Source: Myxococcota bacterium (lineage in GTDB: Bacteria > Myxococcota > UBA4151). From it: a stretch of 64,000 bases of DNA. Shown piece by piece: positions 1 through 64,000 of the stretch. The stretch is from positions 2,557 to 66,556 of the forward strand of contig JBDQPD010000002.1 of assembly GCA_040260805.1 (NCBI GenBank), written 5' to 3'. Both the position numbers and the translations under genes were made by a program. Numbering within the stretch: position 1 is the stretch's first letter; the number at the start of each line of letters is the position of its first letter. The notes below the pieces were generated by a model. It saw nothing but the letters and a program-made list of their open reading frames with translations, ran no database searches and was not told the DNA's origin.

Positions 1-3000
1 TCCTCAAACTCTGCTTCGAGTTGGCGGAAGTGCGCTTTGGCTGCATACGCTGCCTCAAGGCTCTGCGGAGCAAAGCCGCGCTTACGATATTCAGCGAGCG
101 TCTTGTCGACGTACTTGTCGACCTTTTTGCGAGCGCTCTTAACCGACTTTTGCCAGCGCCGACGTTGATTACGGCGCTTCGGCGGCTTCGCCTTGAGCGT
201 GATCAGCTCGTCCCAGAGTTGGTCACTCAGCTTGCTGTAAATCTGAACAACGCGACCGCCCTGTTCTTTCTTGCCGCCGTACTTGCGGATGAACTCATCG
301 AACGTCCGTTTCATGCGGCGGCTGTTCTTAGCCTGCTCCCAAACCAAAGCCGAGTTGAAGAACACCTCGGGCACATCCGGGCGATCCCTGAAGAGTTTTG
401 TGTATTTCTGGAACGTCAGAGCAGCTCGCTTGAACTGCTCGGTGCTCTGCAATGCAACACCCGCATTGTAGAGGGCGTCTGCACGGTCGGGGAAATCTTT
501 ATAGTCGGAGACGAGCTTCAAATACAACGAGATCGCACGATCAAACTCGAAGCCTTCGTAGGCCGTCGATGCCACGTTAAATAATGCCTTCGCCGCCAGT
601 TCTTTGTCTTCCGGGTACTCACGAAAGACGCGCTCGTAGAGCGCACCAGCGGACATGAAGCGCTTGAGCTCAGCCATCGACTGAGCTGCCGAGTAGAGTG
701 CTTTCGCAGCGAAGGGGTTCGTGGGGTCCTCTTTGACCAAACGTAAGAACTCATCATGCGCGAGTTGGAACTCTTTTTTCCCAAACGCTGCGACAGCTTG
801 TTTGTACACAGCGCCCGCGGCGCTCTTGCTCATCTGGATCTTAAATTCTTCGTTGTCCTTGCCCACGCCAATCTTAAGCATACGCCGACACCAAGCCTCG
901 ACGTTCTTCCAGTCCTCTTTCTCGGAGTACTGGTTGAGCACCCAACGAGCAGCATCGACAGCGCCCTCTGACAGCGGGAAGGTGTCAATCAACTTACGAT
1001 ACCATTTATCGGCTTTAGACTTGTGCGAATACTGCGCGTAAATGGTCGCGGCGTTAAAGTAGAAGCGCGGGGTATCCTCGGTGTCTGGGCTCGATTTGAT
1101 GTAACGCATCGAAGCGTCGATCAAACGCACCAGCAAGCGAGGGATCTCTTGAGGCGTTTCTGCCAGCGGTGGCGGCTCAGGCAGGGTGCCCTTTTGGGTC
1201 TGCGAGTCGACCTCGGCTTGAAGATTCAAGAACGCTCGATAGGCAGCATCCTCTCGGAACTTCGAATTTTTCTTGTCGTCGCGCACGAGCTCGAAAACAT
1301 CGGCAGCCTTAAGGAACTGCACAGACATCGTGTAGCCGATACCAAGGTAGTAGTTATACTCGTAAAGATTTGGGTCGTAAGGGAAGCGCTGGATGTAGTC
1401 AGACAGCATCTGAGCAGCGACGCGAGCTTCTTCTGAAGCGAGCGCAACCTTCTCTTCTTGGAAGTACTTCTGAGCCAACTCCAGGCGGAACAAAGCAGAA
1501 GAGATCAGGGCGTCTTGAGCCAGCTTCATCGCTTTACGAATAACCGACGGACGGTTCTTGTTCGCTTCTTGCCATTCGGTGCCCGGGCCGTAGGTGGTAA
1601 ACAACGCCTCACGGGCGGCAGCTCCCTCGGCGAGCTTTTCACGTCCGAGCTGGTCGTAAGCGGCGATGATGTTCATCGCCACGTTGGGATTATCTGCATG
1701 CAATGGGTCGAGCTCGATAACTCGCTGGGCGACCGGGACATACTTCTGCCAAGCAGCTTGATCGAACAGAACTTTGGCGACCTCTAAATACACCTCACGT
1801 TGGTACTCGCGACCACCTACGGCAGCGAACATTTGCTCGAGTCGATCTCCGGCTGCCACCTCTGGCGGTGTGATCCCCTTTTCATCGTACTCATCCATCA
1901 ACTCGGCTTGTTTTTCGTCGTACAGCTCATCGAGAGCAACGACAGACTTGCATTGATCGAGCACTTCGCCCGTTGCAGGACGGCCCCAACCCTGCTCAAC
2001 CGCAGCGACCGCAATGTATTGGATCGCCTCTTTACGAAGATCTGATCCGCTCTCGCCAGTTTCCTTAGATTTTTTATCTGAGAAATCAACGAGCTCGACG
2101 AACCGTTTGTACGCTGCGTCAAAGCGATCGAGTCGGTAGTGGGTCCAAGCGACCTTGTAGAGCGCTTTATCAAACCAGGCAGAGTCGCGATTCGATAACA
2201 CCCGCTGATACGCATCGAGCGCTTCGCAAAGCCGATCCTCGGTGAAGTGGTTCTCACCGATACGCAGCCAAACCTCGGGGACGAACTTGCTTTCGGGGTA
2301 GTTGGTCACCAAGCCCTCGTAGTTACTCAGGCTGCGCTCAAACTCACCGGTCTCCTCCAAGCAAAAAGCAAGCAGATACTGCACGCCGTCGTTTTGTTCG
2401 AACTTCGGAAACCGCTTCAGGATCGTTTCATACAGCTTGATGCTCTTCGCCAACTCAAGCATCGGCGCCTCTGGCTCTTTACCGATCTTCTTCGCTTCAA
2501 AAAGCTCGAGTTGCCGGGAAAACTCTTCGTCCGCGTCGTTGTAGTCGTATTTCGCTTGCTCAAAGTACAACTCAGCAAGACGGAACATCGCTTGTGGTGA
2601 GTATTCAGCGTCGTAAGCATATCGACTCACGAAGCGCTCAAACGCCTTGATCGCTGATTTGCGCTTCTCCGCCTCTCGGCGCTCTAAATCGCCAATACGC
2701 TGTTCAAAATCGATGTCGATCCGACGCATCCGAGCGTCACGCTTGCGCTTGATCGTCGCCATGATCTCAGAGTTGAAGTCGTCAGAGGTTTTTTTGAACC
2801 GAGCGACCGTCTCTTCGAACTCTTTTTTAGCCTTCTCTTTGGCGAGTTGCTCAGGCGTTTTTTCCTGGGCTTTAGCCACGGCTGCGCCGGCCTCAGGCGG
2901 GTCATCAAGACTCGGCTCTGCAGGCTTAGATTCTGACTCTTCAGGAGCAGGAGCGGCAGGGGTTTGGGCTGACTCGTCTTGAGCTACAACTTGCGCTGCA

Positions 3001-3035
3001 GCAAACAGAGCTAGAGCCAGTGCGAGCATGCGCAT
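1..3035 (-). CDS. Large TPR-repeat protein, 5'-complete but 3'-partial (runs off the window start). Absent from the ORF track because no stop codon lies inside the window.
   Basis: Reverse-complement reading frame is open from ATG at 3035..3033 down to position 1. Protein begins MRMLALALALFAAAQVVAQDE (signal peptide) and has repeated TPR-like helices (AMFRLAELYFEQAKYDY, KALYKVAWTHYRLDRFDAAYKRF). Its ATG overlaps the stop of the upstream gene (TGATG). Plus-strand ORFs in 21..2982 are low-complexity antisense artefacts. Confidence 0.6.
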   Translation of the reverse strand, partial: MRMLALALALFAAAQVVAQDESAQTPAAPAPEESESKPAEPSLDDPPEAGAAVAKAQEKTPEQLAKEKAKKEFEETVARFKKTSDDFNSEIMATIKRKRDARMRRIDIDFEQRIGDLERREAEKRKSAIKAFERFVSRYAYDAEYSPQAMFRLAELYFEQAKYDYNDADEEFSRQLELFEAKKIGKEPEAPMLELAKSIKLYETILKRFPKFEQNDGVQYLLAFCLEETGEFERSLSNYEGLVTNYPESKFVPEVWLRIGENHFTEDRLCEALDAYQRVLSNRDSAWFDKALYKVAWTHYRLDRFDAAYKRFVELVDFSDKKSKETGESGSDLRKEAIQYIAVAAVEQGWGRPATGEVLDQCKSVVALDELYDEKQAELMDEYDEKGITPPEVAAGDRLEQMFAAVGGREYQREVYLEVAKVLFDQAAWQKYVPVAQRVIELDPLHADNPNVAMNIIAAYDQLGREKLAEGAAAREALFTTYGPGTEWQEANKNRPSVIRKAMKLAQDALISSALFRLELAQKYFQEEKVALASEEARVAAQMLSDYIQRFPYDPNLYEYNYYLGIGYTMSVQFLKAADVFELVRDDKKNSKFREDAAYRAFLNLQAEVDSQTQKGTLPEPPPLAETPQEIPRLLVRLIDASMRYIKSSPDTEDTPRFYFNAATIYAQYSHKSKADKWYRKLIDTFPLSEGAVDAARWVLNQYSEKEDWKNVEAWCRRMLKIGVGKDNEEFKIQMSKSAAGAVYKQAVAAFGKKEFQLAHDEFLRLVKEDPTNPFAAKALYSAAQSMAELKRFMSAGALYERVFREYPEDKELAAKALFNVASTAYEGFEFDRAISLYLKLVSDYKDFPDRADALYNAGVALQSTEQFKRAALTFQKYTKLFRDRPDVPEVFFNSALVWEQAKNSRRMKRTFDEFIRKYGGKKEQGGRVVQIYSKLSDQLWDELITLKAKPPKRRNQRRRWQKSVKSARKKVDKYVDKTLAEYRKRGFAPQSLEAAYAAKAHFRQLEAEFE

Positions 3036-5383
3036 CACCGACTCGCCCCCTCATCGCCTAAAGCCTCGTCAAACTGCTCGCTGATGCGCCCCATTTCGCG
3101 CTCTTTCGCTCGCCCAAGTTTGGTGATGCCTTTGGTTTGAGTCTCTTTTTGTTCCCAAGCGACGTCGATCTTACCCACATCCGCGTTCCGGATGATGTTG
3201 TAGAACTTCTTGCTCACGTTACTCAGCGTTGCAGTTACCGCACCCACAGCGCCGCGTTCAGCCTGCTTCGCGAGCGCTTCCTCTTCAGCACGAAGGCCGC
3301 GCAAGCGGGCTTGCTCAACCATCACTCGACCACGAAGACTGCCCGCCTCGTTAGCGACCACAGCCTCTAGCTCGCGGAGGACTTTATCGACCTGACCCTG
3401 AGCGCGCCCGACGCGCTGACGCACAGCGTCAAGGCTGCGAATGTCCGTCAGGCTCTCACCGCTCAACCGAGACCGAAGTTGCGTGGCAGCGGCTCGCTCT
3501 TTCGTCAGCGCCTGTCGAAACTCTGCGCGCAGCGCGAACTCATCGCTGCCTGCGCCCGCTCCAACCCCAGACTCCTCGCTTTCGATCTCGGATTTGAGTC
3601 GAGCAGCAATACGCTCCATGTCGACGATCATGTCACGGATAACCGGCACGTTGACCTGGAAGAATCCAAGCTCCTCACGGCTCAAGTTACCCTTTTGCCG
3701 GCGACCGGCGACATACTGATCAACAGCGGCGATCGTCTTTTTGAATCCCTTGAGCTCAAGGGTCAAACGGAACAACCGCTGCTTTAGGTCTCCAAGACGT
3801 CGAGACAGGGTCGAGACCCTCTCGGTCCGCACCTTGAGCGTCGGAGGGAGCTTATCGACCTCAGCCTGCAAACGCAGGCGCTCGGCACGCAGCGCGGTGA
3901 GTTGTTCGGTGTTCAAACCCTGACCTTGCAGGATCTGAGTTTCTAAATCCAACAAGCGCCGCTCACAATCAGCAGCGAGTGCGCCCACCTCAACGGCTCG
4001 GCCCTGCTGATCTGCCAAGGTCGGAAACATGTTGATACGGCGCTCGCCATCGATGCGGCTAAGGATCTTCTCAATGAGCTGGTCCGCTTCGGCGAGATCA
4101 CGCTCACCACGCTCAAGCTCCGAGAACAGCCGGACGGCGCCATTAAGGTCTCCGTCCTCACGAGCCCAGTCCAGCGCAACCGGCGGCAAAAGGCTCTCGG
4201 CCGACAGCTTGTCTAATCCAGTGGCGATGATCTCGCGGAAGTAGCGCATCGGGTCACCACGCTCACGAATGATTCGGCGCAGCTCTTCATGGCCGGGCTC
4301 GTAATCCTTGACCACCTGGTCGAAGGCTTTGACCGCCAATCCATACTGCTTGAGACGCAGGTGAAGATTGCCCAGTAAGACCTTAGCCTCAGGGACGACC
4401 GCCGAGTGAGGGTTGCTCGCCAGCAGAATCTCTACGGCGCGGACAGCCTTCTTGTATTGAAGCGTCTTCTCTTCTGCGTCCTCTTTCTCCTCAGCGCTTT
4501 TGACGTAAGCCCAGGTGATCTCGAAGAGCATTTCATCGAAATACTTCGAACGATGATCAATGCTTTGGTAGGCGTCGATGCTCGCGCCGATCTCACCGAT
4601 CTCGTAATAGACACGACCTCGAGCGAGGTGGGTCAGCTCTCGGATCTCTTTTTGAGCGTCAGTGGAAGGGACAAACTTAAGCAGCGAATCAAAGACCTCG
4701 GCTGACGCCTTGAGCTTACCCAAAGCAGCAAGCGCTACGCCGGTGGCGTAGGTCGAATGGTGCCGATAAGGACCCTCAGATGCTGAGCGTTTCAAGCGAT
4801 TGATCGCGCCGGCGTAATCACCACCGTGAATCAGTGATTTGCCATAGAAATAGTCTACCTGGGGAGGGATTCGACCGCCGCTAGCCACCTGGTATGCCTT
4901 GAAGGCTTTTCCGACCTCATCAAACTCTGCACGGCTGCCTGCAATCTCAATCAAGCGAAGAATCGAGGGCGTTAGGTGTCGAGATGCACCGCCATCCACT
5001 AAACGCTGGAAGTAAATACGAGCGGCCGAACCGTTGCCGTCTTGAAACAGTGACTCTGCGAGGAAATACACAGCGTCTTTGAAGCGTGGGTCCGACTTCA
5101 AGTTGGGGTCTTCAACAAGGTCGAAGAGAACCACGGCGGCGTTTCGGTAGTCCTTGAGCAAGAACAAAACCTCGCCGTTCTCTAACCGCGCCTTCCGGCC
5201 ACGCTCTTCGACGCCCATGGACTTCTTGCGAAACTGCTGCTCGATGAACTGCGCCCGGCCGCTCACATCATCAGCCATACCTGAGACGATGCGTAGCCCG
5301 TCCTTGACCGATGGCTCGGCCTCGGCATCAACGCCGAAAGCGATGATTGAGATCAGGAGCGAAAGCCCCGCCAAACGCAGCAT
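3035..5383 (-). CDS. Secreted TPR / coiled-coil protein (782 aa)
   Basis: N-terminal signal peptide MLRLAGLSLLISIIAFGVDAEA. TPR-like N-terminal half and a long heptad coiled-coil C-terminal half. Translationally coupled to the downstream TPR gene. Confidence 0.7.
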   Translation of the reverse strand: MLRLAGLSLLISIIAFGVDAEAEPSVKDGLRIVSGMADDVSGRAQFIEQQFRKKSMGVEERGRKARLENGEVLFLLKDYRNAAVVLFDLVEDPNLKSDPRFKDAVYFLAESLFQDGNGSAARIYFQRLVDGGASRHLTPSILRLIEIAGSRAEFDEVGKAFKAYQVASGGRIPPQVDYFYGKSLIHGGDYAGAINRLKRSASEGPYRHHSTYATGVALAALGKLKASAEVFDSLLKFVPSTDAQKEIRELTHLARGRVYYEIGEIGASIDAYQSIDHRSKYFDEMLFEITWAYVKSAEEKEDAEEKTLQYKKAVRAVEILLASNPHSAVVPEAKVLLGNLHLRLKQYGLAVKAFDQVVKDYEPGHEELRRIIRERGDPMRYFREIIATGLDKLSAESLLPPVALDWAREDGDLNGAVRLFSELERGERDLAEADQLIEKILSRIDGERRINMFPTLADQQGRAVEVGALAADCERRLLDLETQILQGQGLNTEQLTALRAERLRLQAEVDKLPPTLKVRTERVSTLSRRLGDLKQRLFRLTLELKGFKKTIAAVDQYVAGRRQKGNLSREELGFFQVNVPVIRDMIVDMERIAARLKSEIESEESGVGAGAGSDEFALRAEFRQALTKERAAATQLRSRLSGESLTDIRSLDAVRQRVGRAQGQVDKVLRELEAVVANEAGSLRGRVMVEQARLRGLRAEEEALAKQAERGAVGAVTATLSNVSKKFYNIIRNADVGKIDVAWEQKETQTKGITKLGRAKEREMGRISEQFDEALGDEGASR

Positions 5384-5389
5384 TATGGG

Positions 5390-6190
5390 TCAGTTCCCCT
5401 TGGCGACAGGCGCATCAGCCTGCTCTTTCTTTTTCGAACGAGCCGTGTCCTTCATGACATCGACATCATAGCGAACCGTCGGGCGCTCTCGAAGATCGGT
5501 GGTGATCCCACCCCGCTCGAAGCCAACGACCTTGATCTCAGTGAACTTTCCCTCCTCAGCGGAGAAGGTGTAACTTGAACGAATTTTGAAGCGGTACCCC
5601 TTGAGATACGAGAAGATACCGAAGCCATTACCAGCGTAAACCAGGTTCACCGACAACTGGTGATTACCGGGGACGATCTGCCCCTGGAACAGCTCAATTT
5701 CCTTTTGGTTCGCCAGGCTGCCGTCAATATTCGACATCTGCTTGAGCGGCGCTCCATCCAAGAAGTAATGCGCCTCTTGCAGCTTGAACGTCGAGCCCAT
5801 CTCATTACGGTGAACCAGTCGCGCCCTGGCGCCGCTGACCACACCATGCATCACAGCCTCTTGGAGTCGGACCAGGCGAGCCTTGCTCTGATAGATGCGC
5901 ATCTTGAGCTGGTTGACGCGCTCCTCAAGGTCTCGAACCCGCACGTCGTAGGCGTCGCCGTCGTCCTCAGCCTCGTCTTCAGTCTCGTCTTCTTCACTGT
6001 CGTCTTCCGCCACCGCCTGAGGTGCGGCTTGGGGCGCCGGAACGTCTTTGTCTTCGCCGGGCTCTCTGACCTCAGCTTCAGCACTTGCTGCGCCCTCGCT
6101 GGGAGCGTCTTCACCAGGTGCCTGGGCCCACGCCGAAACAGGCATCCCAAGCGCAGCAATAATCAGTACTGCTCGAACCATCGGATTCAT
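5390..6190 (-). CDS. Secreted protein: acidic (D/E-rich) linker, coiled coil, beta-rich C-terminal domain; function unknown
   Basis: Internal start MNPMVRAVLIIAALGMPVSAWA (signal peptide) with GGAGA Shine-Dalgarno 5-9 nt upstream. The ORF-track N-terminal extension is rejected. Confidence 0.55.
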   Translation of the reverse strand: MNPMVRAVLIIAALGMPVSAWAQAPGEDAPSEGAASAEAEVREPGEDKDVPAPQAAPQAVAEDDSEEDETEDEAEDDGDAYDVRVRDLEERVNQLKMRIYQSKARLVRLQEAVMHGVVSGARARLVHRNEMGSTFKLQEAHYFLDGAPLKQMSNIDGSLANQKEIELFQGQIVPGNHQLSVNLVYAGNGFGIFSYLKGYRFKIRSSYTFSAEEGKFTEIKVVGFERGGITTDLRERPTVRYDVDVMKDTARSKKKEQADAPVAKGN

Positions 6191-6274
6191 CGCAATCTCC
6201 AAGCCTCTCACGGTCACTCCGCGCAGGTAACAAAGCCTATTATAGCCCGTCAAACATGTATAGCGGCGATACAC

Positions 6275-6715
6275 TCACGAGAACAGATTCTCGATTTCCT
6301 CGTCGGTAATCGGAGAGCCTATTCGCTGACGCTCACCAGCACCCAAAAGACTACTCAACCGATCCACGAGGGATGCAAGCCGCCAGCGGACCACCCCAAG
6401 GCTACTTCGAGCATCAAAGACAACGACCACCGAGAAACCGGGTTTTACGAGCGCGGTCAGCAGTTTCACCTCACCAGCATCGATGTGAAGACTGCGCACC
6501 TGATCCTTCCCTAAAGGCCGCATCATACCCTGTGCGCTAGCCATCACACCGGCCAGCGAGGCCGCGAAGCGACTGGGGTCCACACGGAATAGATCACCGC
6601 TAATCGCTAGTGATGCACCCGAGCGTTCGCAGAGTTGGACACCAACCGCATGCGACTCCCTGACAAAAGCATCCAGCGCCTCTTGGACCTGTAGTTGGGT
6701 ATGTTCTAAACTCAC
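6275..6715 (-). CDS. Roadblock/LC7-domain protein (MglB/MglC-like small GTPase-associated fold)
   Basis: 146 aa. Alternating hydrophobic pattern and motifs typical of the roadblock fold (LAISGDL...GVMASAQGMM...GEVKLLTALVKPGFSVVVVF). Family call is from recollection of the fold. Confidence 0.5.
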   Translation of the reverse strand: MSLEHTQLQVQEALDAFVRESHAVGVQLCERSGASLAISGDLFRVDPSRFAASLAGVMASAQGMMRPLGKDQVRSLHIDAGEVKLLTALVKPGFSVVVVFDARSSLGVVRWRLASLVDRLSSLLGAGERQRIGSPITDEEIENLFS

Positions 6716-6741
6716 AGGTCCCCCGCCGACAACTCAACGCT

Positions 6742-6828
6742 TGGTACTGGAGGTGGGACTCGAACCCACACGTTGTCTCCAACGCCGGATTTTGAATCCG
6801 GTGCGTCTACCAATTCCGCCACTCCAGC
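6742..6828 (-). tRNA. tRNA-Leu (anticodon CAA)
   Basis: Reverse complement reads GCTGGAG-TGGCGGAATTGGTAGACGC-ACCGGA-TTCAAAA-TCCGG-CGTTGGAGACAACGT-GTGGGTTCGAGTCCCAC-CTCCAGT-ACCA. It has a 7-bp acceptor stem, a long variable arm, a T-loop GTTCGAGTC, and an encoded CCA. Confidence 0.85.
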
Positions 6829-6860
6829 ATCTGCTGTCGTCCACGCCTCCTGTGACTCAA

Positions 6861-7481
6861 TTATCCCCCATCTTGCAAGCGTTCGCTGCCGCCAGACCCT
6901 TGTTCTTTCAGCGCCTCTTCTAGGGCCAGTTGATCCGCTTTGGCTTGGCGCTCTTCTCGCCCCCCAAAAAGCAGCACTAAAATACCTCCGCAGACAATCG
7001 CTGAATCAGCGACGTTGAAGGTCGGAAAGGTATAGCTAGGATTCACACCGCGCAGGTGCCAGTCAATAAAATCAACAACATAGCCGAGTCTCACTCGGTC
7101 GATGAGGTTCCCAAGTGCGCCGCCTAAAATCAACCCGAGGCTGATCTGCATGATGCGCGCTTTAGGGCCTAGCCGCTTAAGCCAGATCAAAACCCCAATA
7201 ATGGCCCCAATACTGACGGTGATCAGCAAGGGCATGCGAATCCACTCAGGAATTGACTGAGTCAGGCTAAACGCAGCGGCTCGGTTCTCGGCGTAGCGAA
7301 ACCAGAACCAAGAATCGACCACCTTGATAAAGCTGTCAGGCGTTCGCGCCCAACCGTACTGAAGCCATGGCTCGGCGCGGCTGAGCCGATCGAGCGCCCA
7401 GAGCTTACTCCATTGATCCAGGACCGTAATCAGAACCAATAAGAACGCAGGGATCGCGTAAATTCGTTTGAGCTTATCCAT
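6861..7481 (-). CDS. lspA: Lipoprotein signal peptidase II
   Basis: 206 aa polytopic membrane protein with conserved LspA motifs (FNVADSAI, LGNLIDR). Confidence 0.85.
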   Translation of the reverse strand: MDKLKRIYAIPAFLLVLITVLDQWSKLWALDRLSRAEPWLQYGWARTPDSFIKVVDSWFWFRYAENRAAAFSLTQSIPEWIRMPLLITVSIGAIIGVLIWLKRLGPKARIMQISLGLILGGALGNLIDRVRLGYVVDFIDWHLRGVNPSYTFPTFNVADSAIVCGGILVLLFGGREERQAKADQLALEEALKEQGSGGSERLQDGG

Positions 7482-10427
7482 CTAGACCTCGGCCGGGTTC
7501 GCGCCTCGGCGCCCGTGGCATTGCTTGTACTTTTTCCCCGAACCGCATGGACAAGGTGCATTGCGGCCCACTTTGGGCTGATCTCGGCGGATGGTCCCCT
7601 CTTCGGTGCCGCCTGCGACGCGACCGGTAAAGGCAGCCGCTTTGCGAGCCCTTCGGCTGTTGCGCTGCTCACCCGCCGTTGACGCCCGACGCTGCTCGTC
7701 GATCAAACGACGCGCACGAGCCCGGCGCTCAGCCTCCTCGCGAGCGACAGCCTCTTCGTCCATCAACTCGACGCGATAGAGCTGCATCAACGCATCGCGA
7801 CTGACCCGGTCAAGCATCGCAGTAAAGAGAATGAACCCTTCTCTTCGATACTCATGCCGGGGGTCTTTCTGACCATAACCTCGAAGGTAAATCCCCTCTT
7901 TGAGGTGATCCATCTGCGTGAGGTGAGCTTTCCAGTGGTGATCAATACTGCGCAGATAAAATGTCTGTGCGAGATCGTCATAGGTGTCGACGGTAAATTC
8001 TGCCCGGCGTTTCTCGTGCTGGCGGTTCACCGCAGCGTAGATGTAGTTGCCGATTTCCATCTGGTAAGCGGGACGGTCCGGCACATCACCGCGGCGGATT
8101 GCGGCTAAACTCACCGGCACATCAAAGACCTTGAAGCACTCAGCCTCTAAGCCCTCCAGCGCCCACTCTGAAGAGGGCTGGGCCTCAGGGCAAAAGCGAG
8201 CGACAGCATCAATGATCGTGCGCTCTGCGCTGTCTTTAATTCGAGTATCAAAATCCTGACCTGCAAGGATCTCGCGTCGGAGCGCATAGAGCGTTCCACG
8301 CTGCTGGTTCATCACGTTGTCCATCTCAAGGACGTTCTTACGAATACCAAAGTTGTAAGCCTCGACGCGTTTTTGAGCGCCTTCGATCTGCCGGCTTACC
8401 AACCGGGAATCGATGACATCATCAGCTTTCATGCCGCCCCAACGCTCCATCATACCTTGGAGCTTCTCGCCCGCGAAACGGCGCATCAAGTCATCCTCTA
8501 GGCTGAGGAAGAACTGAGAGGATCCAGGGTCACCTTGACGGCCAGACCGACCACGAAGCTGATTGTCGATTCGACGACTCTCGTGGCGTTCAGAGCCCAG
8601 AATATGCATCCCGCCGGCAGAAAGGACGTTCTCTTTCTCGCCGGCCATTTCTGCCTCTGCCTTTTCGAGCTCCGCTGCGTATTCCTTGACCAGTCCTGCG
8701 ACAAAGTCGGCGGCTTGCTGGTGCAGCGCAGAGTCTTTAGATTCGGGATAATCCTCCTCGGCCACGGCCTTCGGATCAATCAATTCAGGTCGACCGCTCA
8801 TCCACTTAAAGGTCTCACCTGAAGCGTCTTGGTTTCGGGCATGGATCACGCGCTCACGCGCCAGAAACTCAGGGTTTCCGCCGAGCAAAATATCGGTACC
8901 ACGACCGGCCATGTTGGTAGCGATCGTTACGGCGCCTAAGCGCCCTGCCTGAGCCACGATCTGGCTCTCCTTCGAGTGCTGCTTGGCGTTGAGGACGGTA
9001 TGCTCGACTTTGCGCCGAGCCAAAAATCGACTGAGCACTTCTGAGCGCTCAACCGAAGCCGTACCGACGAGCACCGGCTGACCTTTCGTCTGGCGTCGCT
9101 CGATATCATCACAGATCGCTTCGAATTTTGCGCGCTCAGACAGAAAGATCAGATCAGGCTCGTCCAAACGAGCGATCGGCTTGTTGGTCGGAACGACCAC
9201 CACATCCATCCCGTAGACGCTCATGAACTCTTCGCGCTCGGTTTCAGCCGTGCCGGTCATACCCGAGAGCTTTTCGTACATGCGGAAATAGTTCTGGAAG
9301 GTGATCGTCGCGAGGGTGTGGTTTTCGCGCTGAATACGAACACCCTCTTTCGCCTCGACGGCCTGATGCAAACCATCACTCCAGCGGCGACCGTCCATCA
9401 AACGACCCGTAAACTCATCAACGATCACCACTTCGCCGCCCGTAACGACATAGTCGACATCGCGGCGGTAGACAGCGTGAGCACGAAGAGCCTGGTTGAG
9501 ATGATGGACCATCTCAATATGCTCCATGTCGTACAGATTATTCAGACCTAAAACGCCCTCAACCTGATGCACGCCTGCCTCAGTGAGTGTCACCGAGCGG
9601 CTGCGCTCTTCAACCACGTATTCAACGTCGCGACGCAGTTTCGGGATCAGCCGATCAGCCTTGTGGTAAATCTCTTCGCTGAGTTCAGCGGGACCCGAGA
9701 TGATCAAGGGCGTACGCGCCTCGTCAATCAAGATGGAATCGACCTCATCGACGATACCGTAAGCCAGCGGCCTTTGAACCATCTCGTCGTGAGCAAACTT
9801 CATGTTGTCACGCAGGTAGTCAAAACCGAACTCGTTGTTGGTTCCGTACGTGATGTCTGCGGCGTAGGCATCACGGCGAGTCTCATCGCTAATATCCGCC
9901 GTGATAATCCCGGTCGTTAAGCCGAGCCAGCCGTACAACTTGCCCATCCACTCGGCATCGCGTCGAGCGAGGTAATCATTGACCGTCACCAAGTGCGCGC
10001 CGCGCCCAGCCAGCGCGTTGAGGTAGACCGGCAACGTGGCGACTAAGGTCTTACCTTCACCCGTGCGCATCTCCGCAATTTTGCCTTCATGCAGAACCAT
10101 ACCGCCAGCGAGTTGGACGTCATAGTGCCGCATATCAAGAACACGCTTACCCGCCTCGCGCACCACGGCAAAGGCAGGGGCAAGCAACGAATCAACCGAC
10201 GCTCCGTTTGCGATCTTCTCTTTAAAGACCGCCGTTTGCGCGCGCAGATCGTCATCGCTCAACGCCGCAAACTGCGCTTCGAGTTGATTGATCCGGCTAA
10301 CCGCCGGTCGAAGGCCTTTGATCACGCGATCAGAGCGCGTCCCAAAGACCTTTTCTACATATGCCTTCACCATCGAAAACCCCTCGCCCGAACGACCCGG
10401 ACGCTCCGAAAGCATGGCTAGCGCCAA
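7482..10427 (-). CDS. secA: Preprotein translocase ATPase SecA
   Basis: 981 aa. DEAD-like motor motifs ([13 protein letters not shown]), SecA signature regions, and the C-terminal zinc finger [14 protein letters not shown]. Confidence 0.95.
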
Positions 10428-10430
10428 ACT

Positions 10431-11318
10431 TCAATCGAGGATGAAGTACTCTGGGTCTGCAGCGACACCATCGACCAACACCTCATAGTGTAGGTGGGGA
10501 CCCGTCGACCGACCTGACATTCCAACGCTGCCGATGCGGTCCCCACGGCGCACTGTATCTCCAGCGCGTACCGCAGCATCCGCGAGATGTGCATACTTCG
10601 TCATCATGCCAAAGCCGTGGTCAACCATCACCACCAGCCCATAACCTTTTTGTTCTTCAACTTTGACCACCGACCCATCAGCGGGGCTGATAATCGGTGT
10701 ACCAATCGAGGCCGCAAAATCAATTCCACGATGCATCGCATTTCGCCCGGTCATCGGGTCGCGACGCTCGCCAAAGCGGCTCGTTAGCCAGCCTTTGGTC
10801 GGCCGCACGGCAGGCGTTGCGGCTAGCCGCGCCTGCATCGCCTCGAAGTGGCGAGCCAAGGATTCCAGCTGTTCAACTTGATGGTTCGCTTCTTCAAGCA
10901 AGCCATCCATTCGCTCGGCCATCAGGTGCTCTCGCGCCTGCTTGAGTAGTGGATGCTCCCGGTCGCCCCAGGGTGACTCTTGACCCGCTTCTGGGTCATC
11001 AACTGGACCGATCGCCAAGCGTCGAGATGGGTCCGAAAGTTGCGCCAGCTCGCGCAGTCTTTCTTCGAGCGCATCCACCTGCTCGAGGCGCTGAGCCAGT
11101 GCGGCCATTTTCTCCTGGGTCTTTTCGACTTGGGCTCGCAACGCGACGCTACGGTCCTCGCCTTGGCTCACCTGACGCCCCTGCCACCAGCCACGAAAGC
11201 CAGCCACGCTGACCAAGACCAAGCCCAAGCCCAAAACGACAGAGCCTAGGACCGCAGCCCGAATCCAGCGGCGCTGCACGACAAAGTACCGCGCCTTACC
11301 GCTTCGTTCCGGCGTCAC
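10431..11318 (-). CDS. M23-family peptidoglycan endopeptidase with N-terminal TM segment and coiled coil (EnvC/MepM-like)
   Basis: C-terminal LytM motifs HRGIDFAA...HLHYEV. N-terminal membrane anchor plus coiled coil. Confidence 0.85.
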   Translation of the reverse strand: MTPERSGKARYFVVQRRWIRAAVLGSVVLGLGLVLVSVAGFRGWWQGRQVSQGEDRSVALRAQVEKTQEKMAALAQRLEQVDALEERLRELAQLSDPSRRLAIGPVDDPEAGQESPWGDREHPLLKQAREHLMAERMDGLLEEANHQVEQLESLARHFEAMQARLAATPAVRPTKGWLTSRFGERRDPMTGRNAMHRGIDFAASIGTPIISPADGSVVKVEEQKGYGLVVMVDHGFGMMTKYAHLADAAVRAGDTVRRGDRIGSVGMSGRSTGPHLHYEVLVDGVAADPEYFILD

Positions 11319-11483
11319 AGCAATCGTGAAGTGCTCGTTACGGCGGTTCTTCAGGGCAGCCTCCTTGGCCGATGCGTTGAGCTAGGGTTTCGCAGTCGGC
11401 GCGCTCAAAGCGGCCGCTGGTCTTTCCTACCCCTTAGTCTAATCACATTTCACAACGGATCAAGAAGCAGTTCGGTGACCGCT

Positions 11484-12272
11484 TTATTCCACTTCGGCTG
11501 AAGTCGCCGATTCGTCGTCGATGTAAACGCACAACGCCGTGATGTTGTCCTCGCCACCGTGTGCGCAGGCGAGCTCGATCAGCAGCTTAGGACACTGTGC
11601 TGCAAAATGCCCACGCAGGACATCAGCGATCTCTTCGTCCGTCACCATCCCGTTGAGACCATCACTGCAAAGCAGCAGCAAGTCGCCGCGCTCGAGCGCC
11701 ACGTAGTACAGATCAACCTCAACCTCAGCGTCGACGCCGATCGATCGGGTGATGATGTTGCGGTATTGACTGACTCGGGCCTGCGCCTCGGTCATGAGAC
11801 CCAACCGCACCTGCTCAGCGACCAAACTATGGTCCATCGTGACTTGGTAGAGTTGGTCCTGCCGCAAAAGGTAAGCGCGAGAATCTCCCACATGCCCGAT
11901 AAAGGCTTGGTTTCCTAGGATCAGCACCGACGTTACCGTGGTGCCCATCCCTTGAAATTCCGGGTTATCTGCGCTGGTCTGAAACACCGTCGAATTAGCT
12001 TCTTGCATCGCCTGTCGCAAGGCGTTGACCGCCGGCGAGTTCTCACTTGGTTCGCCCGAGTGATCACCCTGCGTCATCAGGGCGTCGCGCTGCTCGATCA
12101 TTCGCTCGCGAACGATCTCCACAGACATCGACGATGCTTTCTCGCCTGCTCGGTGGCCACCCATACCGTCAGCAACAATAAACAGACCCAGGTCATTATC
12201 GACCAGGAAACTGTCTTCATTGCCTTCACGCACCAGCCCAATGTCGGTGGCTGCTGAGACGGTTAGCTCCAC
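11484..12272 (-). CDS. PP2C-family Ser/Thr protein phosphatase
   Basis: Motifs DGMGGHRAGEKAS, GTTV, SDGLNG, GGEDNIT. Confidence 0.85.
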   Translation of the reverse strand: MELTVSAATDIGLVREGNEDSFLVDNDLGLFIVADGMGGHRAGEKASSMSVEIVRERMIEQRDALMTQGDHSGEPSENSPAVNALRQAMQEANSTVFQTSADNPEFQGMGTTVTSVLILGNQAFIGHVGDSRAYLLRQDQLYQVTMDHSLVAEQVRLGLMTEAQARVSQYRNIITRSIGVDAEVEVDLYYVALERGDLLLLCSDGLNGMVTDEEIADVLRGHFAAQCPKLLIELACAHGGEDNITALCVYIDDESATSAEVE

Positions 12273-12415
12273 GCAGTTCTCCTAGCAGGGCGCGCCGGTT
12301 GCCATGGCGCCCATTGGCGAACAAGGAAATTGTTCTGGTAAGCTGCGTTTACCCGGTTGTTCGATGGCGCCCTCTTTTGTAGCGTTGCGGGGGCAATCCG
12401 TTCCCGGGGACTATC

Positions 12416-13174
12416 TTGGACTTTGCAACACTAGTCGGTCTGATCGCTGGTATCGGCTTAGTTACCAGCGCTATCGTCACTGGCGGCAATGCCATTATCT
12501 TCGTTAACCCACCCTCGTTGATGATCGTGGTGGGTGGAACGATTTCGGTCATTTTGATGAAATTCCCCGCCGGCGAGGTGTTTAATTCGCTCCGGGTCAT
12601 GAAAAATGCATTCTTTTTCCAAGCGCCCTCCGCCGTTGCAATCATCAATCAGATTATTGAAATGGCCATGCTGGCTCGAAAAGAAGGCGTGCTCGCTCTT
12701 GAAAGCGTTGAGCCCGAAGATGAATTCTTACGCTCAGGTATCCAGCGCGTCGTCGACGGCGTCGACACAGGTCACATCAAAAGAGCGATGAACCAAGAGC
12801 TCGACCAGATGGTGGCTCGTCATGACGTCGGCATTTCGGTCTTTAAAATGGGCGGAGATATCGCCCCAGCCTTCGGCATGATCGGAACCCTGATCGGGCT
12901 GGTGAAGATGCTGTCCTCGATGGAAGATCCGTCAGCGATTGGTCCGGCGATGGCGATCGCTTTGCTGACCACCCTCTATGGCGCTCTGATGGCTAATGTC
13001 TTCTTCTTACCGATCGCCGACAAACTGGCTTTTCGGTCAGAACAAGAGCTCTTCGCTCGAAAATTGATGGTCGATGGCATTCTGGCGATCGGCCGGGGAG
13101 AGACCAACCCCAATCAGCTCAAAACGATGCTCGGCGCCAACCTTGCGCCCAAGGAACGCGAGCAACTGGAGTAG
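12416..13174 (+). CDS. MotA/PomA-family stator proton-channel protein (AglR-like)
   Basis: 252 aa. Near-colinear with Vibrio PomA as I recall it (MDxATLxGLIxG...IVVGG...LMKF...DPxAIGPAMAxALLTTLYGA...PIADKL). Confidence 0.8.
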   Translation: MDFATLVGLIAGIGLVTSAIVTGGNAIIFVNPPSLMIVVGGTISVILMKFPAGEVFNSLRVMKNAFFFQAPSAVAIINQIIEMAMLARKEGVLALESVEPEDEFLRSGIQRVVDGVDTGHIKRAMNQELDQMVARHDVGISVFKMGGDIAPAFGMIGTLIGLVKMLSSMEDPSAIGPAMAIALLTTLYGALMANVFFLPIADKLAFRSEQELFARKLMVDGILAIGRGETNPNQLKTMLGANLAPKEREQLE

Positions 13175-13180
13175 GCGCTG

Positions 13181-14065
13181 ATGGAAGAGGAGCTCCCACC
13201 AGTCCTTGAGGACAGCGAACTCTTCGCTAGTGCTCATGAGACCATCGCAGCTGCGATCGCCGAGCTCGATGATGAGCCGGCTGTCAGTGCCATTCCTGAC
13301 GATGAATTCGACGACGAAGAAGAAAAGATACGCTACAAAAAAGTGTTCATCGGCGCGCCTATGTGGGTGGTGACCTTTGGCGACTTGATGAGTTTGCTGC
13401 TGACCTTCTTTGTGCTGATTCTAAGCTTCTCGACGATGGACCCGGTCAAGTTTAAGATCGTCCGAGGGTCACTAGACACGGCGTTAGGCATTCAAAAGAA
13501 GGTGACGGCGACCAGCGTCCCGCGCGCCGACAACATGATGGCGACCGAATTTAACCGACGCGACTTCAACAAACAGATTGAGAGCGTGCTCAAGAAGGCG
13601 CTGCGCGACACCTTCCCTCCAGGGCAAGAGCCCGGTCGTGTCGAGAAGGTGATCGATATTCGCGGTGAGGTCGTTCGCTTCATCGCATACGACCTCTTTT
13701 TACCGGGCAGCGAAGCGGACGCCCCTAAAGCCAAAACGGTCTATCAGGTGATGGCCGACACCTTGGTCCAGATGGAGGCTCGAATGGAGGTTCGCGGGAT
13801 CGCCCTCGAGCGCTTCTCGCGCGACCTTAGGCAACGCGGTCAAGCACGCGAAGATGGGGTCGTACCCGTTCGAGTCGCGGCTCGACGTGCGGTGATCGCT
13901 AGTCAAAAAGTCCAAAGCCGGCGGAAGCGCGAGATCAGCAGCCGAACGGTCCTACCTGCAGTCACTCCAGGTGTCGCTACACCCGAGCCTCCAGGCGTCG
14001 TGAACATGACCGAATTCGTGTTTCTAGCGCCTGATCGGGTGAGCGCTAAAGCGGGTAATCCATGA
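13181..14065 (+). CDS. MotB/TolR-like stator partner with acidic N-terminal extension and no recognisable peptidoglycan-binding domain
   Basis: TM plug motif APMWVVTFGDLMSLLLTFFVLILSFS is shared with the next gene. The periplasmic part is divergent. Confidence 0.6.
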   Translation: MEEELPPVLEDSELFASAHETIAAAIAELDDEPAVSAIPDDEFDDEEEKIRYKKVFIGAPMWVVTFGDLMSLLLTFFVLILSFSTMDPVKFKIVRGSLDTALGIQKKVTATSVPRADNMMATEFNRRDFNKQIESVLKKALRDTFPPGQEPGRVEKVIDIRGEVVRFIAYDLFLPGSEADAPKAKTVYQVMADTLVQMEARMEVRGIALERFSRDLRQRGQAREDGVVPVRVAARRAVIASQKVQSRRKREISSRTVLPAVTPGVATPEPPGVVNMTEFVFLAPDRVSAKAGNP

Positions 14066-14847
14066 CCAAAGTTGTACTTAAAGTCACTCGAGGAGCGCCC
14101 GCTTGGGTGGTGACCTTTGGCGATCTGATGAGCCTCCTGCTCACCTTCTTCGTGCTCTTACTGAGTTTCTCGCGTGTCTCGGTCTCGCAACGCTACCAAG
14201 AGGTCAACGGCACCTTGAAAAACGCCTTTGGCTTGGCTCAAACTAAAAATGTATCGCCACCATCAGCGATGGACCTCATCAAGATCACCGATGACTTTAC
14301 GATGACCGCAACCAAGATTGAAGAAGAGCTCCGTAAAGAGGTCGTGCCGCGCTATCCGCTCGACGAAAAGGAGATCGAAAAGCCTGAGGTTATCCGAAGA
14401 AAAGACCGGGTAATTCTGCGCTTCAACGGCGAGGCGATGTTTCCATCTGGAAAGCAAGAGATCGACCCGAGGTTTCATGCGTTTTTGGATGGGGTTGCGA
14501 CCAAAGCGGTGGCGAACCGAGTGAACACGATCATCGAAGCGCACACGGACAACGTCTCTTTTAGGACGCGGCTGTTTTCATCAAACAGTGACCTGAGCAT
14601 GGCTCGAGCGGCACAGGTTGCTGCCTACATCACGAGCGTTCAGCGTTTGCTGCCCTCTCGAGTTTTAGCCGTCGGAAAAGGACCTTATGAACCGTTGCAT
14701 CGCAACAACACGCGGGAGCGCCGGGCGATGAACCGGCGCATCGAAATTCAGTTCGTCGAAAATATGGCTGAAAAAGGTAGCCTTCGACTCGGAACTGATA
14801 AAGGCGTGCGCTTTGAAATCGGCGGTAAGAACAAAAAAGTCCCATGA
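14062..14847 (+). CDS. MotB/PomB-like stator protein with OmpA-type C-terminal peptidoglycan-binding domain
   Basis: APAWVVTFGDLMSLLLTFFVLLLSFS TM segment. C-terminal OmpA-like motifs (HTDNVSF...SNSDLSMARAAQVAAYI...RRIEI). ATGA overlap with the upstream gene. Confidence 0.75.
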   Translation: MTKVVLKVTRGAPAWVVTFGDLMSLLLTFFVLLLSFSRVSVSQRYQEVNGTLKNAFGLAQTKNVSPPSAMDLIKITDDFTMTATKIEEELRKEVVPRYPLDEKEIEKPEVIRRKDRVILRFNGEAMFPSGKQEIDPRFHAFLDGVATKAVANRVNTIIEAHTDNVSFRTRLFSSNSDLSMARAAQVAAYITSVQRLLPSRVLAVGKGPYEPLHRNNTRERRAMNRRIEIQFVENMAEKGSLRLGTDKGVRFEIGGKNKKVP

Positions 14848-15632
14848 TCTGGTTACTCAATCGAACCCATAGTGATGCGGCTCACCAGGCTGCTCAGGAT
14901 CTGCATCAGTTCGCTCTTGGTGAGGGTATTGAGTGTCGTATTTTAGAGCAAAGCAGCAACCCCAGCGCCGAGGACATGATGATCGTCCTCGGCGGCGATG
15001 GCACGTTGATTCAGGCTGCCAGGCGGTTCGCACATCTGGGCTTGAGGATGGTTGCGATCAACTTAGGCCGCCTCGGCTACATCACCAGCTTTAGTGCGGA
15101 TCAAGCTCGCTTTGCGCTCACTGCAGCGGCATCGGGAGCGCTGGTCGAGGATGTACGTCTGAGGCTGTCGGTTCGATGGGCAGACCAAGAAGCCGTCGCT
15201 CTAAACGAAGCCTTGATCACCTCAGGTCAGCCAGGACGTATCTGCTCACTAGCGCTTGCGATCGACGGCCAACCCGCCACCGCTTTGCGTGGCGACGGAG
15301 CTCTTGTGGCGACGCCGACCGGCAGCACCGCCTACGCCTTGAGCGCTGGTGGTCCTGTTTTACTGCCCGGGCTCCAGGCCTTAGTGGTGGTGCCCGTGGC
15401 GCCGCACTCGATTCGTTTTAGACCGCTCGTATTGCCGCCACAGCGAGTCCTGTCGATGCGTCCCGAAGAAGACGCATGGCTGGTGCTCGACGGCCAAGAG
15501 CGACTTCGGATTGAAGCCGGAACTGAAGTCACGCTCGATGGCACCGCGCCGGCTTTGCGCTTGCTCAAAGAGCCGTCCCATGAACACCTCGTGACGCTGC
15601 GCGACAAACTGCACTGGGGTGAATGGTCATGA
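14844..15632 (+). CDS. nadK: NAD kinase
   Basis: GGDGTL and NLGRLGYIT motifs. Conserved nadK-recN adjacency. ATGA overlap with motB. Confidence 0.85.
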   Translation: MIWLLNRTHSDAAHQAAQDLHQFALGEGIECRILEQSSNPSAEDMMIVLGGDGTLIQAARRFAHLGLRMVAINLGRLGYITSFSADQARFALTAAASGALVEDVRLRLSVRWADQEAVALNEALITSGQPGRICSLALAIDGQPATALRGDGALVATPTGSTAYALSAGGPVLLPGLQALVVVPVAPHSIRFRPLVLPPQRVLSMRPEEDAWLVLDGQERLRIEAGTEVTLDGTAPALRLLKEPSHEHLVTLRDKLHWGEWS

Positions 15633-17296
15633 TCGCCGAGTTGAGCATTCAAAATCTTGTGCTCGCTGATCAGATCCGCATTCAACTTCAACCCGGACTG
15701 GTGGCGCTGACTGGTGAAACAGGCGCAGGAAAAAGTTTGATCGGTCAAGCGCTTCACCTCGCCGCCGGAGGGCGCGCTAAAAGCGGCTTGATTCGGCGCG
15801 GTGAAGACGAAGCGCGAATTGATCTCGTGCTCCAGTTCGAAGGCAGCGCTCAGCGTTCGATCGACCGAGACCTGAAGGCGCTCGGACTTCCGCAAAGCGA
15901 AGACGGACGCATCGTCGTTCGTCGGGTCCTCAAGGCATCGGGCGGCACACGGTCTTGGATCGGTGGCTCAGCGGTCAGCCTACGCAGTCTTCAAACGCTC
16001 TGGAAAAATCGGCTCATGAGGATCGATCAAGGGGCAGCGACGACGCTCAACTCGACCACAGGTCGCTTAGCCCTTTTGGATCGTGCACTGCCTCGCACGG
16101 CGCCGGTCGAAGCGATGAAACAAGCCGCTGAACAATGGCACGCTGCTCAAGCTGAACTCGAGCGGCTGACCGACCAACTCGAGAGCCAGCGTGATCAGCG
16201 AGAGATGATTCGCCACTGGGTCGATGAGTTGATCGAGTTTGCGCCGGCCGACAGCGAATATGACGAGTTGCTCGACACCCGACGGCTGGTGCGAAGCCAA
16301 CGTCAACAGCGAGCGGCTTTGCAGCGAGCAGAGACGGTGATCGGCAGTGACAAGGGGATCTTGTCGTCTTTAGGTGAGATGCGACGGATCGCAGCGACGG
16401 CTGTTGATGCCGAGCCCCTGTATGAGCTGGTCGCTCAGGCGGACCATGCGGTGGATAGCTACCTTAGACAACTCCAAGAGCAATCGACCGATCTGGTCAA
16501 AGTCGACGAAGACGCGCTGCAAGAGCGCCTGTTTCGCTGGCGCGATTTGGCGCGCAAGCACCGCTGCAGTGAACCTGAGTTAACCGAACGCTTCCGCGAG
16601 CTGACGGCGCAACTCGAGCAGCTTGATGCGCCTGAAGAGGTTCTCGCCGAGGCTAGTCAGCGAGCCAGCCAGGCTCGCCTTAACGCTGAAACAGTCGCCC
16701 AAAAATTGAGTGACCAACGACTGAAGGCGGCGAAGCGAGTTGAAACCTCGCTCACGGAGTTGCTGCCAGGCTTAGGTTTCCAGGGCGCCAAAATGAAGCT
16801 GTCGCTGAGTAGGAAACCCCAACTCAATGCATCGGGCTGGGATCAACTCGACCTGCTCTTTCAGGCCAATCCGGGCGAAGGGTTCACGCCGGTTCAAGAC
16901 GGTGCGTCTGGGGGCGAAAAGGCTCGCTTGTTGCTGGCTTTGGATTGCTCACTGCCGCGCACCGACAGCCTGAGCACCGTATTTTATGACGAAGTGGATG
17001 CAGGTATGGGCGGAGCAGCCGCAGCGGCGGTCGCCCGTTTACTCGCGAATCAAAGCCGAGCGGTTCAGGTCTTGGTTATCACCCATCAAGCGGCGGTCGC
17101 TGCAGCCGCCGATCAACACCTCGCGGTGCATAAAGCGACGAAAAAAGGCAGGACGCTGCTTTCCACGCATACGCTCAACCCTTCAGAGCGAGAACATGAG
17201 CTTGCGCGCATGACCAGCGGTCACGTCGCGCCAGAAGCTGCCAAAGCGGTGGCTCGTGCGCTGATCGATGAGGGCGGCGCCCATGCGACTGTTTGA
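15623..17296 (+). CDS. recN: DNA repair protein RecN (SMC-like ATPase)
   Basis: Walker A GETGAGKS, central coiled coil, C-terminal signature and Walker B (LLALD...FYDEVDAGMGG). Confidence 0.9.
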   Translation: MVMIAELSIQNLVLADQIRIQLQPGLVALTGETGAGKSLIGQALHLAAGGRAKSGLIRRGEDEARIDLVLQFEGSAQRSIDRDLKALGLPQSEDGRIVVRRVLKASGGTRSWIGGSAVSLRSLQTLWKNRLMRIDQGAATTLNSTTGRLALLDRALPRTAPVEAMKQAAEQWHAAQAELERLTDQLESQRDQREMIRHWVDELIEFAPADSEYDELLDTRRLVRSQRQQRAALQRAETVIGSDKGILSSLGEMRRIAATAVDAEPLYELVAQADHAVDSYLRQLQEQSTDLVKVDEDALQERLFRWRDLARKHRCSEPELTERFRELTAQLEQLDAPEEVLAEASQRASQARLNAETVAQKLSDQRLKAAKRVETSLTELLPGLGFQGAKMKLSLSRKPQLNASGWDQLDLLFQANPGEGFTPVQDGASGGEKARLLLALDCSLPRTDSLSTVFYDEVDAGMGGAAAAAVARLLANQSRAVQVLVITHQAAVAAAADQHLAVHKATKKGRTLLSTHTLNPSEREHELARMTSGHVAPEAAKAVARALIDEGGAHATV

Positions 17297-18467
17297 GGCT
17301 CACCTCGACGATCGGCATCAACCGCTTGCAGAGCGGTTACGGCCGCGCACCGCGCAGGACGTTATCGGACAATCGCACCTGCTCGAACCTGGGGGGTTGT
17401 TAGCTCGCTTACTCGCCGCAGAAGAGCTCCCGTCGATGATTTTATGGGGTCCTCCAGGGGTCGGCAAAACCACCTTAGCTCGACTTCTTGCGACCAACGC
17501 CCGAGCCGCATTTGAAGCCCTATCGGCAGTTCAAGCCGGGATTTCAGATCTCAAGGTCTTGCTGGAACGAGCGAGCGAGCGGTTAAATTTCCACAACCAA
17601 ACGACGGTCTTATTTCTCGATGAGATTCATCGCTTTAATAAAACCCAACAAGACTTCCTCTTGCCTCATGTCGAATCCGGTCGCCTGGTGTTGCTCGGCG
17701 CAACCACTGAGAATCCTGGCTTTGCGGTCATCCCTGCCTTGCGCTCGCGGTGCATCAGCGTCGCCCTTCAAGGATTGGATGAGGACGATTTAAAAAGCGT
17801 CATCTCGCGCGGTCTGGACTGCCTAAAAGCGCAGGCAGAAGAACCCGCTATCGAGTTACTCGTTCGCTGGTCTCAAGGAGACGCTCGGCGGAGTCTCAAC
17901 CTTCTAGAGTGGTCCCACAAGCTCGCTCATGGCGAGGTCATTACTGCTGAGCTCGTAGCGACCGCGGCGGACCGACCGGCCGTACTCGCCGATCGCAACG
18001 GCGACCATCACTACGATACGATGTCGGCGCTGATCAAAAGCATGCGCGCTTCCGATGCAAACGCCGCGCTCCACTATCTGGCTCGAATGCTTGAGGCCGG
18101 CGAGGACATCACTTTTATCGCGAGAAGGTTGGTCATCTTCGCCTCTGAAGACATCGGCAACGCCGCGCCCATGGCTTTGGTTGTGAGCCAGTCAGCAGCC
18201 GATGCGGTTCGCTTTATTGGTCTGCCGGAAGCCGCGTTGACGCTCAGTCAGGCGGTCACATTTTTAGCTGACGCCCCTAAATCCAGAGCCTGCACTGAGG
18301 CGATCCGCGCCGCTCGAGCTGACCTTCAAGATGGAGCTTGGCCAGAGATTCCTGCGCGCTTACTGAATCGAAAGCGACCCCACGACGTTAGTATGGGGCA
18401 ACAAGAGTCTGGTCCGCTCTTGCCTAAGGCGCTAGCAGACCGGTGTTACTATCCCAAAAGAGAGTAA
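17268..18467 (+). CDS. rarA: Replication-associated recombination protein A (MgsA/RarA AAA+ ATPase)
   Basis: GPPGVGKTTLA, LFLDEIHRFNK, and C-terminal MgsA helical domain. The start could instead be ATG 17283 (MRLFEAHLDD). Both candidate starts overlap the recN end. Confidence 0.9.
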   Translation: MRAAPMRLFEAHLDDRHQPLAERLRPRTAQDVIGQSHLLEPGGLLARLLAAEELPSMILWGPPGVGKTTLARLLATNARAAFEALSAVQAGISDLKVLLERASERLNFHNQTTVLFLDEIHRFNKTQQDFLLPHVESGRLVLLGATTENPGFAVIPALRSRCISVALQGLDEDDLKSVISRGLDCLKAQAEEPAIELLVRWSQGDARRSLNLLEWSHKLAHGEVITAELVATAADRPAVLADRNGDHHYDTMSALIKSMRASDANAALHYLARMLEAGEDITFIARRLVIFASEDIGNAAPMALVVSQSAADAVRFIGLPEAALTLSQAVTFLADAPKSRACTEAIRAARADLQDGAWPEIPARLLNRKRPHDVSMGQQESGPLLPKALADRCYYPKRE

Positions 18468-18470
18468 GTG

Positions 18471-18647
18471 ATGAGTCAAGAACCCACCGCAGCAGAGCTT
18501 GCCATGCTACAAGGCAATAACGCCGCAGCCGTCAAACAAGCTGGTGAGGATGTACCCCATGAGCTGGTACGAGATCCCATCTACGCGATGATCTATGTCG
18601 GCGGTTTAGCGGTCTATGGGCTTCTTATTGCTGTATTCTTACTCTAA
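18471..18647 (+). CDS. Small (58 aa) protein with hydrophobic C-terminal helix; too short to appear in the ORF track
   Basis: ATG 3 nt after the rarA stop. MSQEPTAAELAMLQGNNAAAVKQAGEDVPHELVRDPIYAMIYVGGLAVYGLLIAVFLL. Its stop codon sits inside an AAGGAG Shine-Dalgarno for the next gene. Confidence 0.4.
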   Translation: MSQEPTAAELAMLQGNNAAAVKQAGEDVPHELVRDPIYAMIYVGGLAVYGLLIAVFLL

Positions 18648-18656
18648 GGAGATGCC

Positions 18657-19625
18657 ATGCTGTGGTTAATGTTGGTTCTCGGGGCGATGTCGCCCTCGAA
18701 ATCGATTCAAGGTCTCGCCAAAGACCGGCGAGCAATGAAACAACTGCGCACTTTTCCCGGGATCAAGTCCTGCAATAAATCGTGGGTTTTGCGACGCTCG
18801 AACTCCGAGGGCGATCTTTGCCGGATGGCTTTGCTCGCTTCGACCGCAAAAGATGGTCGCAACGTGCGCAAGAGCTCCAAAAAGTATGAGAACATGACGG
18901 TCAAGCGAGCCAAATACCTGGTCGAAGCCATCGAGCATGCAGAGCGCGCCGCAAAGAAACTGACCAAAGGCAAAGTCGCCAAGCAATGGAAGCTGCTCAA
19001 GGCAGCACGCGCCATCAGCGCGGTGTGTCCGATTATTGATGACCTCAAGCAAGAGGTCGCCATGGCGCCCTTATCGGCGCGCAAAGCTCGAGGTTTATCA
19101 TCTTCTCTAAAGCCTGGAGTGACCGCCCGGCAGGCGACCTGCCGATGCATCAGCGCGCTGCGGACAGTGGTCACCCCCCTAAGGTCGAAGAAACCATTTG
19201 TGGTCAAAGCGCGCGATCAGATCAGTATGTCAGGCTGCGTCGCGCAGCGGCTCGAGGTGGCTCGCGCCACTCAATACGTCGCGCCGAAACGTAGCCGCTT
19301 CTCGGATGAAGGGCGCGCTCAGCGTGTCGCGGATAAAAAACGAATCGCAGCGCCAGACCGGCGCGCTGCGGCCATGAACCTGATCGAACGCCATCGCAGT
19401 GAGATCAACGCCTGCGCAGCCGAAGCTCGTAAACTTGGCGGCAACCGAGGCAAGCGCGCTAAGCGTATGTCTCGCTGCATCTGCTCGACGGCTCGCGGTT
19501 GGCGCTTTGCGCCAGGCAAACCGATGACGCTCGAAGAAAGAGCGACCAGTGGAACCCTAGTGCTGCGCCTAAAGACCGGCGCTCGAGGGCGCGTGAAAGC
19601 ATGCGGAGTGATCGTCAAGAAGTGA
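18657..19625 (+). CDS. Hypothetical, very basic (K/R/A-rich) 322-aa protein with hydrophobic N-terminus
   Basis: Perfect SD AAGGAG at 18646-18651, 5 nt before ATG 18657. Same strand as the surrounding operon. It overlaps the mutS2 start by 25 nt. Third-codon GC cannot separate it from the antisense ORFs, which share the wobble position. Confidence 0.45.
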   Translation: MLWLMLVLGAMSPSKSIQGLAKDRRAMKQLRTFPGIKSCNKSWVLRRSNSEGDLCRMALLASTAKDGRNVRKSSKKYENMTVKRAKYLVEAIEHAERAAKKLTKGKVAKQWKLLKAARAISAVCPIIDDLKQEVAMAPLSARKARGLSSSLKPGVTARQATCRCISALRTVVTPLRSKKPFVVKARDQISMSGCVAQRLEVARATQYVAPKRSRFSDEGRAQRVADKKRIAAPDRRAAAMNLIERHRSEINACAAEARKLGGNRGKRAKRMSRCICSTARGWRFAPGKPMTLEERATSGTLVLRLKTGARGRVKACGVIVKK

Positions 19626-21994
19626 GCGATTCGCTCCATCTTAATCGCCTAGACAGTTGGCTGGAACAGCACGCCTGTACACCCTACGGTCGAGAGCTAC
19701 TTGAGCGAGTCAAACGAGTTGAAGGGCTTGAGCTTGAGCGGCGCTTCGAGGCAGCTCAGGCGTGGTCAGAAATCCTCGAACGCGAACGCCCACCGATTCT
19801 AAGCCTCGATGATGATTGCCGACCTGCGCTGTCGCATCTGCAACGCAAAGGCGAGCTTGACGGCGTGCAGCTCAACTCGATTCGAGCGTTGCTTCAGGTG
19901 TTATCGGATCTGCGCCGACTCGAATCCGCAAGCGCGGCAAGCATCAGCGGCTTAACGTCAGCGCTTGGCGAGTACGACGATGCGCTTCAGCGTCTGCATG
20001 CCAGCATCGCCGCCAATGGTGAGCTGCTCGACAGCGCCAGCGCCGAGCTCGGTCCGCTGCGTCACCGGCGCGACGCGGCGCGCAGGCGGCACGCCCAGCT
20101 CGCCGACAGTCTACGCGATGAGCTGCATACAGAGGGCCACTTATCCGACCGCTATGTTACCCAGCGTGAAGACCGGCATGTGCTGCCGATCAAGGCAGCG
20201 TCCAAGCGGCAGTTTGGCGGCGTCATTCACGACGCTAGTCGATCCGGAAAGACCGCGTTCGTCGAGCCCGCTAGCTTGCTCGAAGCGGGCGCAGCGGTTC
20301 GACACGCCGAAGAGGCTGTGACCGCTGAAGAGAAGAGAATCCTCAAGCGCTTATCGCAAATAATTGCCGAGCATGCCGGCGAGCTATCCGACGATCTCAA
20401 GGTCCTCGCTACCCTCGACTCAGATCGAGCGCGCGGCTGTTTTAGTCGACGCTTTCATGGGGTGATCCCCACGTTTCAGCGGCAACGAATTCGGCTCAAA
20501 GCCCTCAAGCCGCCAGCGCTTCTTTTAGCGGATGTGACGCCGGTGGTGCCGGTCGACCTTGAGCTTGAAGACCCGGCGCGCATCTTGATTATCAGTGGGC
20601 CCAACGGGGGGGGTAAATCCGTGGCGCTGAGCGCCTGCGCTTGGGCTTTCGAACTCGCTCACCAAGGCATACCCATCCCAGCCCAAGAGGTGACGCTCCC
20701 GGCGCCACCTTACTCGCTCTGCGCAGTGATCGGTGACGCCGCTGACGACCGCCAGGCTCACTCTACATTTTCAGGTCATCTTGGAGCGCTTCAAGGCGCG
20801 CTCGAACATCATCAGAATCCAAGCTCACTGATTGTGATCGATGAGATCGCAAGCGGCACCGAACCGATGGCGGGCAGCGCCATCGCTTGCGGATTCTTAG
20901 AGACCTTCGCCGAGGGCGAGGCTTTTGTCGTCGCAACCACTCATTACGATCCCGTCAAACAGCTCGGGTTGAGCGATGAGCGCATGCGAACCGCAGCGGT
21001 ACGAGACCGACGTAACCCAGAGGTTGCTTTCCGGCTTTTCGCGGACGAGGTCGGTGGCTCACACCCCATCAAACTAGCGATCGATCTGGGCTTACCGGAA
21101 CAGGTCATTGAACGCGCCCGAAAGCATCTAGACCCGAACCGACGCGCACGCCTCGACGAGCTCAAGCGACAGCAAACCGAAGAAGCCAATCTCGAGCAAA
21201 TTCGGCGGCAACTCGACCTGCAAGAGCGAACCTTAGCGGAGCGACAAGCCGAGCTCGACAACGAACTCCAAAAGCTCGAGCGATCTCGCGAGAAACAGCG
21301 GGTTCAAAATGCCAAAGCTAAAGCAAAAATCGACACCTTGCGCGGCGAGCGACTCGCTCAAATTGATGCCTTGCGTGAAGAGTTGAGTGAGACCGTCAAA
21401 AAGCTACGCGCAGACCAAGGTTCGCAAGCAGCTAAAGATGGCGACCGGCTCTTTGCCGACGTCAAAGCCCTGCGCAATGAGGCGCAGGCCTTAAGTCTAG
21501 ACGATGAATCACCGACCTTAGACGACTCGATTGAGGTTGGTGATTCGGTTCGTTTATTTTCTGGTGGCAACGTCGGTGTGGTTCAGGAGTTCCGCGGGCG
21601 CAGCGCCGTCGTCTTGGTTGATGGGAAGATGTTCCACTTGCGCAAAGAGCAGCTTCAACGCGTCCAAAAACAAGCACCTAACAAGCCCAAAACCGGCTCG
21701 TCGAAATCGACCAAAAGCAAGAAAGAAAAAACGATAGCGGTGACGGAGTCAAGCGCCCCAAAACTCGACCTGAGGGGACTCCGAGCGCACGAGGCAGAGG
21801 CGCGGATTGATCGATTTTTACAACATCTTTGCGATGTCGATTGCGCAGGGCGTATCATTCACGGCATCGGCACAGGGGCGTTGAGAAAAACAACCTTAGA
21901 CTATCTCAAAAATGGGCCCTGGCGCGTCACCTATCGGCAAGGGTTGAGTAGCGAAGGTTCTGATGGCGTGACGGTGGTCACGGTGGAGAGCTAA
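19601..21994 (+). CDS. mutS2: Endonuclease MutS2 (MutS domain plus C-terminal Smr)
   Basis: Walker A GPNGGGKS, MutS family core, C-terminal Smr domain (LDLRGLRAHEAEARIDRFL...HGIGTGALR). Start chosen at ATG 19601 (MRSDRQEV...). The ORF-track extension back to 19499 is rejected. Confidence 0.9.
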   Translation: MRSDRQEVSDSLHLNRLDSWLEQHACTPYGRELLERVKRVEGLELERRFEAAQAWSEILERERPPILSLDDDCRPALSHLQRKGELDGVQLNSIRALLQVLSDLRRLESASAASISGLTSALGEYDDALQRLHASIAANGELLDSASAELGPLRHRRDAARRRHAQLADSLRDELHTEGHLSDRYVTQREDRHVLPIKAASKRQFGGVIHDASRSGKTAFVEPASLLEAGAAVRHAEEAVTAEEKRILKRLSQIIAEHAGELSDDLKVLATLDSDRARGCFSRRFHGVIPTFQRQRIRLKALKPPALLLADVTPVVPVDLELEDPARILIISGPNGGGKSVALSACAWAFELAHQGIPIPAQEVTLPAPPYSLCAVIGDAADDRQAHSTFSGHLGALQGALEHHQNPSSLIVIDEIASGTEPMAGSAIACGFLETFAEGEAFVVATTHYDPVKQLGLSDERMRTAAVRDRRNPEVAFRLFADEVGGSHPIKLAIDLGLPEQVIERARKHLDPNRRARLDELKRQQTEEANLEQIRRQLDLQERTLAERQAELDNELQKLERSREKQRVQNAKAKAKIDTLRGERLAQIDALREELSETVKKLRADQGSQAAKDGDRLFADVKALRNEAQALSLDDESPTLDDSIEVGDSVRLFSGGNVGVVQEFRGRSAVVLVDGKMFHLRKEQLQRVQKQAPNKPKTGSSKSTKSKKEKTIAVTESSAPKLDLRGLRAHEAEARIDRFLQHLCDVDCAGRIIHGIGTGALRKTTLDYLKNGPWRVTYRQGLSSEGSDGVTVVTVES

Positions 21995-22614
21995 TGCAAA
22001 CGATTGAAGCCGGCTTTAAGATGTTTGAGTGGGACTACGAGACCATTCCTGAGCGACAAGCCGTTCGGTCTGTCTTCAACGGCCGCTCGACGACCTATCA
22101 AGTCTTTGTCATGCGCCTTGAGGGCGAAGGTTTATACCGGTTTGTGATCCTGTGCCCGGTCGAAGCGAAAAGCGATCAGATGCCCTCGCTGAGCGAGTTC
22201 TTACACCGAACCAATGCCAGTTTACCCTTGGGCGCCTTCGAGCTCGATTACGACCGCGGCGGGGTTCGCTGGATCACGAGCGCCGAGACCAATGGTGACC
22301 CCTTACCGCCTCACTGGATCGGCGGTTCGGTCCAACGAGGGCTCACCAGTTTCGAGACCATCTGGACGGAACTCCTAGCGGTCGCAGAGGGTCGTATGAA
22401 TGCAGCTGACGGCGCGCTACGCAGCCAGGTTGCGATGGAGCTTTCGACACTCAATGGTGAACTGCAACCCCAAGGTGTTGAGGTGCGACTCACTCCAATC
22501 GACGATCAATCGGAATTGTGTGTGGAGGTCACGGGAGGCGGATTAGAGCAAGTTCAAACGATGCTCGAATCACTCTTTGGATCCCCTTTACCCTTTGCGC
22601 TAAAAAGCGCCTGA
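21994..22614 (+). CDS. Hypothetical cytoplasmic protein (possibly YbjN-like sensory-regulator / chaperone fold)
   Basis: 206 aa. 1-nt overlap with the mutS2 stop (TAATG). No motif I can assign with certainty. Confidence 0.5.
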   Translation: MQTIEAGFKMFEWDYETIPERQAVRSVFNGRSTTYQVFVMRLEGEGLYRFVILCPVEAKSDQMPSLSEFLHRTNASLPLGAFELDYDRGGVRWITSAETNGDPLPPHWIGGSVQRGLTSFETIWTELLAVAEGRMNAADGALRSQVAMELSTLNGELQPQGVEVRLTPIDDQSELCVEVTGGGLEQVQTMLESLFGSPLPFALKSA

Positions 22615-22623
22615 GGACCTTTT

Positions 22624-23940
22624 ATGAGAATCTTTTTAGTCGTCGCCTTGATGGGCCTGAGCGCGCAGGCAAAGCCTCTTGATCTTAAGGTCAAAGAAAC
22701 GACCTTAGACAACGGCCTTCAAATCGTCTCGGTGGAGCGCTTTTCTGCCCCCACGGTCAGTGTCCAACTTTGGGTTCGAACCGGCTCGAGAAATGAGCGC
22801 CCTGGGATCACGGGAATTGCGCATTTATTCGAGCATATGATGTTTAAGGGCTCCAAGAATCTAGGGCCTGAAAAACACGCTCAAGAGGTGATGAAAATTG
22901 GCGGTCAGCTGAACGCCTACACCACCCATGATGCGACCGTTTATTATGAGGATGTTGCGGTGCGAAACTTCGAGGCGATCTTAGCGCTTGAAGCCGAACG
23001 GTTTCAGCACTTGGACTTGTCGAAAGGGATGCTCGAGAGCGAGCGCGAGGTGGTCAAAGAAGAGCGGCGAATGCGCACGGATAACTCGCCATCGGGTAAG
23101 TTGATCGAAGCCTTCTTTGGAGCGGCTTACCAAGTTCATAATTACCGATGGCCCGTCGTGGGGTGGATGAAGGACCTCAACACCATCAACCTCAAGGACT
23201 GTCAGGAGTTCTTCACCACGCACTACAACCCTAAAAATGTGACCGTTATCATCGTGGGTGCGATCGATCACGACCAGGCGTTTACTCGGGTCAAACACCA
23301 CTTTGGCGGCTGGAAGGCACAGCCTCGAGAAGCACCTGAAGCACAAACTGAACCTGATCTAAAGCAGCGCCGCGAGGAGGTGGTCCGGTTTGCCACGAAC
23401 ACCCCCTTACTGTTGGGCGGCTGGAAGGTCCCTGCGGCTAAAGATGCTGACATTGTGCCCCTTAAATTGCTGGGTAAGATTCTAAGCGATGGCGCATCGA
23501 GTCGTATGTATCGGCAGCTCGTCTACGAAAAAGAGATCGCTCAATACGCTGCTGGGGACGTCCTAACCCAAGTCGACAACAGCCAGTTTTACCTGTGGGC
23601 GGCGGCGAGACCGAACGTCAACATCGACACCGTTGAAGGCGCGATGCTTGAGGTGGTTGAGCAGGTGAAATCCGGTGGTGTTACCGACCAAGAGCTCAAC
23701 CGAGCGAAAGCCCAAGCCGAGTCCGAGTCGGTGGGCAAACTCAAAAAAGCGCACGGTATTGCCAGCTTGCTGGGATGGAGCCTGATGTATCATGGCGATT
23801 GGCGTCCGGCCTTGAGCGAGCTCGATCGGCTGCGAGCTGTCAGCACCGCCGATATCCAGCGGGTGGCGCAAAAGTACCTCTCAAAAGATCGGATTACGGT
23901 GGTCAAACTGCTTCCAGAAGCTCAGGAGGTAACGCCATGA
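22624..23940 (+). CDS. M16 (pitrilysin) family zinc peptidase, secreted
   Basis: Inverted zinc motif HLFEHMMFKG...E. Signal peptide. Confidence 0.85.
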   Translation: MRIFLVVALMGLSAQAKPLDLKVKETTLDNGLQIVSVERFSAPTVSVQLWVRTGSRNERPGITGIAHLFEHMMFKGSKNLGPEKHAQEVMKIGGQLNAYTTHDATVYYEDVAVRNFEAILALEAERFQHLDLSKGMLESEREVVKEERRMRTDNSPSGKLIEAFFGAAYQVHNYRWPVVGWMKDLNTINLKDCQEFFTTHYNPKNVTVIIVGAIDHDQAFTRVKHHFGGWKAQPREAPEAQTEPDLKQRREEVVRFATNTPLLLGGWKVPAAKDADIVPLKLLGKILSDGASSRMYRQLVYEKEIAQYAAGDVLTQVDNSQFYLWAAARPNVNIDTVEGAMLEVVEQVKSGGVTDQELNRAKAQAESESVGKLKKAHGIASLLGWSLMYHGDWRPALSELDRLRAVSTADIQRVAQKYLSKDRITVVKLLPEAQEVTP

Positions 23941-25322
23941 AAAAGCTTCTGCTTGTGCTTGCAGCCTCAGGCTGCGCAACCGCTCCGACGACTTCGAACT
24001 CGACGCGTCAAACGCTTCGCTATGAGGTGGCTGGTGTCTCAGTAATCCAGGTGGTGGATCAGTCGCTTCCCACGGTTCGTATGACCTATCAGTTCCCTCG
24101 CGGCGCGGACGCGGAGCTTGAGAATGAGATCGGTGCCAGCCGACTCCTAGCGAGCTTGATGACCAAAGGTTCAGCCGGACGTTCGGCGATGGAAATTGCT
24201 GGCATGGTCGATGCGCTGGGTGGGTCCGTCTCTGGCTCCGCGAGTCGAGACACGCTTCGCTTTACAGCGGGCGGACTCAGCCGTGACCTTGAAGCCCTAT
24301 CGGACTTGCTCGCGCAGACGGTGCGGCAGCCAAACTTAGACGCTCAGGAGTTTGAGCGACTTAAAAGGCAGACGCTGGCGGGCATGAAAAGCGGCCGCAC
24401 ACGAGGTCAAAACCTCGCTCAAAGCGCGCTGCTCAGGTTGATGTACGCGGGCGACCGGCTCGGCTTGCCGATCGGCGGTAACGAAGCGAGCGTAGCCGCT
24501 CTGAACCTTGAGACCATCAAGGCATTATACACCAAGGCGGTTCACCCAGAAGGTCTGACCATTGGGGTCTTTGGTGATGTATCGAAAGACGCCGTCAGCG
24601 CACTGCTCAAGCGTCAACTTAGCGACTGGAAACCCCAAGCAGCCCCGCTGCGACCAGCCGAGGCGACCTTTGCGCCAAAGGTCAGAATCCACCTCGTCGA
24701 CAAGCCTGATCTGACTCAGGTTAACATCCACTTAGGGCACGCCGGGATTCGGCGAAACCGAAGTGATTACGAGGCGATCACCTTGCTCAACTATGCGCTT
24801 GGCGGCGGCGGCTTCTCGAGTCGATTGATGAAACTCATCCGGTCCGAAAAAGGGCTCACCTATGGGATCCGATCGACCTTCTCATCGGGTGAGCGTGCCG
24901 GGCCCTTCATGGTGACGAGCTTTACTCGAGTGGATAAGGTCCGAGAGCTCATTGACCTAAGCTTTCAGGTGATCACTGAGGTGGCGACGCAAGGGATCAG
25001 CGAGACCGAGCTCGCCGACGCAAAAGGTTATTACTTGGGTTCGTATCCGCTCAGCCTTGAGACCGTTGAGGGCGAGGGCGGCAAGCTGCTTCAAGCCAAG
25101 CGTTATAACCTCGGTGATGACTTCATCAATGCCTACGCCAAGCGGCTCGAAGCGGTCGATTTAGGCACGGTTAATACCTTGGCTAAAAAACTTTTACGAC
25201 CCGATGAGTTGGTCATTGTTTTAGTCGGCCCGAAAGACAAACTGATCGAAACCATCAAGGACTTAGGTTCTGTCCAAGCCAGTTGGTGGGAAGATGATAA
25301 ACCTTTGCCGATCAATCCTTAA
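23937..25322 (+). CDS. M16-family peptidase, non-catalytic-type partner subunit, lipoprotein-like N-terminus
   Basis: Start ATG 23937 (MKKLLLVLAASGCATAP) with SD AGGAGG 7 nt upstream and ATGA overlap. M16 C-terminal domain architecture without an HxxEH motif. Confidence 0.8.
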   Translation: MKKLLLVLAASGCATAPTTSNSTRQTLRYEVAGVSVIQVVDQSLPTVRMTYQFPRGADAELENEIGASRLLASLMTKGSAGRSAMEIAGMVDALGGSVSGSASRDTLRFTAGGLSRDLEALSDLLAQTVRQPNLDAQEFERLKRQTLAGMKSGRTRGQNLAQSALLRLMYAGDRLGLPIGGNEASVAALNLETIKALYTKAVHPEGLTIGVFGDVSKDAVSALLKRQLSDWKPQAAPLRPAEATFAPKVRIHLVDKPDLTQVNIHLGHAGIRRNRSDYEAITLLNYALGGGGFSSRLMKLIRSEKGLTYGIRSTFSSGERAGPFMVTSFTRVDKVRELIDLSFQVITEVATQGISETELADAKGYYLGSYPLSLETVEGEGGKLLQAKRYNLGDDFINAYAKRLEAVDLGTVNTLAKKLLRPDELVIVLVGPKDKLIETIKDLGSVQASWWEDDKPLPINP

Positions 25323-25355
25323 CCTCTTGCGCTTGAGTCACTTCCGCACCATCGG

Positions 25356-26075
25356 TTGGTTATGAATATCGACGTCACCGTTGTCATTCCCGTCTACAAC
25401 GAGGAAATTATCCTCGAAGAGGCTCTTCTTGAGTTGCTCGAGAACCTGCGCGCCCATCAGAGCAGCTTTGAGGTGATCGTTTCAGCCAACGGCTGCGTCG
25501 ATGAGACCGAAGCGATCGCTGAGCGTTTGGCGCAAACCCACAGCGAGCTTCGTCTGCATCGATGCCCAGAGCCCGACTATGGCGAAGCCCTCAAGCAGGG
25601 CATTGAGCTCGCCCGTGGTGACCTCGTCATCTGTGAAGAGATCGATCTATGCGATGATCGTTTTCACCGAACGGCGCTCGCCATGCTCAACGCAGACGCC
25701 GAGCTCGCCATGGTCGTGGGCTCCAAGGCGCTGCCTGGAGCGAGAGATCGCCGGCCCTACTTTCGACGCTTTGCCACTCGGGTGCTCAACCGCATGCTGC
25801 GAACGGCGACCGGCTGGCGCGGCACCGATACCCACGGCCTCAAAGCGCTACGTCGAGACCTGATGCTGCCGGTGGTCGAACGTTGTGAGCTTCGGCGAGA
25901 CCTGTTCGCTTCTGAGATGGTGATCAGAGCTTTTCATATGGGACAACGCGTCGTTGAGTACCCCATTGAGCTGAGCGAAAAGCGTCCACCGAGCATCGGC
26001 TTGATGCGACGCGTGCCCAAGGTCTTAGGTGATATGGGTAAACTGGCTGTGACCGTTCGTCGCAACAACGACTGA
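25356..26075 (+). CDS. Family 2 glycosyltransferase (polyprenyl-phosphate sugar transferase-like)
   Basis: N-terminal VVIPVYNEE Rossmann GT-A motif. 239 aa. Confidence 0.75.
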   Translation: MVMNIDVTVVIPVYNEEIILEEALLELLENLRAHQSSFEVIVSANGCVDETEAIAERLAQTHSELRLHRCPEPDYGEALKQGIELARGDLVICEEIDLCDDRFHRTALAMLNADAELAMVVGSKALPGARDRRPYFRRFATRVLNRMLRTATGWRGTDTHGLKALRRDLMLPVVERCELRRDLFASEMVIRAFHMGQRVVEYPIELSEKRPPSIGLMRRVPKVLGDMGKLAVTVRRNND

Positions 26076-27425
26076 TCAGGTCTTAGCGAGCCATTCAGCG
26101 GCTTTACGCCCGTGAATAAGCGCATCCTCCATCGCTGAGTATTCCCAATTGCCGTAGCGCCCAGTGCTGAGGATATTTTGGCTCTTGAGGTAGTCGATTA
26201 AGGTGGTTCGGCTCACCGGGTAATTGGGATCCTGAAGGACATAGGCATTGGGGACATGCTCGACGGTGACGTCCAGCACCGAGTCCACGCCATCGATCAA
26301 GCTCGCCGCCTCAAGCCCAGCGAGACACGCATCGACCTCTTGCTCGACTTGGCGCTCGCCGCGATGAGCAATTTCGACGTAAAAATTACGGGTCTCACCG
26401 TCGGTCATTTTCGGCTCGACCGCCGAGAAAGAGCCGACCCGATAAAAGGGGAACTGCCGTTCAGGGAAATAGGTCCAATGGGGCTGCCCGGCGCCATCCC
26501 AAGGGCCCGCTTGGTCGTGGTTTGAACCCTTTGCTAGGACGTCCAAATGACTGACCGTTGTGCTGCGCAGTAGGCTCCGAGCATGCGCCACCTCGGCGGG
26601 CAATTCGCCACCACGAGCGCAAGCGTCGATGAGCGCGGTCAAAGGCATGGTCGAGACCAGCTTGTGGTAAGCGATCGTCTCACCATCTTGAGTGGTCGCT
26701 CGGCGGTTGCGCACATCGATCGACGCGACCGGGCGCTCGCATTCGATCTCGATCGACAAGGTCCTCTTAATGGCTTGCGCTAAGCCCTCAATGCCGCCCC
26801 CGTCATCAGGGTATAAAAAGTGTGTGTTGTACCCCAGCGCTTCGCGAGACGCCCCGACCGCTCCAGCGATCACGTCTTCGACTTGTGGGATCGGAATATA
26901 GCTCGACTCGCACCAAGCCGCCGAGAGCTCACGAGGATGAACCGTCCAGATTTTCTCGTTGTACGGAAACATAAAGTGTTCAGCGATACCGGCACCAAAC
27001 TTTTGCTCGATCCAATCCGCAAAAGTCTTTGGCTCGGGCCTGGTCGGCGCCTGTGGACCAAGCTCAACGTCGTGCAAACGAGCATCAACGAAGCCCTGAA
27101 GACACGCTCGCGCCACCGCAGGAGGGAGACCGTAGGTGTTCGCTTGAAAAGGGTACAAGGTGTAGACGCCTGAGCTAAAAATTCGGGCTTTACGGTTGTG
27201 TTTGACCAGGTTCAAACCCGGCAGCTGATGGACCCATTCCTGGATCTGCGCATCGCGCAGGTGCAGCCAATGGCCGGTGATGTCGAACCGAGCCCCATCT
27301 CGCTGACGAGTTCGCGCTTTGCCGCCAATGAAAGGCGTCGCCTCAAGCACCCTCAAATCACCTTGTGCGTGCGCCGCAGTCGACAATCCGGTCAGCCCGG
27401 CACCGAGCACTAAATTCTGCGTCAT
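26076..27425 (-). CDS. FAD-dependent oxidoreductase, UDP-galactopyranose-mutase-like / amine-oxidase fold
   Basis: N-terminal GAGLTGLS...E...GG dinucleotide-binding motif. Internal FPYNEKIWTVHPRELSAAW and C-terminal GRYGNWEYSAMEDALIHG resemble Glf/UGM as recalled. Confidence 0.55.
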   Translation of the reverse strand: MTQNLVLGAGLTGLSTAAHAQGDLRVLEATPFIGGKARTRQRDGARFDITGHWLHLRDAQIQEWVHQLPGLNLVKHNRKARIFSSGVYTLYPFQANTYGLPPAVARACLQGFVDARLHDVELGPQAPTRPEPKTFADWIEQKFGAGIAEHFMFPYNEKIWTVHPRELSAAWCESSYIPIPQVEDVIAGAVGASREALGYNTHFLYPDDGGGIEGLAQAIKRTLSIEIECERPVASIDVRNRRATTQDGETIAYHKLVSTMPLTALIDACARGGELPAEVAHARSLLRSTTVSHLDVLAKGSNHDQAGPWDGAGQPHWTYFPERQFPFYRVGSFSAVEPKMTDGETRNFYVEIAHRGERQVEQEVDACLAGLEAASLIDGVDSVLDVTVEHVPNAYVLQDPNYPVSRTTLIDYLKSQNILSTGRYGNWEYSAMEDALIHGRKAAEWLAKT

Positions 27426-27431
27426 GTGGAC

Positions 27432-29390
27432 CTACGCAACCCGTCGACGTCGACGTAGGATCGCAGCAAAGAGCAGCCACTCCAAACCGATCCCTGTAGC
27501 CGAACCACAAGCGCAACCGACTCCAGTCAGACCTGACTGCCCCCCGGGCGCGTTGTCTGGATCGTAGGTGCATACACCGGGTTCACCGACCGAGACATCA
27601 CAGCGATGCTCGACAGGGCACCAGCGGTTGTTTCCACACCACGTCGTGCATCGGCCATCGAGGCAGATACCGTGCTCGCATTCGCCGGCACCGCCGCAGC
27701 TGTCGCCTACAGAGCCTGTCCCGGTATCACCGCCCTCGCGGCACATCCCATTGCCCATCTCATCGATCACGCAGCCTTGACCGTCAGGGCATTGGTAATG
27801 ACCAAGTCTTGGGTCACAACCCCGACCACAACGACCGACGCCGTCAAAATAGCCACAGGCGCCGCTTTGGCAGTGTGAATCATCACCGCAGCGCCCATCG
27901 GGGCCTTGAGGTGAGCCCGGCTCAAAGGGTGAGCATTGATCTGCTTCACAGATCTGCCCTGCCGGACAATCTAGGTCGTCAATACAACTTGAGCCGACAT
28001 AAGGGGCACATACGCCGCCGCCATCACGAGTCGGCTGACAGTCCATCCCTCCGCTGCAATCGGCTCTCGTTTCGCAGTTTTGGAAGCAACGTCTCGAGCC
28101 ATCATAATAGATACACGTTGTCCCCTCCTCGCAGGGTTTGTCCTCACAGATCTCACCCAGTCGAGCGAAGCGTCGGTCGGCGCAAACTCGGACCGTATCA
28201 ACGCCGGGTCGCGTCACCTCAATACACTCTTGATCCTCGCCGCAGCTGGCGTCGCTGGTACAGGTTCGAGCGCAATTCCAACCCCGACCGGTCGGTGCGC
28301 ATTCGAGGCCCTCAGCGCAGGCGTAATAGCTGTCGCACGCTTCACCCTCTTGCGTGTCACCGCCATCGATGCACAGCGACATCCGGCTGTTGTTTTGACC
28401 GTCAAAGGTACGGCAGGTGGTTCCTTGAGGACAGGCCGGATCGCCGCGCTCACAGGTTTGATAACAGCGCGCATCGTTTTCATCGCCCAAGCAAAGCAGC
28501 CCTTCTTGGCAGGGTCTGCCCACACAGGCTTCACCGCGCCCTGCGGCGTCGGCCTGTGCGTCCGCTCGCAAGCAGACATTATTGCCGCCGGTTTGACCGC
28601 ACTCGTAACCCGTAGGGCAGGTGCCGCAGGTTTGGCTGCAGTACTGGCTGTTGCGGTCCGTCACGCAGATCCCTGAGTCGCAGTCGCTGTTGCGCGTGCA
28701 ACCCCAACCTAAGCCGCCGCGTTGTCCTGGGTAAATCCCACAGATTCCGTCGGTGTCGTCCTGACGCAGATAGCGAAAGGGGTAGCCGACATAAGAAGGA
28801 GTCATCACCGCATCAACGGTACAGTTCTCGCACGGATGATCGAGCCCTAACGCGTGACCCATCTCATGAACAGCGATGCTCTCGATATCGATATGTCGAC
28901 CGCGATCAGCGGTACCCCATCGGCTCCGGTTGCTCGGATAGTTGACCTCATTGAACTGAACATCAGAGTCGACGATATAGCAGTCCCGGTAAGGCCTGCT
29001 GCCCTGTCCGCTGCACGCGCCGCGGCGCCCCGAGAACGACGTCATCGTGATCCCTAGGGTTCCCGCTCCGTAGGGCCAATCATTGGCATTGCTCTGAAAC
29101 CAGACGTTGTTGGTGTTGTCGTTCGTTGCGCGCGGCGTCCCGCGGACGTCGCCAAGGTCTTGACCAGCGATCAAAGAGCAGCTGGCGTCAGTCCAGCTCT
29201 GCAGGCCTGCGCGCATGGCGCGCACGTCCGAGCCGTCGTTGATCCCCGAACGAGTGCTCCCCGACGTATCAATACGAAAGCCGATCGTATTCGTTTGGGT
29301 CAAGTTCCACTTGCCGATCTGACCTTGCCAAGCCTGAGCGGCGCTCGGGATCAACATCAAACTACACAAAGGGAGCACCCAGCGAATCAT
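27432..29390 (-). CDS. Secreted M10 (matrixin)-like zinc metalloprotease with long Cys-rich C-terminal modules and MYXO-CTERM-like tail
   Basis: HEMGHALGLDHP plus Met-turn AVMTPSY. More than 10 Cys-rich EGF-like modules. C-terminus GVGCACGSATGIGLEWLLFAAILRRRRRVA (GC motif, TM helix, Arg cluster). Confidence 0.75.
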   Translation of the reverse strand: MIRWVLPLCSLMLIPSAAQAWQGQIGKWNLTQTNTIGFRIDTSGSTRSGINDGSDVRAMRAGLQSWTDASCSLIAGQDLGDVRGTPRATNDNTNNVWFQSNANDWPYGAGTLGITMTSFSGRRGACSGQGSRPYRDCYIVDSDVQFNEVNYPSNRSRWGTADRGRHIDIESIAVHEMGHALGLDHPCENCTVDAVMTPSYVGYPFRYLRQDDTDGICGIYPGQRGGLGWGCTRNSDCDSGICVTDRNSQYCSQTCGTCPTGYECGQTGGNNVCLRADAQADAAGRGEACVGRPCQEGLLCLGDENDARCYQTCERGDPACPQGTTCRTFDGQNNSRMSLCIDGGDTQEGEACDSYYACAEGLECAPTGRGWNCARTCTSDASCGEDQECIEVTRPGVDTVRVCADRRFARLGEICEDKPCEEGTTCIYYDGSRRCFQNCETRADCSGGMDCQPTRDGGGVCAPYVGSSCIDDLDCPAGQICEADQCSPFEPGSPQGPDGRCGDDSHCQSGACGYFDGVGRCGRGCDPRLGHYQCPDGQGCVIDEMGNGMCREGGDTGTGSVGDSCGGAGECEHGICLDGRCTTWCGNNRWCPVEHRCDVSVGEPGVCTYDPDNAPGGQSGLTGVGCACGSATGIGLEWLLFAAILRRRRRVA

Positions 29391-29941
29391 CGTTGCGCTC
29401 CCGCAAACCGGCGAACCTCAGCGGCGAGTTGCGTCAACGGCATATGCGCTGGCTCTGGCGCCTCGCCCGGTCGAATCACGCCGTCTTTGCCTGGCTCGGC
29501 AAAAGCCACGTTGCCAAACTCTTCCACAGCGAAGGCGCCTTGCGCGTTGCGCTCCACCACATACCGACCGAGCCCAACACCGACCTGCACAAAGCGATTC
29601 TGGAATGCTGATAAGAACAAGACGAGCTCTTCGCCGGTCTTAAACTTGCTGGTCCCTGGTACACTTTGGATCAGGTCACCAAGCTCGCCGCCCATCTGCA
29701 AGAGCGTCAACGCGCTGCCCGCCTGAACCTTTCCTTTGAAGGCTTCAATCACCTCAAGCTCAATCAAGGTCGACAGCGCCCCCGGGCGCTCTTCAACGGT
29801 TCGAATAGTGCCCACACGAACCTGCACCACCAATTGGCTCATATCGGTCATCTGAGCCCGATTGAGCTTCATCACCACCGTTGCCTGGGCGGTCTGCGCC
29901 CCAGCGAACATCGTCAGCGCACACACTATCATCAATCGCAT
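29387..29941 (-). CDS. Small secreted hypothetical protein (184 aa) sandwiched between the two metalloproteases
   Basis: Start MRLMIVCALTMFAGAQTAQA (signal peptide) with GAGAGGAAG SD. ATGA overlap with the downstream protease start. No Cys-rich modules. Confidence 0.55.
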   Translation of the reverse strand: MRLMIVCALTMFAGAQTAQATVVMKLNRAQMTDMSQLVVQVRVGTIRTVEERPGALSTLIELEVIEAFKGKVQAGSALTLLQMGGELGDLIQSVPGTSKFKTGEELVLFLSAFQNRFVQVGVGLGRYVVERNAQGAFAVEEFGNVAFAEPGKDGVIRPGEAPEPAHMPLTQLAAEVRRFAGAQR

Positions 29942-31278
29942 CGTTTTCTTCCTCTCACTGCCAGCAGCCCAAAACACACCAACCAAGGCATCAAAGCGGG
30001 CGCCGAAGCACTTGAACATCCACATCCACCAGACGAGTCACCCTGCTCACCGCACCGGGTCAAGTCCACCGTATCCACCACACAGTAGCCGCCACTGCAA
30101 AGCGTGCCACTCGGACAATCTGCGGTCACACCACAGACCTGCGTACACAGGCTGCGTTCGACGCCGCGGATGCTCACCGGCTCACAGCGCCCGGAGGCGC
30201 ACAGATCAGCCTGAGGCAAAAAGTTATCGGGTCGAACGCATTGTGCGCCGATCGGTAAATATTCGCCATTGTTTGCGCCGCCCATCAAGCTCACGCAGTA
30301 CCCATCACCCTGAACCGCTAAACGACAGCTCATACCGCCAGGGCAAGGGTCATCCATGGCGCAACGCCGGCTGCATTTACCTTGGCGGCATAAGCCTGAG
30401 GCGCATTCACAATTTTTACCGCAGTTCTCCGCCAGCCTTAAGCTGGCCTGGTCAACTTCGGCGCGCACGCCAGGGTAGAGCTCACAGATCCCCGAGACAT
30501 CGGAAGGGCGAGGACCGATCTCCGGGTGCCCAGACCAAGCGGGCGCCATGATCGCGTCGCTACCGGACGGGGTGTGGCCTAGACCGGTCAGGTGACCAAA
30601 CTCATGCAACATCACCGAAAAGACATCGACCGCATCACCCCCGGTCGTCGGCGTCGACCAACGATGGTGAACCCCATTCATCAAAATATCGGAGTCCGTG
30701 CTTTCATCACCGCGCATCGAGGTCACCGTCACACCGAGAGTAGAAGGACCGCCTGGAAAGCCCGTCTCCATCCAAAAGAACTTGTTTCGCCCATCAGCGG
30801 CTTGATCCCAAGTGGCGAAATCAGGCTCTTGCTCTTCCGCTTCAAAAACAGTGCAGGGCACCAAGCGCCAACCGCGAATCGCCGAGCGCATGGCATCCAC
30901 GGCGAGGCTTGGGTCGTCAAAGTCTGCACTTCCAGCGGGGTCGATCGAATAAAAAAGCCGACCAACGCAGGTTTCATCTCGACAATAACCGTCAACGCAG
31001 CGTCTGTTGTTGCTGCACTCAGCCTCAGCCTGACAGGCACCATACCGGCCAGTCATTCGGCACGACTGACCGCCCGCGCAGCCACCAACGCACGACTCAC
31101 CCAGCAGCGACCAACGCCAGTTCGACCTCAGAAAGGCAGGTTGAGGGCCACACGAGGCATCAGGCCAACAGCCATGAGCTGGACCACATAAGCCCTCGGT
31201 ACAGGGCTGCTGAGCGGCCACAGCGGCGCCAGCCAACAACACACCAACCGACATGATCAGGACACGGAGCAAAGACAC
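29932..31278 (-). CDS. Secreted M10 (matrixin)-like zinc metalloprotease, Cys-rich, MYXO-CTERM-like tail
   Basis: HEFGHLTGLGHT...AIMAP. Signal peptide. C-terminus GGCGCSSASAPALMPWLVCFGLLAVRGRKRCD. Confidence 0.75.
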   Translation of the reverse strand: MSLLRVLIMSVGVLLAGAAVAAQQPCTEGLCGPAHGCWPDASCGPQPAFLRSNWRWSLLGESCVGGCAGGQSCRMTGRYGACQAEAECSNNRRCVDGYCRDETCVGRLFYSIDPAGSADFDDPSLAVDAMRSAIRGWRLVPCTVFEAEEQEPDFATWDQAADGRNKFFWMETGFPGGPSTLGVTVTSMRGDESTDSDILMNGVHHRWSTPTTGGDAVDVFSVMLHEFGHLTGLGHTPSGSDAIMAPAWSGHPEIGPRPSDVSGICELYPGVRAEVDQASLRLAENCGKNCECASGLCRQGKCSRRCAMDDPCPGGMSCRLAVQGDGYCVSLMGGANNGEYLPIGAQCVRPDNFLPQADLCASGRCEPVSIRGVERSLCTQVCGVTADCPSGTLCSGGYCVVDTVDLTRCGEQGDSSGGCGCSSASAPALMPWLVCFGLLAVRGRKRCD

Positions 31279-31387
31279 CCCCCAAAGCGAGCGTAGCTCG
31301 CATACGGCTTATGCGCAGGAGTTCGCAACCGCTCGCCCGACCCGGATCTTCGATGCATCGGATCAAAAAAGACGCTAAGGGCGCCAT

Positions 31388-32575
31388 ATGAAAGCTCGTC
31401 CCCTCCCCGTTCCAGGATTTCGTTTCAGCGGAATTGCCTGTGGAATCAAAGCTCAAGGCAGCTTGGACCTTGGCTTAGTCCTCGCCGAAAGCAACTGTTC
31501 GGCGGCGGCGGTGTTTACTCAAAATTTAGTCCAAGCCGCGCCGGTGTCACTCAGCAAACAGGCCATTGCGAGCGGTCAGGCGCGGGCTTTGATGATCAAT
31601 TCGGGTAACGCCAACGCCTGCACCGGTCAGCAAGGTTTAGAGGATGCCATCGCCAGCCGAGCCTTCCTCGCTGACCAGCTGGGTTGCGCTCCTGAGCTCG
31701 TTCAGATCGCCAGCACTGGGGTCATCGGTGTCCCCTTGGCGCTCGCCAGCTTGATCCAAGGGATCGAGCCGGCGATTAAAGCGGCTCGATCGGACCAAAT
31801 CGCTGCCAACTTATTCGGTGACGCCATCTGTACGACGGATCGCTTTCCAAAAGGTGCGAGCCGGCAGGTCGACGGCTACACGCTGTCGGTCTTTGCGAAA
31901 GGTGCCGGGATGATCGCTCCGAATATGGCGACGATGCTCGCCTATGCGCTGACCGACGCACCGATCGATTCCGGGGATCTTGATCGACTCTGGCGGCAAT
32001 GCATGAGCCAAAGCTTCAACGCGGTGATGGTCGACGGCGACACCTCCACCAACGACACTGCAGTCATTCTCGCGAGCGGCCAGGGCGCCCCGCTCAAGGG
32101 AGCTGCGCTGAACCGCTTCGCCCTCGCGCTGGCGGAGGTGTGCCAAGAAGCAGCCGTACAACTGGTTGAAGATGGAGAGGGCGCTCGCTGCGTGGTTGAG
32201 CTTAACGTCGCCGGCGCTCCCGATGACCGACAGGCGCGCCACGTCGCGAAGACCGTCGCCTTGTCGCCCTTATGCAAAACCGCCTTTTTTGGCGCTGATC
32301 CGAACTGGGGTCGAATCATCGCTGCAGCCGGACGAAGCGGCGTCGAATTCGATCCTGATCAGCTGACCCTATCCTTAGGCGATGCAGACCAATCGATGCT
32401 GCTCTTTGCGCAGGGCGTGCCGCTGATGTTTGACAAGACTCGAGCCGAGGTCATGATGCGGGGTAAGCGCTTTCGCTTTGACCTCGATTTAAAGTCAGGA
32501 ACCGGACAAAGCCGTGTTTGGACCTGCGACCTTGGGCATAATTACGTGACCCTAAACGCTGAATATACGACCTAA
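31388..32575 (+). CDS. argJ: Bifunctional ornithine acetyltransferase / N-acetylglutamate synthase ArgJ
   Basis: ATML autoprocessing site (PNMATMLAY) and ArgJ family motifs. Confidence 0.9.
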   Translation: MKARPLPVPGFRFSGIACGIKAQGSLDLGLVLAESNCSAAAVFTQNLVQAAPVSLSKQAIASGQARALMINSGNANACTGQQGLEDAIASRAFLADQLGCAPELVQIASTGVIGVPLALASLIQGIEPAIKAARSDQIAANLFGDAICTTDRFPKGASRQVDGYTLSVFAKGAGMIAPNMATMLAYALTDAPIDSGDLDRLWRQCMSQSFNAVMVDGDTSTNDTAVILASGQGAPLKGAALNRFALALAEVCQEAAVQLVEDGEGARCVVELNVAGAPDDRQARHVAKTVALSPLCKTAFFGADPNWGRIIAAAGRSGVEFDPDQLTLSLGDADQSMLLFAQGVPLMFDKTRAEVMMRGKRFRFDLDLKSGTGQSRVWTCDLGHNYVTLNAEYTT

Positions 32576-32584
32576 GGGCTGATC

Positions 32585-34198
32585 GTGCTTTCTGCTATTG
32601 TCTTCTTCTTGCTGCTGTTTACGCCACTCATCTTCTTGCATGAGCTCGGCCACTATGTGGCTGCGCGGATGTGCCGTGTCCGAGTCGAAGCGTTCTCCGT
32701 CGGCTTTGGTCGAGTCATTTGGAAAACCCACCGCTGGGGAACCGAATGGAGACTGTCTGCGGTGCCCTTTGGTGGGTACGTCAAAATGGCGGGTGAAAAC
32801 CATGCCGATGATCGACAACCCGAAGACGATGAGCTGTGGGCTAAATCCCCCTGGCAACGAGCCTTCATCGCCTTCGCTGGGCCTGCGGTTAATCTGTTCT
32901 TACCGGTCATCGTGTTTACCTGGTTCTTGATGAGCGGTCACCACGTCGTAGCACCGATTATCGGTGGTGTGAACGCCGGCTCGGCAGCTGAGCGAGCAGG
33001 CATCAAGCGCGGTGATCGGTTGGTCAAAGTCGGCGATAAAGACGTCACTGGATGGGCTGATTTAGCCGGAATCATTGGGCCCGCTGCGGGGCGAACGCTC
33101 GACGTCTCGCTGCAGAGGGGCGACCAAGTCGTCCAGCTCAAAGTCACCCCGGACAGTAGGACCGTTGAAGACCCCTTGGGTGGGCTAAAGCAACGCGGCA
33201 TGCTCGGGATCACCTCCGCAGCTCAAGCGCCCTTCATCAGCCCTTTGCCCGGAGACCAGCAGCTCAAGCCTTTTGATCGCATTACCCAAATCGATGGTAA
33301 AGCCATGCGGACCCTCAATGATCTTGAGCTAGCCTTATCCCAAAGTGACCGCGCCCAGCTCACGATCAAGCGTCAAAGTGACCGCCAAGCGGGCAAACGA
33401 TTCAACAGCAAAGCGGCTGAAGAGATCGTGATCAACTGGGTACGACCCAGCGGTGTCGTGGGGTTCCCCTTTGAGCCCGTCGAGCTCCTGGTCGAGGGCG
33501 TGAAAGACAACAGCTCGGCTCAAAACATCGGCCTAGCGGCCGGTGACCGGATCCGCTCCGTCGATGGGATGACGATCCACACCTGGGGCGAACTTGAACA
33601 ACACCTACTCTCAGCTCCACAGCAAAGCGCAGAGATTCAAGTTGAGCGGCGTAACACCGAAGGCGTTGCGGAGAACCTGACCATGACGCTTAGCCTGAGC
33701 GAAGCTGAGGTCGAAGGGCCGCTGCGCTCAAGCCGAAAGATCATGGATCACGGCATCTTGCGCACCTTCTGGCACGCGCCTCCCAAAGTCGAAACCATTC
33801 AGCTCGGTTTGGTGGGCTCGGTCGCGCTCGCGACGAAACGTTGCGCTGAGATCGTGGTGACCATGGCTGAGGGGCTGCGGCGTATTTTAGTGGGTCGAGT
33901 CTCGGTCAAACAGATCGGTGGGCCGGTGATGCTCTATGACATCGCCTCTGAGGTGGCGAAGACCAAAGATACTTTTTGGCACTGGTTCAGCCTGCTGAGC
34001 TTGAATCTGGGCATCATGAACCTCTTGCCTGTCCCGGTTCTTGATGGCGGCCTGATCTTGCTGAGCGCTATTGAGATCCTGCGGCGCAAACCCCTGACTG
34101 TCGCTCTGCGTGAAAAAGCGAATTACATCGGCTTGTTTCTCGTGCTTGCGTTGATGCTCACGGCGGTGATTAATGATGTCGTGCGCGTCTTTGGCTAG
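32585..34198 (+). CDS. rseP: RseP-type site-2 zinc metalloprotease with tandem PDZ domains
   Basis: HELGH in TM1, two PDZ domains, LDGG motif (NLLPVPVLDGG). Confidence 0.85.
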   Translation: MLSAIVFFLLLFTPLIFLHELGHYVAARMCRVRVEAFSVGFGRVIWKTHRWGTEWRLSAVPFGGYVKMAGENHADDRQPEDDELWAKSPWQRAFIAFAGPAVNLFLPVIVFTWFLMSGHHVVAPIIGGVNAGSAAERAGIKRGDRLVKVGDKDVTGWADLAGIIGPAAGRTLDVSLQRGDQVVQLKVTPDSRTVEDPLGGLKQRGMLGITSAAQAPFISPLPGDQQLKPFDRITQIDGKAMRTLNDLELALSQSDRAQLTIKRQSDRQAGKRFNSKAAEEIVINWVRPSGVVGFPFEPVELLVEGVKDNSSAQNIGLAAGDRIRSVDGMTIHTWGELEQHLLSAPQQSAEIQVERRNTEGVAENLTMTLSLSEAEVEGPLRSSRKIMDHGILRTFWHAPPKVETIQLGLVGSVALATKRCAEIVVTMAEGLRRILVGRVSVKQIGGPVMLYDIASEVAKTKDTFWHWFSLLSLNLGIMNLLPVPVLDGGLILLSAIEILRRKPLTVALREKANYIGLFLVLALMLTAVINDVVRVFG

Positions 34199-34228
34199 AC
34201 CCTGCGGCAGCGATACGTTGCTCGATGT

Positions 34229-35746
34229 TCAGTGCGTCCACGCCTGATCAATGCGCGCATCCACAGCCATCGGGACCGCCGGAAAAAGATCAAAACCTGC
34301 ACCCACCATCGCCTCGATAAGCAGCTGCCGAGCAGACTCTGCGTGATCGACGTCGACCTCGACTAAGAGCTCATCGTGGACCATATTGACCAAACACGGT
34401 CGCCCCATGGCTTGGCTGCTCTGGCGTGCAAAGCGAATCGCTGCCCACTTAATGAGATCCGCGCCGCCACCCTGCACCGGATAGTTAAGCGCCAAAGTAG
34501 AGGAGACCTTTTCGGGGTCAAGCTTGAGCTTTCGACCGCTGATGGTCTCAAGCACCAAGGTCTGTTTCGCTTGCTTTTGAGCAAGCTCGCGCCAGGCAGC
34601 TAGCTGCGGAAACCCTTCGAAGTATTTGGCGAGCAAGGTGCGCGCCTCGTGGACCGACATCTCTAAACTCTGAGCTAAGCGGCGCGCGCCCATCCCATAG
34701 ATCAAACCAAAGTTGATGGCCTTCGCCGCATGACGCAAATGAGCGTTCTCCGTTTTGCTGACCTGCTGATTAAATAATCGACTGGCGACGGCGCTGTGGA
34801 AATCGCTCGAGAGTAGGGTCTCACGAAAGGCTTGGTCACCGGATAAAGCGGCGACAATCCGGAGTTCACACCCTGAATAATCGGCGCTGATCAGGACCCG
34901 CCCGCTGGGCGCCCGAACACAAGGCCTTAGGCTCGACGGGATATTCTGTAAGTTCGGTTCACCACAACTCATTCGACCGGTGTGTGCTCCGAGCGGCTCG
35001 AAGTGACCGAAAACGCGGCCACCGACTTGTCGCTCGGTGTAGCTCTCATACGTGCTGGTCAACTTACTGGCTTCTCGCCAGCTCAACAGCGCTTGCGCCG
35101 CAGGATGATCCACAGCGCCGAGCGTCGACTTGCTCAAGTCCTTGAGCTCGAAGCCTTGGTGCTTAAACCACTCGAGTAGTTTGTTCCGCTCGCCAGGCTC
35201 AATGTTGGGATGACCTCCCAAGTCGCGACCGACCATCCCCGTCAACTCCTGGCGCGCGCGCTCGGCGCGCTCGTGGGCGGCGGCAAGCACGTCGTCCCAA
35301 GCGGCGATATCGATCGGCAAACCTGCCGCCTGAAGCCCCTCACAAACGGGCAAGAAGGCGCTCTCTAACTTGGCGACACGGTCTAAATCACGAGCTCTAA
35401 GCTCAGCGCCGGCGCGCTGCGCAGCAGCCAGTAAATCGCTCGGCTCTGGGGTCTCGGGAAGCTCAACAGCGAGCGCTCCGGACTGCTTGAGTAAGCGATT
35501 GTAATCCTTCAGACACACGCAGCGGTGTGCGCGCGCCCCTAGACGCATCGCACGCCTCAGGACTCGGCGGTCTTCAACCACCCACACCGAGCGGGAATCA
35601 TTGAGTCGTTCAGCCGTCTCTTGTCCCAACGGCTCTTGGTGATGGCCATCCGAAACGATGACGCCGCCAAGCGGATCGTCAATCAAAGCGACTGCTGCAC
35701 CCAAGAGAAGATTGGACAAGCTCGAACTCCCATGACCAGATTGCAC
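34229..35746 (-). CDS. Family-A (Pol I-like) DNA polymerase, polymerase domain only; no 5'-3' exonuclease and a degenerate 3'-5' exonuclease region
   Basis: Motif A DYSGCELRIVA, motif B RHAAKAINFGLIYGMG, motif C VNMVHDELLVEV, and O-helix all present. Only ~150 aa precede the thumb and no DTE exonuclease motif is found. The gene start lies 27 bp from the divergent regulator. Confidence 0.75.
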   Translation of the reverse strand: MQSGHGSSSLSNLLLGAAVALIDDPLGGVIVSDGHHQEPLGQETAERLNDSRSVWVVEDRRVLRRAMRLGARAHRCVCLKDYNRLLKQSGALAVELPETPEPSDLLAAAQRAGAELRARDLDRVAKLESAFLPVCEGLQAAGLPIDIAAWDDVLAAAHERAERARQELTGMVGRDLGGHPNIEPGERNKLLEWFKHQGFELKDLSKSTLGAVDHPAAQALLSWREASKLTSTYESYTERQVGGRVFGHFEPLGAHTGRMSCGEPNLQNIPSSLRPCVRAPSGRVLISADYSGCELRIVAALSGDQAFRETLLSSDFHSAVASRLFNQQVSKTENAHLRHAAKAINFGLIYGMGARRLAQSLEMSVHEARTLLAKYFEGFPQLAAWRELAQKQAKQTLVLETISGRKLKLDPEKVSSTLALNYPVQGGGADLIKWAAIRFARQSSQAMGRPCLVNMVHDELLVEVDVDHAESARQLLIEAMVGAGFDLFPAVPMAVDARIDQAWTH

Positions 35747-35773
35747 CGCATCCCGGCTGATGGCGAGGAAATC

Positions 35774-37090
35774 ATGAGCGAGCGTATCGCGTTGGTTGAA
35801 GACGACCCTGGAGGTCGCAAGGTAGCGGCGGCTATGCTCGGTCGATCGGGTATGGACGTGGTCGCCTTCGCCAGCGCCGAAGACTTTTTACGGGTTCGGC
35901 CTGAGGTTTCGGTGGTGCTCACCGATCTGATGATGCCTGGGATCGACGGCATCGAATTGATGAAACAGCTCAAAGCGCAGCACGGCGATGACATCGAGGT
36001 CGTCCTCATCACCGCCTACGCAACGGCTGACGTGGCGGCTAAGGCGATGGCTGAGGGCGCCTTTCACTTTCTCACCAAACCGCTCGATCCTCAGCTTTTG
36101 GTCGAGACAGCAAAGCGAGCCGCTGAGCGGGTTCGACTGCGGAGCCGACTCGCTCGACTCGAAGACCGCCTAGCGACGTATGAAAGCCAAGAAATTGTAG
36201 GCGCCTCGAAAGCTATTGGAGAGCTCAAAGATCAATTGGCTCGACTCGCTCAAGCGGATCTCCCCGTCTTGGTCACCGGCGCCTCAGGGTCCGGTAAAGA
36301 GCTGGCAGCGAGGGCACTTCATCTGGGCAGTGAGCGGCGTGAAGAGCCTTTCGTTGCGGTCAACTGTGCCGCGCTGCCCGCTCAGCTTTTAGAGTCCGAA
36401 CTTTTTGGTCATTTACGAGGGGCATTCACGGGCGCTGAAACCCGCCGAAAGGGTCGGTTTCTTGAGGCACACGGCGGCACCTTATTCCTGGATGAAATTG
36501 GCGAAATGCCCTTGGGCTTGCAGGCAAAGCTCTTGCGCGTCCTTGAGCGTGGTGAGGTCACACCCTTAGGGGCTGACAAGCCACAGACCGTGAATGTTCG
36601 GCTAGTAGCCGCTACCAATCGAACCGATCTCGCCAGCGTGATGCGCGACGACCTTTATTATCGTCTTGCGGGGGCAGTGGTCGATGTACCCACGCTCGCT
36701 CAGCGGCGAGACGATGTGCCCATTTTGGTCGCTCATTTTTTATCTCGGCACGGATTAAGAGCGCCAAAACTTGGGGCTAAAGCACTAGAAGTGCTGCAAA
36801 ACTACAGCTGGCCGGGTAATGTTCGCGAGCTCGCGCACACTTGCGACCGACTCACGGCACTGTATCCGGGCGAGGACTTAGAAACCCTACCTGAAGCGCT
36901 TGATAACGATGCGAGTCCGGCGCGGCGCGGCTTGATTATCGATCCAAAATGGTCACTCGATGACATTCAAACCAAGGTCATCGAGTGGACGCTTGAACGC
37001 TTCGAGGGTAACCGGGCAGAAACGGCGAAGCATCTAGGTATTGGGGTAAGGACCCTTTACCGCCGGCTCAAGGACGACCCACCGGCCTGA
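35774..37090 (+). CDS. Sigma-54-dependent response regulator (NtrC family: REC + AAA+ + HTH)
   Basis: Receiver Asp (VLTDLMMPG), AAA+ Walker A GASGSGKE, GAFTGA sigma-54 contact motif, C-terminal Fis-type HTH. Start ATG 35774 with GAGGAA SD. Confidence 0.85.
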   Translation: MSERIALVEDDPGGRKVAAAMLGRSGMDVVAFASAEDFLRVRPEVSVVLTDLMMPGIDGIELMKQLKAQHGDDIEVVLITAYATADVAAKAMAEGAFHFLTKPLDPQLLVETAKRAAERVRLRSRLARLEDRLATYESQEIVGASKAIGELKDQLARLAQADLPVLVTGASGSGKELAARALHLGSERREEPFVAVNCAALPAQLLESELFGHLRGAFTGAETRRKGRFLEAHGGTLFLDEIGEMPLGLQAKLLRVLERGEVTPLGADKPQTVNVRLVAATNRTDLASVMRDDLYYRLAGAVVDVPTLAQRRDDVPILVAHFLSRHGLRAPKLGAKALEVLQNYSWPGNVRELAHTCDRLTALYPGEDLETLPEALDNDASPARRGLIIDPKWSLDDIQTKVIEWTLERFEGNRAETAKHLGIGVRTLYRRLKDDPPA

Positions 37091-39920
37091 GCTCGCCAAA
37101 AGTTCGAAGCGATGATGCTCGCTGACGCGCCATCGTGTTAAACAGATCAGAACCCCAGCACCACACGCTGCCATCGCTTCGTCGAGCGCAAGCGTGTAAC
37201 GCACCGATAGCCACCTCCTCGGCTTGGGTTAGCCCCTCAACCGAGACCGGGCTTCGCCGATGGTTCACACCCGCGTCACCGCAGACGCCAAAGTCGTTGC
37301 GACCCCAACACGACACCTCGCCGGCGCCATCAACAGCGCAGGTGTTGTATTCACCAGCGGCGATCTTCTCGATCCCGTCAAGTGACTCAACCGGAACCGG
37401 TCGCCTTCTGCTCGTTCCGGTTCCATCGCCAAGCTGCCCCAACGCATTGTAGCCCCAACAAAAAACACGACCATCGCGACCCAGACCGCAGTGATGATAA
37501 CGCCCTGACGTGAGCGTAGTAATCGATGACAGGTCCGCTGTAGGGCCGGCGGTCCAGCGTGATTGATTTTGTCCATCACCGAGCTCGCCAGCGCTGTTGT
37601 TACCCCAGCAACTGACCGTTCCATCGGTGTGCAATGCGCAGGTCGAGCGTTGCCCAGCGCTGATGGACGTTACGTCCACAAGATCGCGCACGGCGGTGGG
37701 TGACTGGCGACGTCTATTGGTGCCATCGCCGAGGTTACCAAAGGCATTATATCCCCAGCAGACGGCCGTCTGATCAACCGTCAGCGCACAGCTAAAGTCG
37801 CGCCCGAAACCAAACCGATCAAAGGGGCGCAAAGCCGGCACCTCGACGGCTCGGTCTCGACTGCTCACGGTGCCATCGCCGAGCTGTCCATTGGTGTTGA
37901 GACCCCAGCAAAATACGCTCCCATTTTGGGCCTTACCGCAGGTGTGCGCGCCGCCAGATGCTAAGGTGACGATGGGCTGATCGAGCCCAGCAACAGCTCG
38001 CGCTTCACCGACGCCCAACCCCAGCGCGCCGAGCGAGCCGTAATAGTTTCGTCCCCAACATGAGACCTCGCCTTCGCTGTCCAAGCTGCAGGTGTGAAAC
38101 AAAGACGAGGCGATCTGAATCGAGCCCGAGAGACCATGGACGGGCTCGGCGATTTGACCAAACCCACCTTTAGCGTCGCTGTGCGTTTCACCCCAGCGGT
38201 CGAGGCCCCAACACAACCGAGAACCGCTTTGGGTGGTGACGCAGCTGTGGTCGTAGCCCAGCGCCAGGGTCTCAACGCCAGCGATCTGGAAACTGCGCAC
38301 GGGCACACGACGACTCGAACGACTTCCATCGCCGAGCTGTGCATAGGCGTTGCCGCCCCAACAAAACACTTCGGAAGAGGCGCTGAACGCGCAGCTATGG
38401 CTCAAGCCAGCTCCGACCCCAATCATCGGAGGCAACCCGACCACACGCACCGGTCGACGTTGATTCGCCACGCTGCCGTTACCGAGCTTACCTTCGGCGC
38501 CTTGTCCCCAGCACCACACCGCCCCGTCGCCTGTGACGGCGCAGGTGTGATGGGCTCCTGCCGCAAGACTCGTGACACCGCTCAAGCCGACGACGTCACG
38601 CGCCACGCGCGAGTTCGCTGTCCGGTCGTCGCCGAGCTGCCCTAAATCGCCTCGACCCCAGCAGCGCACGGTGCCATCGCTCAGCAAAACACAGCTGTGT
38701 TCGGCGCCTAAAACCATATCCTCAATCACATCGATTCCGTGCACCGGAACCGGCCAGACCATGTACTGATTTCCGGAGTTCGGGTCACCGAGCTGCCCGC
38801 GGTTGTTGTGGCCCCAGCAAAGGGCGTTTCCGTTGGCCATGATCGCGCAGCTGTGGTGGTAGCCACAGCGAACCGACTGAGCACCTTCGGGCAACAAAAC
38901 CTGTTGCGGCTGTGGCTGCGCGTCGTTTCGTCCCATGCCGAGTTGCCCGAGATCATTTTTCCCAAAGCAATGCACTTCTCCATCGGCTTCACGAGCGCAA
39001 GTGTGCGCTTGTCCCAGGCAAAAATCGGTCACGTCCGCCAGCGCTTCGATCGACTGAGGACGGCGCGAGCCTTCGGACGGACCAATACCCAGCTGACCAT
39101 CAACCCCGCGGCCCCAGCAGGCTAAAACGCCCTCTTCATTCAACTGACACGCGTGTTCATAGCCTGCTTGGACACGCCCTGGCTGGCCCTCTCGCTGGCA
39201 GTCTACCCCGCAACCGTCGCCCGGTAGGTCGTTGCCGTCATCGCAACCCTCGACGCCTTCCATCACAAAAGAGTCACCACATTCAGCTTGAGCGCAATCC
39301 GCGAGACACTCGTCAGTGTTCGAGTCGTTGCCGTCATCGCAGGCTTCCTCGCCAGCCCAGACCACCCCATCGCCGCAGCGCGCCTGAGCGCACAATCCGG
39401 TGCAGTCATCTTCATCGGTCTCATTACCATCATCGCAGGCCTCGACGCCTTCGTGGACGAAGCCGTCACCGCAAGCGGCGAGTCGACAATCTTGCAGGCA
39501 CTCATCGCTGCTTGACGCGTTGCCGTCATCGCATGCTTCGACGCCTGCGTGCACAAAACCGTCACCGCAGCGAGCGGCTAAACAGGCTGAGGTGCACTCA
39601 TCATCATCGCTTGAGTTGCCATCGTCGCAGACCTCGCGAAGCTGCATCACACCGTCGCCGCATGAAGCGAGCACACAAGTGCTCAGGCAGTTGTCCGTAT
39701 CGTCTGCGTTCCCATCGTCGCAGCCTTCACCGGCCTGGACCAGACCATCACCGCAAGCCGCAAGTTGACACGCATTAGAGCAAGCGTCGTTGGCGACCAG
39801 GTTGCCGTCATCGCAGGTTTCGCCAGGGTCGATTTCTCCGTTGCCGCAAAGCAATGCTGCGCTGTTGCTACCGCATCCAGCAACACCAACCAAAACGCCT
39901 ATCGCCAACCATTTATGCAT
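37068..39920 (-). CDS. Lipoprotein with six N-terminal myxo-type Cys-rich repeats (CGDG...CDDGN) followed by ~10 RCC1 beta-propeller repeats
   Basis: Lipobox VAGCGS after start MHKWLAIG. Repeats ACGDGxVxxGExCDDGNxxxxDxC occur six times. RCC1 blades (CWGxNxxGQLGxG) follow. 23-nt convergent overlap with the regulator gene. Confidence 0.75.
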   Translation of the reverse strand: MHKWLAIGVLVGVAGCGSNSAALLCGNGEIDPGETCDDGNLVANDACSNACQLAACGDGLVQAGEGCDDGNADDTDNCLSTCVLASCGDGVMQLREVCDDGNSSDDDECTSACLAARCGDGFVHAGVEACDDGNASSSDECLQDCRLAACGDGFVHEGVEACDDGNETDEDDCTGLCAQARCGDGVVWAGEEACDDGNDSNTDECLADCAQAECGDSFVMEGVEGCDDGNDLPGDGCGVDCQREGQPGRVQAGYEHACQLNEEGVLACWGRGVDGQLGIGPSEGSRRPQSIEALADVTDFCLGQAHTCAREADGEVHCFGKNDLGQLGMGRNDAQPQPQQVLLPEGAQSVRCGYHHSCAIMANGNALCWGHNNRGQLGDPNSGNQYMVWPVPVHGIDVIEDMVLGAEHSCVLLSDGTVRCWGRGDLGQLGDDRTANSRVARDVVGLSGVTSLAAGAHHTCAVTGDGAVWCWGQGAEGKLGNGSVANQRRPVRVVGLPPMIGVGAGLSHSCAFSASSEVFCWGGNAYAQLGDGSRSSRRVPVRSFQIAGVETLALGYDHSCVTTQSGSRLCWGLDRWGETHSDAKGGFGQIAEPVHGLSGSIQIASSLFHTCSLDSEGEVSCWGRNYYGSLGALGLGVGEARAVAGLDQPIVTLASGGAHTCGKAQNGSVFCWGLNTNGQLGDGTVSSRDRAVEVPALRPFDRFGFGRDFSCALTVDQTAVCWGYNAFGNLGDGTNRRRQSPTAVRDLVDVTSISAGQRSTCALHTDGTVSCWGNNSAGELGDGQNQSRWTAGPTADLSSITTLTSGRYHHCGLGRDGRVFCWGYNALGQLGDGTGTSRRRPVPVESLDGIEKIAAGEYNTCAVDGAGEVSCWGRNDFGVCGDAGVNHRRSPVSVEGLTQAEEVAIGALHACARRSDGSVWCWGSDLFNTMARQRASSLRTFGELRPVGRP
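39180..39880. repeat. Intragenic tandem DNA repeats (~90-nt unit, about 6 copies) encoding the Cys-rich modules of the RCC1 lipoprotein
   Basis: Recurrent gttgccgtcatcgcaggc...tcgacgcc units seen directly in the sequence. Confidence 0.6.
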
Positions 39921-40022
39921 ACTTCGTCCAAGCCCTTGGAAGTCGCTAGTTTGAGCGAACTTGGATCGGCGATCAAGCCGCGCCGCTGTTGGTGATCTGG
40001 GCCCCAAAACCTTAGACCGGTG

Positions 40023-41624
40023 TCAACCCAGCAGCGAACTAAAGAAATCGTTCCCTTTATCGTCCACGATGATGAACGCTGGAAAATCCTTAACCGTGAT
40101 CCGATGGACCGCTTCCATGCCAAGCTCAGGCATATCGATGACTTCAATCTTGGTGATGCAATCGGCACCGAGACGCGCAGCAGGGCCACCGATCGAGCCG
40201 AGATAAAATCCACCATGCTCGCGACAGCTTTCAGTGACCTGGGCGCTGCGGTTACCTTTTGCTAAGGTCACTAAAGAGCCTCCGAGCGACTGAAACAAAG
40301 GCACATAGGGGTCCATTCTTTGCGCCGTGGTCGGCCCAAAACTCCCCGACGGTAACCCCTCTGGAGTTTTCGCCGGCCCGGCGTAGTAGATCACCGAATC
40401 AGCGAAGTAATCAGGCATCGCCTCGCCCGCCTCGATCCGCTCACGAATCCGAGCGTGGGCGATGTCACGAGCCACCGTGATCTCGCCGCTGAGCAAAAGA
40501 CCGGTGCCGACGCTGTGCTGCGTTAACTCGGCTCGAAGCGCCTCCAAACCTCGGTTTAAATCAATCGCAACCATCGACTCTGCGACTTCGCCTTCAGCCC
40601 ATAATCGCTCGGGGTGACGCTCGAGTTCTTCGAGAAAGACTCCATCTCTAGTGATCTTCGCTTTGATTTGTCGGTCTGCCGAGCAGCTAACACCCAGCCC
40701 AACGGGACATGATGCACCGTGACGAGGCAAACGAATTACTCGAGCTTGATGGGCAAAGTACTTCCCGCCAAACTGAGCACCGATTCCCGTTTTTGAGGCT
40801 AAATCGAGCACGCGTTGTTCCCAATCAATGTCACGGAATGCTCGCCCGGTCTCGTCACCTGAGGTCGGAAGTGAATCGAGATAGCGGGTTGAGGCGAGCT
40901 TAACCATTTTGAGGTTTTGTTCGGCGCTCGTTCCCCCAATCACCAAGCTGAGGTAGTAAGGCGGGCACGCAGCCGTCCCCAAACTCTTGATTTTTGCCTC
41001 GATAAAAGCCGTCAAATCGCGCTCATTGAGGAGGCTTTTGGTCTGCTGATACAAATACGTTTTGTTCGCCGAACCGCCGCCTTTTGCCATAAATAAGAAC
41101 GTATACTCTTCGCCTTCGACGGCCGCTAAATCAATCTGAGCGGGAAGGTTGTTCCCAGTATTTTTCTCCTGAAACATCGTCAGCGGTGCGAGTTGCGAAT
41201 ACCGTAAATTGTTCTCGGCATAGGTGCGCTCAATCCCAGCCGTAAGTGCAGCCTCATCTCCACCCCCAGTCCAGACCTGACCACCCTTTTTGCCCATCAC
41301 GATCGCCGTCCCTGTGTCCTGACAACTCGGCAAAACGCCTCGGGCGGCGATCGTTGCATTCTTGAGCAACTCGCGCGCCACAAACCGATCGTTTTCGCTG
41401 GCCTCGGGGTCACGCAAAATATCGGCTAGGCTTCTTAGATGCGACGACCTGAGGAGATGGGACACGTCGCGCATCGCTTCGGTCGCTAACGCGGTCAATG
41501 CGGCGGGGTCGACCTTGAGAATCGTACGCCCCTCAAACTCAGCGTGTTTAACGTAATCACCATCAAGGCGACGATAAGGCGTATCGTCACCACCCAAGCG
41601 AATAATTGGCTGATAATCGCTCAT
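40023..41624 (-). CDS. Class I (Fe-S) fumarate hydratase
   Basis: 533 aa, colinear with FumA/FumB-type two-domain fumarase. Start ATG 41624 (MSDYQP), 2 nt after the upstream stop. Confidence 0.9.
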
Positions 41625-41625
41625 T

Positions 41626-42183
41626 TTACTCCCAAACCCCACGCCGATTTTGGCGCGCTAGATCCTCGGCATTGAGATAAGCCCCTAACCGATCGAACAA
41701 CTCATTATTAAATCGGTAAACACGAGCGAGCCCCTCTTCGAGCAGCTCCTCGCCCAGATCACCGCCATCGCTCAGTCGAACATGCGCAAGCATTCGGCAG
41801 TAGCGATCAAAACAGGCCTGACCGTCGCGCCCTTCTTGGCAAGCCCCAAAGGGGTCGGTGCACAAAGAGTCCCACTCCAAGCCGACCTGGATGCTCGCTC
41901 GACTCACGGCGAAGTTGAGCGCATCTTGGGCGAAGGGCTCGGGCTCTGAGCCCACCTCATCATAATTCATCTCGGGCGTGTTCAGCCCCTTAAGCCGGAC
42001 TCGAAAAACACGATCTTGGCGCCGGACCTCAAGAGTGTCGCCGTCGATAAAGCGCTCAACCGTGACCGGCTCGGCTAAATCTACCGGGGCTCCAGCGTCC
42101 GGTACAGGGTCGGGTTCCGGCATCGGGCCACAGCCCATGATCAACACCAAGCCCAAGCAGCGCCACATCATCAAGGTCTCCAC
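41626..42183 (-). CDS. Secreted lipoprotein, staphylococcal-nuclease (SNase/thermonuclease) family, with 4-Cys insertion
   Basis: Lipobox LIMGCG. SNase motifs [29 protein letters not shown]...EGLARVY, and RGVWE all align to nuclease A catalytic regions. Confidence 0.75.
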
Positions 42184-42320
42184 TCACTGCGTTGGGCCTG
42201 CCTCGGCTCACCCTTTGTGTAAAGTATACCGGTCAACCTGAGGACCAAGCGGCCCTTGCACCAAGCGTTCAAGACTCCTAAACAGCCGCGGTTCCCTTAA
42301 CGTTTCTGCTGGAGCAGACC

Positions 42321-43262
42321 GTGACCCGTCTTGTCCTCATGGTGACCCTAACCTTTCTAGCGCAGCAGGCGCTGGCGAGCGAGCCGCGCACCAAAGTTGT
42401 AGTCAATGGCTTGATGTCACCGGTCTATTTCAATGATGGGGACACCTTTAGAGTGTTGTCCGGACAGCTCTCGGGGACCAAGGCTCGGCTCGAGGGCTTT
42501 AATACGCTTGAGTCCTTTGGACCGGTCCACAGCTGGGGCTCATGGAGCACACGCGAGCTCTACGTCAACGCCAAGACCGCCACCTTGCACGCAAGGCGGG
42601 GCATCTGGCGCTGTTCGTGGGATCAACGAGTCGATGGCTATGGCCGCGGGCTGTTCAAATGCCCAGAGCTCGCCATCCACATGATCCGGACGGGCATGGC
42701 GCACGCGATGACCGTCACCGCCCAGCCCTCCCCAGAGATCTACCTTGAGGCGCAGCGCGAGGCGATCAAACATCGGCGCGGGATGTGGGCCGGCGGCGTG
42801 CCGAAATATGTCCTCACCTCGCTGCACTCAGTGGACGAAAAACCCAATCAGAACTGGGCGTACAACCGTCTGGTCTCAACCCATGATGGGCACTCCGAGC
42901 GCTGGATTCATAGCGAGACCTACGGCGAATGCCACAACGTCTGCGTGCAAGAAGTCCAGCTCAGCAGCGCCACCCTCAAAGAGGTTAAACAGCGCCTGGA
43001 CTCGGTCGCCGAGCTCACGACCTGGCAAACGCTTGGGGCGCGCAAACAAGTTGAGGTTTTAGAGATCTACCTCATGGTCAACACCGTCTCAGCGCATATC
43101 CCCAAAGCTGAACGCGACCTGATGCGTCAAGCGCTCACGCAGCTGGTCGATACCGGCTTGCTCGTCGCCGAGAAAACCACGCCGGGCGGCTGCATGATCT
43201 ACACCGACTTTCGCCGTCGCTTTGGCGGCGGTAAAGCGACCTGTCTGAAGCTGGCGCGATGA
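42321..43262 (+). CDS. Secreted two-domain protein: N-terminal SNase-family nuclease plus a conserved ~130-aa C-terminal 4-Cys domain of unknown function
   Basis: GTG start with GGAGC SD and a signal peptide. NDGDTFRV...ARLEGFNTLE...DGYGRGLFKCPELAIHMIRTGMAHA...RRGMWA. The C-terminal domain is shared with gene 62293..63057. Confidence 0.7.
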   Translation: MTRLVLMVTLTFLAQQALASEPRTKVVVNGLMSPVYFNDGDTFRVLSGQLSGTKARLEGFNTLESFGPVHSWGSWSTRELYVNAKTATLHARRGIWRCSWDQRVDGYGRGLFKCPELAIHMIRTGMAHAMTVTAQPSPEIYLEAQREAIKHRRGMWAGGVPKYVLTSLHSVDEKPNQNWAYNRLVSTHDGHSERWIHSETYGECHNVCVQEVQLSSATLKEVKQRLDSVAELTTWQTLGARKQVEVLEIYLMVNTVSAHIPKAERDLMRQALTQLVDTGLLVAEKTTPGGCMIYTDFRRRFGGGKATCLKLAR

Positions 43263-44623
43263 AGTATTTTCTTCCCTTTATCTTAGCCGCTTGCAGCTAC
43301 GACATGCCGACTCGGCCGGTCCAAGGGTACGAATTTGATGACGCCGCCTGTTCGGACGGTATCGATAATGACCAAGACAGCCTGACCGACTGCGAAGACC
43401 CTGACTGTTTGGCGCTGTCAACGCACTGCGGACAACAAGTCCCGGTGGTTCCCGATGGACGCGCCGAAGAGGGTATGTTGTGCCGCGACCAGATCGATAA
43501 CGACGACAACGGGCAGTTCGACTGCGGCGACCCTGCCTGCCGTGAGCAGATGGAGAACTGCTGCGTCTTAGAATTTTCAAACGAAGCGTGCTCTGACGGC
43601 ATCGACAACGACCAAAACGGGTTCACCGACTGCGCGGATTTCGCATGCCGCATGGGCATCTTTGTCACCGTTTGCTTTGAAGGTGACAGTTCAAGCTGCA
43701 GTGACGGTCTCGATAACGACGGCGACGGCGACATCGACTGCGCCGATTCATCCTGCGCTCGAGAGGCGTCGTGCTCGAATGATTGCGAAGGGCTGCCTGA
43801 GGGCATCGAAGACACCGTTGAGAAGTGCACAGACGGCTGCGACAACGACGGCAACGGCTACGCGGACTGCCGAGACCTCAGCTGCTCTCAGAGTCAAAAC
43901 CCGGCGATTGTGGACGCCTGCACGCCCGACCGCGGCGACGAGAACACGCTGGCTCGCTGCACCGACGGCGTCGACAACGACGACAACGGCTTTATCGATT
44001 GCAACGACTTCTCGTGCTCGAGAAGCCAAGATCAGGCCATTTTAGACGCCTGCGCTGAGCGCATGGAGAACACTCTTGAGCGCTGCGGTGACGGGATCGA
44101 TAACGATGACAACGGCTTTGTCGATTGCAACGACTTCTCCTGCTCAAGAAGCGATGACCCGGAGATCGTAGCGCTCTGCGCTGCGAGCGCCGAAGACTCG
44201 ATAGAGGCTTGCTCTGACGGTCAGGACAATGACGGTAACGGCTTTATCGACTGCGACGATTTCAGCTGCTCTCAATCGGACAACCCAGAGGTATCCGGCC
44301 TGTGCGGCGGCGCGGCAGAGGCGAGCTTTGAGACCTGCTCTGATGGCGTCGATAACGACAACAATGGATACACCGATTGTGCCGACTGGTCGTGCCGGAA
44401 CGCTGAAGATGCGGTGGTGCGTCAAGCCTGCCAAGAGTCGGTGTATCGACCCGATTTCATGGGTATTCCGGCGGGTCCTCAAGAGACCGCTCGAGCCAAC
44501 GCCTTTTGCGAAGATGGACTAGACAACGATGGTGATGGCTATGCCGACTGTGCCGATTGGGACTGCAGTTGGAACCCTTTAGTCACCGTGTGCGACGGAC
44601 CCCGAGTCTGTGAGGAACGCTGA
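43259..44623 (+). CDS. Lipoprotein composed of ten tandem ~21-aa acidic 3-Cys repeats (C-x-D-G-x-D-N-D-x-[DN]-G-x-x-D-C-x-D-x-x-C), putative Ca2+/metal-binding
   Basis: Lipobox ILAAC. Ten repeat copies counted by eye. ATGA overlap with the upstream nuclease gene. Confidence 0.7.
   Translation: MKYFLPFILAACSYDMPTRPVQGYEFDDAACSDGIDNDQDSLTDCEDPDCLALSTHCGQQVPVVPDGRAEEGMLCRDQIDNDDNGQFDCGDPACREQMENCCVLEFSNEACSDGIDNDQNGFTDCADFACRMGIFVTVCFEGDSSSCSDGLDNDGDGDIDCADSSCAREASCSNDCEGLPEGIEDTVEKCTDGCDNDGNGYADCRDLSCSQSQNPAIVDACTPDRGDENTLARCTDGVDNDDNGFIDCNDFSCSRSQDQAILDACAERMENTLERCGDGIDNDDNGFVDCNDFSCSRSDDPEIVALCAASAEDSIEACSDGQDNDGNGFIDCDDFSCSQSDNPEVSGLCGGAAEASFETCSDGVDNDNNGYTDCADWSCRNAEDAVVRQACQESVYRPDFMGIPAGPQETARANAFCEDGLDNDGDGYADCADWDCSWNPLVTVCDGPRVCEER
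43330..44580. repeat. Intragenic tandem repeat array (~60-130-nt units) encoding the CxDGxDNDxDGxxDCxDxxC modules
   Basis: Recurrent tgctctgacggcatcgacaacgac... units seen directly in the sequence. Confidence 0.6.
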
Positions 44624-46140
44624 TGAAGCTCTGGATGCTCTTATTGATGTTGTTGGCGAGCCCCGCCTTTGCCGCCGAGACCGCCTGCGACGATGGTCAA
44701 GATAACGACGCCGATTCGATGATGGACTGCGCCGATGCCGACTGCGCGCAGGCAGCCAATTGCCAGCCAACCGGCGCCTCCGAGAACACGGACGCGCTGT
44801 GTTCGGATTGGATCGACAACGACGGCAACGGGCAGATGGATTGCGACGATGTCGCCTGCTTTGGTGCAGGCATCGTCGCTTGCCTGGGAAGCTTTGAGCG
44901 CAAATCAGGCGTCGCGGTGCAAACGATGGCGCCGGTCGCGCCAGCCCAAGCCGCTCAAGCCGCCGGCGCATCGAGCGCCAATGCGCCGAGCGAAGCCGAC
45001 CTCAAAGCGAAGGACAACAACGGCGAACGCAACGACCTGTTGTGTTCAGATGGTATTGATAACGATGGCGACGGGGCCGTTGACTGCGCCGATTATGGCT
45101 GCCGCTTCGATCCGACGGTGACGATCTGCCAGGGCGCTCCAGGCATGCGCTTCTCGATCGTCGGTAATGTGGCGCAAAGCTTTGACATCGAAGCCGATGA
45201 GCATGACACCCGCTTTACCAAGCTGCAGCTGCGCAGCTTTGGACCGATCCCGCTGATCCAAAACAGCTTCTACTTGGTCTCGATGCGGGCTGAAAAAACG
45301 CCTCGTTTAACCTTTGCTTTGTTCCAGGTTCCCTTAGGCGGTGGTCATTACCTCAACTTGAACTCCGGCGGCGGCGGGCTCTCCAACGCGTTGATCGTCT
45401 CCACCGCAAAGCAGCTCTTAGGCGACCCAGCCTACTACCTGTATTCAGCCTTTGAACAAGGCAACGGAGCGGCTGCCGAGCTCGGTGGGCCGGTCCCTTA
45501 TGTTCCGGCGGGTAAGATGAACTACCGACTCTTCGCAGCGGGCGGTTCAGGGCGCTTCTCAGGTAACATCGGCGGCCGTTACTTCACCTATGAAAACACC
45601 AACTACACCTACTCTGTAGGTGGCCAAGTCAGCGCCAACTTGATCGGCTTTACCAGCCGCTGGGACTCGCCCTTCTTGATGAGCCCAAGCGCCACCGCTG
45701 TGGCGGTTCGAGTCGGCGGGAAATACGACCGGCGTGCGCAGGAGCGCTACCCCGCATTCAACGCCGGAATCTCGGCGCGTCACGGTCGCTTCGTGGTGAT
45801 GCTTGAGGACTATTATAAGCGAGAGCTTAACTTTGGTTCGGTGCAAAATGCCTACAACGTGACGCTCGGCGCTTTGGTGCTCAAAAACAAGCTCATGGCT
45901 GCCGCTGATTTCGGTCAGTTCCTTGCCACCGACTTCACCAACCCGCCGGACCAACTACAGACCGATCTGAAAAAGATTAGAGATGAGACGCAGTGGCGCG
46001 CCGCGCTGCACTACTACTTTAGAGGCAACATCGGTTTGCTGAGCCTAATCTATTCGGATCATCGCCTAGCAGCCAACGAGGCAGGCAAGGACCCGGAGCG
46101 TAAACACAGCATCAAATTGGTGGCTCAATATCGCTTCTAA
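44623..46140 (+). CDS. Putative outer-membrane beta-barrel protein with three N-terminal CxDGxDND repeats
   Basis: Signal peptide MKLWMLLLMLLASPAFA. Three repeats, an Ala/Gln-rich linker, then ~350 aa of alternating beta-strand pattern ending in the aromatic terminus ...VAQYRF. 1-nt overlap (TGATG) with the upstream gene. Confidence 0.6.
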   Translation: MKLWMLLLMLLASPAFAAETACDDGQDNDADSMMDCADADCAQAANCQPTGASENTDALCSDWIDNDGNGQMDCDDVACFGAGIVACLGSFERKSGVAVQTMAPVAPAQAAQAAGASSANAPSEADLKAKDNNGERNDLLCSDGIDNDGDGAVDCADYGCRFDPTVTICQGAPGMRFSIVGNVAQSFDIEADEHDTRFTKLQLRSFGPIPLIQNSFYLVSMRAEKTPRLTFALFQVPLGGGHYLNLNSGGGGLSNALIVSTAKQLLGDPAYYLYSAFEQGNGAAAELGGPVPYVPAGKMNYRLFAAGGSGRFSGNIGGRYFTYENTNYTYSVGGQVSANLIGFTSRWDSPFLMSPSATAVAVRVGGKYDRRAQERYPAFNAGISARHGRFVVMLEDYYKRELNFGSVQNAYNVTLGALVLKNKLMAAADFGQFLATDFTNPPDQLQTDLKKIRDETQWRAALHYYFRGNIGLLSLIYSDHRLAANEAGKDPERKHSIKLVAQYRF

Positions 46141-46169
46141 ACGGAACTGTTTCAGCTTAGAGCGCAGCC

Positions 46170-49100
46170 ATGCAACGCAGTCGTATCGATCGGTTCCAAC
46201 GCCGGCTTAAACAAAAAGTCATGGTTCTTGATGGTGCGATGGGCACCATGATTCAAGCCTATAATCTCGGTGAAAGCGACTTTCGCGGCAGCATATTATG
46301 CGATCACGATCACCCGCTTGCCGGCAATAATGACCTGCTGAGTCTAACCCAGCCAGAGATCATCTTAGCGATCCACCGCGCCTATCTCGAAGTGGGCGTG
46401 GATCTGATCGAGACCAACACCTTTAATTCCAACGCCATCAGCCAGTCAGACTACGGCCTCGAGGACAGAGTCTACGAGCTCAACAAAGCCTCGGCAGAGC
46501 TCGCCGTTCAGGCGTGCTCAGAATTCAGCACCGCAGAGCACCCGCGCTTTGCGGTGGGGGTTTTAGGACCGACCAACCGCACGGCTTCCTTGAGTCCAAA
46601 AGTCGAAGACCCGAGCGCTCGCAACGTCACCTTCGATGAGCTCGATCAAGGGTACCGCACCGCAACGCAAGGTTTGCTCGATGGTGGCGCCCAGGTTTTA
46701 ATGATCGAGACGATCTTTGATACGCTCAACGCCAAGGCGGCTATTTACGCGATCGAGAAGGTCTTCCAGGCGCGCAATGAGCGCTGGCCGGTGATGATAT
46801 CAGGCACGATTACCGATGCATCGGGGCGCACCTTATCGGGTCAAACCAGCGAGGCATTCGCTCGCTCCGTAGCCCACGCTGAACCGGTCAGTGTCGGCTT
46901 TAATTGCGCCTTAGGCGCCGAGCAGCTCAGGCCCTACATCTCGGAGCTCAGTCGCTGGGCACCCTTTGCGGTCTCGGCTCACCCCAACGCAGGGCTTCCC
47001 AACGCGCTGGGTGATTACGACGAGAGCCCCGAAGAGATGTCAGCTCAGATTGGGGCTTGGGCAAAGGATGGGCTACTCAACATCGTCGGTGGCTGCTGTG
47101 GCACGACCCCCGAACACCTCAAAATGATCGTCGACGCCGTCGGCGATCACGCACCGCGGCAGCTCAAGCCGGCGAGCTCGTTGTCCGATTATGCTGGGCT
47201 TGAGCCCTTGCAACTCAAAGACGATGCGCTCTTCGTAAACATTGGTGAGCGGACCAACATGACGGGCTCGGCGCGCTTTCGAAAACTCATCGAAAACGAT
47301 GACTTCGAAGCCGCCATTGCGATCGCTCGACAACAGGTTGAGGGCGGCGCACAAATTCTCGACATTAACTTCGATGATGCGTTGATCGACGGCACCGCCT
47401 CGATGATACGCTTTTTGAACCTGCTCGCCGGCGAGCCCGACATCGCTAAGCTGCCCTTCATGGTCGACAGCTCGCGCCCTGAAATTCTCAACGCCGGACT
47501 GCGCTGTGTACAAGGTAAGGCGATCATCAACTCGATCTCACTCAAAGAGGGTGAAGCCGCTTTTCTAGCCGCAGCTGATGAAGCCAAAAACTTAGGCGCT
47601 GCGATGGTCGTGATGGCCTTTGATGAAGACGGGCAAGCCGACACCTATGAGCGGCGAATCAGCATCTGTGAGCGAGCGTATAAGCTCCTGGTTGAGACCG
47701 CTCAGGTCCGAGCACATGACATCATCTTTGATGCGAATATTTTTGCGGTGGGCACCGGACTTGACGAGCATCGTCGTTACGCCATCGATTTCATCGAAGC
47801 TGTGCGCTGGATCAAAACGAATCTACCGGGCGCCAAGACCAGCGGCGGGTTGAGCAACCTGAGTTTTTCGTTTCGTGGTCAAAACCCGCTGCGCGAAGCG
47901 ATGCATACGGTATTTTTGTACCACGCAGTCCAAGCGGGGCTGGATATGGGCATCGTCAACGCCGGCGCCTTGCCAGTCTACGATGACCTCGACTCAGGTT
48001 TGATTGAGCGCATTGAAGATCTTCTCTTTGACCGCCGTGATGATGCGACCGACCGCCTTTTAGAGCTCGCCCACAAAGCGCAAGGGCGGGCTGCGCGCGC
48101 TGCGGACCTAAGCTGGCGCGAACAAGACGTCACCGCACGAATAAGCCACGCCTTGGTTCAGGGCATCGACGCCTACATCGAAGAGGATACCGCTGAGATC
48201 TTTGCCGAACTCGACTCGGCGATCGGGGTCATCGAAGGACCGCTTATGGACGGCATGAACCGGGTTGGTGACCTGTTTGGCGAGGGGAAGATGTTCCTCC
48301 CTCAAGTGGTCAAGTCAGCGCGGGTCATGAAGCGCGCCGTCTCGTGGCTTGACCCCTATCTTAAAGCGGGCGCCCAGCTTGAATCCAAAGGCGTGATCTT
48401 ACTCGCTACCGTCAAAGGCGACGTGCACGATATTGGGAAAAATATCGTCGGCGTGGTCCTCGAATGCAACGGCTATCGAGTGATCGATTTAGGCGTCATG
48501 GTTCCCTGCGACCGGATTCTTGACCAAGCCCTTGAGCATCAAGTCGACCTGATCGGCTTGTCCGGATTGATCACGCCGAGCCTCGATGAGATGGTTCATG
48601 TCGCCAAGCAGATGACGGCGCGCGGGATGAAGACCCCCTTACTGATCGGCGGCGCCACCACCTCACCGCTTCACACCGCGCTGCGGATTGAGCCCGAATA
48701 CGCCCCTGGTGTGGTCCACGTTCGCGACGCCTCGCGCAGCGTAGCGACCACCAGCTCGCTCTTGAACGACCGGGCAGATTTTGTCGCTCAAACCGGAGAA
48801 AATTACGCCAAACTCAGGCGGCGCCACGAGTCCAACACCCAGCGACAAAAACTGCTCTCACTTGAGGAAGCGAGGCGGCGCGCCGAGCGCGTTGACGCAC
48901 CAGCGCCTGTTCCCAAGACGCTCGGTCTGCACCACCTCGATGTTTCGCTGTCGGATCTACTGGTCACCATGGACTATGCTCCATTTTTCCACGCCTGGGA
49001 GTTCAAGGGATCCTTCCCAGCCCTGCTCAACGATGTCAGGCAGGGTGAGGCGGCGACAGCGCTGTGGAACGATGGACAAGCGATCCTGAAGCGAATTGTC

Positions 49101-49775
49101 GATGAGGACCTACTGACCGCCAAAGCGAGCTTCGCCATCTATCCAGCTCACGCTGCCGGTGAGACGATCTTTATCGACACACCGCAGGGCATGGAGCGCT
49201 TCGAGTTTTTACGCCAACAACGCGGCAAATCGCCAGCGTGCTTAGCCGACTACATCGCTCATGAAGACGATCACATCGGTATGTTTTGGGTGACCGCAGG
49301 GCTAGGGCTTGATGCCCTAGTCGCCGAGTACGAAGCCCAAGATGACACCTACTCTTCGCTCATCGCCAAGGCCTGGGCCGACCGATTTGCCGAGAGCTTA
49401 GCCGAATGGCTACACCGCGAGGTTCGGACGCGTTATTGGGGCTATATCGCCGATGAGACCTTGAGCGTGGATGAGCTGCTGGCTGAGCGCTATCGGGGGA
49501 TACGCCCAGCTCCAGGCTACCCTGCGTGCCCAGACCATCGCCATAAAGAGCGCATGTATCGCCTGCTTGAGGCGGAGGAAATGGGCGCATCGCTAAGCGA
49601 GAGCTGTGCCATGACGCCTGCGGCTAGTGTCGCCGGATTCTACATCGCAGCGCCCCAATCGCGCTACTTTAGCATCGGCCGAATCGATGAAGAACAGCTG
49701 GCTGATTTGGCGCGTCGGCGCGGTGAGCCCATCGAGACCTGCGCACGCTGGCTTGCGTCGCTCTTGCTTAACTAA
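46170..49775 (+). CDS. metH: Cobalamin-dependent methionine synthase MetH
   Basis: 1201 aa with Hcy-binding, pterin-binding, B12-binding (DxHxxG) and AdoMet-activation domains colinear with MetH. Confidence 0.95.
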
Positions 49776-50552
49776 TCAACGATCCCAGGTCATGCGCGTG
49801 ACCGAATGGATCGGGTGACCAAAAATTCGCTCAGTGACATGCATTGACAGCTCCGGATCATCACTAAACGCAATGTCCGTGCGGCCGCTTCCCGGTTGAA
49901 GCGGGTTGGCGAGCATGGCGCCTGCGATCGCTTCGCTTGAGTCAATGACCACCACTTGGTCACCGACGGCTCGTTGAAGTTGGTCATGAATCAACGGGTA
50001 ATGAGTGCACCCTAAGATCAACCGGTCGTAGCTAAAACCGTCGAGCTCGCTCAGATAGGTCTTAATCGCCGCATGGGTTGCTGGATGATCGTACCAACCC
50101 TCTTCGATCATCGGCGCCAAGAGCGGGCAAGCGACCTGGCGCACGGGGGTTCCAGGCAGCAACTCGTTGAGCGCTTCAGCGTAGGCTTGTGAAGCCACCG
50201 TCCCGCGGGTGGCGAGCACCGCAACGCCCTGCGTTCCGCCGCAATCCTTGGCGGTCAAAGCGCCAGCTCGAACCACCCCATGAACGCTGCGCTCACCGGC
50301 TAACTCTCGAACGCTTTTGGCGCCGTAAGCCGACGCCGTGTTGCAAGCGATCACCAGCTGGTCGCAGCCGCGCTGCACAAGCCAGCGGCCGCAGTCGCGA
50401 GCGTAGCGAGCGACGGTTTCAGCGCTTCGGCTGCCATAAGGCACCCGCGCCGTATCACCGAGGTACAAAAGATCGGCGCTCGGCATCGCCTCACGAAGCG
50501 CCGCCAAAACCGTTAAACCGCCTACGCCTGAGTCAAAAACTCCAATGGTCAT
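49776..50552 (-). CDS. murI: Glutamate racemase
   Basis: Start MTIGVFDSGVGG with GGAG SD. Conserved Cys motifs (CNTAS, GCTHYP). ATGA overlap with the upstream lipoprotein gene. Confidence 0.85.
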   Translation of the reverse strand: MTIGVFDSGVGGLTVLAALREAMPSADLLYLGDTARVPYGSRSAETVARYARDCGRWLVQRGCDQLVIACNTASAYGAKSVRELAGERSVHGVVRAGALTAKDCGGTQGVAVLATRGTVASQAYAEALNELLPGTPVRQVACPLLAPMIEEGWYDHPATHAAIKTYLSELDGFSYDRLILGCTHYPLIHDQLQRAVGDQVVVIDSSEAIAGAMLANPLQPGSGRTDIAFSDDPELSMHVTERIFGHPIHSVTRMTWDR

Positions 50553-51466
50553 AGGGGCTCCAACGCCAGCTCGGGCATCACTCTTCCGGGTACGAAGCGC
50601 AAAGTCCATGCGCCTCGGTACAGGACCTGATCATCTTGCAAGCCTTCGGCGACGACATCGACCGAGCCAGGAGCAGCTAAAAGTCGAGACCAGTCCGGGA
50701 GCTCCTCGCCGCATGAACGATCAAATTCCACCATGCGCTCAGCGCCCAGCTGGCGCGCTTTGATCACTAAGCGGTTCACCCCAACGAGTTCACAACCCGC
50801 CAAGCTGTCGTCGTCACGCACAAACCGAATCAACACTCGTCCCTCGGGCTGCGCGCTCGCCTCAAGGTCGAGACGCATCGGACGATCCCCTTCGGGTCTG
50901 CGCTGTCCTGGATCGATACGCCGCACGGCGGTGTGAGCGCCCAGAACCAAGCCCTCAGCGCTGTACGCTTGAACGCGCATCTGCCAGGACCCAGGCCAAA
51001 GGTAATCGATCATCAAATCGCCAGCGTCGCGACAAGCGACCTGGCGGGTCTCTTGATCGCCCCAGGGGCGACTCAAGGTCACGCGGTAACGATCAATGCC
51101 TAAGACCTCACATCCAGCGACACCGCTCAGATGTGGCCACAGCCAGATGGAACCGCGCAGCTCAGGGTTGGCGCGCATCACCAAGACCGCACCATCTTGA
51201 GCCGTTCCGCTCGCAAGCACTCGCTCTTCGCGATCAAACAAAACAGCTCTGAGCTCTCGCTCCCCTATTGGCAGGCTCACTCGAACCAATTCGGTTTGCT
51301 TGCAGGGGCCATGAGCGATCACACCCAAACCGCCCGCTTCGATCTCAACTCGAGCGCCGCCAAGCTCCTGACAGGTGGTCGCCGCTAAACGCCAACGAAT
51401 CGGTCGCTCAACGAGATCAACGGGCTCACCGCAGGCGAGCAGAAAGACGACCCACCAGGCTCTCAA
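50549..51466 (-). CDS. Hypothetical lipoprotein (305 aa), translationally coupled upstream of murI
   Basis: Lipobox FLLACG. No recognisable motifs. Confidence 0.5.
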   Translation of the reverse strand: MRAWWVVFLLACGEPVDLVERPIRWRLAATTCQELGGARVEIEAGGLGVIAHGPCKQTELVRVSLPIGERELRAVLFDREERVLASGTAQDGAVLVMRANPELRGSIWLWPHLSGVAGCEVLGIDRYRVTLSRPWGDQETRQVACRDAGDLMIDYLWPGSWQMRVQAYSAEGLVLGAHTAVRRIDPGQRRPEGDRPMRLDLEASAQPEGRVLIRFVRDDDSLAGCELVGVNRLVIKARQLGAERMVEFDRSCGEELPDWSRLLAAPGSVDVVAEGLQDDQVLYRGAWTLRFVPGRVMPELALEPL

Positions 51467-52767
51467 CGCCCGCGACCGATCCCGCTATACCTTAAGCCTG
51501 CGGAGCGGACCTCATCAGGATTCAAGAGGTTGCGTCCGTCAAAGACCCAATCCCCTTTTAGCGCCGTTTGAACACGCGCTAACGATGGACTTCGATAATC
51601 GTTCCAGTCCGTACAAATCAGCAACGCATCGCAGCCCTCGAGCGCATCATACATGCCCTCGGCAAAGCTGAGTCCCGGCAGCCCGAGTGCTTTGGTCGCC
51701 GGAATCGCTACCGGATCATGAGCGGTCACGGTGGCGCCACGACGCGTTAACTCAGCGACCGTGTACAGCGACGGCGCCTCGCGCAGATCATCAGTGTTGG
51801 CCTTAAAGGCTAAGCCCCAAAGCGCGAAGTGTTTCCCCGATAGATCTGCACCCAAAGCGTCTACAGCTTTGCGCACCAAAATGGTACGTTGCTCAGCGTT
51901 GACGCGCTCGACCGCCTCAACCACTTCGAGCGGCTGACCTCGCTCGCGCGCTGTGCTCGCTAAGGCTTTAACGTCTTTGGGAAAGCACGACCCTCCGTAG
52001 CCACAGCCAGGGAATAAGAAGTGCGGCCCGATGCGTCGGTCAGAGCCCATACCGTAGCGTACGTCGGTGATATCAGCGCCAAGGTCATCGCAGAGATTGG
52101 CGAGCTCGTTCATAAAACTGATGCGCGTCGCGAGCATGGCGTTCGCCGCGTACTTGGTCAGCTCAGCGCTGCGGACGCTCATGCTGACCACCCGGCGCTC
52201 GCGTCGGTTAAATGGCGCATAGAGACGCTCGAGTTGAGCCTGGCTCGTCGCATCATCACAGCCGATAATGATCCGGTCTGGCTTTTGGAAATCAGCGATC
52301 GCAGCGCCTTCTTTGAGAAACTCCGGATTCGACGCCACGCGATGTTCAAGGTCTGAGTGCTCAGCTAACTTCGCGCGGATCTTATCCGCGGTTCCGACCG
52401 GTACGGTCGACTTGGTCACCACCAGCTTCGCCTCGCTTGCCTGTTCAGCGATCTGCTCTGCGACCGCGAGCACATGACTCAGATCAGCCGAGCCGTCTTC
52501 GTCTTCGGGGGTACCGACAGCGATGAAGACCACCTCGCTCGAGTCCAGCGCCTGCTTGAGGTTCGTGGTAAACGAGAGTCGACTCTTTGAGCGGTTCCGG
52601 GCGATCAACCCTTCGAGCCCGGGCTCGTAAATTGGGACGCCGCCCTGATTGAGCAGATCGATCTTCTCAACGCTCACATCAACGCAAATCACATGGTTGC
52701 CAGCGTCGGCTAAACACGCGCCGGCAACCAGTCCAACATAACCACTTCCGATGACTGCAAGGTCCAC
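51463..52767 (-). CDS. UDP-glucose 6-dehydrogenase
   Basis: GTG start (VDLAVIGSGYVGLV) with GAGGAG SD. Catalytic Cys region (GGSCFPKD) and NAD-binding fold. Confidence 0.85.
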   Translation of the reverse strand: MDLAVIGSGYVGLVAGACLADAGNHVICVDVSVEKIDLLNQGGVPIYEPGLEGLIARNRSKSRLSFTTNLKQALDSSEVVFIAVGTPEDEDGSADLSHVLAVAEQIAEQASEAKLVVTKSTVPVGTADKIRAKLAEHSDLEHRVASNPEFLKEGAAIADFQKPDRIIIGCDDATSQAQLERLYAPFNRRERRVVSMSVRSAELTKYAANAMLATRISFMNELANLCDDLGADITDVRYGMGSDRRIGPHFLFPGCGYGGSCFPKDVKALASTARERGQPLEVVEAVERVNAEQRTILVRKAVDALGADLSGKHFALWGLAFKANTDDLREAPSLYTVAELTRRGATVTAHDPVAIPATKALGLPGLSFAEGMYDALEGCDALLICTDWNDYRSPSLARVQTALKGDWVFDGRNLLNPDEVRSAGLRYSGIGRGR

Positions 52768-52897
52768 GATCAGGCTCCTCGTCCTGCGCAGGCGATAAGT
52801 CTGCCTGGCTTTTGGTGCAACCCTATGGGTTGCGTGATGCCCTAATTTGGAACACCAAGACCTGAGGTCAAACGACCTCAAGAACGAGGGAGCAAGG

Positions 52898-53857
52898 ATG
52901 CGAGTTCTGGTTACAGGAGGAGCTGGCTTTATCGGCTCACATGTCGCCGAAGCGCTCCTAAAGCGCGGCGACGAGGTCACGATCTGTGATAATTTTAATA
53001 GCTTCTACGACCCTGCGCTCAAGCGCAGGAATGTCGAAGATGTTCGAAAAATAGGGGCTATTCGCTTGATCGAAGGCGACCTGATGGACGCGAGTATCCG
53101 CGACCAGGCGCTGGTTGATTGCGACGCCGTGATTCATCTCGCCGCTTGGGCGGGGGTGCGTCCTTCCATCGAAATGCCCGTACGCTATGTCGAACAAAAC
53201 CTGCTTCTACCCACCCTCCTCGTCGAGAGCATGCGCGCCCAGAAAATCTCGCGTCTGGTGTGGGCCAGCTCCTCGAGTGTCTACGGTGAGAACTCCAACC
53301 CACCCTTCGCTGAAGATGCGGATATTTCAGCGCCAGTCAGCCCGTATGCGGCGACGAAGATTGGCGGTGAGGCGCTCGCCGCCTCGTTCGCTCACCTGTA
53401 CAACCTCGACATCACCTCGCTTCGTTTCTTTACGGTGTATGGCCCTCGTCAACGACCCGAGATGGCGATCCACAAATTCGCTCGCTTGCTCAAACAAGGT
53501 CAGGCAATTCCTCGTTTTGGGGACGGCTCAACAAGCCGTGATTACACCTATATTGATGACATCGTGACCGGCGTTCTTGGCGCCCTAGATCACCTCGGCG
53601 GTTGCCGAGTGTACAACCTAGGTGAATCCGATCGAATTTCATTAAGCGACCTGATTGAGCTCTTGGCGACGACGCTAGGCGTCGAGGCGAAGATCGAGGC
53701 GTTGCCTCGTCAACCCGGCGACGTCAGCCACACCAACGCCGACATTCGGCGAGCTCAGGCCGAGATCAATTACCGACCGAGCGTACCGATCGCTCAGGGT
53801 ATTGAGCGGTTCTGTGCTTGGTTCAACGAGCGGCCACACCTGTGGGAAGCACCCTAA
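52898..53857 (+). CDS. NAD-dependent nucleotide-sugar epimerase/dehydratase (extended SDR; UDP-glucuronate epimerase or decarboxylase-like)
   Basis: MRVLVTGGAGFIGSH with GGGAG SD. YxxxK catalytic motif (YAATK). Divergent from UDP-glucose dehydrogenase. Confidence 0.8.
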   Translation: MRVLVTGGAGFIGSHVAEALLKRGDEVTICDNFNSFYDPALKRRNVEDVRKIGAIRLIEGDLMDASIRDQALVDCDAVIHLAAWAGVRPSIEMPVRYVEQNLLLPTLLVESMRAQKISRLVWASSSSVYGENSNPPFAEDADISAPVSPYAATKIGGEALAASFAHLYNLDITSLRFFTVYGPRQRPEMAIHKFARLLKQGQAIPRFGDGSTSRDYTYIDDIVTGVLGALDHLGGCRVYNLGESDRISLSDLIELLATTLGVEAKIEALPRQPGDVSHTNADIRRAQAEINYRPSVPIAQGIERFCAWFNERPHLWEAP

Positions 53858-53860
53858 GCG

Positions 53861-55330
53861 TCAGCTCGACTTGCTCTGATCGTTACGAACAGCTTCGAGA
53901 TCGTCGAGGTAGGCCTCGCTGACGCCGCCCGTGACGTAGCGCCCCGAGAAGACACAGTCTTCATAGCTCGTAATCTCAGGGTTACCCTCTTGAGCTGCGG
54001 TGCGAAGGTCTTCTAAGTCTTGGTAGATCAACCAATCGGCGCCGATGATCTGCTGGATCTGCTCAGTCGTGCGACTGTGCGCGATCAACTCTTGGGCTGC
54101 TGGCATGTCGATACCGTACACATTGGGGTATCGAACGGCCGGCGATGCCGAAGCAAAAGAGACCGTTTTGGCGCCCGCCTCTCGAGCCATTCTGATAATC
54201 TCGCTGCAGGTCGTGCCGCGGACGATCGAGTCGTCGACCAGCAAGACGTTTTTGCCGCGAAATTCGAGCGCGATCGGGTTGAGCTTTTGCCGCACCGACT
54301 TCTTCCGCACCGCTTGCCCGGGCATGATAAAGGTTCGGCCAATGTAGCGGTTCTTGATGAAGCCTTCACGGAACTTAGCGCCGATATGATAGGCGACCTG
54401 AATCGCAGCCGTTCGGCTGGTGTCGGGTACCGGGATCACCACATCTATTTGATGGTCCGGGCGCTCGCGCAAAATCTTAGCGGCCAAGTAGTCGCCCATT
54501 CGCAAGCGGCTTTTGTAGACGGAGACGCCATCGATGATCGAGTCGGGTCGCGCCAAATAAACGTACTCGAAAAGACAGGGAGTGTGCTGCTTAGCGCTCG
54601 CTGCTTGATGCGTGTGCAAGCTGCGGTCGCGCACATCGAAAATGACCGCTCCACCGGGTAGCACGTCCGCCTCAAAGGTGAACCCCGAAGCCTCAATCGC
54701 CACCGACTCCGAGGCGACCATAAACTCTCGCCCTTTGTCGGTCTCTCGAAAGCCATAACAAAGGGGCCGGATGCCATGCTCGTCACGAAAAGCGATCAAA
54801 CCAAACCCGGGGATCATCGCGACCGTTGCGTAGGCACCTTCACAGCGGCGATGCACTGACTCAAGCGCAGCAAAGAGGTGCTCAGGCTTGAGCGTATCGA
54901 TCAGCTGCTTGCTCAGCTCATGAGCGAGCACGTTCAACAAGACTTCCGAATCCGAGCGCGTGTTGAGGTGGCGACGATCGAGCGCAAAAAGCTCGTCTTT
55001 AAGCGTCGCTGCGTTGGTCAGATTGCCGTTGTGGCTCAAGACGATGCCGTAGGGCGAGTTCACATAAAGCGGTTGAGCCTCGTACGTACTCGATGTGCCC
55101 GCCGTCGGATAACGGACGTGACCAATACCGAGGTGGCCCGACAGCTCTTGCATGTCGCGCGTCTTAAAGACGTCTTTGACCATGCCGTTGTCTTTCCGGA
55201 GAAAGACCTGCCCACCCTCGGTCGTCGCAATGCCCGCAGCATCCTGTCCACGATGCTGTAAGACGGTCAGGGTGTCATAGATCCGCGTATTGACCGGTTC
55301 GATACCGGCGATCCCCACGATTCCGCACAT
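53861..55330 (-). CDS. purF: Amidophosphoribosyltransferase
   Basis: N-terminal MCGIVGI Ntn-glutamine amidotransferase start. PRTase motif [10 protein letters not shown]. Confidence 0.9.
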
Positions 55331-55398
55331 GAGTCAGCCCTCCGCAGGCGGGCTCGGCGCCTAACCTGAGTGATGGTATTCCACAAGCTCGTAGCGAA

Positions 55399-55956
55399 CT
55401 AGCTGGTTGGCAGTTCTAGGCTGCGCAGGCGCTCGTTCGCTCGCTCGGCGGCGCGCAGCGCTTCAGCCGGGTAGCCATCCACTAATGTGGACCAAGCGCG
55501 GTTCAAATTCCGCTCCCCGGCGCTGACCTCAGAGATAAACTGCGCATAAGCGAGCATACCGTGGCGTGCGACCATCGAGTCCTTACACTCAACAAGAGCC
55601 TGGATCGGACCATCGCGTAAGCCGTCGATCCGATCGCAGATCGGCTGAGTCCTTGGCTCGTCTTGGCGCAAGCCATCAAGCACCTCCGCCGCGCCCTCTT
55701 TGAGCGCAGCGAGCAGCTCTGAAGGGTCTGACGCCGCCGCCTCTAAAGGCGATTGAGCCAAGGCCGCTGCCTGACGCCGCATGAGCACCGCCGCAGCGAT
55801 GATCAGGGCGATACCGATAAAGAAGAGCAGACCGCTTTGGCTGAGCCAAACGGAGATGCGACCGCTTTGACTAGCCGCCTCAACGGGACGCGCCGCGGAG
55901 TAGCCCGACAGCCCAATACCCAAACCTAACAATGCGAATTGAATGATCATCTGCAT
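55399..55956 (-). CDS. Hypothetical two-TM membrane protein with soluble C-terminal domain
   Basis: Hydrophobic segments at residues ~5-20 and ~45-60. No known motifs. Confidence 0.45.
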   Translation of the reverse strand: MQMIIQFALLGLGIGLSGYSAARPVEAASQSGRISVWLSQSGLLFFIGIALIIAAAVLMRRQAAALAQSPLEAAASDPSELLAALKEGAAEVLDGLRQDEPRTQPICDRIDGLRDGPIQALVECKDSMVARHGMLAYAQFISEVSAGERNLNRAWSTLVDGYPAEALRAAERANERLRSLELPTS

Positions 55957-55959
55957 GGC

Positions 55960-57702
55960 TTATCCCGCAATCATCGTGATGCCGGTCAAAACCAGCGCAG
56001 TCAGGGCTTCACCCACAATAAAGCCTGCGGCTAAAGGCACCACCTTTTCACTAAAGAAGGCGCGCCCCTTTTTGGCTTCAAGGAACCAACCGGACAGGCA
56101 CCCGACGCCATAACCTAAGGTGATCTCAAAAGGCAGGTACATGGCGAGCCCGACCAGCACGCCAATACCGGCGGTGGGGAGCGCGCCTAGCGCTAAACCG
56201 AGCAGGCCGCCCCCCAAATACTTATCGACCGGCGCGTTGCCACCAACCACGCCTTCAATCATCCCTTGCAAGGCGCCCGCCTGCGGCGCGCTCAGACAAT
56301 CTGATGCCTTGTTCACGCAGGCTGCGCTCTCAGGGCCAAACCCAGGAATTTGAACCCCGTTAGCGTCCACGCCGAAGCGGTGCCACAGGATATAAACCGT
56401 ACCGACTGCGACCATCGGACCGAGCCAGCCGGTGAAGATCTGCGCCAGCTGCTGACGCCTCGGAATCCCACCGACTAAGTGCCCGGTCTTGAGATCCTGC
56501 ATCATATCAGCGCACTGACCGATGCCGACACAAACGGCGACACCCACCAAGACCGCAGCGGCGACCTGACCACCGGTAATCGCAAGCATCAAGGTCACGC
56601 CGATCAGCGCCATCCCCGACAGCGGCGAGATGTCGGTCATCCCCGTCGCCTGTGCGACGATCATTCCCGCCAGGGCGAGCCATAATGCGCCGACCAACGC
56701 CACAGGCACAGCGAGCATCGGACCGACGATGAGCGCCGAAGCACAGTACAAGAGCAAGACGGCGCCGCTTAGACCAAAGCCAAGGGTCTTGGCGCTGAGC
56801 TCTTCCGCGCCGCCCTTGCCGCTCAGCTTGGCGGCGCTGCTCAAGGTTTTCACGGCGGCGCTGATCGCTGGAAAGGCTGCGACCACGCCCGCGAGCGCAC
56901 CGCCGATTAGAATGCCGATACCGGTCGGGCGCAGCATCTCGAAATACAGCTCGCCCCAGATTTTATCGCCTGTAATTTCGGGCGGAATCCAACCCGACGA
57001 GACCGCAGCGGGTGCGATGATCCACCAGGCCAGTACGCCGCCAAAGACAAAGGGTAAGCCCCCTCGTCCTGAGAGCAACCCTGCGCCGATGTTCATGATC
57101 GAGAGCGACAGCGCCGTCCCAGTATAAGCAGGTATGCCGAGCCAATCGCCTACGGCGAGGCTCGGAGGCAACACATTCACCTCCTCAATCAACACCAAGA
57201 CGGAGCCGCTGATCGCAGCGCCGATACCGAGTAAGAGCGCTTTATTTTTGCCGCCGCCGGCGCTTCGAAGGATCGAAGCCACCGCCATCCCAGAGGGGAA
57301 ACGTAAGCGATCAAACTCAAGCATCTGTTTGCGTAAGGGGATGATCAGCACCACGCCCATGAACGACCCGGCGGTTGCCGAGAGAATCATCGCCGCCCAG
57401 CTGAAGTCTTCACCGAGCAGCAGCAGCGCGGGCAGGGTAAAGATGACGCCTGAACTCGACACGTTAATCGCCGAGGCGATCGTTTGCGCGACGTTGTTCT
57501 CAATGATCGTTCCGGTGCCTAGCGCGCGCAGCACCACAAAGCCGAGAATTGCGGCGACCGTCGAGCCACCCAGGCCAAACCCGAGCTTGAGCCCGACGTA
57601 GACAAAGGCAGAGGTCATGATCACACCGAGCAGCGCGCCAAAGATCAGCGCCTGCCAGGTCAGTTCGGGATAAGGGCGGTGGGCCGCCGCTTGTTCGCTC
57701 AT
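55960..57702 (-). CDS. OPT-family oligopeptide transporter
   Basis: 580 aa polytopic protein with OPT family architecture. Confidence 0.8.
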
Positions 57703-57836
57703 CGAAAAGCACTCACAAGAGATTGAAACCGCAGGCGTTGACCACGCCGCAGATGCCTGTGCAAGGCCTTCTAAGCCTCGGTGTCAGACCGGTCGTTAAG
57801 ATGCGCTGGCACCGAACTTGGATCAGGAACCAACAC

Positions 57837-59627
57837 GTGACCGATGCGCTCAACGAGAAACTCAAGTGGGGTTGGGGGTATGATGCCCTTCGAGCACCTC
57901 AACGTCAGGCGATCGAGTCGGCGCTCGCCGGAAAAGACAGCTTGGTCATCCTGCCGACAGGCGGTGGGAAGTCGATCTGCTTTCAGCTGCCACCGCTGGT
58001 GGGTCACGGACCCACGCTGATCGTGAGTCCTTTGATCGCGCTGATGGAGGACCAGGTACAGTCGGCGCGCCAGGCGGTCTCGGCGGCAGCGCTTCACTCT
58101 GATTTATCACCCCAGCACCAAGCCACCATCGTGCGCGACTATCAAGCAGGTCACATCAGCCTGCTCTACACGTCGCCAGAGCGGCTGGCGCACAGCAGAC
58201 TCCTGAGTGATCTGATGCTTCGCCCTCCGGCATTGATCGCCGTTGATGAAGCCCACTGCATCTCATCATGGGGTCACGACTTTCGTCCGGAATACCGCCA
58301 GCTCGCCGACCTGCTCGAGCGTCTCGATGCGCCGCGGATGGCGCTGACGGCAACAGCGACGCCCCAAGTGGCTCAAGACATCGCTGCGCAGTTAAGGCTC
58401 AAAGACCCAGTACAGGTGATGGCGCCGGTGCATCGAGCCAACCTCAAGCTCAGCTGTCTGGCTCGCCACGACCGACGCCGCCAACTCAGCGACTTGATCG
58501 AAGCTCGACGCGGCCAATGCGGTATTGTCTACTGCCGCAAGCGCAAGGACACCGAAGAGCTCGCCGACTGGTTCAAAGCCAAAGGGCACCGATGCGCCGC
58601 TTTTCATGCCGGTCTAGCCGCAGCGCGTAAAAAACAGACGCTCAACGCATTTACTCACGACCAGCTTGATGTGGTTTTTGCGACCGTAGCCTTTGGGATG
58701 GGGATCGACCGACCCGATGTTCGCTTTGTCATTCATGCCGCCATGCCCGGCTCACTCGAAGCCTACGTCCAAGAATCAGGTCGGGCTGGGCGAGACGGAG
58801 AGGCCGCAGACTGCATCTTGCTGCACAGCGGTCAGGACATCCGAACCGCTCAGTTTTTTATCGACGAAGAAAACCCAAGTGATGAGCGTCGACAATCGCT
58901 CGAGCGTGCCTTGTGGTCGATGGTCGACTTTGCGCGCACACCAGCTTGTCGGCATCAACAAATCAGTGAACATTTCGGGCAGCAGCTTGCCGGCAATGGT
59001 CGATGCGGCGCGTCCTGTGATGTGTGCTCTGGAGCGCTAGACACCCTACCCGACCAGGAGGGCTTGCAGATCGCTGAAGCGGTTCTTGAGCTGGTCAGCG
59101 GACTGCGTGGACGCTTCGGCCGAAGCCATATCGCGGCGATCTTGGCGGGCTCAAAAGCGGAACGCATTCGAAAATGGAAACACCATCAACTCCAGCTGCA
59201 CGGCCGGCTTCGGCGCTATGGAGAAAAGGGAATCATGCAGCTCATTGATCAACTTGAGCACCATAAACTGGTGCAAGCAGGGCAGCAAAACGGATACCCC
59301 GTGATCGAGCTTGGAATGGTGAGCCTAGACGTCCAAGCCCCACCCGCCTTAGTGGTCACGGTGGCGCCAGCTCAAAAAAGCAGCCCGAAAACTACGCTGA
59401 GGGATCGCGACCAGCAACTCTTTGAGACGCTCAAGGCATGGCGCGCTGAGCTCGCGCAAGCACGCGGCGTGCCGGCTTATCGGATCGCCAGCGACCGAAG
59501 CCTCAAGCACGTCGCCAGCAACCGCCCTATGAGTCGCCAAGAGCTGTTAGCAATTCATGGATTTGGAGCGGTCAAGGTTGACGAGCTGGCGGACGAAATC
59601 CTCCCCCTTGTGGCCCAAACTGAGTAG
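57837..59627 (+). CDS. recQ: ATP-dependent DNA helicase RecQ
   Basis: PTGGGKS, DEAH ([18 protein letters not shown]), zinc-binding RQC Cys cluster and C-terminal HRDC domain. Start ambiguous between ATG 57801 and GTG 57837; the latter has an AGGAA SD. Confidence 0.85.
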
Positions 59628-60528
59628 GCGGCGGAGCAGAGGGTCGCTTCTGGAGTTTGCGTTTGTCGTTTTTCGGCTCGACCGTAATGATCTTCGGTCC
59701 ACCGCGACCAGGCGCAGGCGCCGGAGGGGGGCGCAGCGCCGTCAACTCGTTGAGCTTCATCTTAAAATCGATGCTCAAGGTGCTCCCTTGAACCCGAAAC
59801 TTCATCGCTCGTCCCAGCTTCATCGACGAGGGGTGGTTCGAATTCAATAAGCCTAAACTCACCATCATCTGGATGCCGCTAGCTGCCTCAGGGCTTCGAG
59901 CGCGAATACGCATCTTGGCGTGCAGCTTGTCGGCTTTGAGCCAGCCCTTCACCTGGATCTCATGAATCTCGGCTAGAGGGGACGCCTCTTGCTGTTTTAG
60001 GATCAGCTTACGCGCTTGCGATGTGCTGCGAAAACGAAGCCACGCTTTCGAGCCGCGCAAAAAAGGCGGCAAAGCCCTCAGCGGCGGCAGCGTCCCCTTC
60101 AGAGCCTGCTCGACCATCGGCCGATAGCCCGCCTGGATCACACGCGAGGATTCAAGCGCAAACATCGGCGAGTTGATGTTGCCTGCGTACGCCGTCTTGC
60201 CCGCAATCTTGAGCTGCTTGATCGCTGTTTTGTCTTGGTTTTTTGCCCACGAACTGTGGATTCTTTTGGGCTTAAATCGGCCTTTGAGCGTGACCAAGGG
60301 CTCGCCCGGCTTGTCGGGGTTGATCGGCTGCGTCATGCGAAACTTGATATGGTCAAGGTCGCGCATCGGTCGAAAACCAATCTCTTCGATAAAGCCTTTG
60401 AATTGGGGCGGCGCATCTTGAAGGAGTTGCGCCGCCGCACGCTGGACCGACTTGCTCTTCTTAAAATCCGTCACGTTCACTTCACCGTCGATGATAAATA
60501 CGGCTGCAGCGAGTACCAAACTGTTCAT
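59572..60528 (-). CDS. Secreted hypothetical protein with Pro-rich C-terminus, translationally coupled downstream of phosphoglucomutase
   Basis: Start [15 protein letters not shown] (signal peptide). ATGA overlap with the pgm stop. C-terminal [12 protein letters not shown]...[16 protein letters not shown]. Confidence 0.5.
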
Positions 60529-62228
60529 GATCTCTCCAAGGCTTGCCGCCATGCCTGCATCGAGGCCTTGAGCGCTTCCGCTGACTGATCAACGCCCTGA
60601 GCGCTGCGATATTCGAAATAAGTCTTAACTTTTGGTTCGGTTCCGGATGGACGAACCAAAACGCGTAGACCCTCTTCGGCGCTGCCATAGTTCAGCGCGA
60701 TCAAGTTTGCGCGCAACTCTTTAGCCCATGGGGCGCCCTCATTAAAGTCGTGTCGGCTTCGCAAGCTCAACCCTGCGAGCCCTTCAGGCGCCCCAAAGCG
60801 AACCCGATCGACCGCCTCTTTCATCGACTCTGCGGCGTCGACCCCTTCGAAGCGCTGAACCCATTGACCTGACGAAAAAGCACCGATCTCATGATGAATT
60901 TGATTCAATCGTGAAGCGATGCTCTGACCCTCCGCTTTAAGCGCCCGTGCGCGATGCGCAAAGGCTAACGCGGCGCTGACCCCATCTTTGTCGGCGACCG
61001 TCTCGCCGACGCAGTAACCGAGCGCTTCTTCGTAACCAAAGGCAAAGGGCTGATCGGGGCGCCGGCGGCGCTCGGCCATGATCCACTTAAACCCGGTCAG
61101 CGCCGAGGCGTAGGTGTGGCCGCGCGCCGTGACCAAGGCAGACAGCGCCTGAGACGATACAATCGATGCAGCAAAGACCGCCGGGGGTCCTTGATAAGCG
61201 ATGAGGCAGTGATCGCCGAGGACCAAGCCGATCTGATTGCCATTGAGCAACGCAAACCCCTCTGCGCAGGGCAGCGCAACGGCTAAGCGGTCGGCGTCTG
61301 GGTCATTAGCAAGCACCAAGTCGGCACCAACCTTAGCCGCGAGTGCCATCGCTAAATCCATCGCGCCATCCTCTTCGGGGTTCGGGAAGGCGACGGTTGG
61401 AAAGGTTCCATCGGGCTGATGCTGTTCAGCGACGCAATGCAACTCAAAGCCTGCTCGCTCAAGGAGGGTCACGACCGACTCACCGCCGACCCCGTGCATC
61501 GCCGAGTAGACAATCCGCAACGGCGTGCTCGCAGCGCTGACGCTCGGCGTCTCGTCCTCGACAGCTTGCCAATAGGTGCTCAGTTCAGCGTGGCCTAGCC
61601 CTTCAAGCTTGGGTCCTGCTTGATCGGCAGCTAAAACGGCGAGGTCAGAGGCTCTCGACAGCGCATGATGCTCAATAGCTTGAGCGATCTGACCGTCGAT
61701 GGGCGGGATGATCTGAGCGGCGTGATCCCAGTACACTTTAAAGCCATTATCTTGCGGCGGGTTATGCGATGCGGTCACTTGAATGCCGGCAAGCGCGCCG
61801 AGTCGTCGAACCCAGAATGAGGTCGCTGGAGTGGGCGTGGGTTGATCCCAAAGGTAAACGGCCACCCCACGCGCCCTGAGCACGGCCGCCGATTCATCGG
61901 CAAACTGCTTTGAGCGGTGTCGCGCATCAAAACCGATCACCACCCCGCGCGCAAGCTCCTGCGTCGAGGCCTGCAAAACATCAGCGAGCCCATGACAGGT
62001 CTGACGGATAACCGCTGTATTCATCGCAGCGGGGCCGGCGCCTATGGGGCCCCGCAAACCCGCTGTGCCAAAGCTCAGGCGTCCAGAAAACCGTGCGCGC
62101 AGAAGGTCGGAATCGCCCTCTTTGAGTGCTAATTCCAGCTCCGCTCGATCGATCGGGTCGGGGTCTCCAGCGAGCCAGGATTCAACCTGCATTCGCAACT
62201 CTTGATCCATGGGCTTTGCCTCCTTCAC
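60525..62228 (-). CDS. Phosphoglucomutase / phosphomannomutase (alpha-D-phosphohexomutase superfamily)
   Basis: Active-site loop TASHNP (GIQVTASHNPPQDNG), metal-binding DPDADR, sugar-binding GEES. Confidence 0.85.
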   Translation of the reverse strand: MKEAKPMDQELRMQVESWLAGDPDPIDRAELELALKEGDSDLLRARFSGRLSFGTAGLRGPIGAGPAAMNTAVIRQTCHGLADVLQASTQELARGVVIGFDARHRSKQFADESAAVLRARGVAVYLWDQPTPTPATSFWVRRLGALAGIQVTASHNPPQDNGFKVYWDHAAQIIPPIDGQIAQAIEHHALSRASDLAVLAADQAGPKLEGLGHAELSTYWQAVEDETPSVSAASTPLRIVYSAMHGVGGESVVTLLERAGFELHCVAEQHQPDGTFPTVAFPNPEEDGAMDLAMALAAKVGADLVLANDPDADRLAVALPCAEGFALLNGNQIGLVLGDHCLIAYQGPPAVFAASIVSSQALSALVTARGHTYASALTGFKWIMAERRRRPDQPFAFGYEEALGYCVGETVADKDGVSAALAFAHRARALKAEGQSIASRLNQIHHEIGAFSSGQWVQRFEGVDAAESMKEAVDRVRFGAPEGLAGLSLRSRHDFNEGAPWAKELRANLIALNYGSAEEGLRVLVRPSGTEPKVKTYFEYRSAQGVDQSAEALKASMQAWRQALERS

Positions 62229-62292
62229 TGCGTACGCTTTTCAAACCGACGAAGGTCGCGCAAGGTTGCCGCCGATTTGAGGGGAGGCTCCT

Positions 62293-63057
62293 ATGCGATT
62301 CGCAGTCTTGGTTGTGGCCAGTAGCGCGCTGATTTGCGCGTGTTCGACGACGCCTAAAAGCCTCGACGTTGATGCTGACGTACCCCTCAGTACAGCGCCG
62401 AAGAAGCCTCTGAAGCCCGTGCCTGGGCCAAATCAGATCCTGCTCGATGGCAACATCAGCAACGTGCGCTGGGGTGATGGAGACACCTTCAGCTTGCGCA
62501 CGCTGACCGGTAAAAGAAAAAATGCTCGGCTGGCAGGCTTTAATGCCCTTGAATCTTATGGCCCGGTTCACCGCTGGGGTGATTGGACCTACGCCGAACT
62601 GTATCAGCTCGCAAAGGCTGCTGGGGTCGCGGCTTCAGCTAAGGGCTGGGTCTGCACAACGCAACCGGGCGGGGGCGGCTACGGACGTTTACTGGTGGAC
62701 TGTCCGGGGCTCGAAAGAGAGCTGATCTCCAAAGGCTTAGCTCATGTCTTCTCGATCAACGGACCAGGCGATGAGGCGGTCTTAGCGCTTCAAAAGCAAG
62801 CGCAGAAACAAAGCCAAGGCATCTGGGCGAAGGGCGTGCCTGAGGGTTTGATCACGGGTCTACACAGCGCGGATGAGCGCTCTGATCGCAAACAAGCGTA
62901 TGACCGAGTCGTCGATACCCAAACCGGCGAAGCGCCCGCAGTGCCGCACACCAAAAGTTATGAGGTCTGCCAAGAGGTCTGCCATCAATCGAGTTGTATG
63001 ATCTATGTCCCCTACCGGATGCGTTATGGCGACAAGCGAGCCAGCTGCCTGCGCTAA
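62293..63057 (+). CDS. Lipoprotein, SNase-family nuclease plus the same C-terminal 4-Cys domain as gene 42321..43262
   Basis: Lipobox LICAC. GDGDTFSL...ARLAGFNALE...GGYGRLLVDCPGLERELISKGLAHV...QGIWA. The C-terminal ...YEVCQEVCHQSSCMIYVPYRMRYGDKRASCL parallels ...YGECHNVCVQE...MIYTDFRRRFGGGKATCL. Confidence 0.7.
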   Translation: MRFAVLVVASSALICACSTTPKSLDVDADVPLSTAPKKPLKPVPGPNQILLDGNISNVRWGDGDTFSLRTLTGKRKNARLAGFNALESYGPVHRWGDWTYAELYQLAKAAGVAASAKGWVCTTQPGGGGYGRLLVDCPGLERELISKGLAHVFSINGPGDEAVLALQKQAQKQSQGIWAKGVPEGLITGLHSADERSDRKQAYDRVVDTQTGEAPAVPHTKSYEVCQEVCHQSSCMIYVPYRMRYGDKRASCLR

Positions 63058-63068
63058 GAAAGTCTGAG

Positions 63069-64000
63069 CGTGTACGCCCTCATTCGCCCTGTTTTGTTTC
63101 TGTTCTCGGCCGAGCAAGCGCACCACCTTGGTGTGTTCATTGCCCGTATTCTGGCGCCGTTTAGTTCTATTTTACGGCCGCTCTTGTTGCCCAACTGCAA
63201 ACGTCTTGAACAAGACCTGCTCGGTGGACGTTGGGCTCATCCGATCGGACTCGCTGCGGGCTTGGACAAAGACGGTCGAGCGGCTGCAGGCTTTGCCGGT
63301 TTTGGTTTTGGCGCCATCGAAATCGGAACGATCACCGCACATGGGCAGCCCGGGAACCCAAAACCTCGGCTGTTTCGAGTCCGCGCAGATCGCGCCATCA
63401 TCAATCGGTTCGGATTTAACAACCCAGGCTGTCAGGCCGCCCAAAAGACACTCTCACGCTACAATCTACCCTGTCCGCTTGGTGGTAACATCGGCAAGTC
63501 GAAGATCACACCAAACGACGAGGCGCTGACTGATTATTGCCAAAGCGTCGCCGCGCTTGGTCCCCATGTTGATTACCTGGTGATCAACGTATCGAGCCCG
63601 AACACTCCGGGCTTACGTGACCTCCAACAACTCGACGCGCTCAGGCCACTCATCACGGGCGTTCAGTCGGCGATCGCCAAGCTCGAACGGTCCGTGCCCT
63701 TAGCGCTCAAGGTTGCGCCAGACCTCGCCGATGACGACCTTCACGCGATCGCAGACCTTGCGGTTGAAACCCAGCTCGACGCCTTGATCGCCACCAACAC
63801 CACGATCGCCCGAACAGGGTTGAGTCTAAGCCACAGCGCGATCGATGCGATCGGAGCAGGCGGCTTGAGTGGTGCGCCGCTGCAAGTCAGGGCGCGGACG
63901 GTCACCGAGCTGCTCGCTCGACGCCTTGAGCGCCGAGTTCCGCTGATCTCAGTGGGGGGAATCGACAGCGGCGAAGAAGCTTATCGGCGCATCCGACTGG
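63069..64000 (+). CDS. pyrD: Dihydroorotate dehydrogenase (quinone), class 2; 3'-partial at the window end
   Basis: GTG start. VYALIRPVLF...NPIGLAAGLDKDG...GFGAIEIGTIT...NRFGFNN...INVSSPNTPGLR is colinear with E. coli PyrD as recalled. Confidence 0.85.

Follow-up and report, generated by a model that had tools for sequence, protein, structure and literature searches.

A lineage-restricted gene pair between rarA and mutS2 of marine Myxococcota encodes a small membrane peptide and a cysteine-rich polycation that may be exported

Two open reading frames of 58 and 322 codons, lying between rarA and mutS2 in a 64,000-nucleotide stretch of Myxococcota DNA (hereafter the window), are real plus-strand genes, both of them under purifying selection, and the pair is restricted to one lineage of marine Myxococcota. 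The larger gene encodes a strongly basic protein whose ten cysteines are invariant and which resembles an exported envelope protein more than a histone-like DNA binder. The specific reading that we favour, an exported polycation that is stapled by disulfides and works with a small partner in the membrane, stands in our judgement at an even chance of being right.

Two coding genes between rarA and mutS2

The elements discussed below are, with their positions in the window:

17268..18467, plus strand: rarA/mgsA, the upstream neighbour (Pfam MgsA_C 2.3e-40, AAA_assoc_2, AAA, RuvB_N)
18471..18647, plus strand: small gene, 58 aa (ATG start, conservation, dN/dS)
18646..18651, plus strand: Shine-Dalgarno AAGGAG, read directly, overlapping the small-gene stop, 5 nt before the large-gene ATG
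18657..19625, plus strand: large gene, 322 aa, polycationic, ten invariant Cys (homologues, dN/dS, open sense frame)
18657..18698, plus strand: N-terminal hydrophobic segment MLWLMLVLGAMSPS, a signal-peptide-like h-region followed by [ST]-P-[SA]
19248..19304, plus strand: most conserved linear motif RLEVARATQYVAPKRSRFS, residues 198-216 of the large protein (alignment columns)
19338..19622, plus strand: predicted C-terminal alpha/beta domain, residues 228-322 (domain model, pLDDT 90.2, pTM 0.75)
19622..21994, plus strand: mutS2 (MutS_V + Smr; Pfam MutS_V 2.8e-19, Smr 2.3e-15)

As originally predicted, the small ORF starts 3 nt past the rarA stop (rarA ends at 18467, the ATG is at 18471) and its stop lies inside the Shine-Dalgarno of the next gene, TAA 18645-18647 overlapping AAGGAG with 5 nt left to ATG 18657. 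A GTG at 18468 is an alternative start of the small ORF, and on L001, an identical contig, gene callers start rarA 15 nt further in, which leaves it 394 aa long. In all loci the small-gene stop, whether TAA, TAG or TGA, falls in or beside the large-gene Shine-Dalgarno with a gap of 8-15 nt, and the AAGGAG is, judging by this position, a translational coupling signal; coupled translation would make the small peptide and the large protein in a fixed ratio. The frame relation of the two genes is 0, 1 or 2 depending on the locus and, because both this relation and the stop codon vary, a single read-through or fused product is excluded. Four database entries with fused or garbled sequences (P0010, P0013, P0015 and P0026) resemble products of frameshifted assembly and were rejected. 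The overlap of the large gene with mutS2 is also real, but its first estimate of 25 nt presumes a mutS2 start at ATG 19601, which is not a start codon in loci L007, L010 and L012. GTG 19622 combines with the large-gene TGA into GTGA, a 4-nt overlap kept in nearly all orthologous loci, and the junction is GTGA or abutting in every locus compared. The start of mutS2 is probably GTG 19622, with ATG 19601 as the alternative. A promoter and terminator scan returned signals at shuffle level only and hence no sign of an internal transcription unit. The pair may be a two-gene module inserted between rarA and mutS2, which would be co-translated with both.

Antisense ORFs of 128, 166 and 106 aa had left the strand undecided. 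Comparison settles it: the sense frame of the large gene is intact across 306-325 codons, without a stop in any of 11 orthologues, the most distant at 28% identity; each antisense frame contains at least one stop, though just a single one for one frame in some GC-richer orthologues. Differences at codon positions 1, 2 and 3 number 53, 26 and 180, the third dominating and the second being least variable. The large-gene dN/dS is 0.045-0.157 in closer pairs; the pair with least saturation (L010-L011) gives 0.095, and the most distant one 0.29. That of the small gene is 0.12-0.18 where dS is not saturated. We looked for conservation confined to the antisense frame, or for the lack of any conserved ORF, and found that conservation sits in the sense frame. 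The idea that no plus-strand protein is made, the region being a long mutS2 5' UTR or read in antisense, could appeal to the antisense ORFs of 106-166 aa and to the frame with a single stop, but it is already refuted by the dN/dS values (about 0.05-0.16) and the frame openness in 11 of 11 orthologues, and with third-position-dominated divergence, a Shine-Dalgarno and ATG conserved among loci and no Rfam match in the region, its probability is negligible.

The small peptide does carry the C-terminal transmembrane helix first ascribed to it: its last 23 residues are strongly hydrophobic (19-residue Kyte-Doolittle mean 2.37) and form a single predicted helix, RDPIYAMIYVGGLAVYGLLIAVFLL, reaching the stop codon, preceded by an N-terminal part that is acidic (net -4) and carries a G-N-N-x-A-A-A motif. 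The gene is found in every orthologous locus that extends far enough upstream, with 46-83 aa and the C-terminal helix kept. No family match was obtained in Pfam, NCBIfam, PADLOC or PHROGs; a Psb34 match of one 46-aa peptide was isolated and weak, and was treated as noise.

The family of the large protein is tiny, with 13 matches among 1.84 billion representative proteins, and it occurs in 3 of 185,579 GTDB species, two of these being named Myxococcota. Homologues of the large protein (n=15) share 99-52% identity and are all about 322 aa long, and three further, distant full-length members stand at 36, 37 and 28%; paralogues of the pair are absent from the window and from every fetched locus. 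In every locus that shows both neighbours, rarA and mutS2 flank the pair, down to 36-37% large-protein identity, and the proposed synteny check was borne out, a basic protein of this family preceding mutS2 in every relative examined, to 39% MutS2 identity. Below the 39-45% tier MutS2 identity falls to 34% or less: the MutS2 of this clade is very divergent, with at most 34% identity to any outside MutS2 and deep branches without Smr. In locus L020 recN is missing and the pair is still beside rarA and mutS2. The DNA-repair run that first drew attention to the locus does contain the repair genes, yet these belong to a mixed, co-directional string of 13 genes that also has motA/exbB, two motB-like genes (motB-plug and motB-OmpA), nadK, ybjN, two M16 peptidases with signal peptides and a GT2 glycosyltransferase, the whole order being conserved in the clade. 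With envelope, repair and peptidase genes all in one string, little can be read from position about function, and the adjacency to repair genes may reflect operon history instead.

Conserved features of the large protein

The composition is as basic as originally described (K 35, R 40, A 45, C 10; pI 11.25; net charge +53), and a net charge of +43 to +53 is found in all members while K and R interchange. The sequence has no tandem repeats and is not of low complexity. The AF2 model of the full protein is folded and helical (pLDDT 79, pTM 0.56), with a compact helical bundle as its body and a compact C-terminal alpha/beta domain; pLDDT falls below 50 solely in residues 1-10 and 197-232. The latter is the only long segment predicted to be disordered, and it is there that the most conserved linear motif, RLEVARATQYVAPKRSRFS, is located. 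Its residues R198, L199, V201, T205, Y207, V208, P210, R212, S213 and F215 are invariant in the 12 closer members, T205 and P210 in 13 of 13, distant ones included.

Family searches were largely silent. Neither of the two proteins, nor any of 13 family members, scored above threshold in Pfam, NCBIfam, PADLOC or PHROGs, anti-phage defence and phage families (PADLOC, PHROGs) produced noise-level matches only (E of at least 0.03), and isolated, weak matches to Hormone_6, LysC, Exc2 and Cas1 were treated as noise. A sequence-profile search of the PDB returned nothing, and a Foldseek search of the full model against the PDB retrieved generic helical bundles only (best E 0.023). An internal duplication, relating the middle C...CxC...C unit to the C-terminal one, is unsupported (hhalign P 0.25).

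One family-level signal comes from the C-terminal domain, which is modelled as three helices and a three-stranded sheet and holds four invariant cysteines (C253, C274, C276, C316) and a W-R-F-x-P-G motif. Twelve of 13 members match NF033768 (myxo_SS_tail) weakly, at 11.4-23.4 bits (best E 4.9e-5), no member reaching the curated cut-off of 40 bits; true members of that family give E down to 3e-34, one displayed score being 104 bits. Aligned by hhalign to 16 verified AgmX/PglI domains, the C-terminal domain gives a probability of 73% (P 3.1e-5, 50 columns), against 1.2% for the N-terminal 228 residues used as a control. The aligned parts are helix 1 with its Cys and the beta-hairpin, and a 33-residue insertion is needed between them; the helix that lies between, MSRCICSTARGWRFAP, pairs with the second helix of the canonical domain, VGRCLVSKVLGWTFPA (P 0.0054, probability 6.8%). 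Both AgmX/PglI cysteines are present and invariant, C253 corresponding to that of helix 1 and C274 to that of helix 2. Segment order departs from the canonical one, residues 264-288 matching profile positions 55-78 and residues 296-318 matching positions 29-51. On this alignment evidence the domain appears to be a weak, segment-rearranged relative of the AgmX/PglI (TonB-C-like) domain. Foldseek with the domain model found no TonB-C-like structure in the PDB, and its best result, LC8, was rejected (E 0.16, TM 0.38), as was a degenerate second AgmX/PglI copy in residues 21-70 (P 0.046, probability 1.2%). The short relatives in A5 consist of a signal peptide and the domain, and GltG and GltJ bear the AgmX/PglI domain in the periplasm (PMC11761067).

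The cysteines are constant in number and position: 13 of 13 members have exactly ten, never an extra one, and all ten columns are invariant down to 28% identity. In cytoplasmic neighbours from the same lineages the number varies (2-6 in rarA, 4-8 in mutS2, 2-8 in recN, 0-4 in ybjN). A preference for even numbers of cysteines is generally accepted to mark exported proteins with disulfide bonds (PMC2823432). By domain the ten group as 4 + 4 + 2; C-x-x-C or His ligand motifs are absent from the large protein, and both C-x-C pairs lie inside predicted helices of the AF2 models, so that their side chains should face different neighbours, an arrangement that fits two disulfides over one metal site.

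The N-terminus resembles a Sec signal in part. Hydrophobicity of the first segment is kept among members while its letters vary (MLSIILTLSAVSPA, MLVMSIVLAAYAPS, MLLALALLAAPSPA, MMTTLVFLAITPSA), P13 is nearly invariant, and a hydrophobic run of 9-11 residues (11-residue Kyte-Doolittle mean 2.33) leads into the conserved [ST]-P-[SA], all with low pLDDT. By eye, an h-region and small residues at -3/-1 are present; the basic n-region is absent, since in no member does K or R precede the hydrophobic run. A basic residue is likewise missing at the start of the exported M16 peptidase from L020 (MLHLTLMTQLLAAP). After the run some 10 residues are near neutral, and basic residues are numerous from residue 22 on.

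Export or a role in the cytoplasm

If the protein is exported, the short N-terminal segment would direct export, with cleavage after [ST]-P-[SA], and five disulfides would staple the mature protein. Likely cysteine sets would be C39-C55, a group of four (C124, C162, C164, C194) and a second group of four (C253, C274, C276, C316), within which C253-C274 could be the counterpart of the canonical AgmX/PglI disulfide and C276-C316 could fix the relocated beta-hairpin in place. The polycationic helical body, once in the envelope, might bind an anionic polymer or membrane surface, and the TonB-C-like domain might dock a partner in the manner of TonB-type domains, through addition of a beta-strand; ligand and partner are here purely inferred. 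The invariant T-x-[YF]-[VI]-x-P strand of the disordered linker may be the strand that is added, and the 58-residue single-helix peptide would act as inner-membrane partner or anchor. The envelope genes of the 13-gene string (motA/exbB, motB-plug, motB-OmpA, the M16 peptidases and GT2) are in keeping with this reading. Counting against export are the missing basic n-region, a putative signal with only about 10 hydrophobic residues, and a body with 24% K+R, a composition typical of nucleic-acid binders that Sec substrates seldom show.

A cytoplasmic, polycationic nucleic-acid binder working with MutS2 and/or RarA on DNA or on rRNA/ribosomes is a possible though unlikely reading. It would account for a high charge that persists while K and R interchange, and for a gene that in every locus directly precedes mutS2, the junction being GTGA or abutting; such strict, translationally coupled linkage in 13 or more loci fits a functional link to MutS2, as do the pair's presence at all the examined loci of MutS2 relatives, to 39% identity, and its persistence at rarA and mutS2 even without recN (L020). 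MutS2 is a ribosome-splitting factor that acts on collided ribosomes in B. subtilis (PMC10897456), which makes an RNA-binding partner conceivable. Set against this, no DNA- or RNA-binding family or fold was matched, exactly ten invariant cysteines without extras are unlike the cytoplasmic neighbours, the N-terminus is hydrophobic with composition kept rather than sequence, the sole family-level signal points to a periplasmic domain, and adjacency is weak evidence in a 13-gene order that is clade-wide and functionally mixed. The narrower proposal with which the locus was first described, a nucleoid or DNA-binding factor resembling histone H1 or Hc1, found no support: no DNA-binding family, including H1, Hc1 and HU-type profiles of Pfam and NCBIfam, appears at E <= 10 in any of 13 members, and the protein is non-repetitive, predicted to be folded, invariant in ten cysteines, signal-peptide-like at its N-terminus and weakly akin to a periplasmic TonB-C-like domain at its C-terminus.

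A rather improbable variant places the protein on the cytoplasmic face of the membrane, its uncharged N-terminal segment lying N-out/C-in or in the membrane plane beside the 58-aa helix, its basic body inside on anionic lipid, and its two four-Cys sets binding Zn or Fe-S. The positive-inside rule favours N-out/C-in where basic residues follow, not precede, a membrane segment, and here none precedes and many follow from residue 22; the 4 + 4 + 2 grouping by domain and a transmembrane-helix peptide encoded directly upstream would suit this topology as well. However, 11-14 hydrophobic residues are too few for a normal membrane span, C-x-x-C and His ligand motifs are lacking while both C-x-C pairs are in helices, strict avoidance of extra cysteines is not expected of a cytoplasmic metalloprotein, and the related AgmX/PglI domain is periplasmic. 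We would give only a slim chance to a combination of these ideas, in which a cytoplasmic, membrane-tethered, Cys-stapled, protamine-like polycation is an obligate partner recruiting MutS2 to DNA or collided ribosomes at the membrane.

Were the export reading true, the protein would found an undescribed envelope family, a natural segment-rearranged TonB-C/AgmX-PglI domain with an extra disulfide fused to an extreme polycation, and would bear on the evolution of TonB-type docking domains and on the envelope biology of uncultured marine Myxococcota. A nucleic-acid binder would be a new accessory factor of MutS2, and a protamine-like partner would give that family an accessory subunit of a new kind. 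Either way there is a modest practical gain, two hypothetical ORFs becoming validated genes and a corrected mutS2 start being proposed. The locus also carries a caution: K/R/A-rich composition and a position among repair genes hinted at a nucleoid protein, and the conserved features point elsewhere.

Comparison with known systems

Closest is the AgmX/PglI domain (NF033768, TonB_C superfamily; GltJ/GltG of Myxococcus xanthus), which is likewise Myxococcota-specific, C-terminal and about 90 residues long. Shared traits are a conserved Cys of helix 1 with 'I..C' as its surroundings, a beta-hairpin of the pattern G-x-[LV]-x-[LV]-x-[LF]-x(3-5)-G-x-V, a second-helix Cys followed by W/F-x-F-P and, going by the predicted model, two helices with a three-stranded sheet overall. 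Scores here are 11-23 bits against a cut-off of 40, there is no Foldseek structural match for the domain, and the canonical order of helix 1, hairpin, helix 2/FP and strand becomes helix 1, helix 2/FP, strand and hairpin. The domain has four cysteines instead of two, and it is joined to a 230-residue polycationic, Cys-rich helical body without known relatives.

TonB and TolA proteins combine a membrane helix, a charged region (K/A-rich in TolA, K/P-rich in TonB) and a small C-terminal alpha/beta docking domain. The pair resembles them in having a membrane helix, a charged region and a small C-terminal alpha/beta domain, and 3.6 kb upstream its gene string carries motA/exbB- and motB/exbD-like genes. 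Here, however, the membrane helix is on a separate 58-aa polypeptide that has no His and lacks the S-H-L-S motif, the large protein has no Pro-rich spacer, its body is predicted to be a compact helical bundle and not an extended rod, and none of 13 members matches the TonB_C or TolA families of Pfam.

With H1/Hc1-type proteins, which are of low complexity, largely disordered and Cys-free, the large protein shares a high K/R/A content and a pI above 10.5, whereas it is itself non-repetitive, predicted to be folded and endowed with ten invariant cysteines. Skp/OmpH (HlpA) has no sequence or fold similarity to it, has no disulfide set and is far less basic; yet this exported, strongly basic, mostly helical periplasmic chaperone was first taken as histone-like, and the likeness, by analogy only, is that charge suggested DNA binding.

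Coding status of the gene pair

Two ORFs lie between rarA and mutS2, and their layout and Shine-Dalgarno sequence are present as the original prediction described them.

Features of the rarA-mutS2 interval (window coordinates)
ends 18467, +: rarA (Pfam MgsA_C, 2.3e-40)
ATG 18471 to TAA 18645-18647, +: small gene, 58 codons, read from the sequence
18646-18651, +: Shine-Dalgarno AAGGAG, overlapping the small-gene TAA, 5 nt before ATG 18657
ATG 18657 to 19625, +: large gene, 322 codons, read from the sequence
GTG 19622 (probable start) or ATG 19601 (alternative), +: mutS2 (Pfam MutS_V, Smr)

A search of 5.8 billion clustered proteins returned 15 homologues of the large ORF at 99% to 52% identity, the full-length ones measuring 322-324 aa. 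Exhaustive profile searching across 1.84 billion representatives gave 13 hits in all; it added three full-length members (36, 37 and 28% identity), its other additions being fragments. Nei-Gojobori dN/dS was 0.045-0.157 for the large gene in closer pairs and 0.12-0.18 for the small gene; the least saturated pair, database contigs L010 and L011, gave 0.095 and 0.124, respectively. Between the window and contig L008, 53, 26 and 180 sites differ at codon positions 1, 2 and 3, and the minimum at the second position fits the sense frame, not a wobble-sharing antisense frame. The sense frame of the large gene is stop-free in 11 of 11 orthologues, all three antisense frames carry at least one stop in each of them, and scans of the region for Rfam families and tandem repeats came back empty. 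On this comparative sequence evidence both ORFs are thus validated plus-strand genes; conservation of the antisense frame only, or of no ORF at all, which the original prediction had named as fatal to it, is not what the orthologues display. Several database versions of the large protein (P0010, P0013, P0015 and P0026) contain frameshifts, or are joined to either the small peptide or MutS2. Faulty assembly is the probable cause, and such entries make the family look more diverse than it is.

The 25-nt overlap claimed between the large ORF and mutS2 holds if mutS2 starts at ATG 19601, as called on the identical contig L001 by gene callers, but the conserved GTG 19622 is the most likely start from sequence. 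This GTG, which almost every orthologous locus retains, forms a GTGA with the large-ORF stop; the codon matching ATG 19601 is no start codon in L007, L010 and L012, and its being CTG in L007 and L012 makes that start less likely. At the other junction, the small-gene stop (TAA, TAG or TGA) falls in or beside the large-gene Shine-Dalgarno across loci, 8-15 nt from its ATG. Read-through from the small into the large gene is excluded, as the frame relation differs between loci.

The small gene is found in every locus reaching upstream and encodes 46-83 aa. In the window its last 23 residues form a strongly hydrophobic stretch (Kyte-Doolittle mean over 19 residues 2.37), and members share a helix, R-D-P-I-Y-x-x-I-Y-x-G-G-L-x-V-Y-G-x-L-I-x-x-F-L-L, which ends at the stop or one residue before it, and, in most cases, an acidic N-terminal part with G-N-N-x-A-A-A. 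One subclade has a shortened 46-aa peptide without the latter motif (L010 2288-2428, L011 7970-8110, L013 137-277). Pfam scans of both products and further family scans of the small peptide gave no match; the L011 peptide weakly matches Psb34, which acts in photosystem II assembly (NF033486, 22 bits with the cut-off at 45), most likely through likeness between transmembrane helices.

Distribution and gene neighbourhood

The family occurs only in a small lineage of marine Myxococcota and is undescribed, without a Pfam or NCBIfam model and labelled only 'hypothetical protein'. Among 185,579 GTDB species representatives, three carry the large gene: two Myxococcota MAGs and one single-cell genome labelled Candidatus Hydrogenedens. 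Where metagenomic contigs state an environment, the sample is marine or from a lagoon. In the single-cell genome (AG-422-L23, 'uncultured Candidatus Hydrogenedens sp.'; L008, CACGMS010000002.1) the pair precedes mutS2 and the large protein is 82% identical to that of the window; either the label is a misclassification or the contig a contaminant, probably.

Whether a basic protein always precedes mutS2 in relatives can be answered affirmatively for the whole clade reached. The order rarA, small gene, large gene, mutS2, ybjN-like, M16, M16 recurs in every contig reaching far enough. MutS2 identities run from 98 to 56%, then form a tier at 45-39%, and drop to 34% or less in other phyla; the pair lies directly upstream of both mutS2 genes looked up in the 45-39% tier. 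On L020, an 82-kb TARA contig (region 6678-8773), no recN lies between nadK and rarA, yet the pair keeps its place between rarA and mutS2. MutS2 itself is at most 34% identical to any MutS2 outside the clade; it has 790 aa with Smr in the window's subclade, and 686-693 aa without Smr in deep-branching members (L007 1222-3285, L020 10001-12067, P0034-P0038).

The pair belongs to a string of thirteen head-to-tail plus-strand genes with overlaps or few-base gaps:

12416-26075, +: motA/exbB, motB-plug, motB-plug+OmpA, nadK, recN, rarA, small and large gene, mutS2, ybjN-like, two M16 peptidases, GT2 glycosyltransferase

Promoter- and terminator-like sites within it do not exceed shuffle level. This unusually mixed 'super-operon' is kept as a block across the clade. 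Little can therefore be read from the nearness of repair genes, and the 'DNA-repair run' from which a function had been proposed is an unsafe premise, since MutS2 works in B. subtilis by splitting collided ribosomes (PMC10897456).

Architecture of the large protein

With 35 K, 40 R, 45 A and 10 C, the large product has a pI of 11.25 and a net charge of +53. Net charge stays at +43 to +53 across members, with K (26-37) and R (32-40) replacing one another, so that what selection preserves is the charge and not the individual residues. Cysteine is invariant at ten positions (C39, C55, C124, C162, C164, C194, C253, C274, C276, C316), even in members as distant as 28% identity. AlphaFold2 with a 12-sequence alignment (pLDDT 79, pTM 0.56) predicts a helical body and a C-terminal three-stranded sheet, with pLDDT below 50 only at residues 1-10 and 197-232; the latter segment holds the most conserved linear motif, RLEVARATQYVAPKRSRFS. 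Modelled alone, the C-terminal 95 residues form three helices and three strands (pLDDT 90.2, pTM 0.75).

This C-terminal domain weakly matches NCBIfam NF033768 (myxo_SS_tail), the model of the TonB-C-like AgmX/PglI C-terminal domain, in 12 of 13 members (E 4.9e-5 to 0.26; 11 to 23 bits, cut-off 40), and does so out of order: residues 264-288 correspond to profile positions 55-78, and 296-318 to positions 29-51. For comparison we aligned AgmX/PglI domains retrieved with a consensus query and then verified (NF033768 in 16/16, best E 3e-34; TonB C-terminal TIGR01352 in 14/16). Against this alignment hhalign gave the C-terminal domain a probability of 73% (P 3.1e-5), and the N-terminal 228 residues, as a control, 1.2% (P 0.046). 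Helix 1 with its cysteine and the beta-hairpin are aligned, separated by a 33-residue insertion, whose helix MSRCICSTARGWRFAP scores 6.8% (P 0.0054) against the canonical second helix VGRCLVSKVLGWTFPA. Foldseek of the domain model against the PDB returned no TonB-C structure, a weak negative because rearranged connectivity is invisible to it. We conclude that the domain is probably related to AgmX/PglI/TonB-C, in a diverged form with its segments rearranged. Residues 21-70 (window 18717-18866; C39, C55) were placed by hhalign at the beginning of the AgmX/PglI domain, with C39 matched to the CYE cysteine, but without significance (P 0.046, probability 1.2%); they could be a degenerate second copy.

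Location and proposed role

We favour export of the large protein, at about even chances. The N-terminus is signal-like: 9-11 hydrophobic residues of varying sequence (MLWLMLVLGAM, MLSIILTLSAV, MLVMSIVLAAY, MLLALALLAAP, MMTTLVFLAIT) precede a conserved small-P-small site, [ST]-P-[SA], and the ten residues beyond are near neutral in the alignment. All 13 members have exactly the ten invariant cysteines, whereas counts vary in cytoplasmic neighbours (RarA 2-6, MutS2 4-8, RecN 2-8, YbjN-like 0-4, NadK 1-4), and a bias to even cysteine numbers marks disulfide-bonded exported proteins (PMC2823432). In the model both C-x-C pairs fall in helices, each cysteine apparently facing another neighbour, and the related AgmX/PglI domain is periplasmic in GltG and GltJ (PMC11761067). 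Against export, the hydrophobic region is short, no basic residue precedes it, and the extreme positive charge is awkward for Sec. That charge is typical of nucleic-acid binders. The proposed histone-like interpretation is unsupported, and a cytoplasmic nucleic-acid-binding or MutS2-linked role is less likely than export; a membrane metalloprotein on the cytoplasmic face is somewhat less likely again. In the deep-branching L020, an exported M16 peptidase (12770-14065) has a signal-like start without basic residue, MLHLTLMTQLLAAP, its window orthologue starting MRIFLVVALMGLSAQA; if that start is called correctly, the lineage may tolerate signal peptides without a basic n-region.

Under export, coupled translation would yield membrane peptide and polycation in a fixed ratio, and the latter would be oxidised to five disulfides after export. 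C253-C274 would be the canonical AgmX/PglI bond and C276-C316 would pin the relocated hairpin. The basic helical body could then bind an anionic envelope component while the TonB-C-like domain docks a partner through strand addition. One candidate for such a strand is T-x-[YF]-[VI]-x-P, an invariant stretch of the flexible linker. Compared with known systems, the C-terminal domain is not itself a member of NF033768 (AgmX/PglI), and we read the large protein as a novel polycationic body with ten cysteines that carries a rearranged domain of the TonB-C/AgmX-PglI type.

Follow-up and report, generated by a model that had tools for sequence, protein, structure and literature searches.

The region analysed here lies in a window of 64,000 nucleotides from a Myxococcota bacterium (the whole stretch of DNA examined) and is likely to be an operon that encodes two zinc endopeptidases of the cell surface, proteases A and C, together with their own TIMP-like inhibitor or latency factor, protein B, whose inhibitory action we infer. 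In many bacteria, members of the B family are encoded next to such proteases or are fused with them, and B is therefore probably a built-in inhibitor.

ORF calling in the 64-kb window confirmed three ORFs, A, B and C, on the minus strand (Table 1). The preliminary description of a small exported protein of 184 aa, joined to the two proteases by a 10-nt and an ATGA overlap, was borne out to the base. The B reading frame also has a 212-aa upstream extension; because homologues begin at MRL, we placed the start of B at the ATG at 29941, which has AGGAAG 8 nt to its 5′ side. The same protease-B-protease triad (P-B-P) was found with overlapping junctions in three relatives, in which B is 54-67% identical and the A/B and B/C overlaps are 10 and 4 nt (L004), 10 and 1 nt (L003), and 1 and 1 nt (a JGI contig). 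Flanking genes of the triad are also kept where contigs are long enough; one further locus, L002 (P0018), was left out of the synteny comparison as a low-coverage, frameshifted contig. A search for a conserved triad had been proposed earlier, and the middle gene is indeed kept in orthologous loci rather than absent or variable. A FAD amine-oxidase-like gene downstream of C is probably co-transcribed with A-B-C here. It lies on the same strand as C in L003 and L004 (with a 4-nt overlap with C in the latter) and on the opposite strand in the JGI contig, and is outside the conserved module.

Table 1. Coordinates of features of the A-B-C region within the window
Feature	Position	Strand	Basis
Protease A gene, 448 aa, GTG start	29932..31278	-	ORF; PF00413 39.5 bits vs 24
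Gene B, 184 aa from ATG at 29941	29387..29941	-	ORF and homologue starts
Protease C gene, 652 aa	27432..29390	-	ORF; PF00413 38.5 bits
10-nt overlap of A stop and B start, shared letters ATGCGATTGA	29932..29941	-	Sequence
ATGA overlap of B stop and C start	29387..29390	-	Sequence
Protease A catalytic domain, aa 108-270	30469..30957	-	Pfam match and A/C comparison
Protease A zinc motif HEFGHLTGLGHT, aa 225-236	30571-30606	-	Motif
Protease A Met-turn AIMAP	30541-30555	-	Motif
Protease A sorting-signal-like tail, GGCGCSS...LVCFGLLAVRGRKRCD	29935..30030	-	TIGR03382, TIGR03901.2 scores
Protease C catalytic domain, aa 21-222	28725..29330	-	Pfam match and A/C comparison
Protease C zinc motif HEMGHALGLDHP, aa 175-186	28833-28868	-	Motif
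Protease C Met-turn AVMTP	28797-28811	-	Motif
Protease C tail GVGCACGSATGIGLEWLLFAAILRRRRRVA	27435..27530	-	TIGR03382 12.5-14.2 vs 15.85; kept in L003, L004
B Sec signal peptide, aa 1-20	29882-29941	-	
B mature protein, 164 aa, predicted TIMP/NTR-like OB fold and C-terminal helix	29390-29881	-	
FAD amine-oxidase-like gene	26076..27425	-	Start 6 nt past C stop

In a Pfam scan, A and C matched the matrixin model (PF00413) at 39.5 and 38.5 bits against a gathering cut-off of 24, with both matches spanning only the C-terminal half of the model. Each carries an HExxHxxGxxH motif and a Met-turn (HEFGHLTGLGH...AIMAP in A, HEMGHALGLDH...AVMTP in C), and, as the preliminary description had proposed, the two are paralogous, sharing 29% identity across 238 aa (E=8e-23). 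Protease A consists of a signal peptide, a Cys-rich N-terminal segment of 85 aa, the matrixin-like catalytic domain, a Cys-rich stalk and a MYXO-CTERM-like tail; protease C consists of a signal peptide, the catalytic domain, a long Cys-rich stalk and a tail of the same kind. Cysteines number 36 in A and 61 in C, and the TIGR04201 Cys-rich repeat model scored 20.5 bits in C, below its cut-off of 25. In classical MMPs the third His is followed by Ser and the enzyme has a cysteine-switch propeptide. A and C depart from this pattern, and the residue after the third His is Thr in A and Pro in C. Protease C lacks a prodomain altogether, since its catalytic domain begins straight after the signal peptide (AQA↓WQGQIGKWN...), with a mature start, WQGQIGKWN, that is comparable to the 'PKW' start of MMPs.

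The tails of A and C look like MYXO-CTERM sorting signals with borderline HMM scores. Both have a GC(G/A)C motif, a hydrophobic helix and then an Arg/Lys cluster at the extreme C-terminus, so that the order of Cys motif, TM helix and Arg-rich end is present in each (GGCGCSS...WLVCFGLLAVRGRKRCD in A, GVGCACGS...LEWLLFAAILRRRRRVA in C). With TIGR03901.2 (cut-off 20) the A tail scored 14.5 and the C tail gave no match. With TIGR03382 (cut-off 15.85) the A tail scored 21.3 when scanned alone and 15.6 within the whole protein, and C scored 12.5-14.2 bits. The earlier assignment to MYXO-CTERM is in part supported by the arrangement of the tails and by the nearest genomic loci, which are Myxococcota MAGs, and is left failing or borderline on the TIGR03901 match. 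According to the author of the MYXO-CTERM model, the domain is short and its HMM lineage-sensitive (10.1101/2023.06.07.544157). The helix of the C tail holds a Glu, which is atypical yet kept in L003 and L004. The expected host of such tails is a member of the Myxococcota with the myxosortase MrtX (NF040593). No myxosortase-like (CPBP) ORF was found within the 64-kb window; the only candidate there, a 4-TM ORF of about 250 aa, was dropped as a PomA/MotA-like stator protein.

Protein B had no Pfam match at E<=1, no NCBIfam match and no PHROG match, and its family appears to be unnamed, even as a profile search with B found 4,851 cluster representatives. Its signal peptide is of type I, with a cleavage site that lacks a lipobox Cys. 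The sole Cys of B lies inside this signal peptide and the mature protein is Cys-free; similarly, most family members among the matches listed have no or very few cysteines. An AlphaFold model built on an alignment of 148 sequences reached a pLDDT of 95.6 and a pTM of 0.87, and replaced a poor earlier model from 17 close homologues (pLDDT 57.6). When this model was compared with the PDB by Foldseek, ranks 1-31 were all chains of the NTR/TIMP fold, at probabilities of 0.97-1.00 (mostly 1.00), and unrelated folds started at rank 32 with low probability. The best E-value was that of agrin NtA (7.8e-4), TIMP-2 was found at 6e-3, and other matches included the PCOLCE NTR domain, the C345C domain of C3, and TIMP-1 and N-TIMP-3 in complexes with proteases; TM-scores were modest, at 0.31-0.45 normalised to the query and up to 0.62 normalised to the target. 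Protein B is therefore confidently predicted to adopt a TIMP/NTR-like OB-barrel fold. At the sequence level the similarity is weak: hhalign aligned residues 10-51 of the mature B family with residues 10-54 of the TIMP-1, -2 and -3 N-domains (P=4.7e-4 to 7.3e-4, probability 26-33%), the Pfam TIMP/NTR models did not match B, and a profile search of PDB sequences with B returned no TIMP/NTR chain and only chance-level matches (a viral glycoprotein signal peptide as the best, E 0.27, and SSB OB folds, E 0.4-1.3). Within the hhalign alignment, B and TIMP are numbered from residue 1 in the same register, and the B consensus [SA]-D-V-V-V-[HR]-[AG]-[RK]-V is aligned with [AS]15-D-[VLI]-V-I-R-A-K of TIMP.

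The predicted signal-peptidase site of B, AxA↓T, is among the best-conserved positions of the protein. Among 148 diverse members, A18 is conserved in 83%, A20 in 89% and T21 in 88%. T21 ranks 11th of 184 columns, and in 147 of the 148 members it lies at a fixed distance from the first core strand.

To place B in its wider genomic setting we examined 67 related loci, which were sampled in a metagenome scan with the subfamily alignment A4 and are skewed towards that subfamily and the catch of its two peptide patterns. Among 2,138 ORFs in 66 sequences, 35 carry the HExxHxxGxxH motif; 32 of these are fused to a B-family ORF or lie within 100 nt of one, and the remaining three are second proteases of the same clusters. 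A protease was likewise present in 13 of the 16 fully assessable loci with a single, non-tandem B domain. This linkage holds throughout a variety of gene orders (P-B-P, P-B, B-P, B-P-P, B-P-P-P and B::P). The general unit comprises a single B and between one and three proteases in variable order, and the P-B-P arrangement is lineage-specific. That B is simply an unrelated periplasmic protein caught between two duplicated protease genes is highly improbable, and such chance adjacency is effectively refuted, as far as sequence comparison can do so, by the linkage, its survival across gene orders, and the fusions. In the true fusions (L026, L033, L039, L043), B is N-terminal, straight after the signal peptide and in the position of a prodomain, and would therefore retain a free N-terminus. 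Judging from the partners, linkage of B tracks the catalytic domain rather than the tail or the Cys repeats. For example, partners in five loci (L024, L036, L038, L040, L042) have 1-7 Cys and no MYXO-CTERM-like tail, and with so many tailless partner proteases we rejected a role for B as a servant of the MYXO-CTERM pathway.

Not all family members have a protease beside them (L007, L008 and six of the nine low-GC tandem-domain loci do not), as might be expected if B were a non-inhibitory NTR-like module, that is, an adaptor for substrate, matrix or polysaccharide, or an activity enhancer that docks the proteases on their targets. Not every NTR module is an inhibitor. Binding modules of this kind are known in agrin (NtA) and in procollagen C-proteinase enhancer (PCPE, PCOLCE; its NTR domain), and both are among the best Foldseek matches of B. 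An adaptor nevertheless gives no reason for the strongly conserved signal-peptidase site, residue +1 and fixed N-terminal spacing, nor for fused B domains being always N-terminal and prodomain-like, and it would leave protease C with no other latency device; we regard this reading as unlikely. The prodomain-like place of B in the fusions would also suit a trans-acting chaperone that assists folding of the catalytic domain, or escorts it to lipidation, myxosortase or the type II secretion system (T2SS), and is then degraded by the protease. The gene overlaps suggest matched stoichiometry, and the Listeria protein Tim is cleaved by its own metzincin (PMC8235301). Partners lacking MYXO-CTERM tails speak against a function confined to the sorting route, however, and the predicted fold is one of inhibitors and binding modules rather than of the known foldase prodomains of proteases. 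A pure chaperone is thus rather unlikely, and it overlaps with inhibition by B, because many prodomains both chaperone and inhibit.

We therefore favour inhibition by B, and the course of events that we infer, from its localisation and binding to zinc chelation and the timing of release, would be as follows. Each protease would carry its matrixin-like catalytic domain at the head of a stalk rich in disulfides, with a MYXO-CTERM-type signal at the end. By analogy with TraA, this signal would receive a lipid at its Cys and be processed by myxosortase, and the type II system would bring it to the cell surface. Lacking a propeptide, protease C should be active once folded in the periplasm. B would be exported by Sec as an unanchored protein of 164 residues, and cleavage by signal peptidase at AxA↓T would give it a free N-terminal Thr1. 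It could then wedge into the catalytic domains of A and C in the manner of TIMP or APRin, perhaps chelating the zinc, so that both enzymes stay latent up to their exit from the periplasm or the removal of B. With start and stop codons overlapping, the amounts of inhibitor and protease would be coupled. One feature speaks against inhibition of the TIMP type. Cys1-Cys70 and Cys3-Cys99 keep the N-terminal ridge of TIMP rigid, and these disulfides are absent from B because it has no cysteines. The earlier suggestion that B is a cognate inhibitor or prodomain-like protein gains support from the predicted TIMP/NTR-like fold, the metzincin linkage and the N-terminal fusions.

It is possible, though doubtful, that B and its relatives share true homology with the TIMP/NTR module of metazoans and are not a convergent OB fold. 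If so, the matrixin-TIMP pair would be a co-inherited bacterial module of thousands of clusters, found in operons and as N-terminal fusions, and MMPs and their inhibitors would have arisen jointly in bacteria or moved jointly between bacteria and early animals. A bacterial inhibitor family of this kind would also offer an independent marker for scenarios of MMP origin and horizontal transfer; neither TIMPs nor protein inhibitors are mentioned in a 2025 analysis of these origins and of transfer between domains (PMC12587646). More immediately, the proposal is a concrete and cheap hypothesis for latency of prodomain-less, surface-anchored myxobacterial proteases, it would give the NCBI-curated class of 'myxosortase-dependent metalloproteases' a functional partner, and the B family, as predicted, could provide a TIMP-like scaffold, free of disulfides, on which MMP inhibition might be studied or engineered.

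The preliminary description held that the unit is not a described system. This appears to apply to the B family; the proteases have a curated relative, and pairs of a protease with a co-transcribed inhibitor are known, including a predicted metzincin/TIMP-like pair in Listeria (PMC8235301). NCBI curates NF041905 as the 'myxosortase-dependent metalloprotease, MXAN_2677/MXAN_2678 family', which similarly comprises adjacent paralogous MYXO-CTERM metalloproteases in Myxococcota. A and C are much longer, with Cys-rich stalks, and scored 29.2 and 37.8 bits, both below the cut-off of 250; the curated family is defined without a B partner, and we found no mention of MXAN_2676 to MXAN_2679 in the literature. 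In L022, L027 and L066, however, the gene directly downstream of a B-family gene encodes a genuine member (313-372 bits).

Among inhibitors, metazoan TIMPs (MEROPS I35, PF00965) and NTR modules share with B the predicted OB-barrel-plus-helix fold. As with TIMPs, the proteases paired with B are metzincins of the matrixin type, removal of the signal peptide creates the free N-terminus, residue 1 lies equally far from the first strand, and this strand bears a similar [SA]-D-V-V-[VI]-[HR]-A-[RK] motif. In contrast to TIMP N-domains, which have three disulfides including Cys1, B has none, lacks the N-terminal Cys1-x-Cys3 and begins with Thr. It also has extra beta-hairpins and one C-terminal helix in place of the TIMP C-terminal domain, and is bacterial, in an operon with its proteases and beyond the reach of Pfam TIMP/NTR models, whereas the TIMP family is described as metazoan (PMC9409782). 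Potempin A (PotA) of Tannerella forsythia is likewise a co-transcribed OB-fold partner, at the cell envelope, of an MMP-like (M10) protease, karilysin (PMC9890683). PotA is a 98-residue outer-membrane lipoprotein that inhibits through loops by a 'bilobal' mechanism and not through its N-terminus (PMC9890683); B lacks the potempin lipobox, and PotA was absent from its Foldseek matches. APRin, Inh and SmaPI (MEROPS I38) are periplasmic inhibitors encoded beside secreted metzincins of the AprA type, against which they protect the cell. The N-terminal segment of APRin enters the cleft and ligates zinc, and its eight-stranded barrel is a fold unlike that of B. No Inh-family (I38) model matches B, since there was no Pfam match of any kind at E<=1. 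The serralysin inhibitor has been noted as not TIMP-like in structure, with a similar contact to the metzincin (PMC8235301).

Along with potempin A-karilysin and AprA-AprI, the Mtz-Tim pair of Listeria monocytogenes is one of the closest described analogues. There a secreted metzincin gene, mtz, lies immediately before the gene of Tim, which Phyre2 predicts to be TIMP-like; the pair is conserved across Gram-positive bacteria and was reported with no prior record of TIMP-like bacterial proteins (PMC8235301). Tim is a substrate of Mtz rather than a proven inhibitor (PMC8235301). It differs from B as a phage-associated lipoprotein cleaved by Mtz about 50 residues from its N-terminus, whereas B has no lipobox and is chromosomal, among housekeeping genes. 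A tblastn search of phage genomes with a low-GC tandem-domain lipoprotein, aimed at Listeria mtz-tim prophages, gave no match. One low-GC lipoprotein with two B-like domains adjoins an HExxHxxGxxD protease (L048), and may be a link between B and Listeria Tim.

Three open reading frames on the minus strand occupy 27432-31278 of the window, exactly where the preliminary description had placed them, and encode the matrixin-like protease A, the small exported protein B and a second protease, C (see table). The stop codon of A overlaps the start codon of B (ATGCGATTGA), with AGGAAG lying 8 nt upstream, while the stop of B and the start of C share the tetranucleotide ATGA. On paper B allows a 212-aa extension, whereas its homologues open with the conserved M-R-L. 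The amine-oxidase-like gene that follows is probably co-transcribed with C in the window, and its counterpart overlaps C by 4 nt in the related locus L004. It is inverted in a more distant syntenic relative and therefore lies outside the conserved unit. Its neighbourhood consists of typical chromosomal genes (ArgJ, RseP, SecA, MutS2, MetH, RecQ, fumarase). Elsewhere in the window, the genes between 12416 and 14065 form a stator pair of flagellar or gliding (AglR-like) type, the genome being one whose nearest relatives are Myxococcota MAGs, and the DUF4215/RCC1 protein is probably a secreted protein of myxobacterial type, in which a simple pattern search did not find a MYXO-CTERM-like tail.

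Features of the window named in the text
Feature	Position	Strand	Remarks
Protease A gene	29932..31278	-	ORF, 448 aa
Protein B gene	29387..29941	-	ORF, 184 aa from ATG at 29941
Protease C gene	27432..29390	-	ORF, 652 aa
FAD amine-oxidase-like gene (PRK07208-like)	26076-27425	-	starts 6 nt past C stop
PomA/MotA-like stator protein	12416-13174	+	NF006527 289 bits, under cut-off 341
MotB-plug-domain protein	13181-14065	+	behind PomA/MotA-like stator gene
DUF4215/RCC1 protein	37068-40007	-	979 aa; DUF4215 Cys-rich repeats and large RCC1-repeat propeller

The reading of A and C as two paralogous matrixin-like proteases is borne out. Both pass the Pfam matrixin model PF00413 (39.5 and 38.5 bits, respectively, against a threshold of 24), and they align as distant paralogues with 29% identity over 238 residues (E=8e-23). 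The zinc motif is HEFGHLTGLGHT in A, accompanied by AIMAP, and HEMGHALGLDHP in C, accompanied by AVMTP. Cysteines are abundant (36 in A, 61 in C) and arranged as repeated modules, which match TIGR04201, a myxobacterial Cys-rich repeat, and DUF7107 weakly and below threshold. The catalytic domains span aa 108-270 of A and aa 21-222 of C. That of C begins right behind the signal peptide (AQA/WQGQIGKWN...), so that C has no propeptide; in A an 85-residue Cys-rich segment comes first.

At the C-terminus of either protease a GC(G/A)C motif is followed by a hydrophobic helix and then an Arg/Lys cluster, the features for which their tails had been called MYXO-CTERM-type sorting signals. With the curated models the outcome is borderline. 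Neither tail reaches the TIGR03901 cut-off: A scores 14.5 bits with TIGR03901.2 (cut-off 20) and C gives no match to TIGR03901. With TIGR03382 (cut-off 15.85), A scores 21.3 bits when its tail is scanned by itself and 15.6 as a full-length protein, and C scores 12.5-14.2 bits. According to the author of the model, a single HMM struggles to capture this 34-residue domain and curatorial review is needed (10.1101/2023.06.07.544157). Given this caveat, the fact that the nearest genomic loci are Myxococcota MAGs, and the processing of MYXO-CTERM by the myxosortase MrtX (NF040593) with a cell-surface destination for tagged proteins (PMC11980579), we regard both tails as probable MYXO-CTERM signals. 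No myxosortase-like gene was found within the 64-kb window. On the 1.58-Mb metagenomic contig L066, a CPBP/Rce1-like intramembrane protease gene (2628-3383, minus strand) is situated 1.6 kb away from a cluster (5001-8387, plus strand) in which a B-family gene precedes three NF041905 metalloprotease genes. The CPBP/Rce1-like product, whose best NCBIfam match is MrtA (67 bits, below cut-off) and for which MrtX is absent from the listed matches, may or may not be a myxosortase.

The protease-B-protease triad, sought in related genomes, is present in three relatives, where the middle gene is kept, B is 54-67% identical and the junctions always overlap by 1-10 nt. The JGI contig and L003, both long, also match the window in their flanks: ArgJ and RseP border the unit at one end, the oxidase, GT2 and two M16 peptidases at the other. 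On L001, a short fourth contig, B is preceded by the end of a MYXO-CTERM protein and followed by the beginning of a C-type protease. The ENA contig ERZ28548058 (L002, carrying P0018), with its nominal coverage of 0.11 and many short ORFs, resembles an error-rich assembly of a syntenic region and is unsuitable for synteny.

Close relatives of B numbered only 18 cluster representatives in a word-indexed search. A full HMMER search with the B profile recovered, from clusters formed at 50% identity, 4,851 representatives with E<=1e-3 and 707 with E<=1e-10, and the best-scoring 150 listed are mostly proteins of 180-230 aa with a signal peptide. Named members are each a 'hypothetical protein' of Myxococcota, Myxococcales, Myxococcaceae or 'Deltaproteobacteria' MAGs. 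No member tested matched Pfam, NCBIfam or PHROG, and neither Pfam nor NCBIfam holds a model of the family. An AlphaFold model of B, built from a 148-sequence alignment, is confident (pLDDT 95.6, pTM 0.87), and its Foldseek matches against the PDB at ranks 1-31 are exclusively NTR/TIMP-fold chains. These include agrin NtA ('structurally related to N-TIMP-1'; E=7.8e-4, target TM 0.61), the C345C domain of C3/C3b, the PCOLCE NTR domain, TIMP-2 (E=6e-3), and TIMP-1 and N-TIMP-3 complexed with MMPs and TACE.

TIMPs that are extended at the N-terminus lose activity. In the B family the predicted signal-peptidase site A18-x-A20/T21 is conserved at 83%, 89% and 88% in a diverse alignment, T21 ranks 11th in conservation among 184 columns, and 147 of 148 sequences have the same number of residues between T21 and the beginning of the first core strand. 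Alignment of the family by hhalign with the N-domains of TIMP-1, -2 and -3 (of which the TIMP-2 and TIMP-3 sequences were verified against PDB entries) paired mature B 10-51 with TIMP 10-54 (P 4.7e-4 to 7.3e-4, probability 26-33%), and numbering from residue 1 is thus equal in both families. The B consensus S15-D16-V-V-V-[HR]-[AG]-[RK]-V resembles TIMP [AS]15-D16-[VLI]-V-I-R-A-K, a likeness that suggests homology without proving it. Mature B (aa 21-184) has no cysteines, and therefore lacks the TIMP disulfides.

Linkage to proteases was assessed in 57 metagenomic loci obtained via a subfamily alignment, together with genome-scan loci and contig look-ups; L066 and L067 joined the sample later. 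Among 2,138 ORFs, 35 carried HExxHxxGxxH, and 32 of these were fused to a B-family ORF or lay on the same strand within 100 nt of one; the other three are second proteases of the same clusters. Where a single (non-tandem) B domain had at least 2 kb on each side, a protease was present in 13 of 16 loci, and on short contigs a MYXO-CTERM-like tail often ends just upstream of B. Gene order varies: protease-B-protease in the window, its clade and L020; protease-B in L005, L006, L012, L015 and L019; B-protease in many loci; and B followed by two or three genuine NF041905 'MXAN_2677/2678-family myxosortase-dependent metalloproteases' (313-372 bits). On the model of L022, L027 and L066, the neighbour of MXAN_2677/MXAN_2678 in Myxococcus xanthus is likewise predicted to be a B-family gene. 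Some partners have few cysteines and no sorting tail, so the linkage tracks the catalytic domain rather than the anchor. In L007 and L008 no protease adjoins the B homologue, which an aminotransferase gene precedes.

In true fusions (L026, L033, L039 and two copies in L043) B is N-terminal, between signal peptide and catalytic domain. In P0049 and the ORFs at L020 3184-4974 and L056 3180-5573, a surface protein with a TM/Arg tail continues in frame, with no stop codon, through a signal-peptide-like segment into B; P0049 and L020 have a protease as their surface-protein part, and in L056 this part is without HExxH. Translation as polyproteins, for which a double membrane pass is topologically feasible, use of an internal start, or errors of assembly could each account for these ORFs.

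Most simply, B can be read as a cognate proteinaceous inhibitor of the matrixin-like proteases linked to it, or as a latency domain acting on them in trans, with TIMP-like action. The proposal of a cognate inhibitor or prodomain-like protein had been made beforehand, and the NTR/TIMP-like model, the metzincin linkage and the N-terminal fusions favor it; from binding onward, inhibition included, we infer the steps. Having neither lipobox nor sorting tail, B is expected to be soluble in the periplasm or secreted, whereas the proteases would be lipid-anchored and exported, and on these grounds B could shield the envelope while the proteases pass through, a role already described for other inhibitors of bacterial metzincins (PMC8235301, PMC9890683). 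Alternatively, B may be a non-inhibitory NTR-type binding or enhancer module, or a folding chaperone that is degraded later, in keeping with the cleavage of Listeria Tim (LMRG_00714) by its own metzincin. The inhibitor hypothesis is specific, cheap to test, and relevant to how the MMP-TIMP system arose.

Operons that combine a protease with its inhibitor are known, and one predicted metzincin/TIMP-like pair has been described in Listeria, in work whose authors report that TIMP-like proteins had not been recorded from bacteria before (PMC8235301). The view that the unit is not a described system must therefore be narrowed to the B family, on which literature searches found no paper. In low-GC loci, two B-like domains also occur in tandem within a lipoprotein; 3 of 9 assessable loci encode an HExxHxxGxxD protease next to it, and the protease gene is missing from six otherwise similar loci. 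For example, in L048 (2966-5885, plus strand), and also in L058 and L059, a 332-aa tandem-B lipoprotein lies directly downstream of a 629-aa HELGHALGLGD protease, a pair that may be of the same kind as Listeria Mtz-Tim. A recent analysis of how MMPs arose and were transferred horizontally leaves inhibitors unconsidered (PMC12587646). Against this background, what appears to be new is the size and spread of the B family in Myxococcota, its predicted high-confidence NTR/TIMP-like fold, the N-terminal register common to it and TIMPs, the B-metzincin fusions, and the coupling of the family to curated myxosortase-dependent metalloproteases.

Follow-up and report, generated by a model that had tools for sequence, protein, structure and literature searches.

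Several subfamilies of bacterial family-A DNA polymerases (PolA), namely APEX 1/2, CHEAP and Hot Spring 2, have been reported to be auxiliary enzymes that co-exist with the canonical Pol I (PMC10201439). The APEX polymerases have a dead exonuclease and an active polymerase, and they have been associated with a UV/repair phenotype in Streptomyces (PMC10201439). PolA proteins without a complete in-chain exonuclease domain have been reported in two kinds only, CCPol and the split T7-like S-SBP1 group (PMC10201439). The gene described here encodes a chromosomal PolA in which the 5' nuclease is missing and roughly half of the 3'-5' exonuclease domain appears to have been lost, while the polymerase domain is intact.

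The ORF at 34229-35746 of the window (the whole 64-kb stretch of DNA that was analysed) is a genuine gene that is conserved and encodes a small DNA polymerase of the Pol I type. As a mechanical ORF on the minus strand it begins at a GTG codon at 35746 and has a length of 505 aa. The true start is most likely the TTG codon at 35719, with a product of 496 aa rather than 505 aa, because the ATG codons of two orthologues (L008 and L001) align with this TTG, a GGGAG Shine-Dalgarno sequence is located 7 nt upstream of it, and the gene calls of four orthologues (P0001, P0007, P0009 and P0014) begin at the equivalent position. The earlier note on this DNA had described a 505-aa ORF with all polymerase motifs, and the ORF, its Pfam match to PF00476 and the verified translations of motifs A, B and C agree with that description. 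Its argument that missing domains could not be accommodated upstream holds with either start codon, but the 27-bp gap that it gave to the divergent regulator gene becomes 54 bp when counted from TTG 35719 to the regulator ATG at 35774. The features of the locus are listed in Table 1.

Table 1. Features of the polymerase locus (positions in the window)
Feature	Position	Strand	Basis or remarks
Compact family-A DNA polymerase CDS	34229..35719	-	496 aa; putative TTG start 35719; stop codon 34229-34231
N-terminal mini-domain, 109 aa; putative vestigial, half-deleted DnaQ-like 3'-5' exonuclease without DEDD(Y)	35393..35719	-	translation, model, alignment
Polymerase domain (thumb, palm, fingers), ~387 aa	34232..35392	-	phmmer alignment to 8jrb (aa 124-504) and Taq; invariant catalytic columns; dN/dS 0.05
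Motif A, ADYSGCELR	34859..34885	-	predicted catalytic Asp289 and steric-gate Glu294; aligned to Taq D610-E615
Motif B (O-helix), RHAAKAINFGLIYG	34694..34735	-	Arg338, Lys342, Phe346 (position B3), Tyr350; aligned to Taq R659, K663, F667, Y671
Motif C, HDE	34370..34378	-	predicted catalytic Asp458 and Glu459; aligned to Taq H784, D785, E786
Divergent intergenic region between polymerase and regulator genes, 54 bp	35720..35773	.	start-codon analysis
NtrC-type sigma-54-dependent response regulator (receiver, AAA+ with GAFTGA, HTH_8)	35774..37090	+	Pfam; divergent neighbour

Membership of DNA polymerase family A is indicated by the score of PF00476 (DNA_pol_A), which was the sole Pfam match (aa 208-504, 237 bits against a cutoff of 34.3), and by the presence of the catalytic carboxylates, the O-helix Arg, Lys, Phe and Tyr residues, the TGR motif (T256-G257-R258) and motif 6 (NYPVQGGGAD, with N421 and Q425), the last two of which also align to Taq residues. 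The coordinates of motifs A, B and C were verified by translation. The residues of motifs A, B, C and TGR were invariant in a 40-sequence alignment, except that T256 was replaced by Ser in some members, and N421 and Q425 were invariant in alignment A2. In motif A, Cys293 stands where Pol I has Ile. The AlphaFold2 model (pLDDT 91.6, pTM 0.90) has a Klenow-type right-hand fold, and Foldseek matched it to the large fragments of Pol I (8jrb, Taq, Bst and Klenow) with E values of about 1e-30 and TMq of 0.73-0.82. The earlier proposal of a family-A polymerase that stands alone and whose catalytic core is intact was confirmed by PF00476 together with motifs A, B, C, TGR and 6.

Orthologues with the same architecture, at least 15 in number, 483-510 aa long and with 50-93% identity, came from marine metagenomes, MAGs and one SAG that are independent of one another. 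Species-representative genomes yielded L009 as a close orthologue among the matches listed, one of the two patterns used being a generic PolA motif. Because orthologues of the same length and the regulator gene directly upstream recur in independent assemblies, at least 15 in the case of the same-length orthologues, the short architecture is genuine and not the product of a frameshift or an assembly artefact, which the earlier note had named, in combination with this being the only polA of the genome, as the outcome that would undo its proposal. Selection on both domains is purifying: dN/dS is 0.05 in the polymerase domain and 0.21 in the N-terminal domain. The gene is best read as passing by vertical inheritance within a marine lineage, the MAGs of which NCBI labels Myxococcota.

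The 5'-3' exonuclease is absent, as had been claimed: a Pfam scan of the protein gave no match to PF02739 or PF01367, and the part ahead of the polymerase domain is only about 109 aa long. The same scan gave no match to PF01612 for the 3'-5' exonuclease, nor did an HMM derived from this domain in related proteins of about 580 aa match the window protein. The earlier note had also pointed to a short, degenerate remnant of the 3'-5' exonuclease lacking DxE, and the loss of the exonuclease residues was confirmed by alignment to exonuclease-intact relatives. These relatives have LDTET at ExoI, HNAxFDL at ExoII and YAxxD at ExoIII; the window protein has IDDPL at the ExoI position and RRVLRR at the ExoII position, and the segment of about 60 aa that bears ExoIII is deleted, so that none of the four DEDD catalytic carboxylates (ExoI, ExoII and ExoIII) is conserved.

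In the AlphaFold2 model, the N-terminal domain has the order beta1-beta2-beta3-alphaA-beta4-alphaB-beta5-alphaC plus a last helix, with pLDDT above 90, which is the order of strands and helices in a DnaQ-type core. Its top Foldseek matches were DEDD exonucleases (NrnC, the exonuclease domain of Bst Pol I, Exd1 and the apPOL exonuclease domain), all sub-significant, with a best E value of 0.027, TMq of 0.5-0.65 and none at E <= 1e-3. By hhalign, the N-terminal domain was related to that of relatives of about 540 aa (E 2.6e-5), which were in turn related to real exonuclease domains (E 6e-4), while the direct comparison of the N-terminal domain with real exonuclease domains by hhalign was not significant. 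This transitive evidence gives a weak indication that the domain may have descended from an exonuclease. The domain carries three arginines, Arg60, Arg64 and Arg75, that are invariant in the orthologue alignment. The N-terminal peptide (SNLLLG or GNLPFG) was considered as a beta-clamp-binding motif and rejected, as it is disordered in the model and resembles QL[SD]LF just loosely.

A phylogenetic comparison with bacterial Pol I, one of the checks proposed earlier, was made with an NJ tree. The orthologues formed a clade with 100% bootstrap support within a family supported at 99% that includes the exonuclease-intact 580-aa relatives. In this NJ tree of the sequences included, the family was separate from the Aquificae-like clade (P0041 and others), with 99% bootstrap support for either of the two; the family also lay apart from canonical Pol I. 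The relatives of about 580 and 540 aa (P0019-P0039; P0018, P0026, P0029 and P0031) come from metagenomes, belong to the same family and are likewise stand-alone chromosomal genes, and they share with the window protein the motif A form DY[SAG]xCELR, in which Cys occupies the position of the Pol I Ile (Ala in P0024). In contrast to the window protein, the 580-aa relatives keep PF01612 with DxE, FD and YxxxD, and the 540-aa relatives have lost the exonuclease motifs but have a longer N-terminal domain. Within this one family the exonuclease thus seems to occur in intact, dead and truncated form. Some of these relatives are labelled Myxococcales.

The gene is located in a core chromosomal setting (argJ, rseP, fumarase, metH and secA), its GC content matches that of the surrounding window, and the convergent rseP gene lies 30 bp away on the other side. 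The divergent pair formed by the regulator and polymerase genes was also found in the P0014, P0009 and P0007 loci and was indicated in L009 by the ORF layout, the upstream ORF there not having been family-scanned, and it is retained even at loci with rearranged flanking gene blocks; the 580-aa and 540-aa relatives, unlike the window clade, have no conserved pairing with a sigma-54 regulator. The regulator gene is conserved as the divergent neighbour of the polymerase, and the two genes may be functionally linked. The intergenic region contained no match to the sigma-54 consensus (TGGCAC-N5-TTGC, up to 2 mismatches) and none to the sigma-70 consensus, sigma-54 consensus matches across the whole window were below the shuffled expectation, and the region upstream of the polymerase gene showed no SOS signal or other sign of a damage response. 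The repair genes that had been noticed in the window, recN, rarA/mgsA and mutS2 (15.6-22.0 kb) and recQ (57.7-59.6 kb), are indeed present. They are 12-24 kb from the polymerase gene, behind unrelated genes and not co-oriented with it, and they were absent from the recovered flanks of the orthologues (at most ~10 kb on each side); a link of these genes to the polymerase gene is not supported.

It is probable, on balance, that the gene encodes an auxiliary, non-proofreading chromosomal polymerase that would act in short gap filling during repair beside a canonical Pol I encoded elsewhere, and this is the explanation that we favour. The motifs predict an active enzyme, in which Asp289 of motif A and Asp458 and Glu459 of motif C would support two-metal catalysis, Arg338, Lys342, Phe346 and Tyr350 of the O-helix would bind the dNTP, and Glu294 would act as the steric gate that excludes rNTPs. 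The N-terminal part of about 100 aa would be what is left of an ancestral 3'-5' exonuclease domain, namely its beta-sheet core and last helix, after the loss of all catalytic carboxylates and of the middle part of about 60 aa, and it was probably retained to serve the polymerase domain as a structural scaffold. Since such a remnant would be catalytically dead, proofreading would not be possible, and due to the absence of a 5' nuclease, nick translation would not be possible either; fidelity could be relaxed during gap filling. By analogy with the APEX polymerases (PMC10201439), we infer a role in repair or translesion synthesis, and co-existence with a canonical Pol I, which would make the protein a paralogue as the earlier note proposed, is presumed.

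Alternatively, the window protein could be the sole PolA of its lineage, having replaced the canonical Pol I and filling the gaps between Okazaki fragments with the help of a separately encoded 5' flap endonuclease. This is unlikely, although it deserves consideration: the gene is single-copy with stable synteny at every orthologue locus seen (in L009 by the ORF layout), the purifying selection on its polymerase domain is very strong (dN/dS 0.05), its best sequence match among solved structures is the Pol I of Aquifex pyrophilus (8jrb, 160 bits over aa 124-504), and there is a precedent in some Aquificae, in which a short PolA replaced Pol I (PMC10201439). However, replacement has been reported in some Aquificae only, while the other auxiliary bacterial PolA subfamilies all co-exist with Pol I (PMC10201439), the NJ tree places the family outside the Aquificae-like group, and neither the 64-kb window nor the orthologue loci contained a stand-alone 5' nuclease gene. 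A more far-reaching version, in which a minimal PolA is the only Pol I-type enzyme of the lineage, its N-terminal domain with the Arg cluster is repurposed for binding of DNA or a partner and the sigma-54 regulator makes it stress-inducible, is quite improbable. If it were nevertheless the sole PolA, both the 5' nuclease and half of a supposedly indispensable exonuclease scaffold would have been shed in nature.

The truncation also brings CCPol to mind. CCPol, which is encoded on staphylococcal elements of the SCCmec type, likewise has a physically truncated 3'-5' exonuclease domain, shortened by ~110 aa with no complementary fragment nearby. By this comparison the truncated domain of the window protein could dock a small partner, the complex being a primase or a replication initiator, since CCPol, without a complete exonuclease domain, gains priming activity with its partner MP (PMC10201439), and since the N-terminal domain of the window protein is under selection and has its three invariant arginines. 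We regard this as very improbable. CCPol depends on two further proteins, the small MP and the helicase Cch2, can prime synthesis and is carried by mobile elements, whereas the window gene is in the core chromosome, between rseP and the sigma-54 regulator gene, with no adjoining helicase and no conserved small ORF (a 63-aa ORF was seen in the L008 locus only, and only 30 bp separate the gene from rseP) and with no viral contig matching its peptide patterns, a test that reaches close relatives. Furthermore, CCPol retains just the three C-terminal exonuclease helices, in contrast to the N-terminal beta-sheet core and last helix kept in the window protein, and CHEAP, the closest subfamily of CCPol, has Leu at B3, where the window protein has Phe346.

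That the gene is a decaying or catalytically inactive relic is barely credible and is largely refuted by conservation: one domain has clearly degenerated, but the polymerase catalytic residues are invariant across orthologues with 50-93% identity, the dN/dS values are low in both domains (0.05 and 0.21), at least 15 assemblies have an uninterrupted reading frame, and the structure model is confident. A phage, plasmid or defence origin, for example as the RT-associated PolA of DRT systems, was rejected as the least credible of all, because the matches to PADLOC RTasPolA (PDLC03816, 110 bits) and PHROG 17 (283 bits) reflect generic family-A similarity, no reverse transcriptase is near the window gene or in the orthologue loci and no phage genes are nearby, the best phage match by tblastn had 36% identity over 58% of the protein, none of six query-derived peptide patterns matched IMG/VR (a test that reaches close relatives only), and the neighbours are housekeeping genes in all loci.

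Among the described systems, the APEX polymerases are the best functional analogue of the auxiliary polymerase proposed here. Like the window protein, they are chromosomal, non-prophage bacterial family-A enzymes of roughly 500-600 aa without a 5' nuclease, which have lost DxE and kept the polymerase motifs. However, the APEX exonuclease domain is full-size with a sealed pocket while that of the window protein is of about 100 aa, APEX has Leu at position B3 of motif B in place of Phe346, and APEX is confined to Actinobacteria, in a 'broken thumb' supercluster with CHEAP, whereas the carriers of the window gene are labelled Myxococcota; the two are not phylogenetically close, and by the published definitions (PMC10201439) the B3 residue, the carriers and the truncated domain place the window protein outside APEX 1/2. 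The Aquificae-like or Hot Spring 1 PolA (cd08639; 8jrb) share with it the absence of a 5' nuclease, Phe at B3, and a loop before motif 6 that is shortened and lacks a counterpart to Taq R746 (a residue inferred to match Klenow R841), but about 93% of Hot Spring 1 members have an active-looking exonuclease. The identity to Aquificae-like PolA was about 33% (BLASTP with P0041), 29% (alignments A1 and A2) or 24% (Foldseek match to 8jrb), and the separate NJ clade with 99% bootstrap support sets the window protein outside this group; no paper was found in the literature for PDB code 8JRB. Taq, Bst and mycobacterial Pol I are also non-proofreading family-A polymerases with a vestigial exonuclease domain, and their large fragments are the closest folds (TM ~0.8), but they keep this domain at full size together with an N-terminal 5' nuclease. 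The window protein has no 5'-3' exonuclease (FEN) domain and scored far below the cutoffs for canonical Pol I (NF004397, 242 against 720; TIGR00593, 201 against 600), as it did for the PRK14975 type (NF011539 and related), where it reached 269 against 640, covered profile positions 214-626 only and lacked DxE, FD and YxxxD.

The family is thus apart from canonical Pol I and from the Aquificae-like sequences included, and differs at B3 from APEX and CHEAP. A cellular, chromosomal and vertically inherited PolA with about half of an exonuclease domain under purifying selection bears on how far this scaffold can shrink in nature, and if the family does span intact, dead and truncated states, it would provide a handy natural series for the loss of proofreading in auxiliary repair polymerases. 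A compact enzyme that is naturally free of exonuclease may also be of interest for polymerase engineering. Set against the known auxiliary non-proofreading bacterial family-A polymerases, the window protein is an unusual yet unsurprising variant.

The 505-aa ORF contains a single Pfam domain, PF00476 (DNA_pol_A, aa 208-504, 237 bits against a cutoff of 34), and this match, together with the catalytic residues located by alignment to Taq polymerase (see the table), bears out the proposal of the earlier note, made from the sequence alone, of a stand-alone family-A polymerase with its polymerase motifs. The 5'-3' exonuclease is absent, as had also been proposed: the Pfam scan of the ORF gave no match to PF02739 or PF01367, nor to the 3'-5' exonuclease PF01612. 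The closest NCBIfam model was NF011539 ('bifunctional 3'-5' exonuclease/DNA polymerase'), which the polymerase matched with a score of 269 against a cutoff of 640 and only over profile positions 214-626 of 628, and the canonical Pol I models of NCBIfam were also below their cutoffs (242 vs 720 and 201 vs 600). When PDB sequences were searched with phmmer, the top match was Aquifex pyrophilus Pol I (8jrb; aa 124-504), with KlenTaq a close second.

Coordinates of the polymerase gene, its motifs (residues of the 505-aa ORF) and the divergent regulator
Feature	Position	Strand	Remarks
Polymerase ORF	34229..35746	minus	505 aa from GTG start
TGR motif	T256-G257-R258		Taq alignment
Motif A	D289, E294		ADYSGCELR; Taq alignment; coordinates confirmed by translation
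Motif B	R338, K342, F346, Y350		RHAAKAINFGLIYG; Taq alignment; coordinates confirmed by translation
Motif 6	N421, Q425		Taq alignment
Motif C	H457, D458, E459		Taq alignment; coordinates confirmed by translation
Sigma-54 NtrC-type response regulator	35774-37090		GAFTGA present; divergent from polymerase gene
Regulator counterpart, locus L001	6514-7818
Regulator counterpart, locus L008	1223-2371
Regulator counterpart, locus L090	1855-3207

Starting the gene at GTG 35746, as the mechanical ORF does, probably makes it 9 codons too long. Because the ATG starts of the orthologues at L008 and L001 (56% and 52% identical) align exactly with TTG 35719, the gene calls of four orthologues (P0001, P0007, P0009 and P0014) begin at the equivalent position, and a Shine-Dalgarno sequence, GGGAG, sits 7 nt upstream of this TTG, the polymerase is most likely 496 aa long; farther 5', the alignment revealed no coding conservation. 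From TTG 35719 the gap to the regulator ATG (35774) is 54 bp and not 27 bp as first noted, while the claim that there is no upstream room for missing domains stands. The closest orthologues (P0003, P0005 and L009) keep a peptide-like sequence, 'SGHG..S', upstream of TTG 35719 (35719-35746), which may be conserved regulatory DNA of the divergent region.

A search of 5.8 billion proteins yielded P0001-P0017, three of them fragments (324-352 aa) and the others full-length orthologues (483-510 aa). They derive from assemblies of JGI, ENA, Logan and NCBI, bear PF00476 alone, and share 52-93% identity with the polymerase according to BLASTP, or 50-93% according to the A3 alignment. The divergent sigma-54 regulator lies directly upstream in the loci of P0014 (found in MAG GCA_002696345.1 and three other assemblies), P0009 and P0007 (GCA_028823075.1). 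In the 2-kb contig of P0001 the upstream gene is merely a 33-aa fragment, and the ORF layout at L009, from which alone the pairing was judged, is compatible with the same pair. Since orthologues of the same length with the same upstream regulator recur across assemblies, a frameshift hiding extra domains, which the earlier note had named, jointly with the absence of any other polA from the genome, as what would overturn its reading, is excluded. Furthermore, both the polymerase domain and the N-terminal domain are under purifying selection (Nei-Gojobori dN/dS of 0.05 and 0.21, respectively, against the 93% identical L089). The 78% identical orthologue at L009 (CACGMS010000065.1) comes from a single-cell genome, SAG AG-422-L23, labelled 'Candidatus Hydrogenedens sp.', unlike the MAGs with other orthologues, which bear the labels Myxococcota or Myxococcales; one of these labels is probably wrong.

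The N-terminal domain appears to be what is left of a 3'-5' exonuclease. The ~580-aa relatives carry an intact PF01612 domain with ExoI LDTET, ExoII HNAxFDL and ExoIII YAxxD; aligned with them, our polymerase has IDDPL and RRVLRR at the ExoI and ExoII positions and misses a segment of ~60 residues before ExoIII, in agreement with the loss of exonuclease residues noted earlier. No acidic residue is conserved at the ExoI, ExoII or ExoIII positions in the short clade formed by the orthologues, whose invariant residues in this domain are R60, L63, R64, G70, R75, L85 and G90. AlphaFold2 modelled the full protein with a pLDDT of 91.6 and a pTM of 0.90 (N-terminal region above 90 within it; isolated domain 87), and its strands and helices are predicted to follow one another as in a DnaQ-type core (beta-beta-beta-alpha-beta-alpha-beta-alpha, then one last helix) in the N-terminal region. 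Foldseek with the isolated domain gave no match at E <= 1e-3; the top matches below this level of significance were DEDD exonucleases, namely NrnC (probability 0.94), the exonuclease domains of Bst Pol I and the apicoplast polymerase, and Exd1. Profile-profile comparison gave no direct signal between the short-clade domain and real exonuclease domains; it linked the short clade to the N-terminal domain of the exonuclease-dead ~540-aa relatives (E 2.6e-5), and the latter to real exonuclease domains in the ExoII register (E 6e-4). We conclude that the predicted fold and the alignments point to a vestigial exonuclease domain, catalytically dead and with half of it deleted; position and topology support this descent well, sequence statistics only weakly.

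The gene lies in an ordinary, core part of the chromosome, near two M10 peptidases, argJ, rseP (convergent, 30 bp away), the sigma-54 regulator, an RCC1/DUF4215 protein, fumarase and metH, with secA, lspA, recN, rarA, mutS2 and recQ more distant, and its GC content is that of the remaining window. A mobile or defence origin is unlikely: the best phage tblastn match was just 36% identical over 58% of the polymerase, no IMG/VR contig matched any of six peptide patterns derived from it, and the PADLOC 'RTasPolA' match (110 bits) is generic, with no reverse transcriptase near the gene. The family scan of neighbours verified the presence of recN, rarA, mutS2 and recQ, of which the first three form a separate cluster ~12 kb away, in a plus-strand run (12416-21994) of MotA/ExbB, two MotB-plug/OmpA proteins, NAD kinase, recN, rarA (mgsA), an unassigned 322-aa ORF and mutS2 (MutS_V and Smr domains). 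The M10 peptidases (27432-31278), which are matrixin-like and have Cys-rich tails, lie on either side of a 212-aa ORF without family match and are syntenic in orthologue loci; they and the 979-aa protein with DUF4215 Cys-rich and RCC1 repeats (37068-40007) fit the typical secreted-protein repertoire of Myxococcota-like bacteria. Upstream of metH, three consecutive same-strand ORFs (42321-46140; 313, 454 and 505 aa) lack a Pfam match, and the latter two are 'acidic double-disulfide repeat' proteins (NF033662) with 10 and 3 repeats.

The divergent pairing of regulator and polymerase is kept in orthologues down to 52% identity, even where the M10-peptidase/amine-oxidase/GT2 block flanks it on opposite sides in different genomes; the flanking blocks in the genome of P0014 are ordered unlike those in the window and at the P0009 locus. 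The ~540- and ~580-aa relatives had no such regulator neighbour at the loci inspected. Because the pair persists, yet no sigma-54 promoter consensus was detected upstream of the polymerase gene, its regulation by the neighbouring regulator is possible.

In a neighbour-joining tree of the polymerase domain (100 bootstrap replicates), the short clade was monophyletic (100%), the ~540- and ~580-aa forms grouped together (95%), and all three were united (99%), so that the family falls apart from canonical Pol I (100%) and the Aquificae-like sequences (99%). When 1.84 billion cluster representatives were searched exhaustively with HMMER, the short clade was reduced to a single full-length representative, clustered at 50% identity, and a 324-aa fragment. 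Because it also found many other relatives of 480-560 aa without the DxE motif or an exonuclease-HMM match, loss or reduction of this domain, as read from these sequences, is recurrent within the family. Many proteins of 1200-1560 aa in the same library (including P0148, P0155, P0171, P0172, P0192, P0201 and P0202) have a C-terminal PolA domain 34-38% identical to the polymerase; these could be primase/helicase-polymerase fusions such as the PREX or AEP-fusion types.

The catalytic core is thus intact, the nuclease active sites are gone, and the gene is chromosomal with both domains under selection; that it is a dead relic is unlikely. The enzyme is predicted to be DNA-templated and, as it retains the steric-gate Glu294 and also Phe346, dNTP-selective. 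Unable to proofread or nick-translate, it would be suited to filling short gaps or to synthesis close to lesions. Two traits of the family, Cys293 in place of the motif-A Ile and a loop before motif 6 that is 8 residues shorter and lacks the equivalent of Taq R746 (which we take to correspond to Klenow R841), may relax template and base selection, and are offered as leads only; among the determinants of fidelity are Ile709 in Klenow and Ile614 in Taq. A CCPol-like priming role is unlikely. A 63-aa ORF between the polymerase gene and rseP (L008 4166-4357) was rejected as a conserved CCPol-MP-like partner, because it occurs at that orthologue locus only and has no counterpart in the 30-bp gap of the window. 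The main rival, that the polymerase took the place of Pol I, as happened in some Aquificae, seems rather improbable. We somewhat favor an auxiliary repair polymerase because of the parallel with APEX, whose exonuclease is dead and which coexists with Pol I and has a UV phenotype in Streptomyces (PMC10201439).

APEX 1/2 and CHEAP have Leu at motif-B position B3 (PMC10201439), whereas our polymerase has Phe346, as do Pol I, several phage subfamilies and, among the sequences aligned here, the Aquificae-like enzymes. PolA has been reclassified into 19 major subfamilies (Czernecki et al. 2023, PMC10201439), none of which was reported from Myxococcota, a phylum unmentioned in the main text; our family, compared with these clusters by description and not by joint clustering, is best treated as unplaced and not as part of any named cluster. 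For specialists in polymerases the finding is moderately interesting; it leaves current understanding intact. Exonuclease-dead auxiliary PolAs (APEX, Taq-like Pol I, Pol theta, Pol nu) are already known, as are exonuclease domains that are physically truncated (CCPol, split T7-like enzymes). The novelty lies in the combination of a cellular, chromosomal and vertically inherited gene, an exonuclease domain of which the beta-sheet half alone is kept, and a family, linked here to no published cluster, with intact, dead and truncated forms.

Follow-up and report, generated by a model that had tools for sequence, protein, structure and literature searches.

Three adjacent, co-oriented genes in the 64,000-nucleotide stretch of DNA analysed here (the window) form a conserved envelope cassette, found in Polyangia-type and uncultured Myxococcota. 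They encode a secreted protein with a staphylococcal-nuclease (SNase) fold (B), a lipoprotein built of acidic repeats (C), and a predicted outer-membrane barrel carrying the same repeats (D). Starting from what is seen directly (gene structure, coupling, co-conservation, folds, catalytic and Ca2+-ligand residues, signal peptides, and lipoboxes), we consider the most likely role of B-C-D to be that of a Ca2+-dependent nuclease–porin module that handles nucleic-acid fragments at the envelope, and we give this reading a probability of roughly 45 per cent. The parts are of already known kinds (SNase-type nuclease, porin, Ca2+-binding disulfide module), and the fixed trio is unreported in the literature that we found.

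The open reading frames lie at 41626–42183 on the reverse strand (gene A) and at 42321–43262, 43259–44623, and 44623–46140 on the forward strand (genes B, C, and D, respectively). B and C share an ATGA overlap and C and D a TGATG overlap, so the gene order and both junctions given in a preliminary description of the locus are borne out to the nucleotide. The 137 nt that separate the divergent genes A and B (42184–42320) presumably contain promoters; neither a sigma-70-like site nor any other defined motif was found in them, and promoter and terminator prediction for the B-C-D cassette gave nothing convincing. Upstream of B at 22 loci, k-mer enrichment for a common motif did not exceed that in shuffled controls, and a Pho box was likewise without support.

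Order, orientation, and tight spacing of B, C, and D are retained at 27 of 27 loci examined, which are deeply diverged and in several of which the codons overlap. These loci come from uncultured Myxococcota, Polyangiaceae, Nannocystaceae, Sandaracinus, and the cultured Paraliomyxa miuraensis, whose genome (GCA_026337845.1) has the cassette on JAOVZF010000142.1; the gene-neighbourhood comparison proposed earlier thus finds the three genes co-conserved across related genomes. Among the matches listed, those from Myxococcia and Bradymonadia were at the level of the repeat only. The flanks of the cassette loci yielded no conserved neighbour besides B, C, and D themselves: fumarase, MetH, and an RCC1 protein are not conserved neighbours, nor is any Pst, Pho, phosphatase, nucleotidase, or nucleoside transporter gene conserved beside the cassette. 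We found no publication describing the cassette, in agreement with the earlier remark that no described system has this arrangement.

Gene B encodes a 313-aa putative phosphodiesterase with a cleavable, non-lipoprotein Sec signal peptide (…ALA/SE). Its SNase (OB-fold) domain (residues ~24–160; 42390–42800, forward strand) carries the catalytic residues D39, D41, R56, N61, T62, E64, Y107, and R109. These align with S. aureus D19/D21/R35/E43/Y85/R87, N61 replaces D40, and the entire set, N61 included, is invariant among 30 family members. The domain has an additional Cys pair (C98/C114). Against the Pfam SNase family PF00565, B scores 19.3 bits, under the threshold of 21, in a match that spans residues 117–157 only. 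Many of its homologues (45–50 per cent identity) bear the PF00565 mark and are named thermonuclease family in the source databases, and we assign B to the SNase OB fold despite its sub-threshold score. The remainder of the protein (residues ~161–313; 42801–43259, forward strand) has no assigned family, and our searches found no match for it to any known family or structure. This extension comprises a beta segment (TSLHS…YNRLVS…DGHS…ExC…VC), a helical insert (~215–280), and a final strand with a basic tail (…RRFGGGKATCLK), and it contains C204, C208, C291, and C308. The secreted SNase-domain protein with a four-Cys C-terminal domain that had been read from the sequence is therefore recovered in its signal peptide, fold, and cysteines.

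Like SNases such as S. aureus Nuc and Nuc2 and those of the E. coli YncB type, B has an OB-type fold in its N-terminal half and the counterparts of D21, R35, T41, E43, Y85, and R87, but it differs from Nuc in its low identity (~22 per cent), in the Asn at D40, and in falling below the Pfam cut-off. Unlike other SNases, it is lengthened at its C-terminus by ~150 family-specific residues that include four Cys and end in C-L-K, and its gene has a fixed place in one operon with those of a repeat lipoprotein and a porin, an arrangement that we did not find described for any SNase. B is predicted to be a Ca2+-dependent nuclease; given the sub-cut-off Pfam score and the Asn at D40, its activity and metal affinity could differ. 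It could also be exported beyond the outer membrane instead of residing in the periplasm.

The divergent gene A encodes a 185-aa lipoprotein nuclease of the staphylococcal type (lipobox LIMGC) that scores 51.7 bits against PF00565, above the gathering threshold of 21, and matches PDB thermonuclease entries at E~3e-6. The proposed SNase profile search hence succeeded for A and fell short for B, and the initial assignment of A as a lipoprotein SNase holds. By alignment, A carries equivalents of S. aureus D19/D21/R35/T41/E43/Y85/R87 and has Asn at the D40 position; an orthologue in the matching divergent position at another locus (L083; 41 per cent identity) has Asp there. Membership in the SNase family predicts Ca2+-dependent hydrolysis of DNA and RNA to 3'-phosphorylated products by A, as by B. 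Both A and B are exported, as are S. aureus Nuc and the surface-attached Nuc2, and A is lipid-anchored. Extra SNase genes repeatedly adjoin the cassette, and A itself does so in some lineages only, being missing from the flanks of most other cassette loci. A is thus an accessory gene outside the conserved B-C-D unit, and its earlier inclusion in the module is not upheld.

Gene C encodes a 454-aa lipoprotein (lipobox ILAAC, Cys12, Ser at +2) with 24 per cent Asp+Glu and 45 Cys. Ten tandem four-Cys acidic putative Ca2+ modules (43349–44593, forward strand) make up most of it, with their first Cys at residues 31, 75, 111, 147, 190, 234, 276, 318, 360, and 417; a 126-nt DNA tandem array spans units 6–8. 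The cysteines follow the pattern C-x13-C-x4-C-x5..11-C, in which the fourth Cys is variably spaced. The preliminary description had counted ten tandem acidic repeats in a lipoprotein, which is correct, and three Cys per unit, where we find four. With the entire 64-kb window translated in six frames, the core C.D..D[ND]D.[DN]...DC.D..C occurs 13 times, and all 13 copies are within C and D. The NCBIfam model NF033662 (curated cut-off 41) matches C with 271.4 bits in 10 stretches and D with 88.9 bits in 3 stretches. A search with MopE-like profiles had been proposed; neither PF11617 (MopE) nor PF02412 (thrombospondin type-3) matched C or D at E<=0.1, and the same Pfam search with 35 D homologues gave no match at E<=10. 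NF033662 (‘acidic double-disulfide repeat-containing protein’) models the repeat alone, carries no functional assignment, occurs in many unrelated proteins and taxa, and is silent on operon, porin fusion, and nuclease partner. Orthologues of C have 6–14 repeats, and all keep the lipobox and a ‘GYE’ motif. Under the sorting rule of M. xanthus, C would be targeted to the outer membrane by default, and it lacks the matrix-export signal of that species, since it has Thr, not Ala, at +7.

Searched as a single sequence, C hits the C-rich domain of teneurin (6cmx, 7plp) at E values of 3e-4 to 6e-4, and a profile of the D family hits that of teneurin-4 (7plp) at E=8e-7, its four Cys all aligned with cysteines of the domain. 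The teneurin domain is extracellular, has three Ca2+ bound in its crystal structure (7PLP), and contains six Cys with disulfides 1–3, 2–5, and 4–6 (PMC9058538). Its relatives include the Ca2+ sites of thrombospondin type-3 and LDL-receptor A, as well as the MopE-like ‘putative metal-binding motif’; the MopE/T3 likeness comes from the literature, without a profile match here. From these alignments, we take the bacterial repeat to be a homologue of this teneurin domain. The two share the core string CxDGxDNDxDGxxDCxDxDC, and repeat Cys 1–3 and 2–4 align with the teneurin disulfides C838–C857 and C852–C863. The bacterial units have four Cys (equivalent to teneurin Cys 1, 2, 3, and 5), whereas teneurin has six, and they form arrays of ten in a lipoprotein and three in a porin, whereas in teneurin, a eukaryotic adhesion receptor, the domain occurs once, as a linker.

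We compared the nine side-chain Ca2+ ligands of teneurin (E835, D840, D843, N844, D845, D847, D851, D854, and D856) with the 13 repeats and found 90 of 117 positions kept. D840, D843, N844, D845, D851, and D854 are invariant in 13 of 13 repeats, and either Asp or Asn occupies the position of D847. Those of E835 and D856 are retained only in repeats 1 and 10 of C and, in part, in repeats 1–3 of D (which keep 9/9, 7/9, and 8/9 ligand positions, respectively), so that an internal unit probably holds fewer than three Ca2+. The modules of both C and D are accordingly predicted, from their ligand residues, to bind Ca2+. The near-identity of the cores also bears on the origin of the teneurin domain, for which a diatom or algal source was proposed earlier.

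Gene D encodes a 505-aa predicted outer-membrane protein (signal peptide AFA/AE). Its N-terminal region (44686–45129, forward strand) consists of repeats 1–2 (residues 22–87), an Ala/Pro-rich linker modelled with low confidence (92–121), and repeat 3 (141–169), and is followed by a beta-barrel of 16 predicted strands (residues 176–504; 45148–46137, forward strand). The structure model (pLDDT 76.5) has a conserved 34-residue L3-like loop (249–282) after strand 5, and the protein ends in …YRF. D is accordingly modelled as a porin-fold barrel with the classical predicted features of 16 antiparallel strands, a long loop 3, and a C-terminal aromatic residue, and its channel role is predicted from this fold. 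An outer-membrane barrel preceded by three repeats was what had been expected, and the model does not resemble the soluble beta-sandwich named as the contrary outcome. Nearly all orthologues have three repeats. The repeats precede a 16-strand porin in which the parity of the loops puts the N-terminus in the periplasm; they are therefore likely periplasmic, and this topology speaks against the earlier suggestion that shared repeats mark a surface complex.

The fold of D is nearest to OprP (2O4V), then to DcaP, PorB, VhChiP, and Omp32, but no sequence relationship to any porin family is detectable, and the N-terminal extension of putative Ca2+ modules is unique among the porins compared. More than 719 homologues of D, from Myxococcota, are all labelled ‘hypothetical’. 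When 1.84 billion representatives were searched exhaustively with phmmer, only the D family itself was retrieved (62 clusters at 50 per cent identity), and on this result we gave up linking the barrel with any named family of porins; by these searches, the family occurs in Myxococcota-type genomes only. Pfam gave no match to Porin_O_P (PF07396) in D or 35 homologues, and OprP/OprO chains were absent from the PDB search with the D-family profile at E<=10. As estimated from strand periodicity, not coordinates, the conserved lumen-facing charges are balanced (11.6 K/R vs 11.3 D/E), and D is without the arginine ladder of OprP. We rejected OprP-like phosphate selectivity for D, as the likeness is one of fold, with neither a sequence-family link nor an arginine ladder.

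The subcellular arrangement, physical B-C-D complex, substrate, and direction of flow that we infer for the nuclease–porin module would be as follows. Nucleic-acid fragments would enter through D, and as only small solutes pass a 16-strand porin, nothing longer than short oligonucleotides would do so; accessory lipoprotein SNases such as A, where present, may make such fragments outside the cell. At the periplasmic face, B would cut them, yielding 3'-nucleotides or short oligonucleotides. C and D would assemble with each other through their Ca2+-loaded modules, possibly also with the conserved basic C-terminal tail of B, an assembly that would keep the Ca2+-requiring B beside the pore in a Ca2+-rich environment. 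The module would presumably serve either nutrient or phosphate scavenging or the clearing of periplasmic DNA. Against this model stand the charge-balanced pore lining, in which nothing points to specificity for anions or phosphate, the failure to find a Pho-box-like or other common motif upstream of B, and the lack of a phosphatase, nucleotidase, or nucleoside transporter among conserved neighbours. The original proposal of an apparatus for extracellular-DNA degradation or scavenging keeps its conserved trio of nuclease-like protein, repeat protein, and porin, and loses the surface position of the repeats of D, which are predicted to be periplasmic, and gene A, which is accessory.

The proposed logic of an exported nuclease, passage of the outer membrane, and periplasmic processing is that of V. 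cholerae Dns/Xds and periplasmic phosphatases (PMC4714964). Such pathways use scattered genes of other families, whereas B-C-D is one fixed operon with no linked phosphatase. The trio is conserved in a large share of non-Myxococcia Myxococcota and has hundreds of ‘hypothetical’ family members. If the model holds, it would give ecologically important predators and degraders a dedicated envelope route for nucleic-acid use, the widespread NF033662 repeat a function, and the teneurin C-rich domain a tractable bacterial model of Ca2+-dependent assembly. A more elaborate version, in which the porin and lipoprotein arrays of teneurin-type modules assemble into a lineage-wide, hitherto unrecognized outer-membrane machine that docks and activates the Ca2+-dependent nuclease at the periplasmic pore mouth, seems unlikely to us. 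Were it true, bacteria living on lysed prey or detritus would in effect have in the cassette a ‘nucleic-acid feeding port’, and the bacterial counterpart of the teneurin domain would have its first function.

It is comparably doubtful that the cassette serves envelope architecture, with D as a major structural porin, its periplasmic modules and C as a Ca2+-stabilized scaffold or tether under the outer membrane, and B as a housekeeping nuclease or non-nucleolytic binder. This account likens D to porins with periplasmic N-terminal extensions. It does not explain why a catalytically invariant SNase-fold protein is translationally coupled and co-conserved at all 27 loci, nor why extra SNases have repeatedly settled beside the cassette, and no peptidoglycan-binding domain was detected. 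Phosphate scavenging, with D as an OprP/OprO-like porin selective for phosphate or polyphosphate and B freeing phosphorylated products from nucleic acids under phosphate limitation, is quite improbable: the fold likeness to OprP is countered by the missing Porin_O_P and OprP/OprO matches, which fail even for the family profile, by the balanced lumen without an arginine ladder, and by the lack of both a common motif upstream of B at the 22 loci and conserved Pst, Pho, or phosphatase genes nearby.

A role in surface display or adhesion, in which C would be exposed by way of the barrel D, its modules would bind prey, matrix, or kin in a Ca2+-dependent manner, and B would be released outside, is slightly more improbable still. 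The pairing of a lipoprotein gene with a coupled barrel gene immediately downstream does resemble known lipoprotein–barrel pairs, such as Slam with its surface lipoproteins and RcsF with OmpA/C/F; moreover, the homologous teneurin module is extracellular, and some M. xanthus lipoproteins are exported to the matrix. The repeats of D nevertheless precede a canonical 16-strand porin, on the periplasmic side by loop parity, no match to Slam/DUF560 or another Pfam family was found, the +7 residue of C is not that of exported lipoproteins, and a folded, disulfide-bonded protein is too large for a 16-strand pore. That unrelated secreted-protein genes lie side by side by chance and share a repeat by coincidence could be argued from the wide spread of the repeat family in unrelated proteins and taxa and from the variable flanking genes, but it is effectively refuted by the synteny survey, in which the cassette is intact at each of the 27 loci, the repeats of D invariably number about three, and those of C are invariably many.

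Membership of the cassette in anti-phage defence was rejected, as B, C, and D had no match among the PADLOC defence-system models. The sole PADLOC match of A was to a generic SNase-containing candidate model.

Four open reading frames, A (41626–42183, −), B (42321–43262, +), C (43259–44623, +) and D (44623–46140, +), were recovered at exactly the coordinates given in the preliminary description of this DNA. A gap of 137 nt separates the oppositely oriented A and B, and the proposed coupling of the trio B-C-D is borne out by an ATGA overlap (B stop/C start) and a TGATG overlap (C stop/D start). A scan of GTDB genomes yielded, among the matches listed, at least 25 loci with a full-length D; in all 21 listed loci that have enough upstream DNA, B is followed by C and then by D. 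The arrangement recurs in two divergent D lineages (36–39 per cent identity) and on a complete chromosome of 9.3 Mb. When B is the starting point, it is also seen in cultured Paraliomyxa miuraensis, on an 11-Mb chromosome and in a short-B lineage. In total, the order is kept in 27/27 loci examined. At every locus, C carries a lipobox and 6–14 repeats, and nearly all D proteins have three repeats. No further gene is conserved with the trio across the loci examined, the fumarase, MetH and RCC1 genes of the window included, and A, which had been counted as part of the module, falls outside the conserved core. The parts of the cassette are of known kinds and their fixed combination is new; literature searches turned up neither the cassette nor a function for the repeat family. 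The cassette is a widespread, fully uncharacterised and experimentally tractable system, with a link to the teneurin C-rich domain.

Protein B (313 aa) carries a cleavable signal peptide. Its assignment as a secreted SNase-domain protein stands with respect to the signal peptide and catalytic residues, but its Pfam SNase match (19.3 bits) lies below the cut-off of 21. Many of its 917 homologs pass Pfam SNase, and the homologs are named 'thermonuclease family' or 'YncB' by NCBI and JGI. Across 30 aligned members, the residues equivalent to Staphylococcus aureus nuclease D19, D21, R35, T41, E43, Y85 and R87 are invariant; at the position of the Ca2+ ligand D40, all of them have Asn. The C-terminal ~150 residues are strongly conserved, with Cys 204, 208, 291 and 308 and the motifs TSLHS…E, YNRLVS, DGHS, ExC…VC and a terminal …RRFGGxxAxCLK. 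As had been suspected for this four-Cys domain, it has no assignment: a profile search gave no PDB or Pfam match, and the extension was not found outside the B family. In short variants (235 aa) the helical insert is missing, and the beta segment and tail are retained. This tail (43215–43259, +; residues 299–313) is basic and Cys-containing, and is kept even in the 235-aa variants; nearly all orthologs end exactly in …RRFGGxxAxC-L-K, to which B of the window adds L-A-R. Predicted-model confidence falls there, and the tail may serve as a signal for docking or sorting.

Protein C (454 aa) has the lipobox ILAAC, 45 Cys and 24 per cent Asp+Glu. Translated in all six frames, the 64-kb window contains 13 matches to the motif C.D..D[ND]D.[DN]...DC.D..C, ten in C (43349–44593), three in D (44686–45129) and none elsewhere, reproducing the earlier count. 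The unit had been described as containing three Cys; because a fourth Cys lies 5–11 residues beyond the third in each unit, it is a four-Cys module. NCBIfam NF033662 ('acidic double-disulfide repeat') matches C with 271 bits and D with 89 bits (cut-off 41). The suggested MopE likeness found no counterpart in Pfam PF11617, which matches neither protein. Searches with C as a single sequence and with a D-family profile both match the cysteine-rich domain of teneurins (6cmx; 7plp, E=8e-7), and the four Cys all align. In its 1.5 Å structure, this domain holds three octahedrally coordinated Ca2+, with ligands E835, D840, D843, N844, D845, D847, D851, D854 and D856 and disulfides C838-C857, C852-C863 and C858-C869 (PMC9058538). 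Among the 13 repeats, the positions of D840, D843, N844, D845, D851 and D854 are invariant, that of D847 is Asp or Asn, and those of E835 and D856 survive only in C's terminal repeats and, in part, in D; in all, 90/117 ligand positions are retained. By homology, this mapping suggests that the repeats bind Ca2+, with internal units probably binding fewer than three ions each.

Tucker et al. (PMC3278476) described the same core consensus in teneurins and in an enzyme of a diatom, remarked on its likeness to the MopE motif and proposed a diatom or algal origin; the core of the bacterial repeat (e.g. CSDGIDNDQDSLTDCEDPDC) is nearly identical to theirs. Teneurin-like proteins occur in >20 per cent of Myxococcota species (PMC13018210). 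With the module abundant in bacteria (NF033662), it may be worth revisiting whether the teneurin C-rich domain arose in bacteria. Repeat-only NF033662-type matches, among the matches listed (loci L022–L080), come from very diverse MAGs (Fibrobacterales, Nitrospirae, Desulfococcus, Saprospiraceae, Reichenbachiella and bins labelled archaeal), so the module has a much wider distribution than the cassette.

Protein D (505 aa) carries a signal peptide and terminates in …YRF. Its >719 homologs, every one of them 'hypothetical', all come from Myxococcota-type sources, with identity still >50 per cent among the top ~100 clusters. Consistent with the proposed barrel, the predicted model (pLDDT 76.5) has 16 long strands (residues 176–504) and a 34-residue loop past strand 5. 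Pfam, profile and PDB searches gave no sequence link to any porin family, and an exhaustive barrel-only phmmer search of 1.84 billion representatives returned 62 clusters at 50 per cent identity, all from the D family. Lumen-facing positions, as judged from strand periodicity, are very highly conserved and charge-balanced, which argues against an OprP-type arginine ladder. Connections on the two sides of the barrel amount to 97 and 39 residues; because these lengths fit canonical porin topology, the N-terminus is predicted to be periplasmic, and the three Ca2+ modules of D would sit in the periplasm.

A Ca2+-dependent nuclease-porin module at the outer membrane is the best-supported reading (probability about 0.45). 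D would supply a pore and three periplasmic Ca2+ modules, and C ten further modules, presumably anchored in the outer membrane by default, since it has no +2 Lys and no +7 Ala (Myxococcus xanthus sorting rule; PMC3222651). B would act as a soluble Ca2+-requiring nuclease on fragments reaching the periplasm. We infer this function of the cassette, as well as its physical complex, substrate and physiological purpose; the ordinary explanation, a periplasmic nuclease plus a porin, is plausible. It seems unlikely that the cassette is a structural envelope scaffold stabilised by Ca2+, in which the nuclease is incidental. Phosphate-specific, OprP-like scavenging is distinctly improbable, given the missing porin-family match and the balanced lumen charges of D, and given that no motif upstream of B is common to the loci beyond shuffled controls. 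A surface-display or adhesion complex, in keeping with the surface complex suggested in the preliminary description, is more doubtful still, weakened by a D topology that would place the repeats in the periplasm, and chance adjacency is refuted by the synteny.

In terms of context, a nucleic-acid role is supported mainly by the recurrent clustering of small SNases at the cassette: small lipoprotein SNases directly adjoin it in four loci. A (185 aa) is indeed an SNase lipoprotein (lipobox LIMGC; Pfam SNase, 51.7 bits), and is orthologous (41 per cent identity) to the SNase of locus L083 from another genome, both being divergent upstream of B; in the two Sandaracinus loci, a small SNase follows immediately after D, on the same strand. 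In L083, the A ortholog is followed on its strand by a second repeat lipoprotein, of 388 aa and packed with the same acidic double-disulfide repeats; the two genes together occupy 2680–4580 (−). Downstream of that cassette, within a few kb, are a 771-aa LTD-domain lipoprotein, a third SNase (a 160-aa lipoprotein) and a 755-aa HHH_3 protein (10137–15206, +). These genes look like a small 'DNA-handling' neighbourhood.

Other neighbors vary. MetH (46170–49775) begins 29 nt past the D stop (46140–46170) with no terminator-like site predicted between them, and in this genome cassette transcription may read through into metH; the adjacency is not kept in other loci examined. The listed start of a class-I fumarase ORF (40023–41642, −) overlaps the 3' end of A by 17 nt (41626–41642), so the two are probably co-transcribed in the window, an arrangement not seen at other loci. 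Two genes from the cassette, and not a conserved neighbor, is a 979-aa protein (37068–40007, −) with an apparent lipobox (VAGC), a large RCC1 beta-propeller and seven copies of a different Cys-rich acidic repeat (TIGR02232 myxo_disulf_rpt/DUF4215). A divergent DUF6484 gene upstream of B is lineage-specific, occurring in both Nannocystaceae-type loci (L084, 5005–5502, −; L085, 4953–5465, −). In a divergent lineage (L082), a DUF4266-DUF3570 pair (1631–2919, +) lies upstream of the cassette at a distance of ~1.2 kb, and two unannotated genes intervene.
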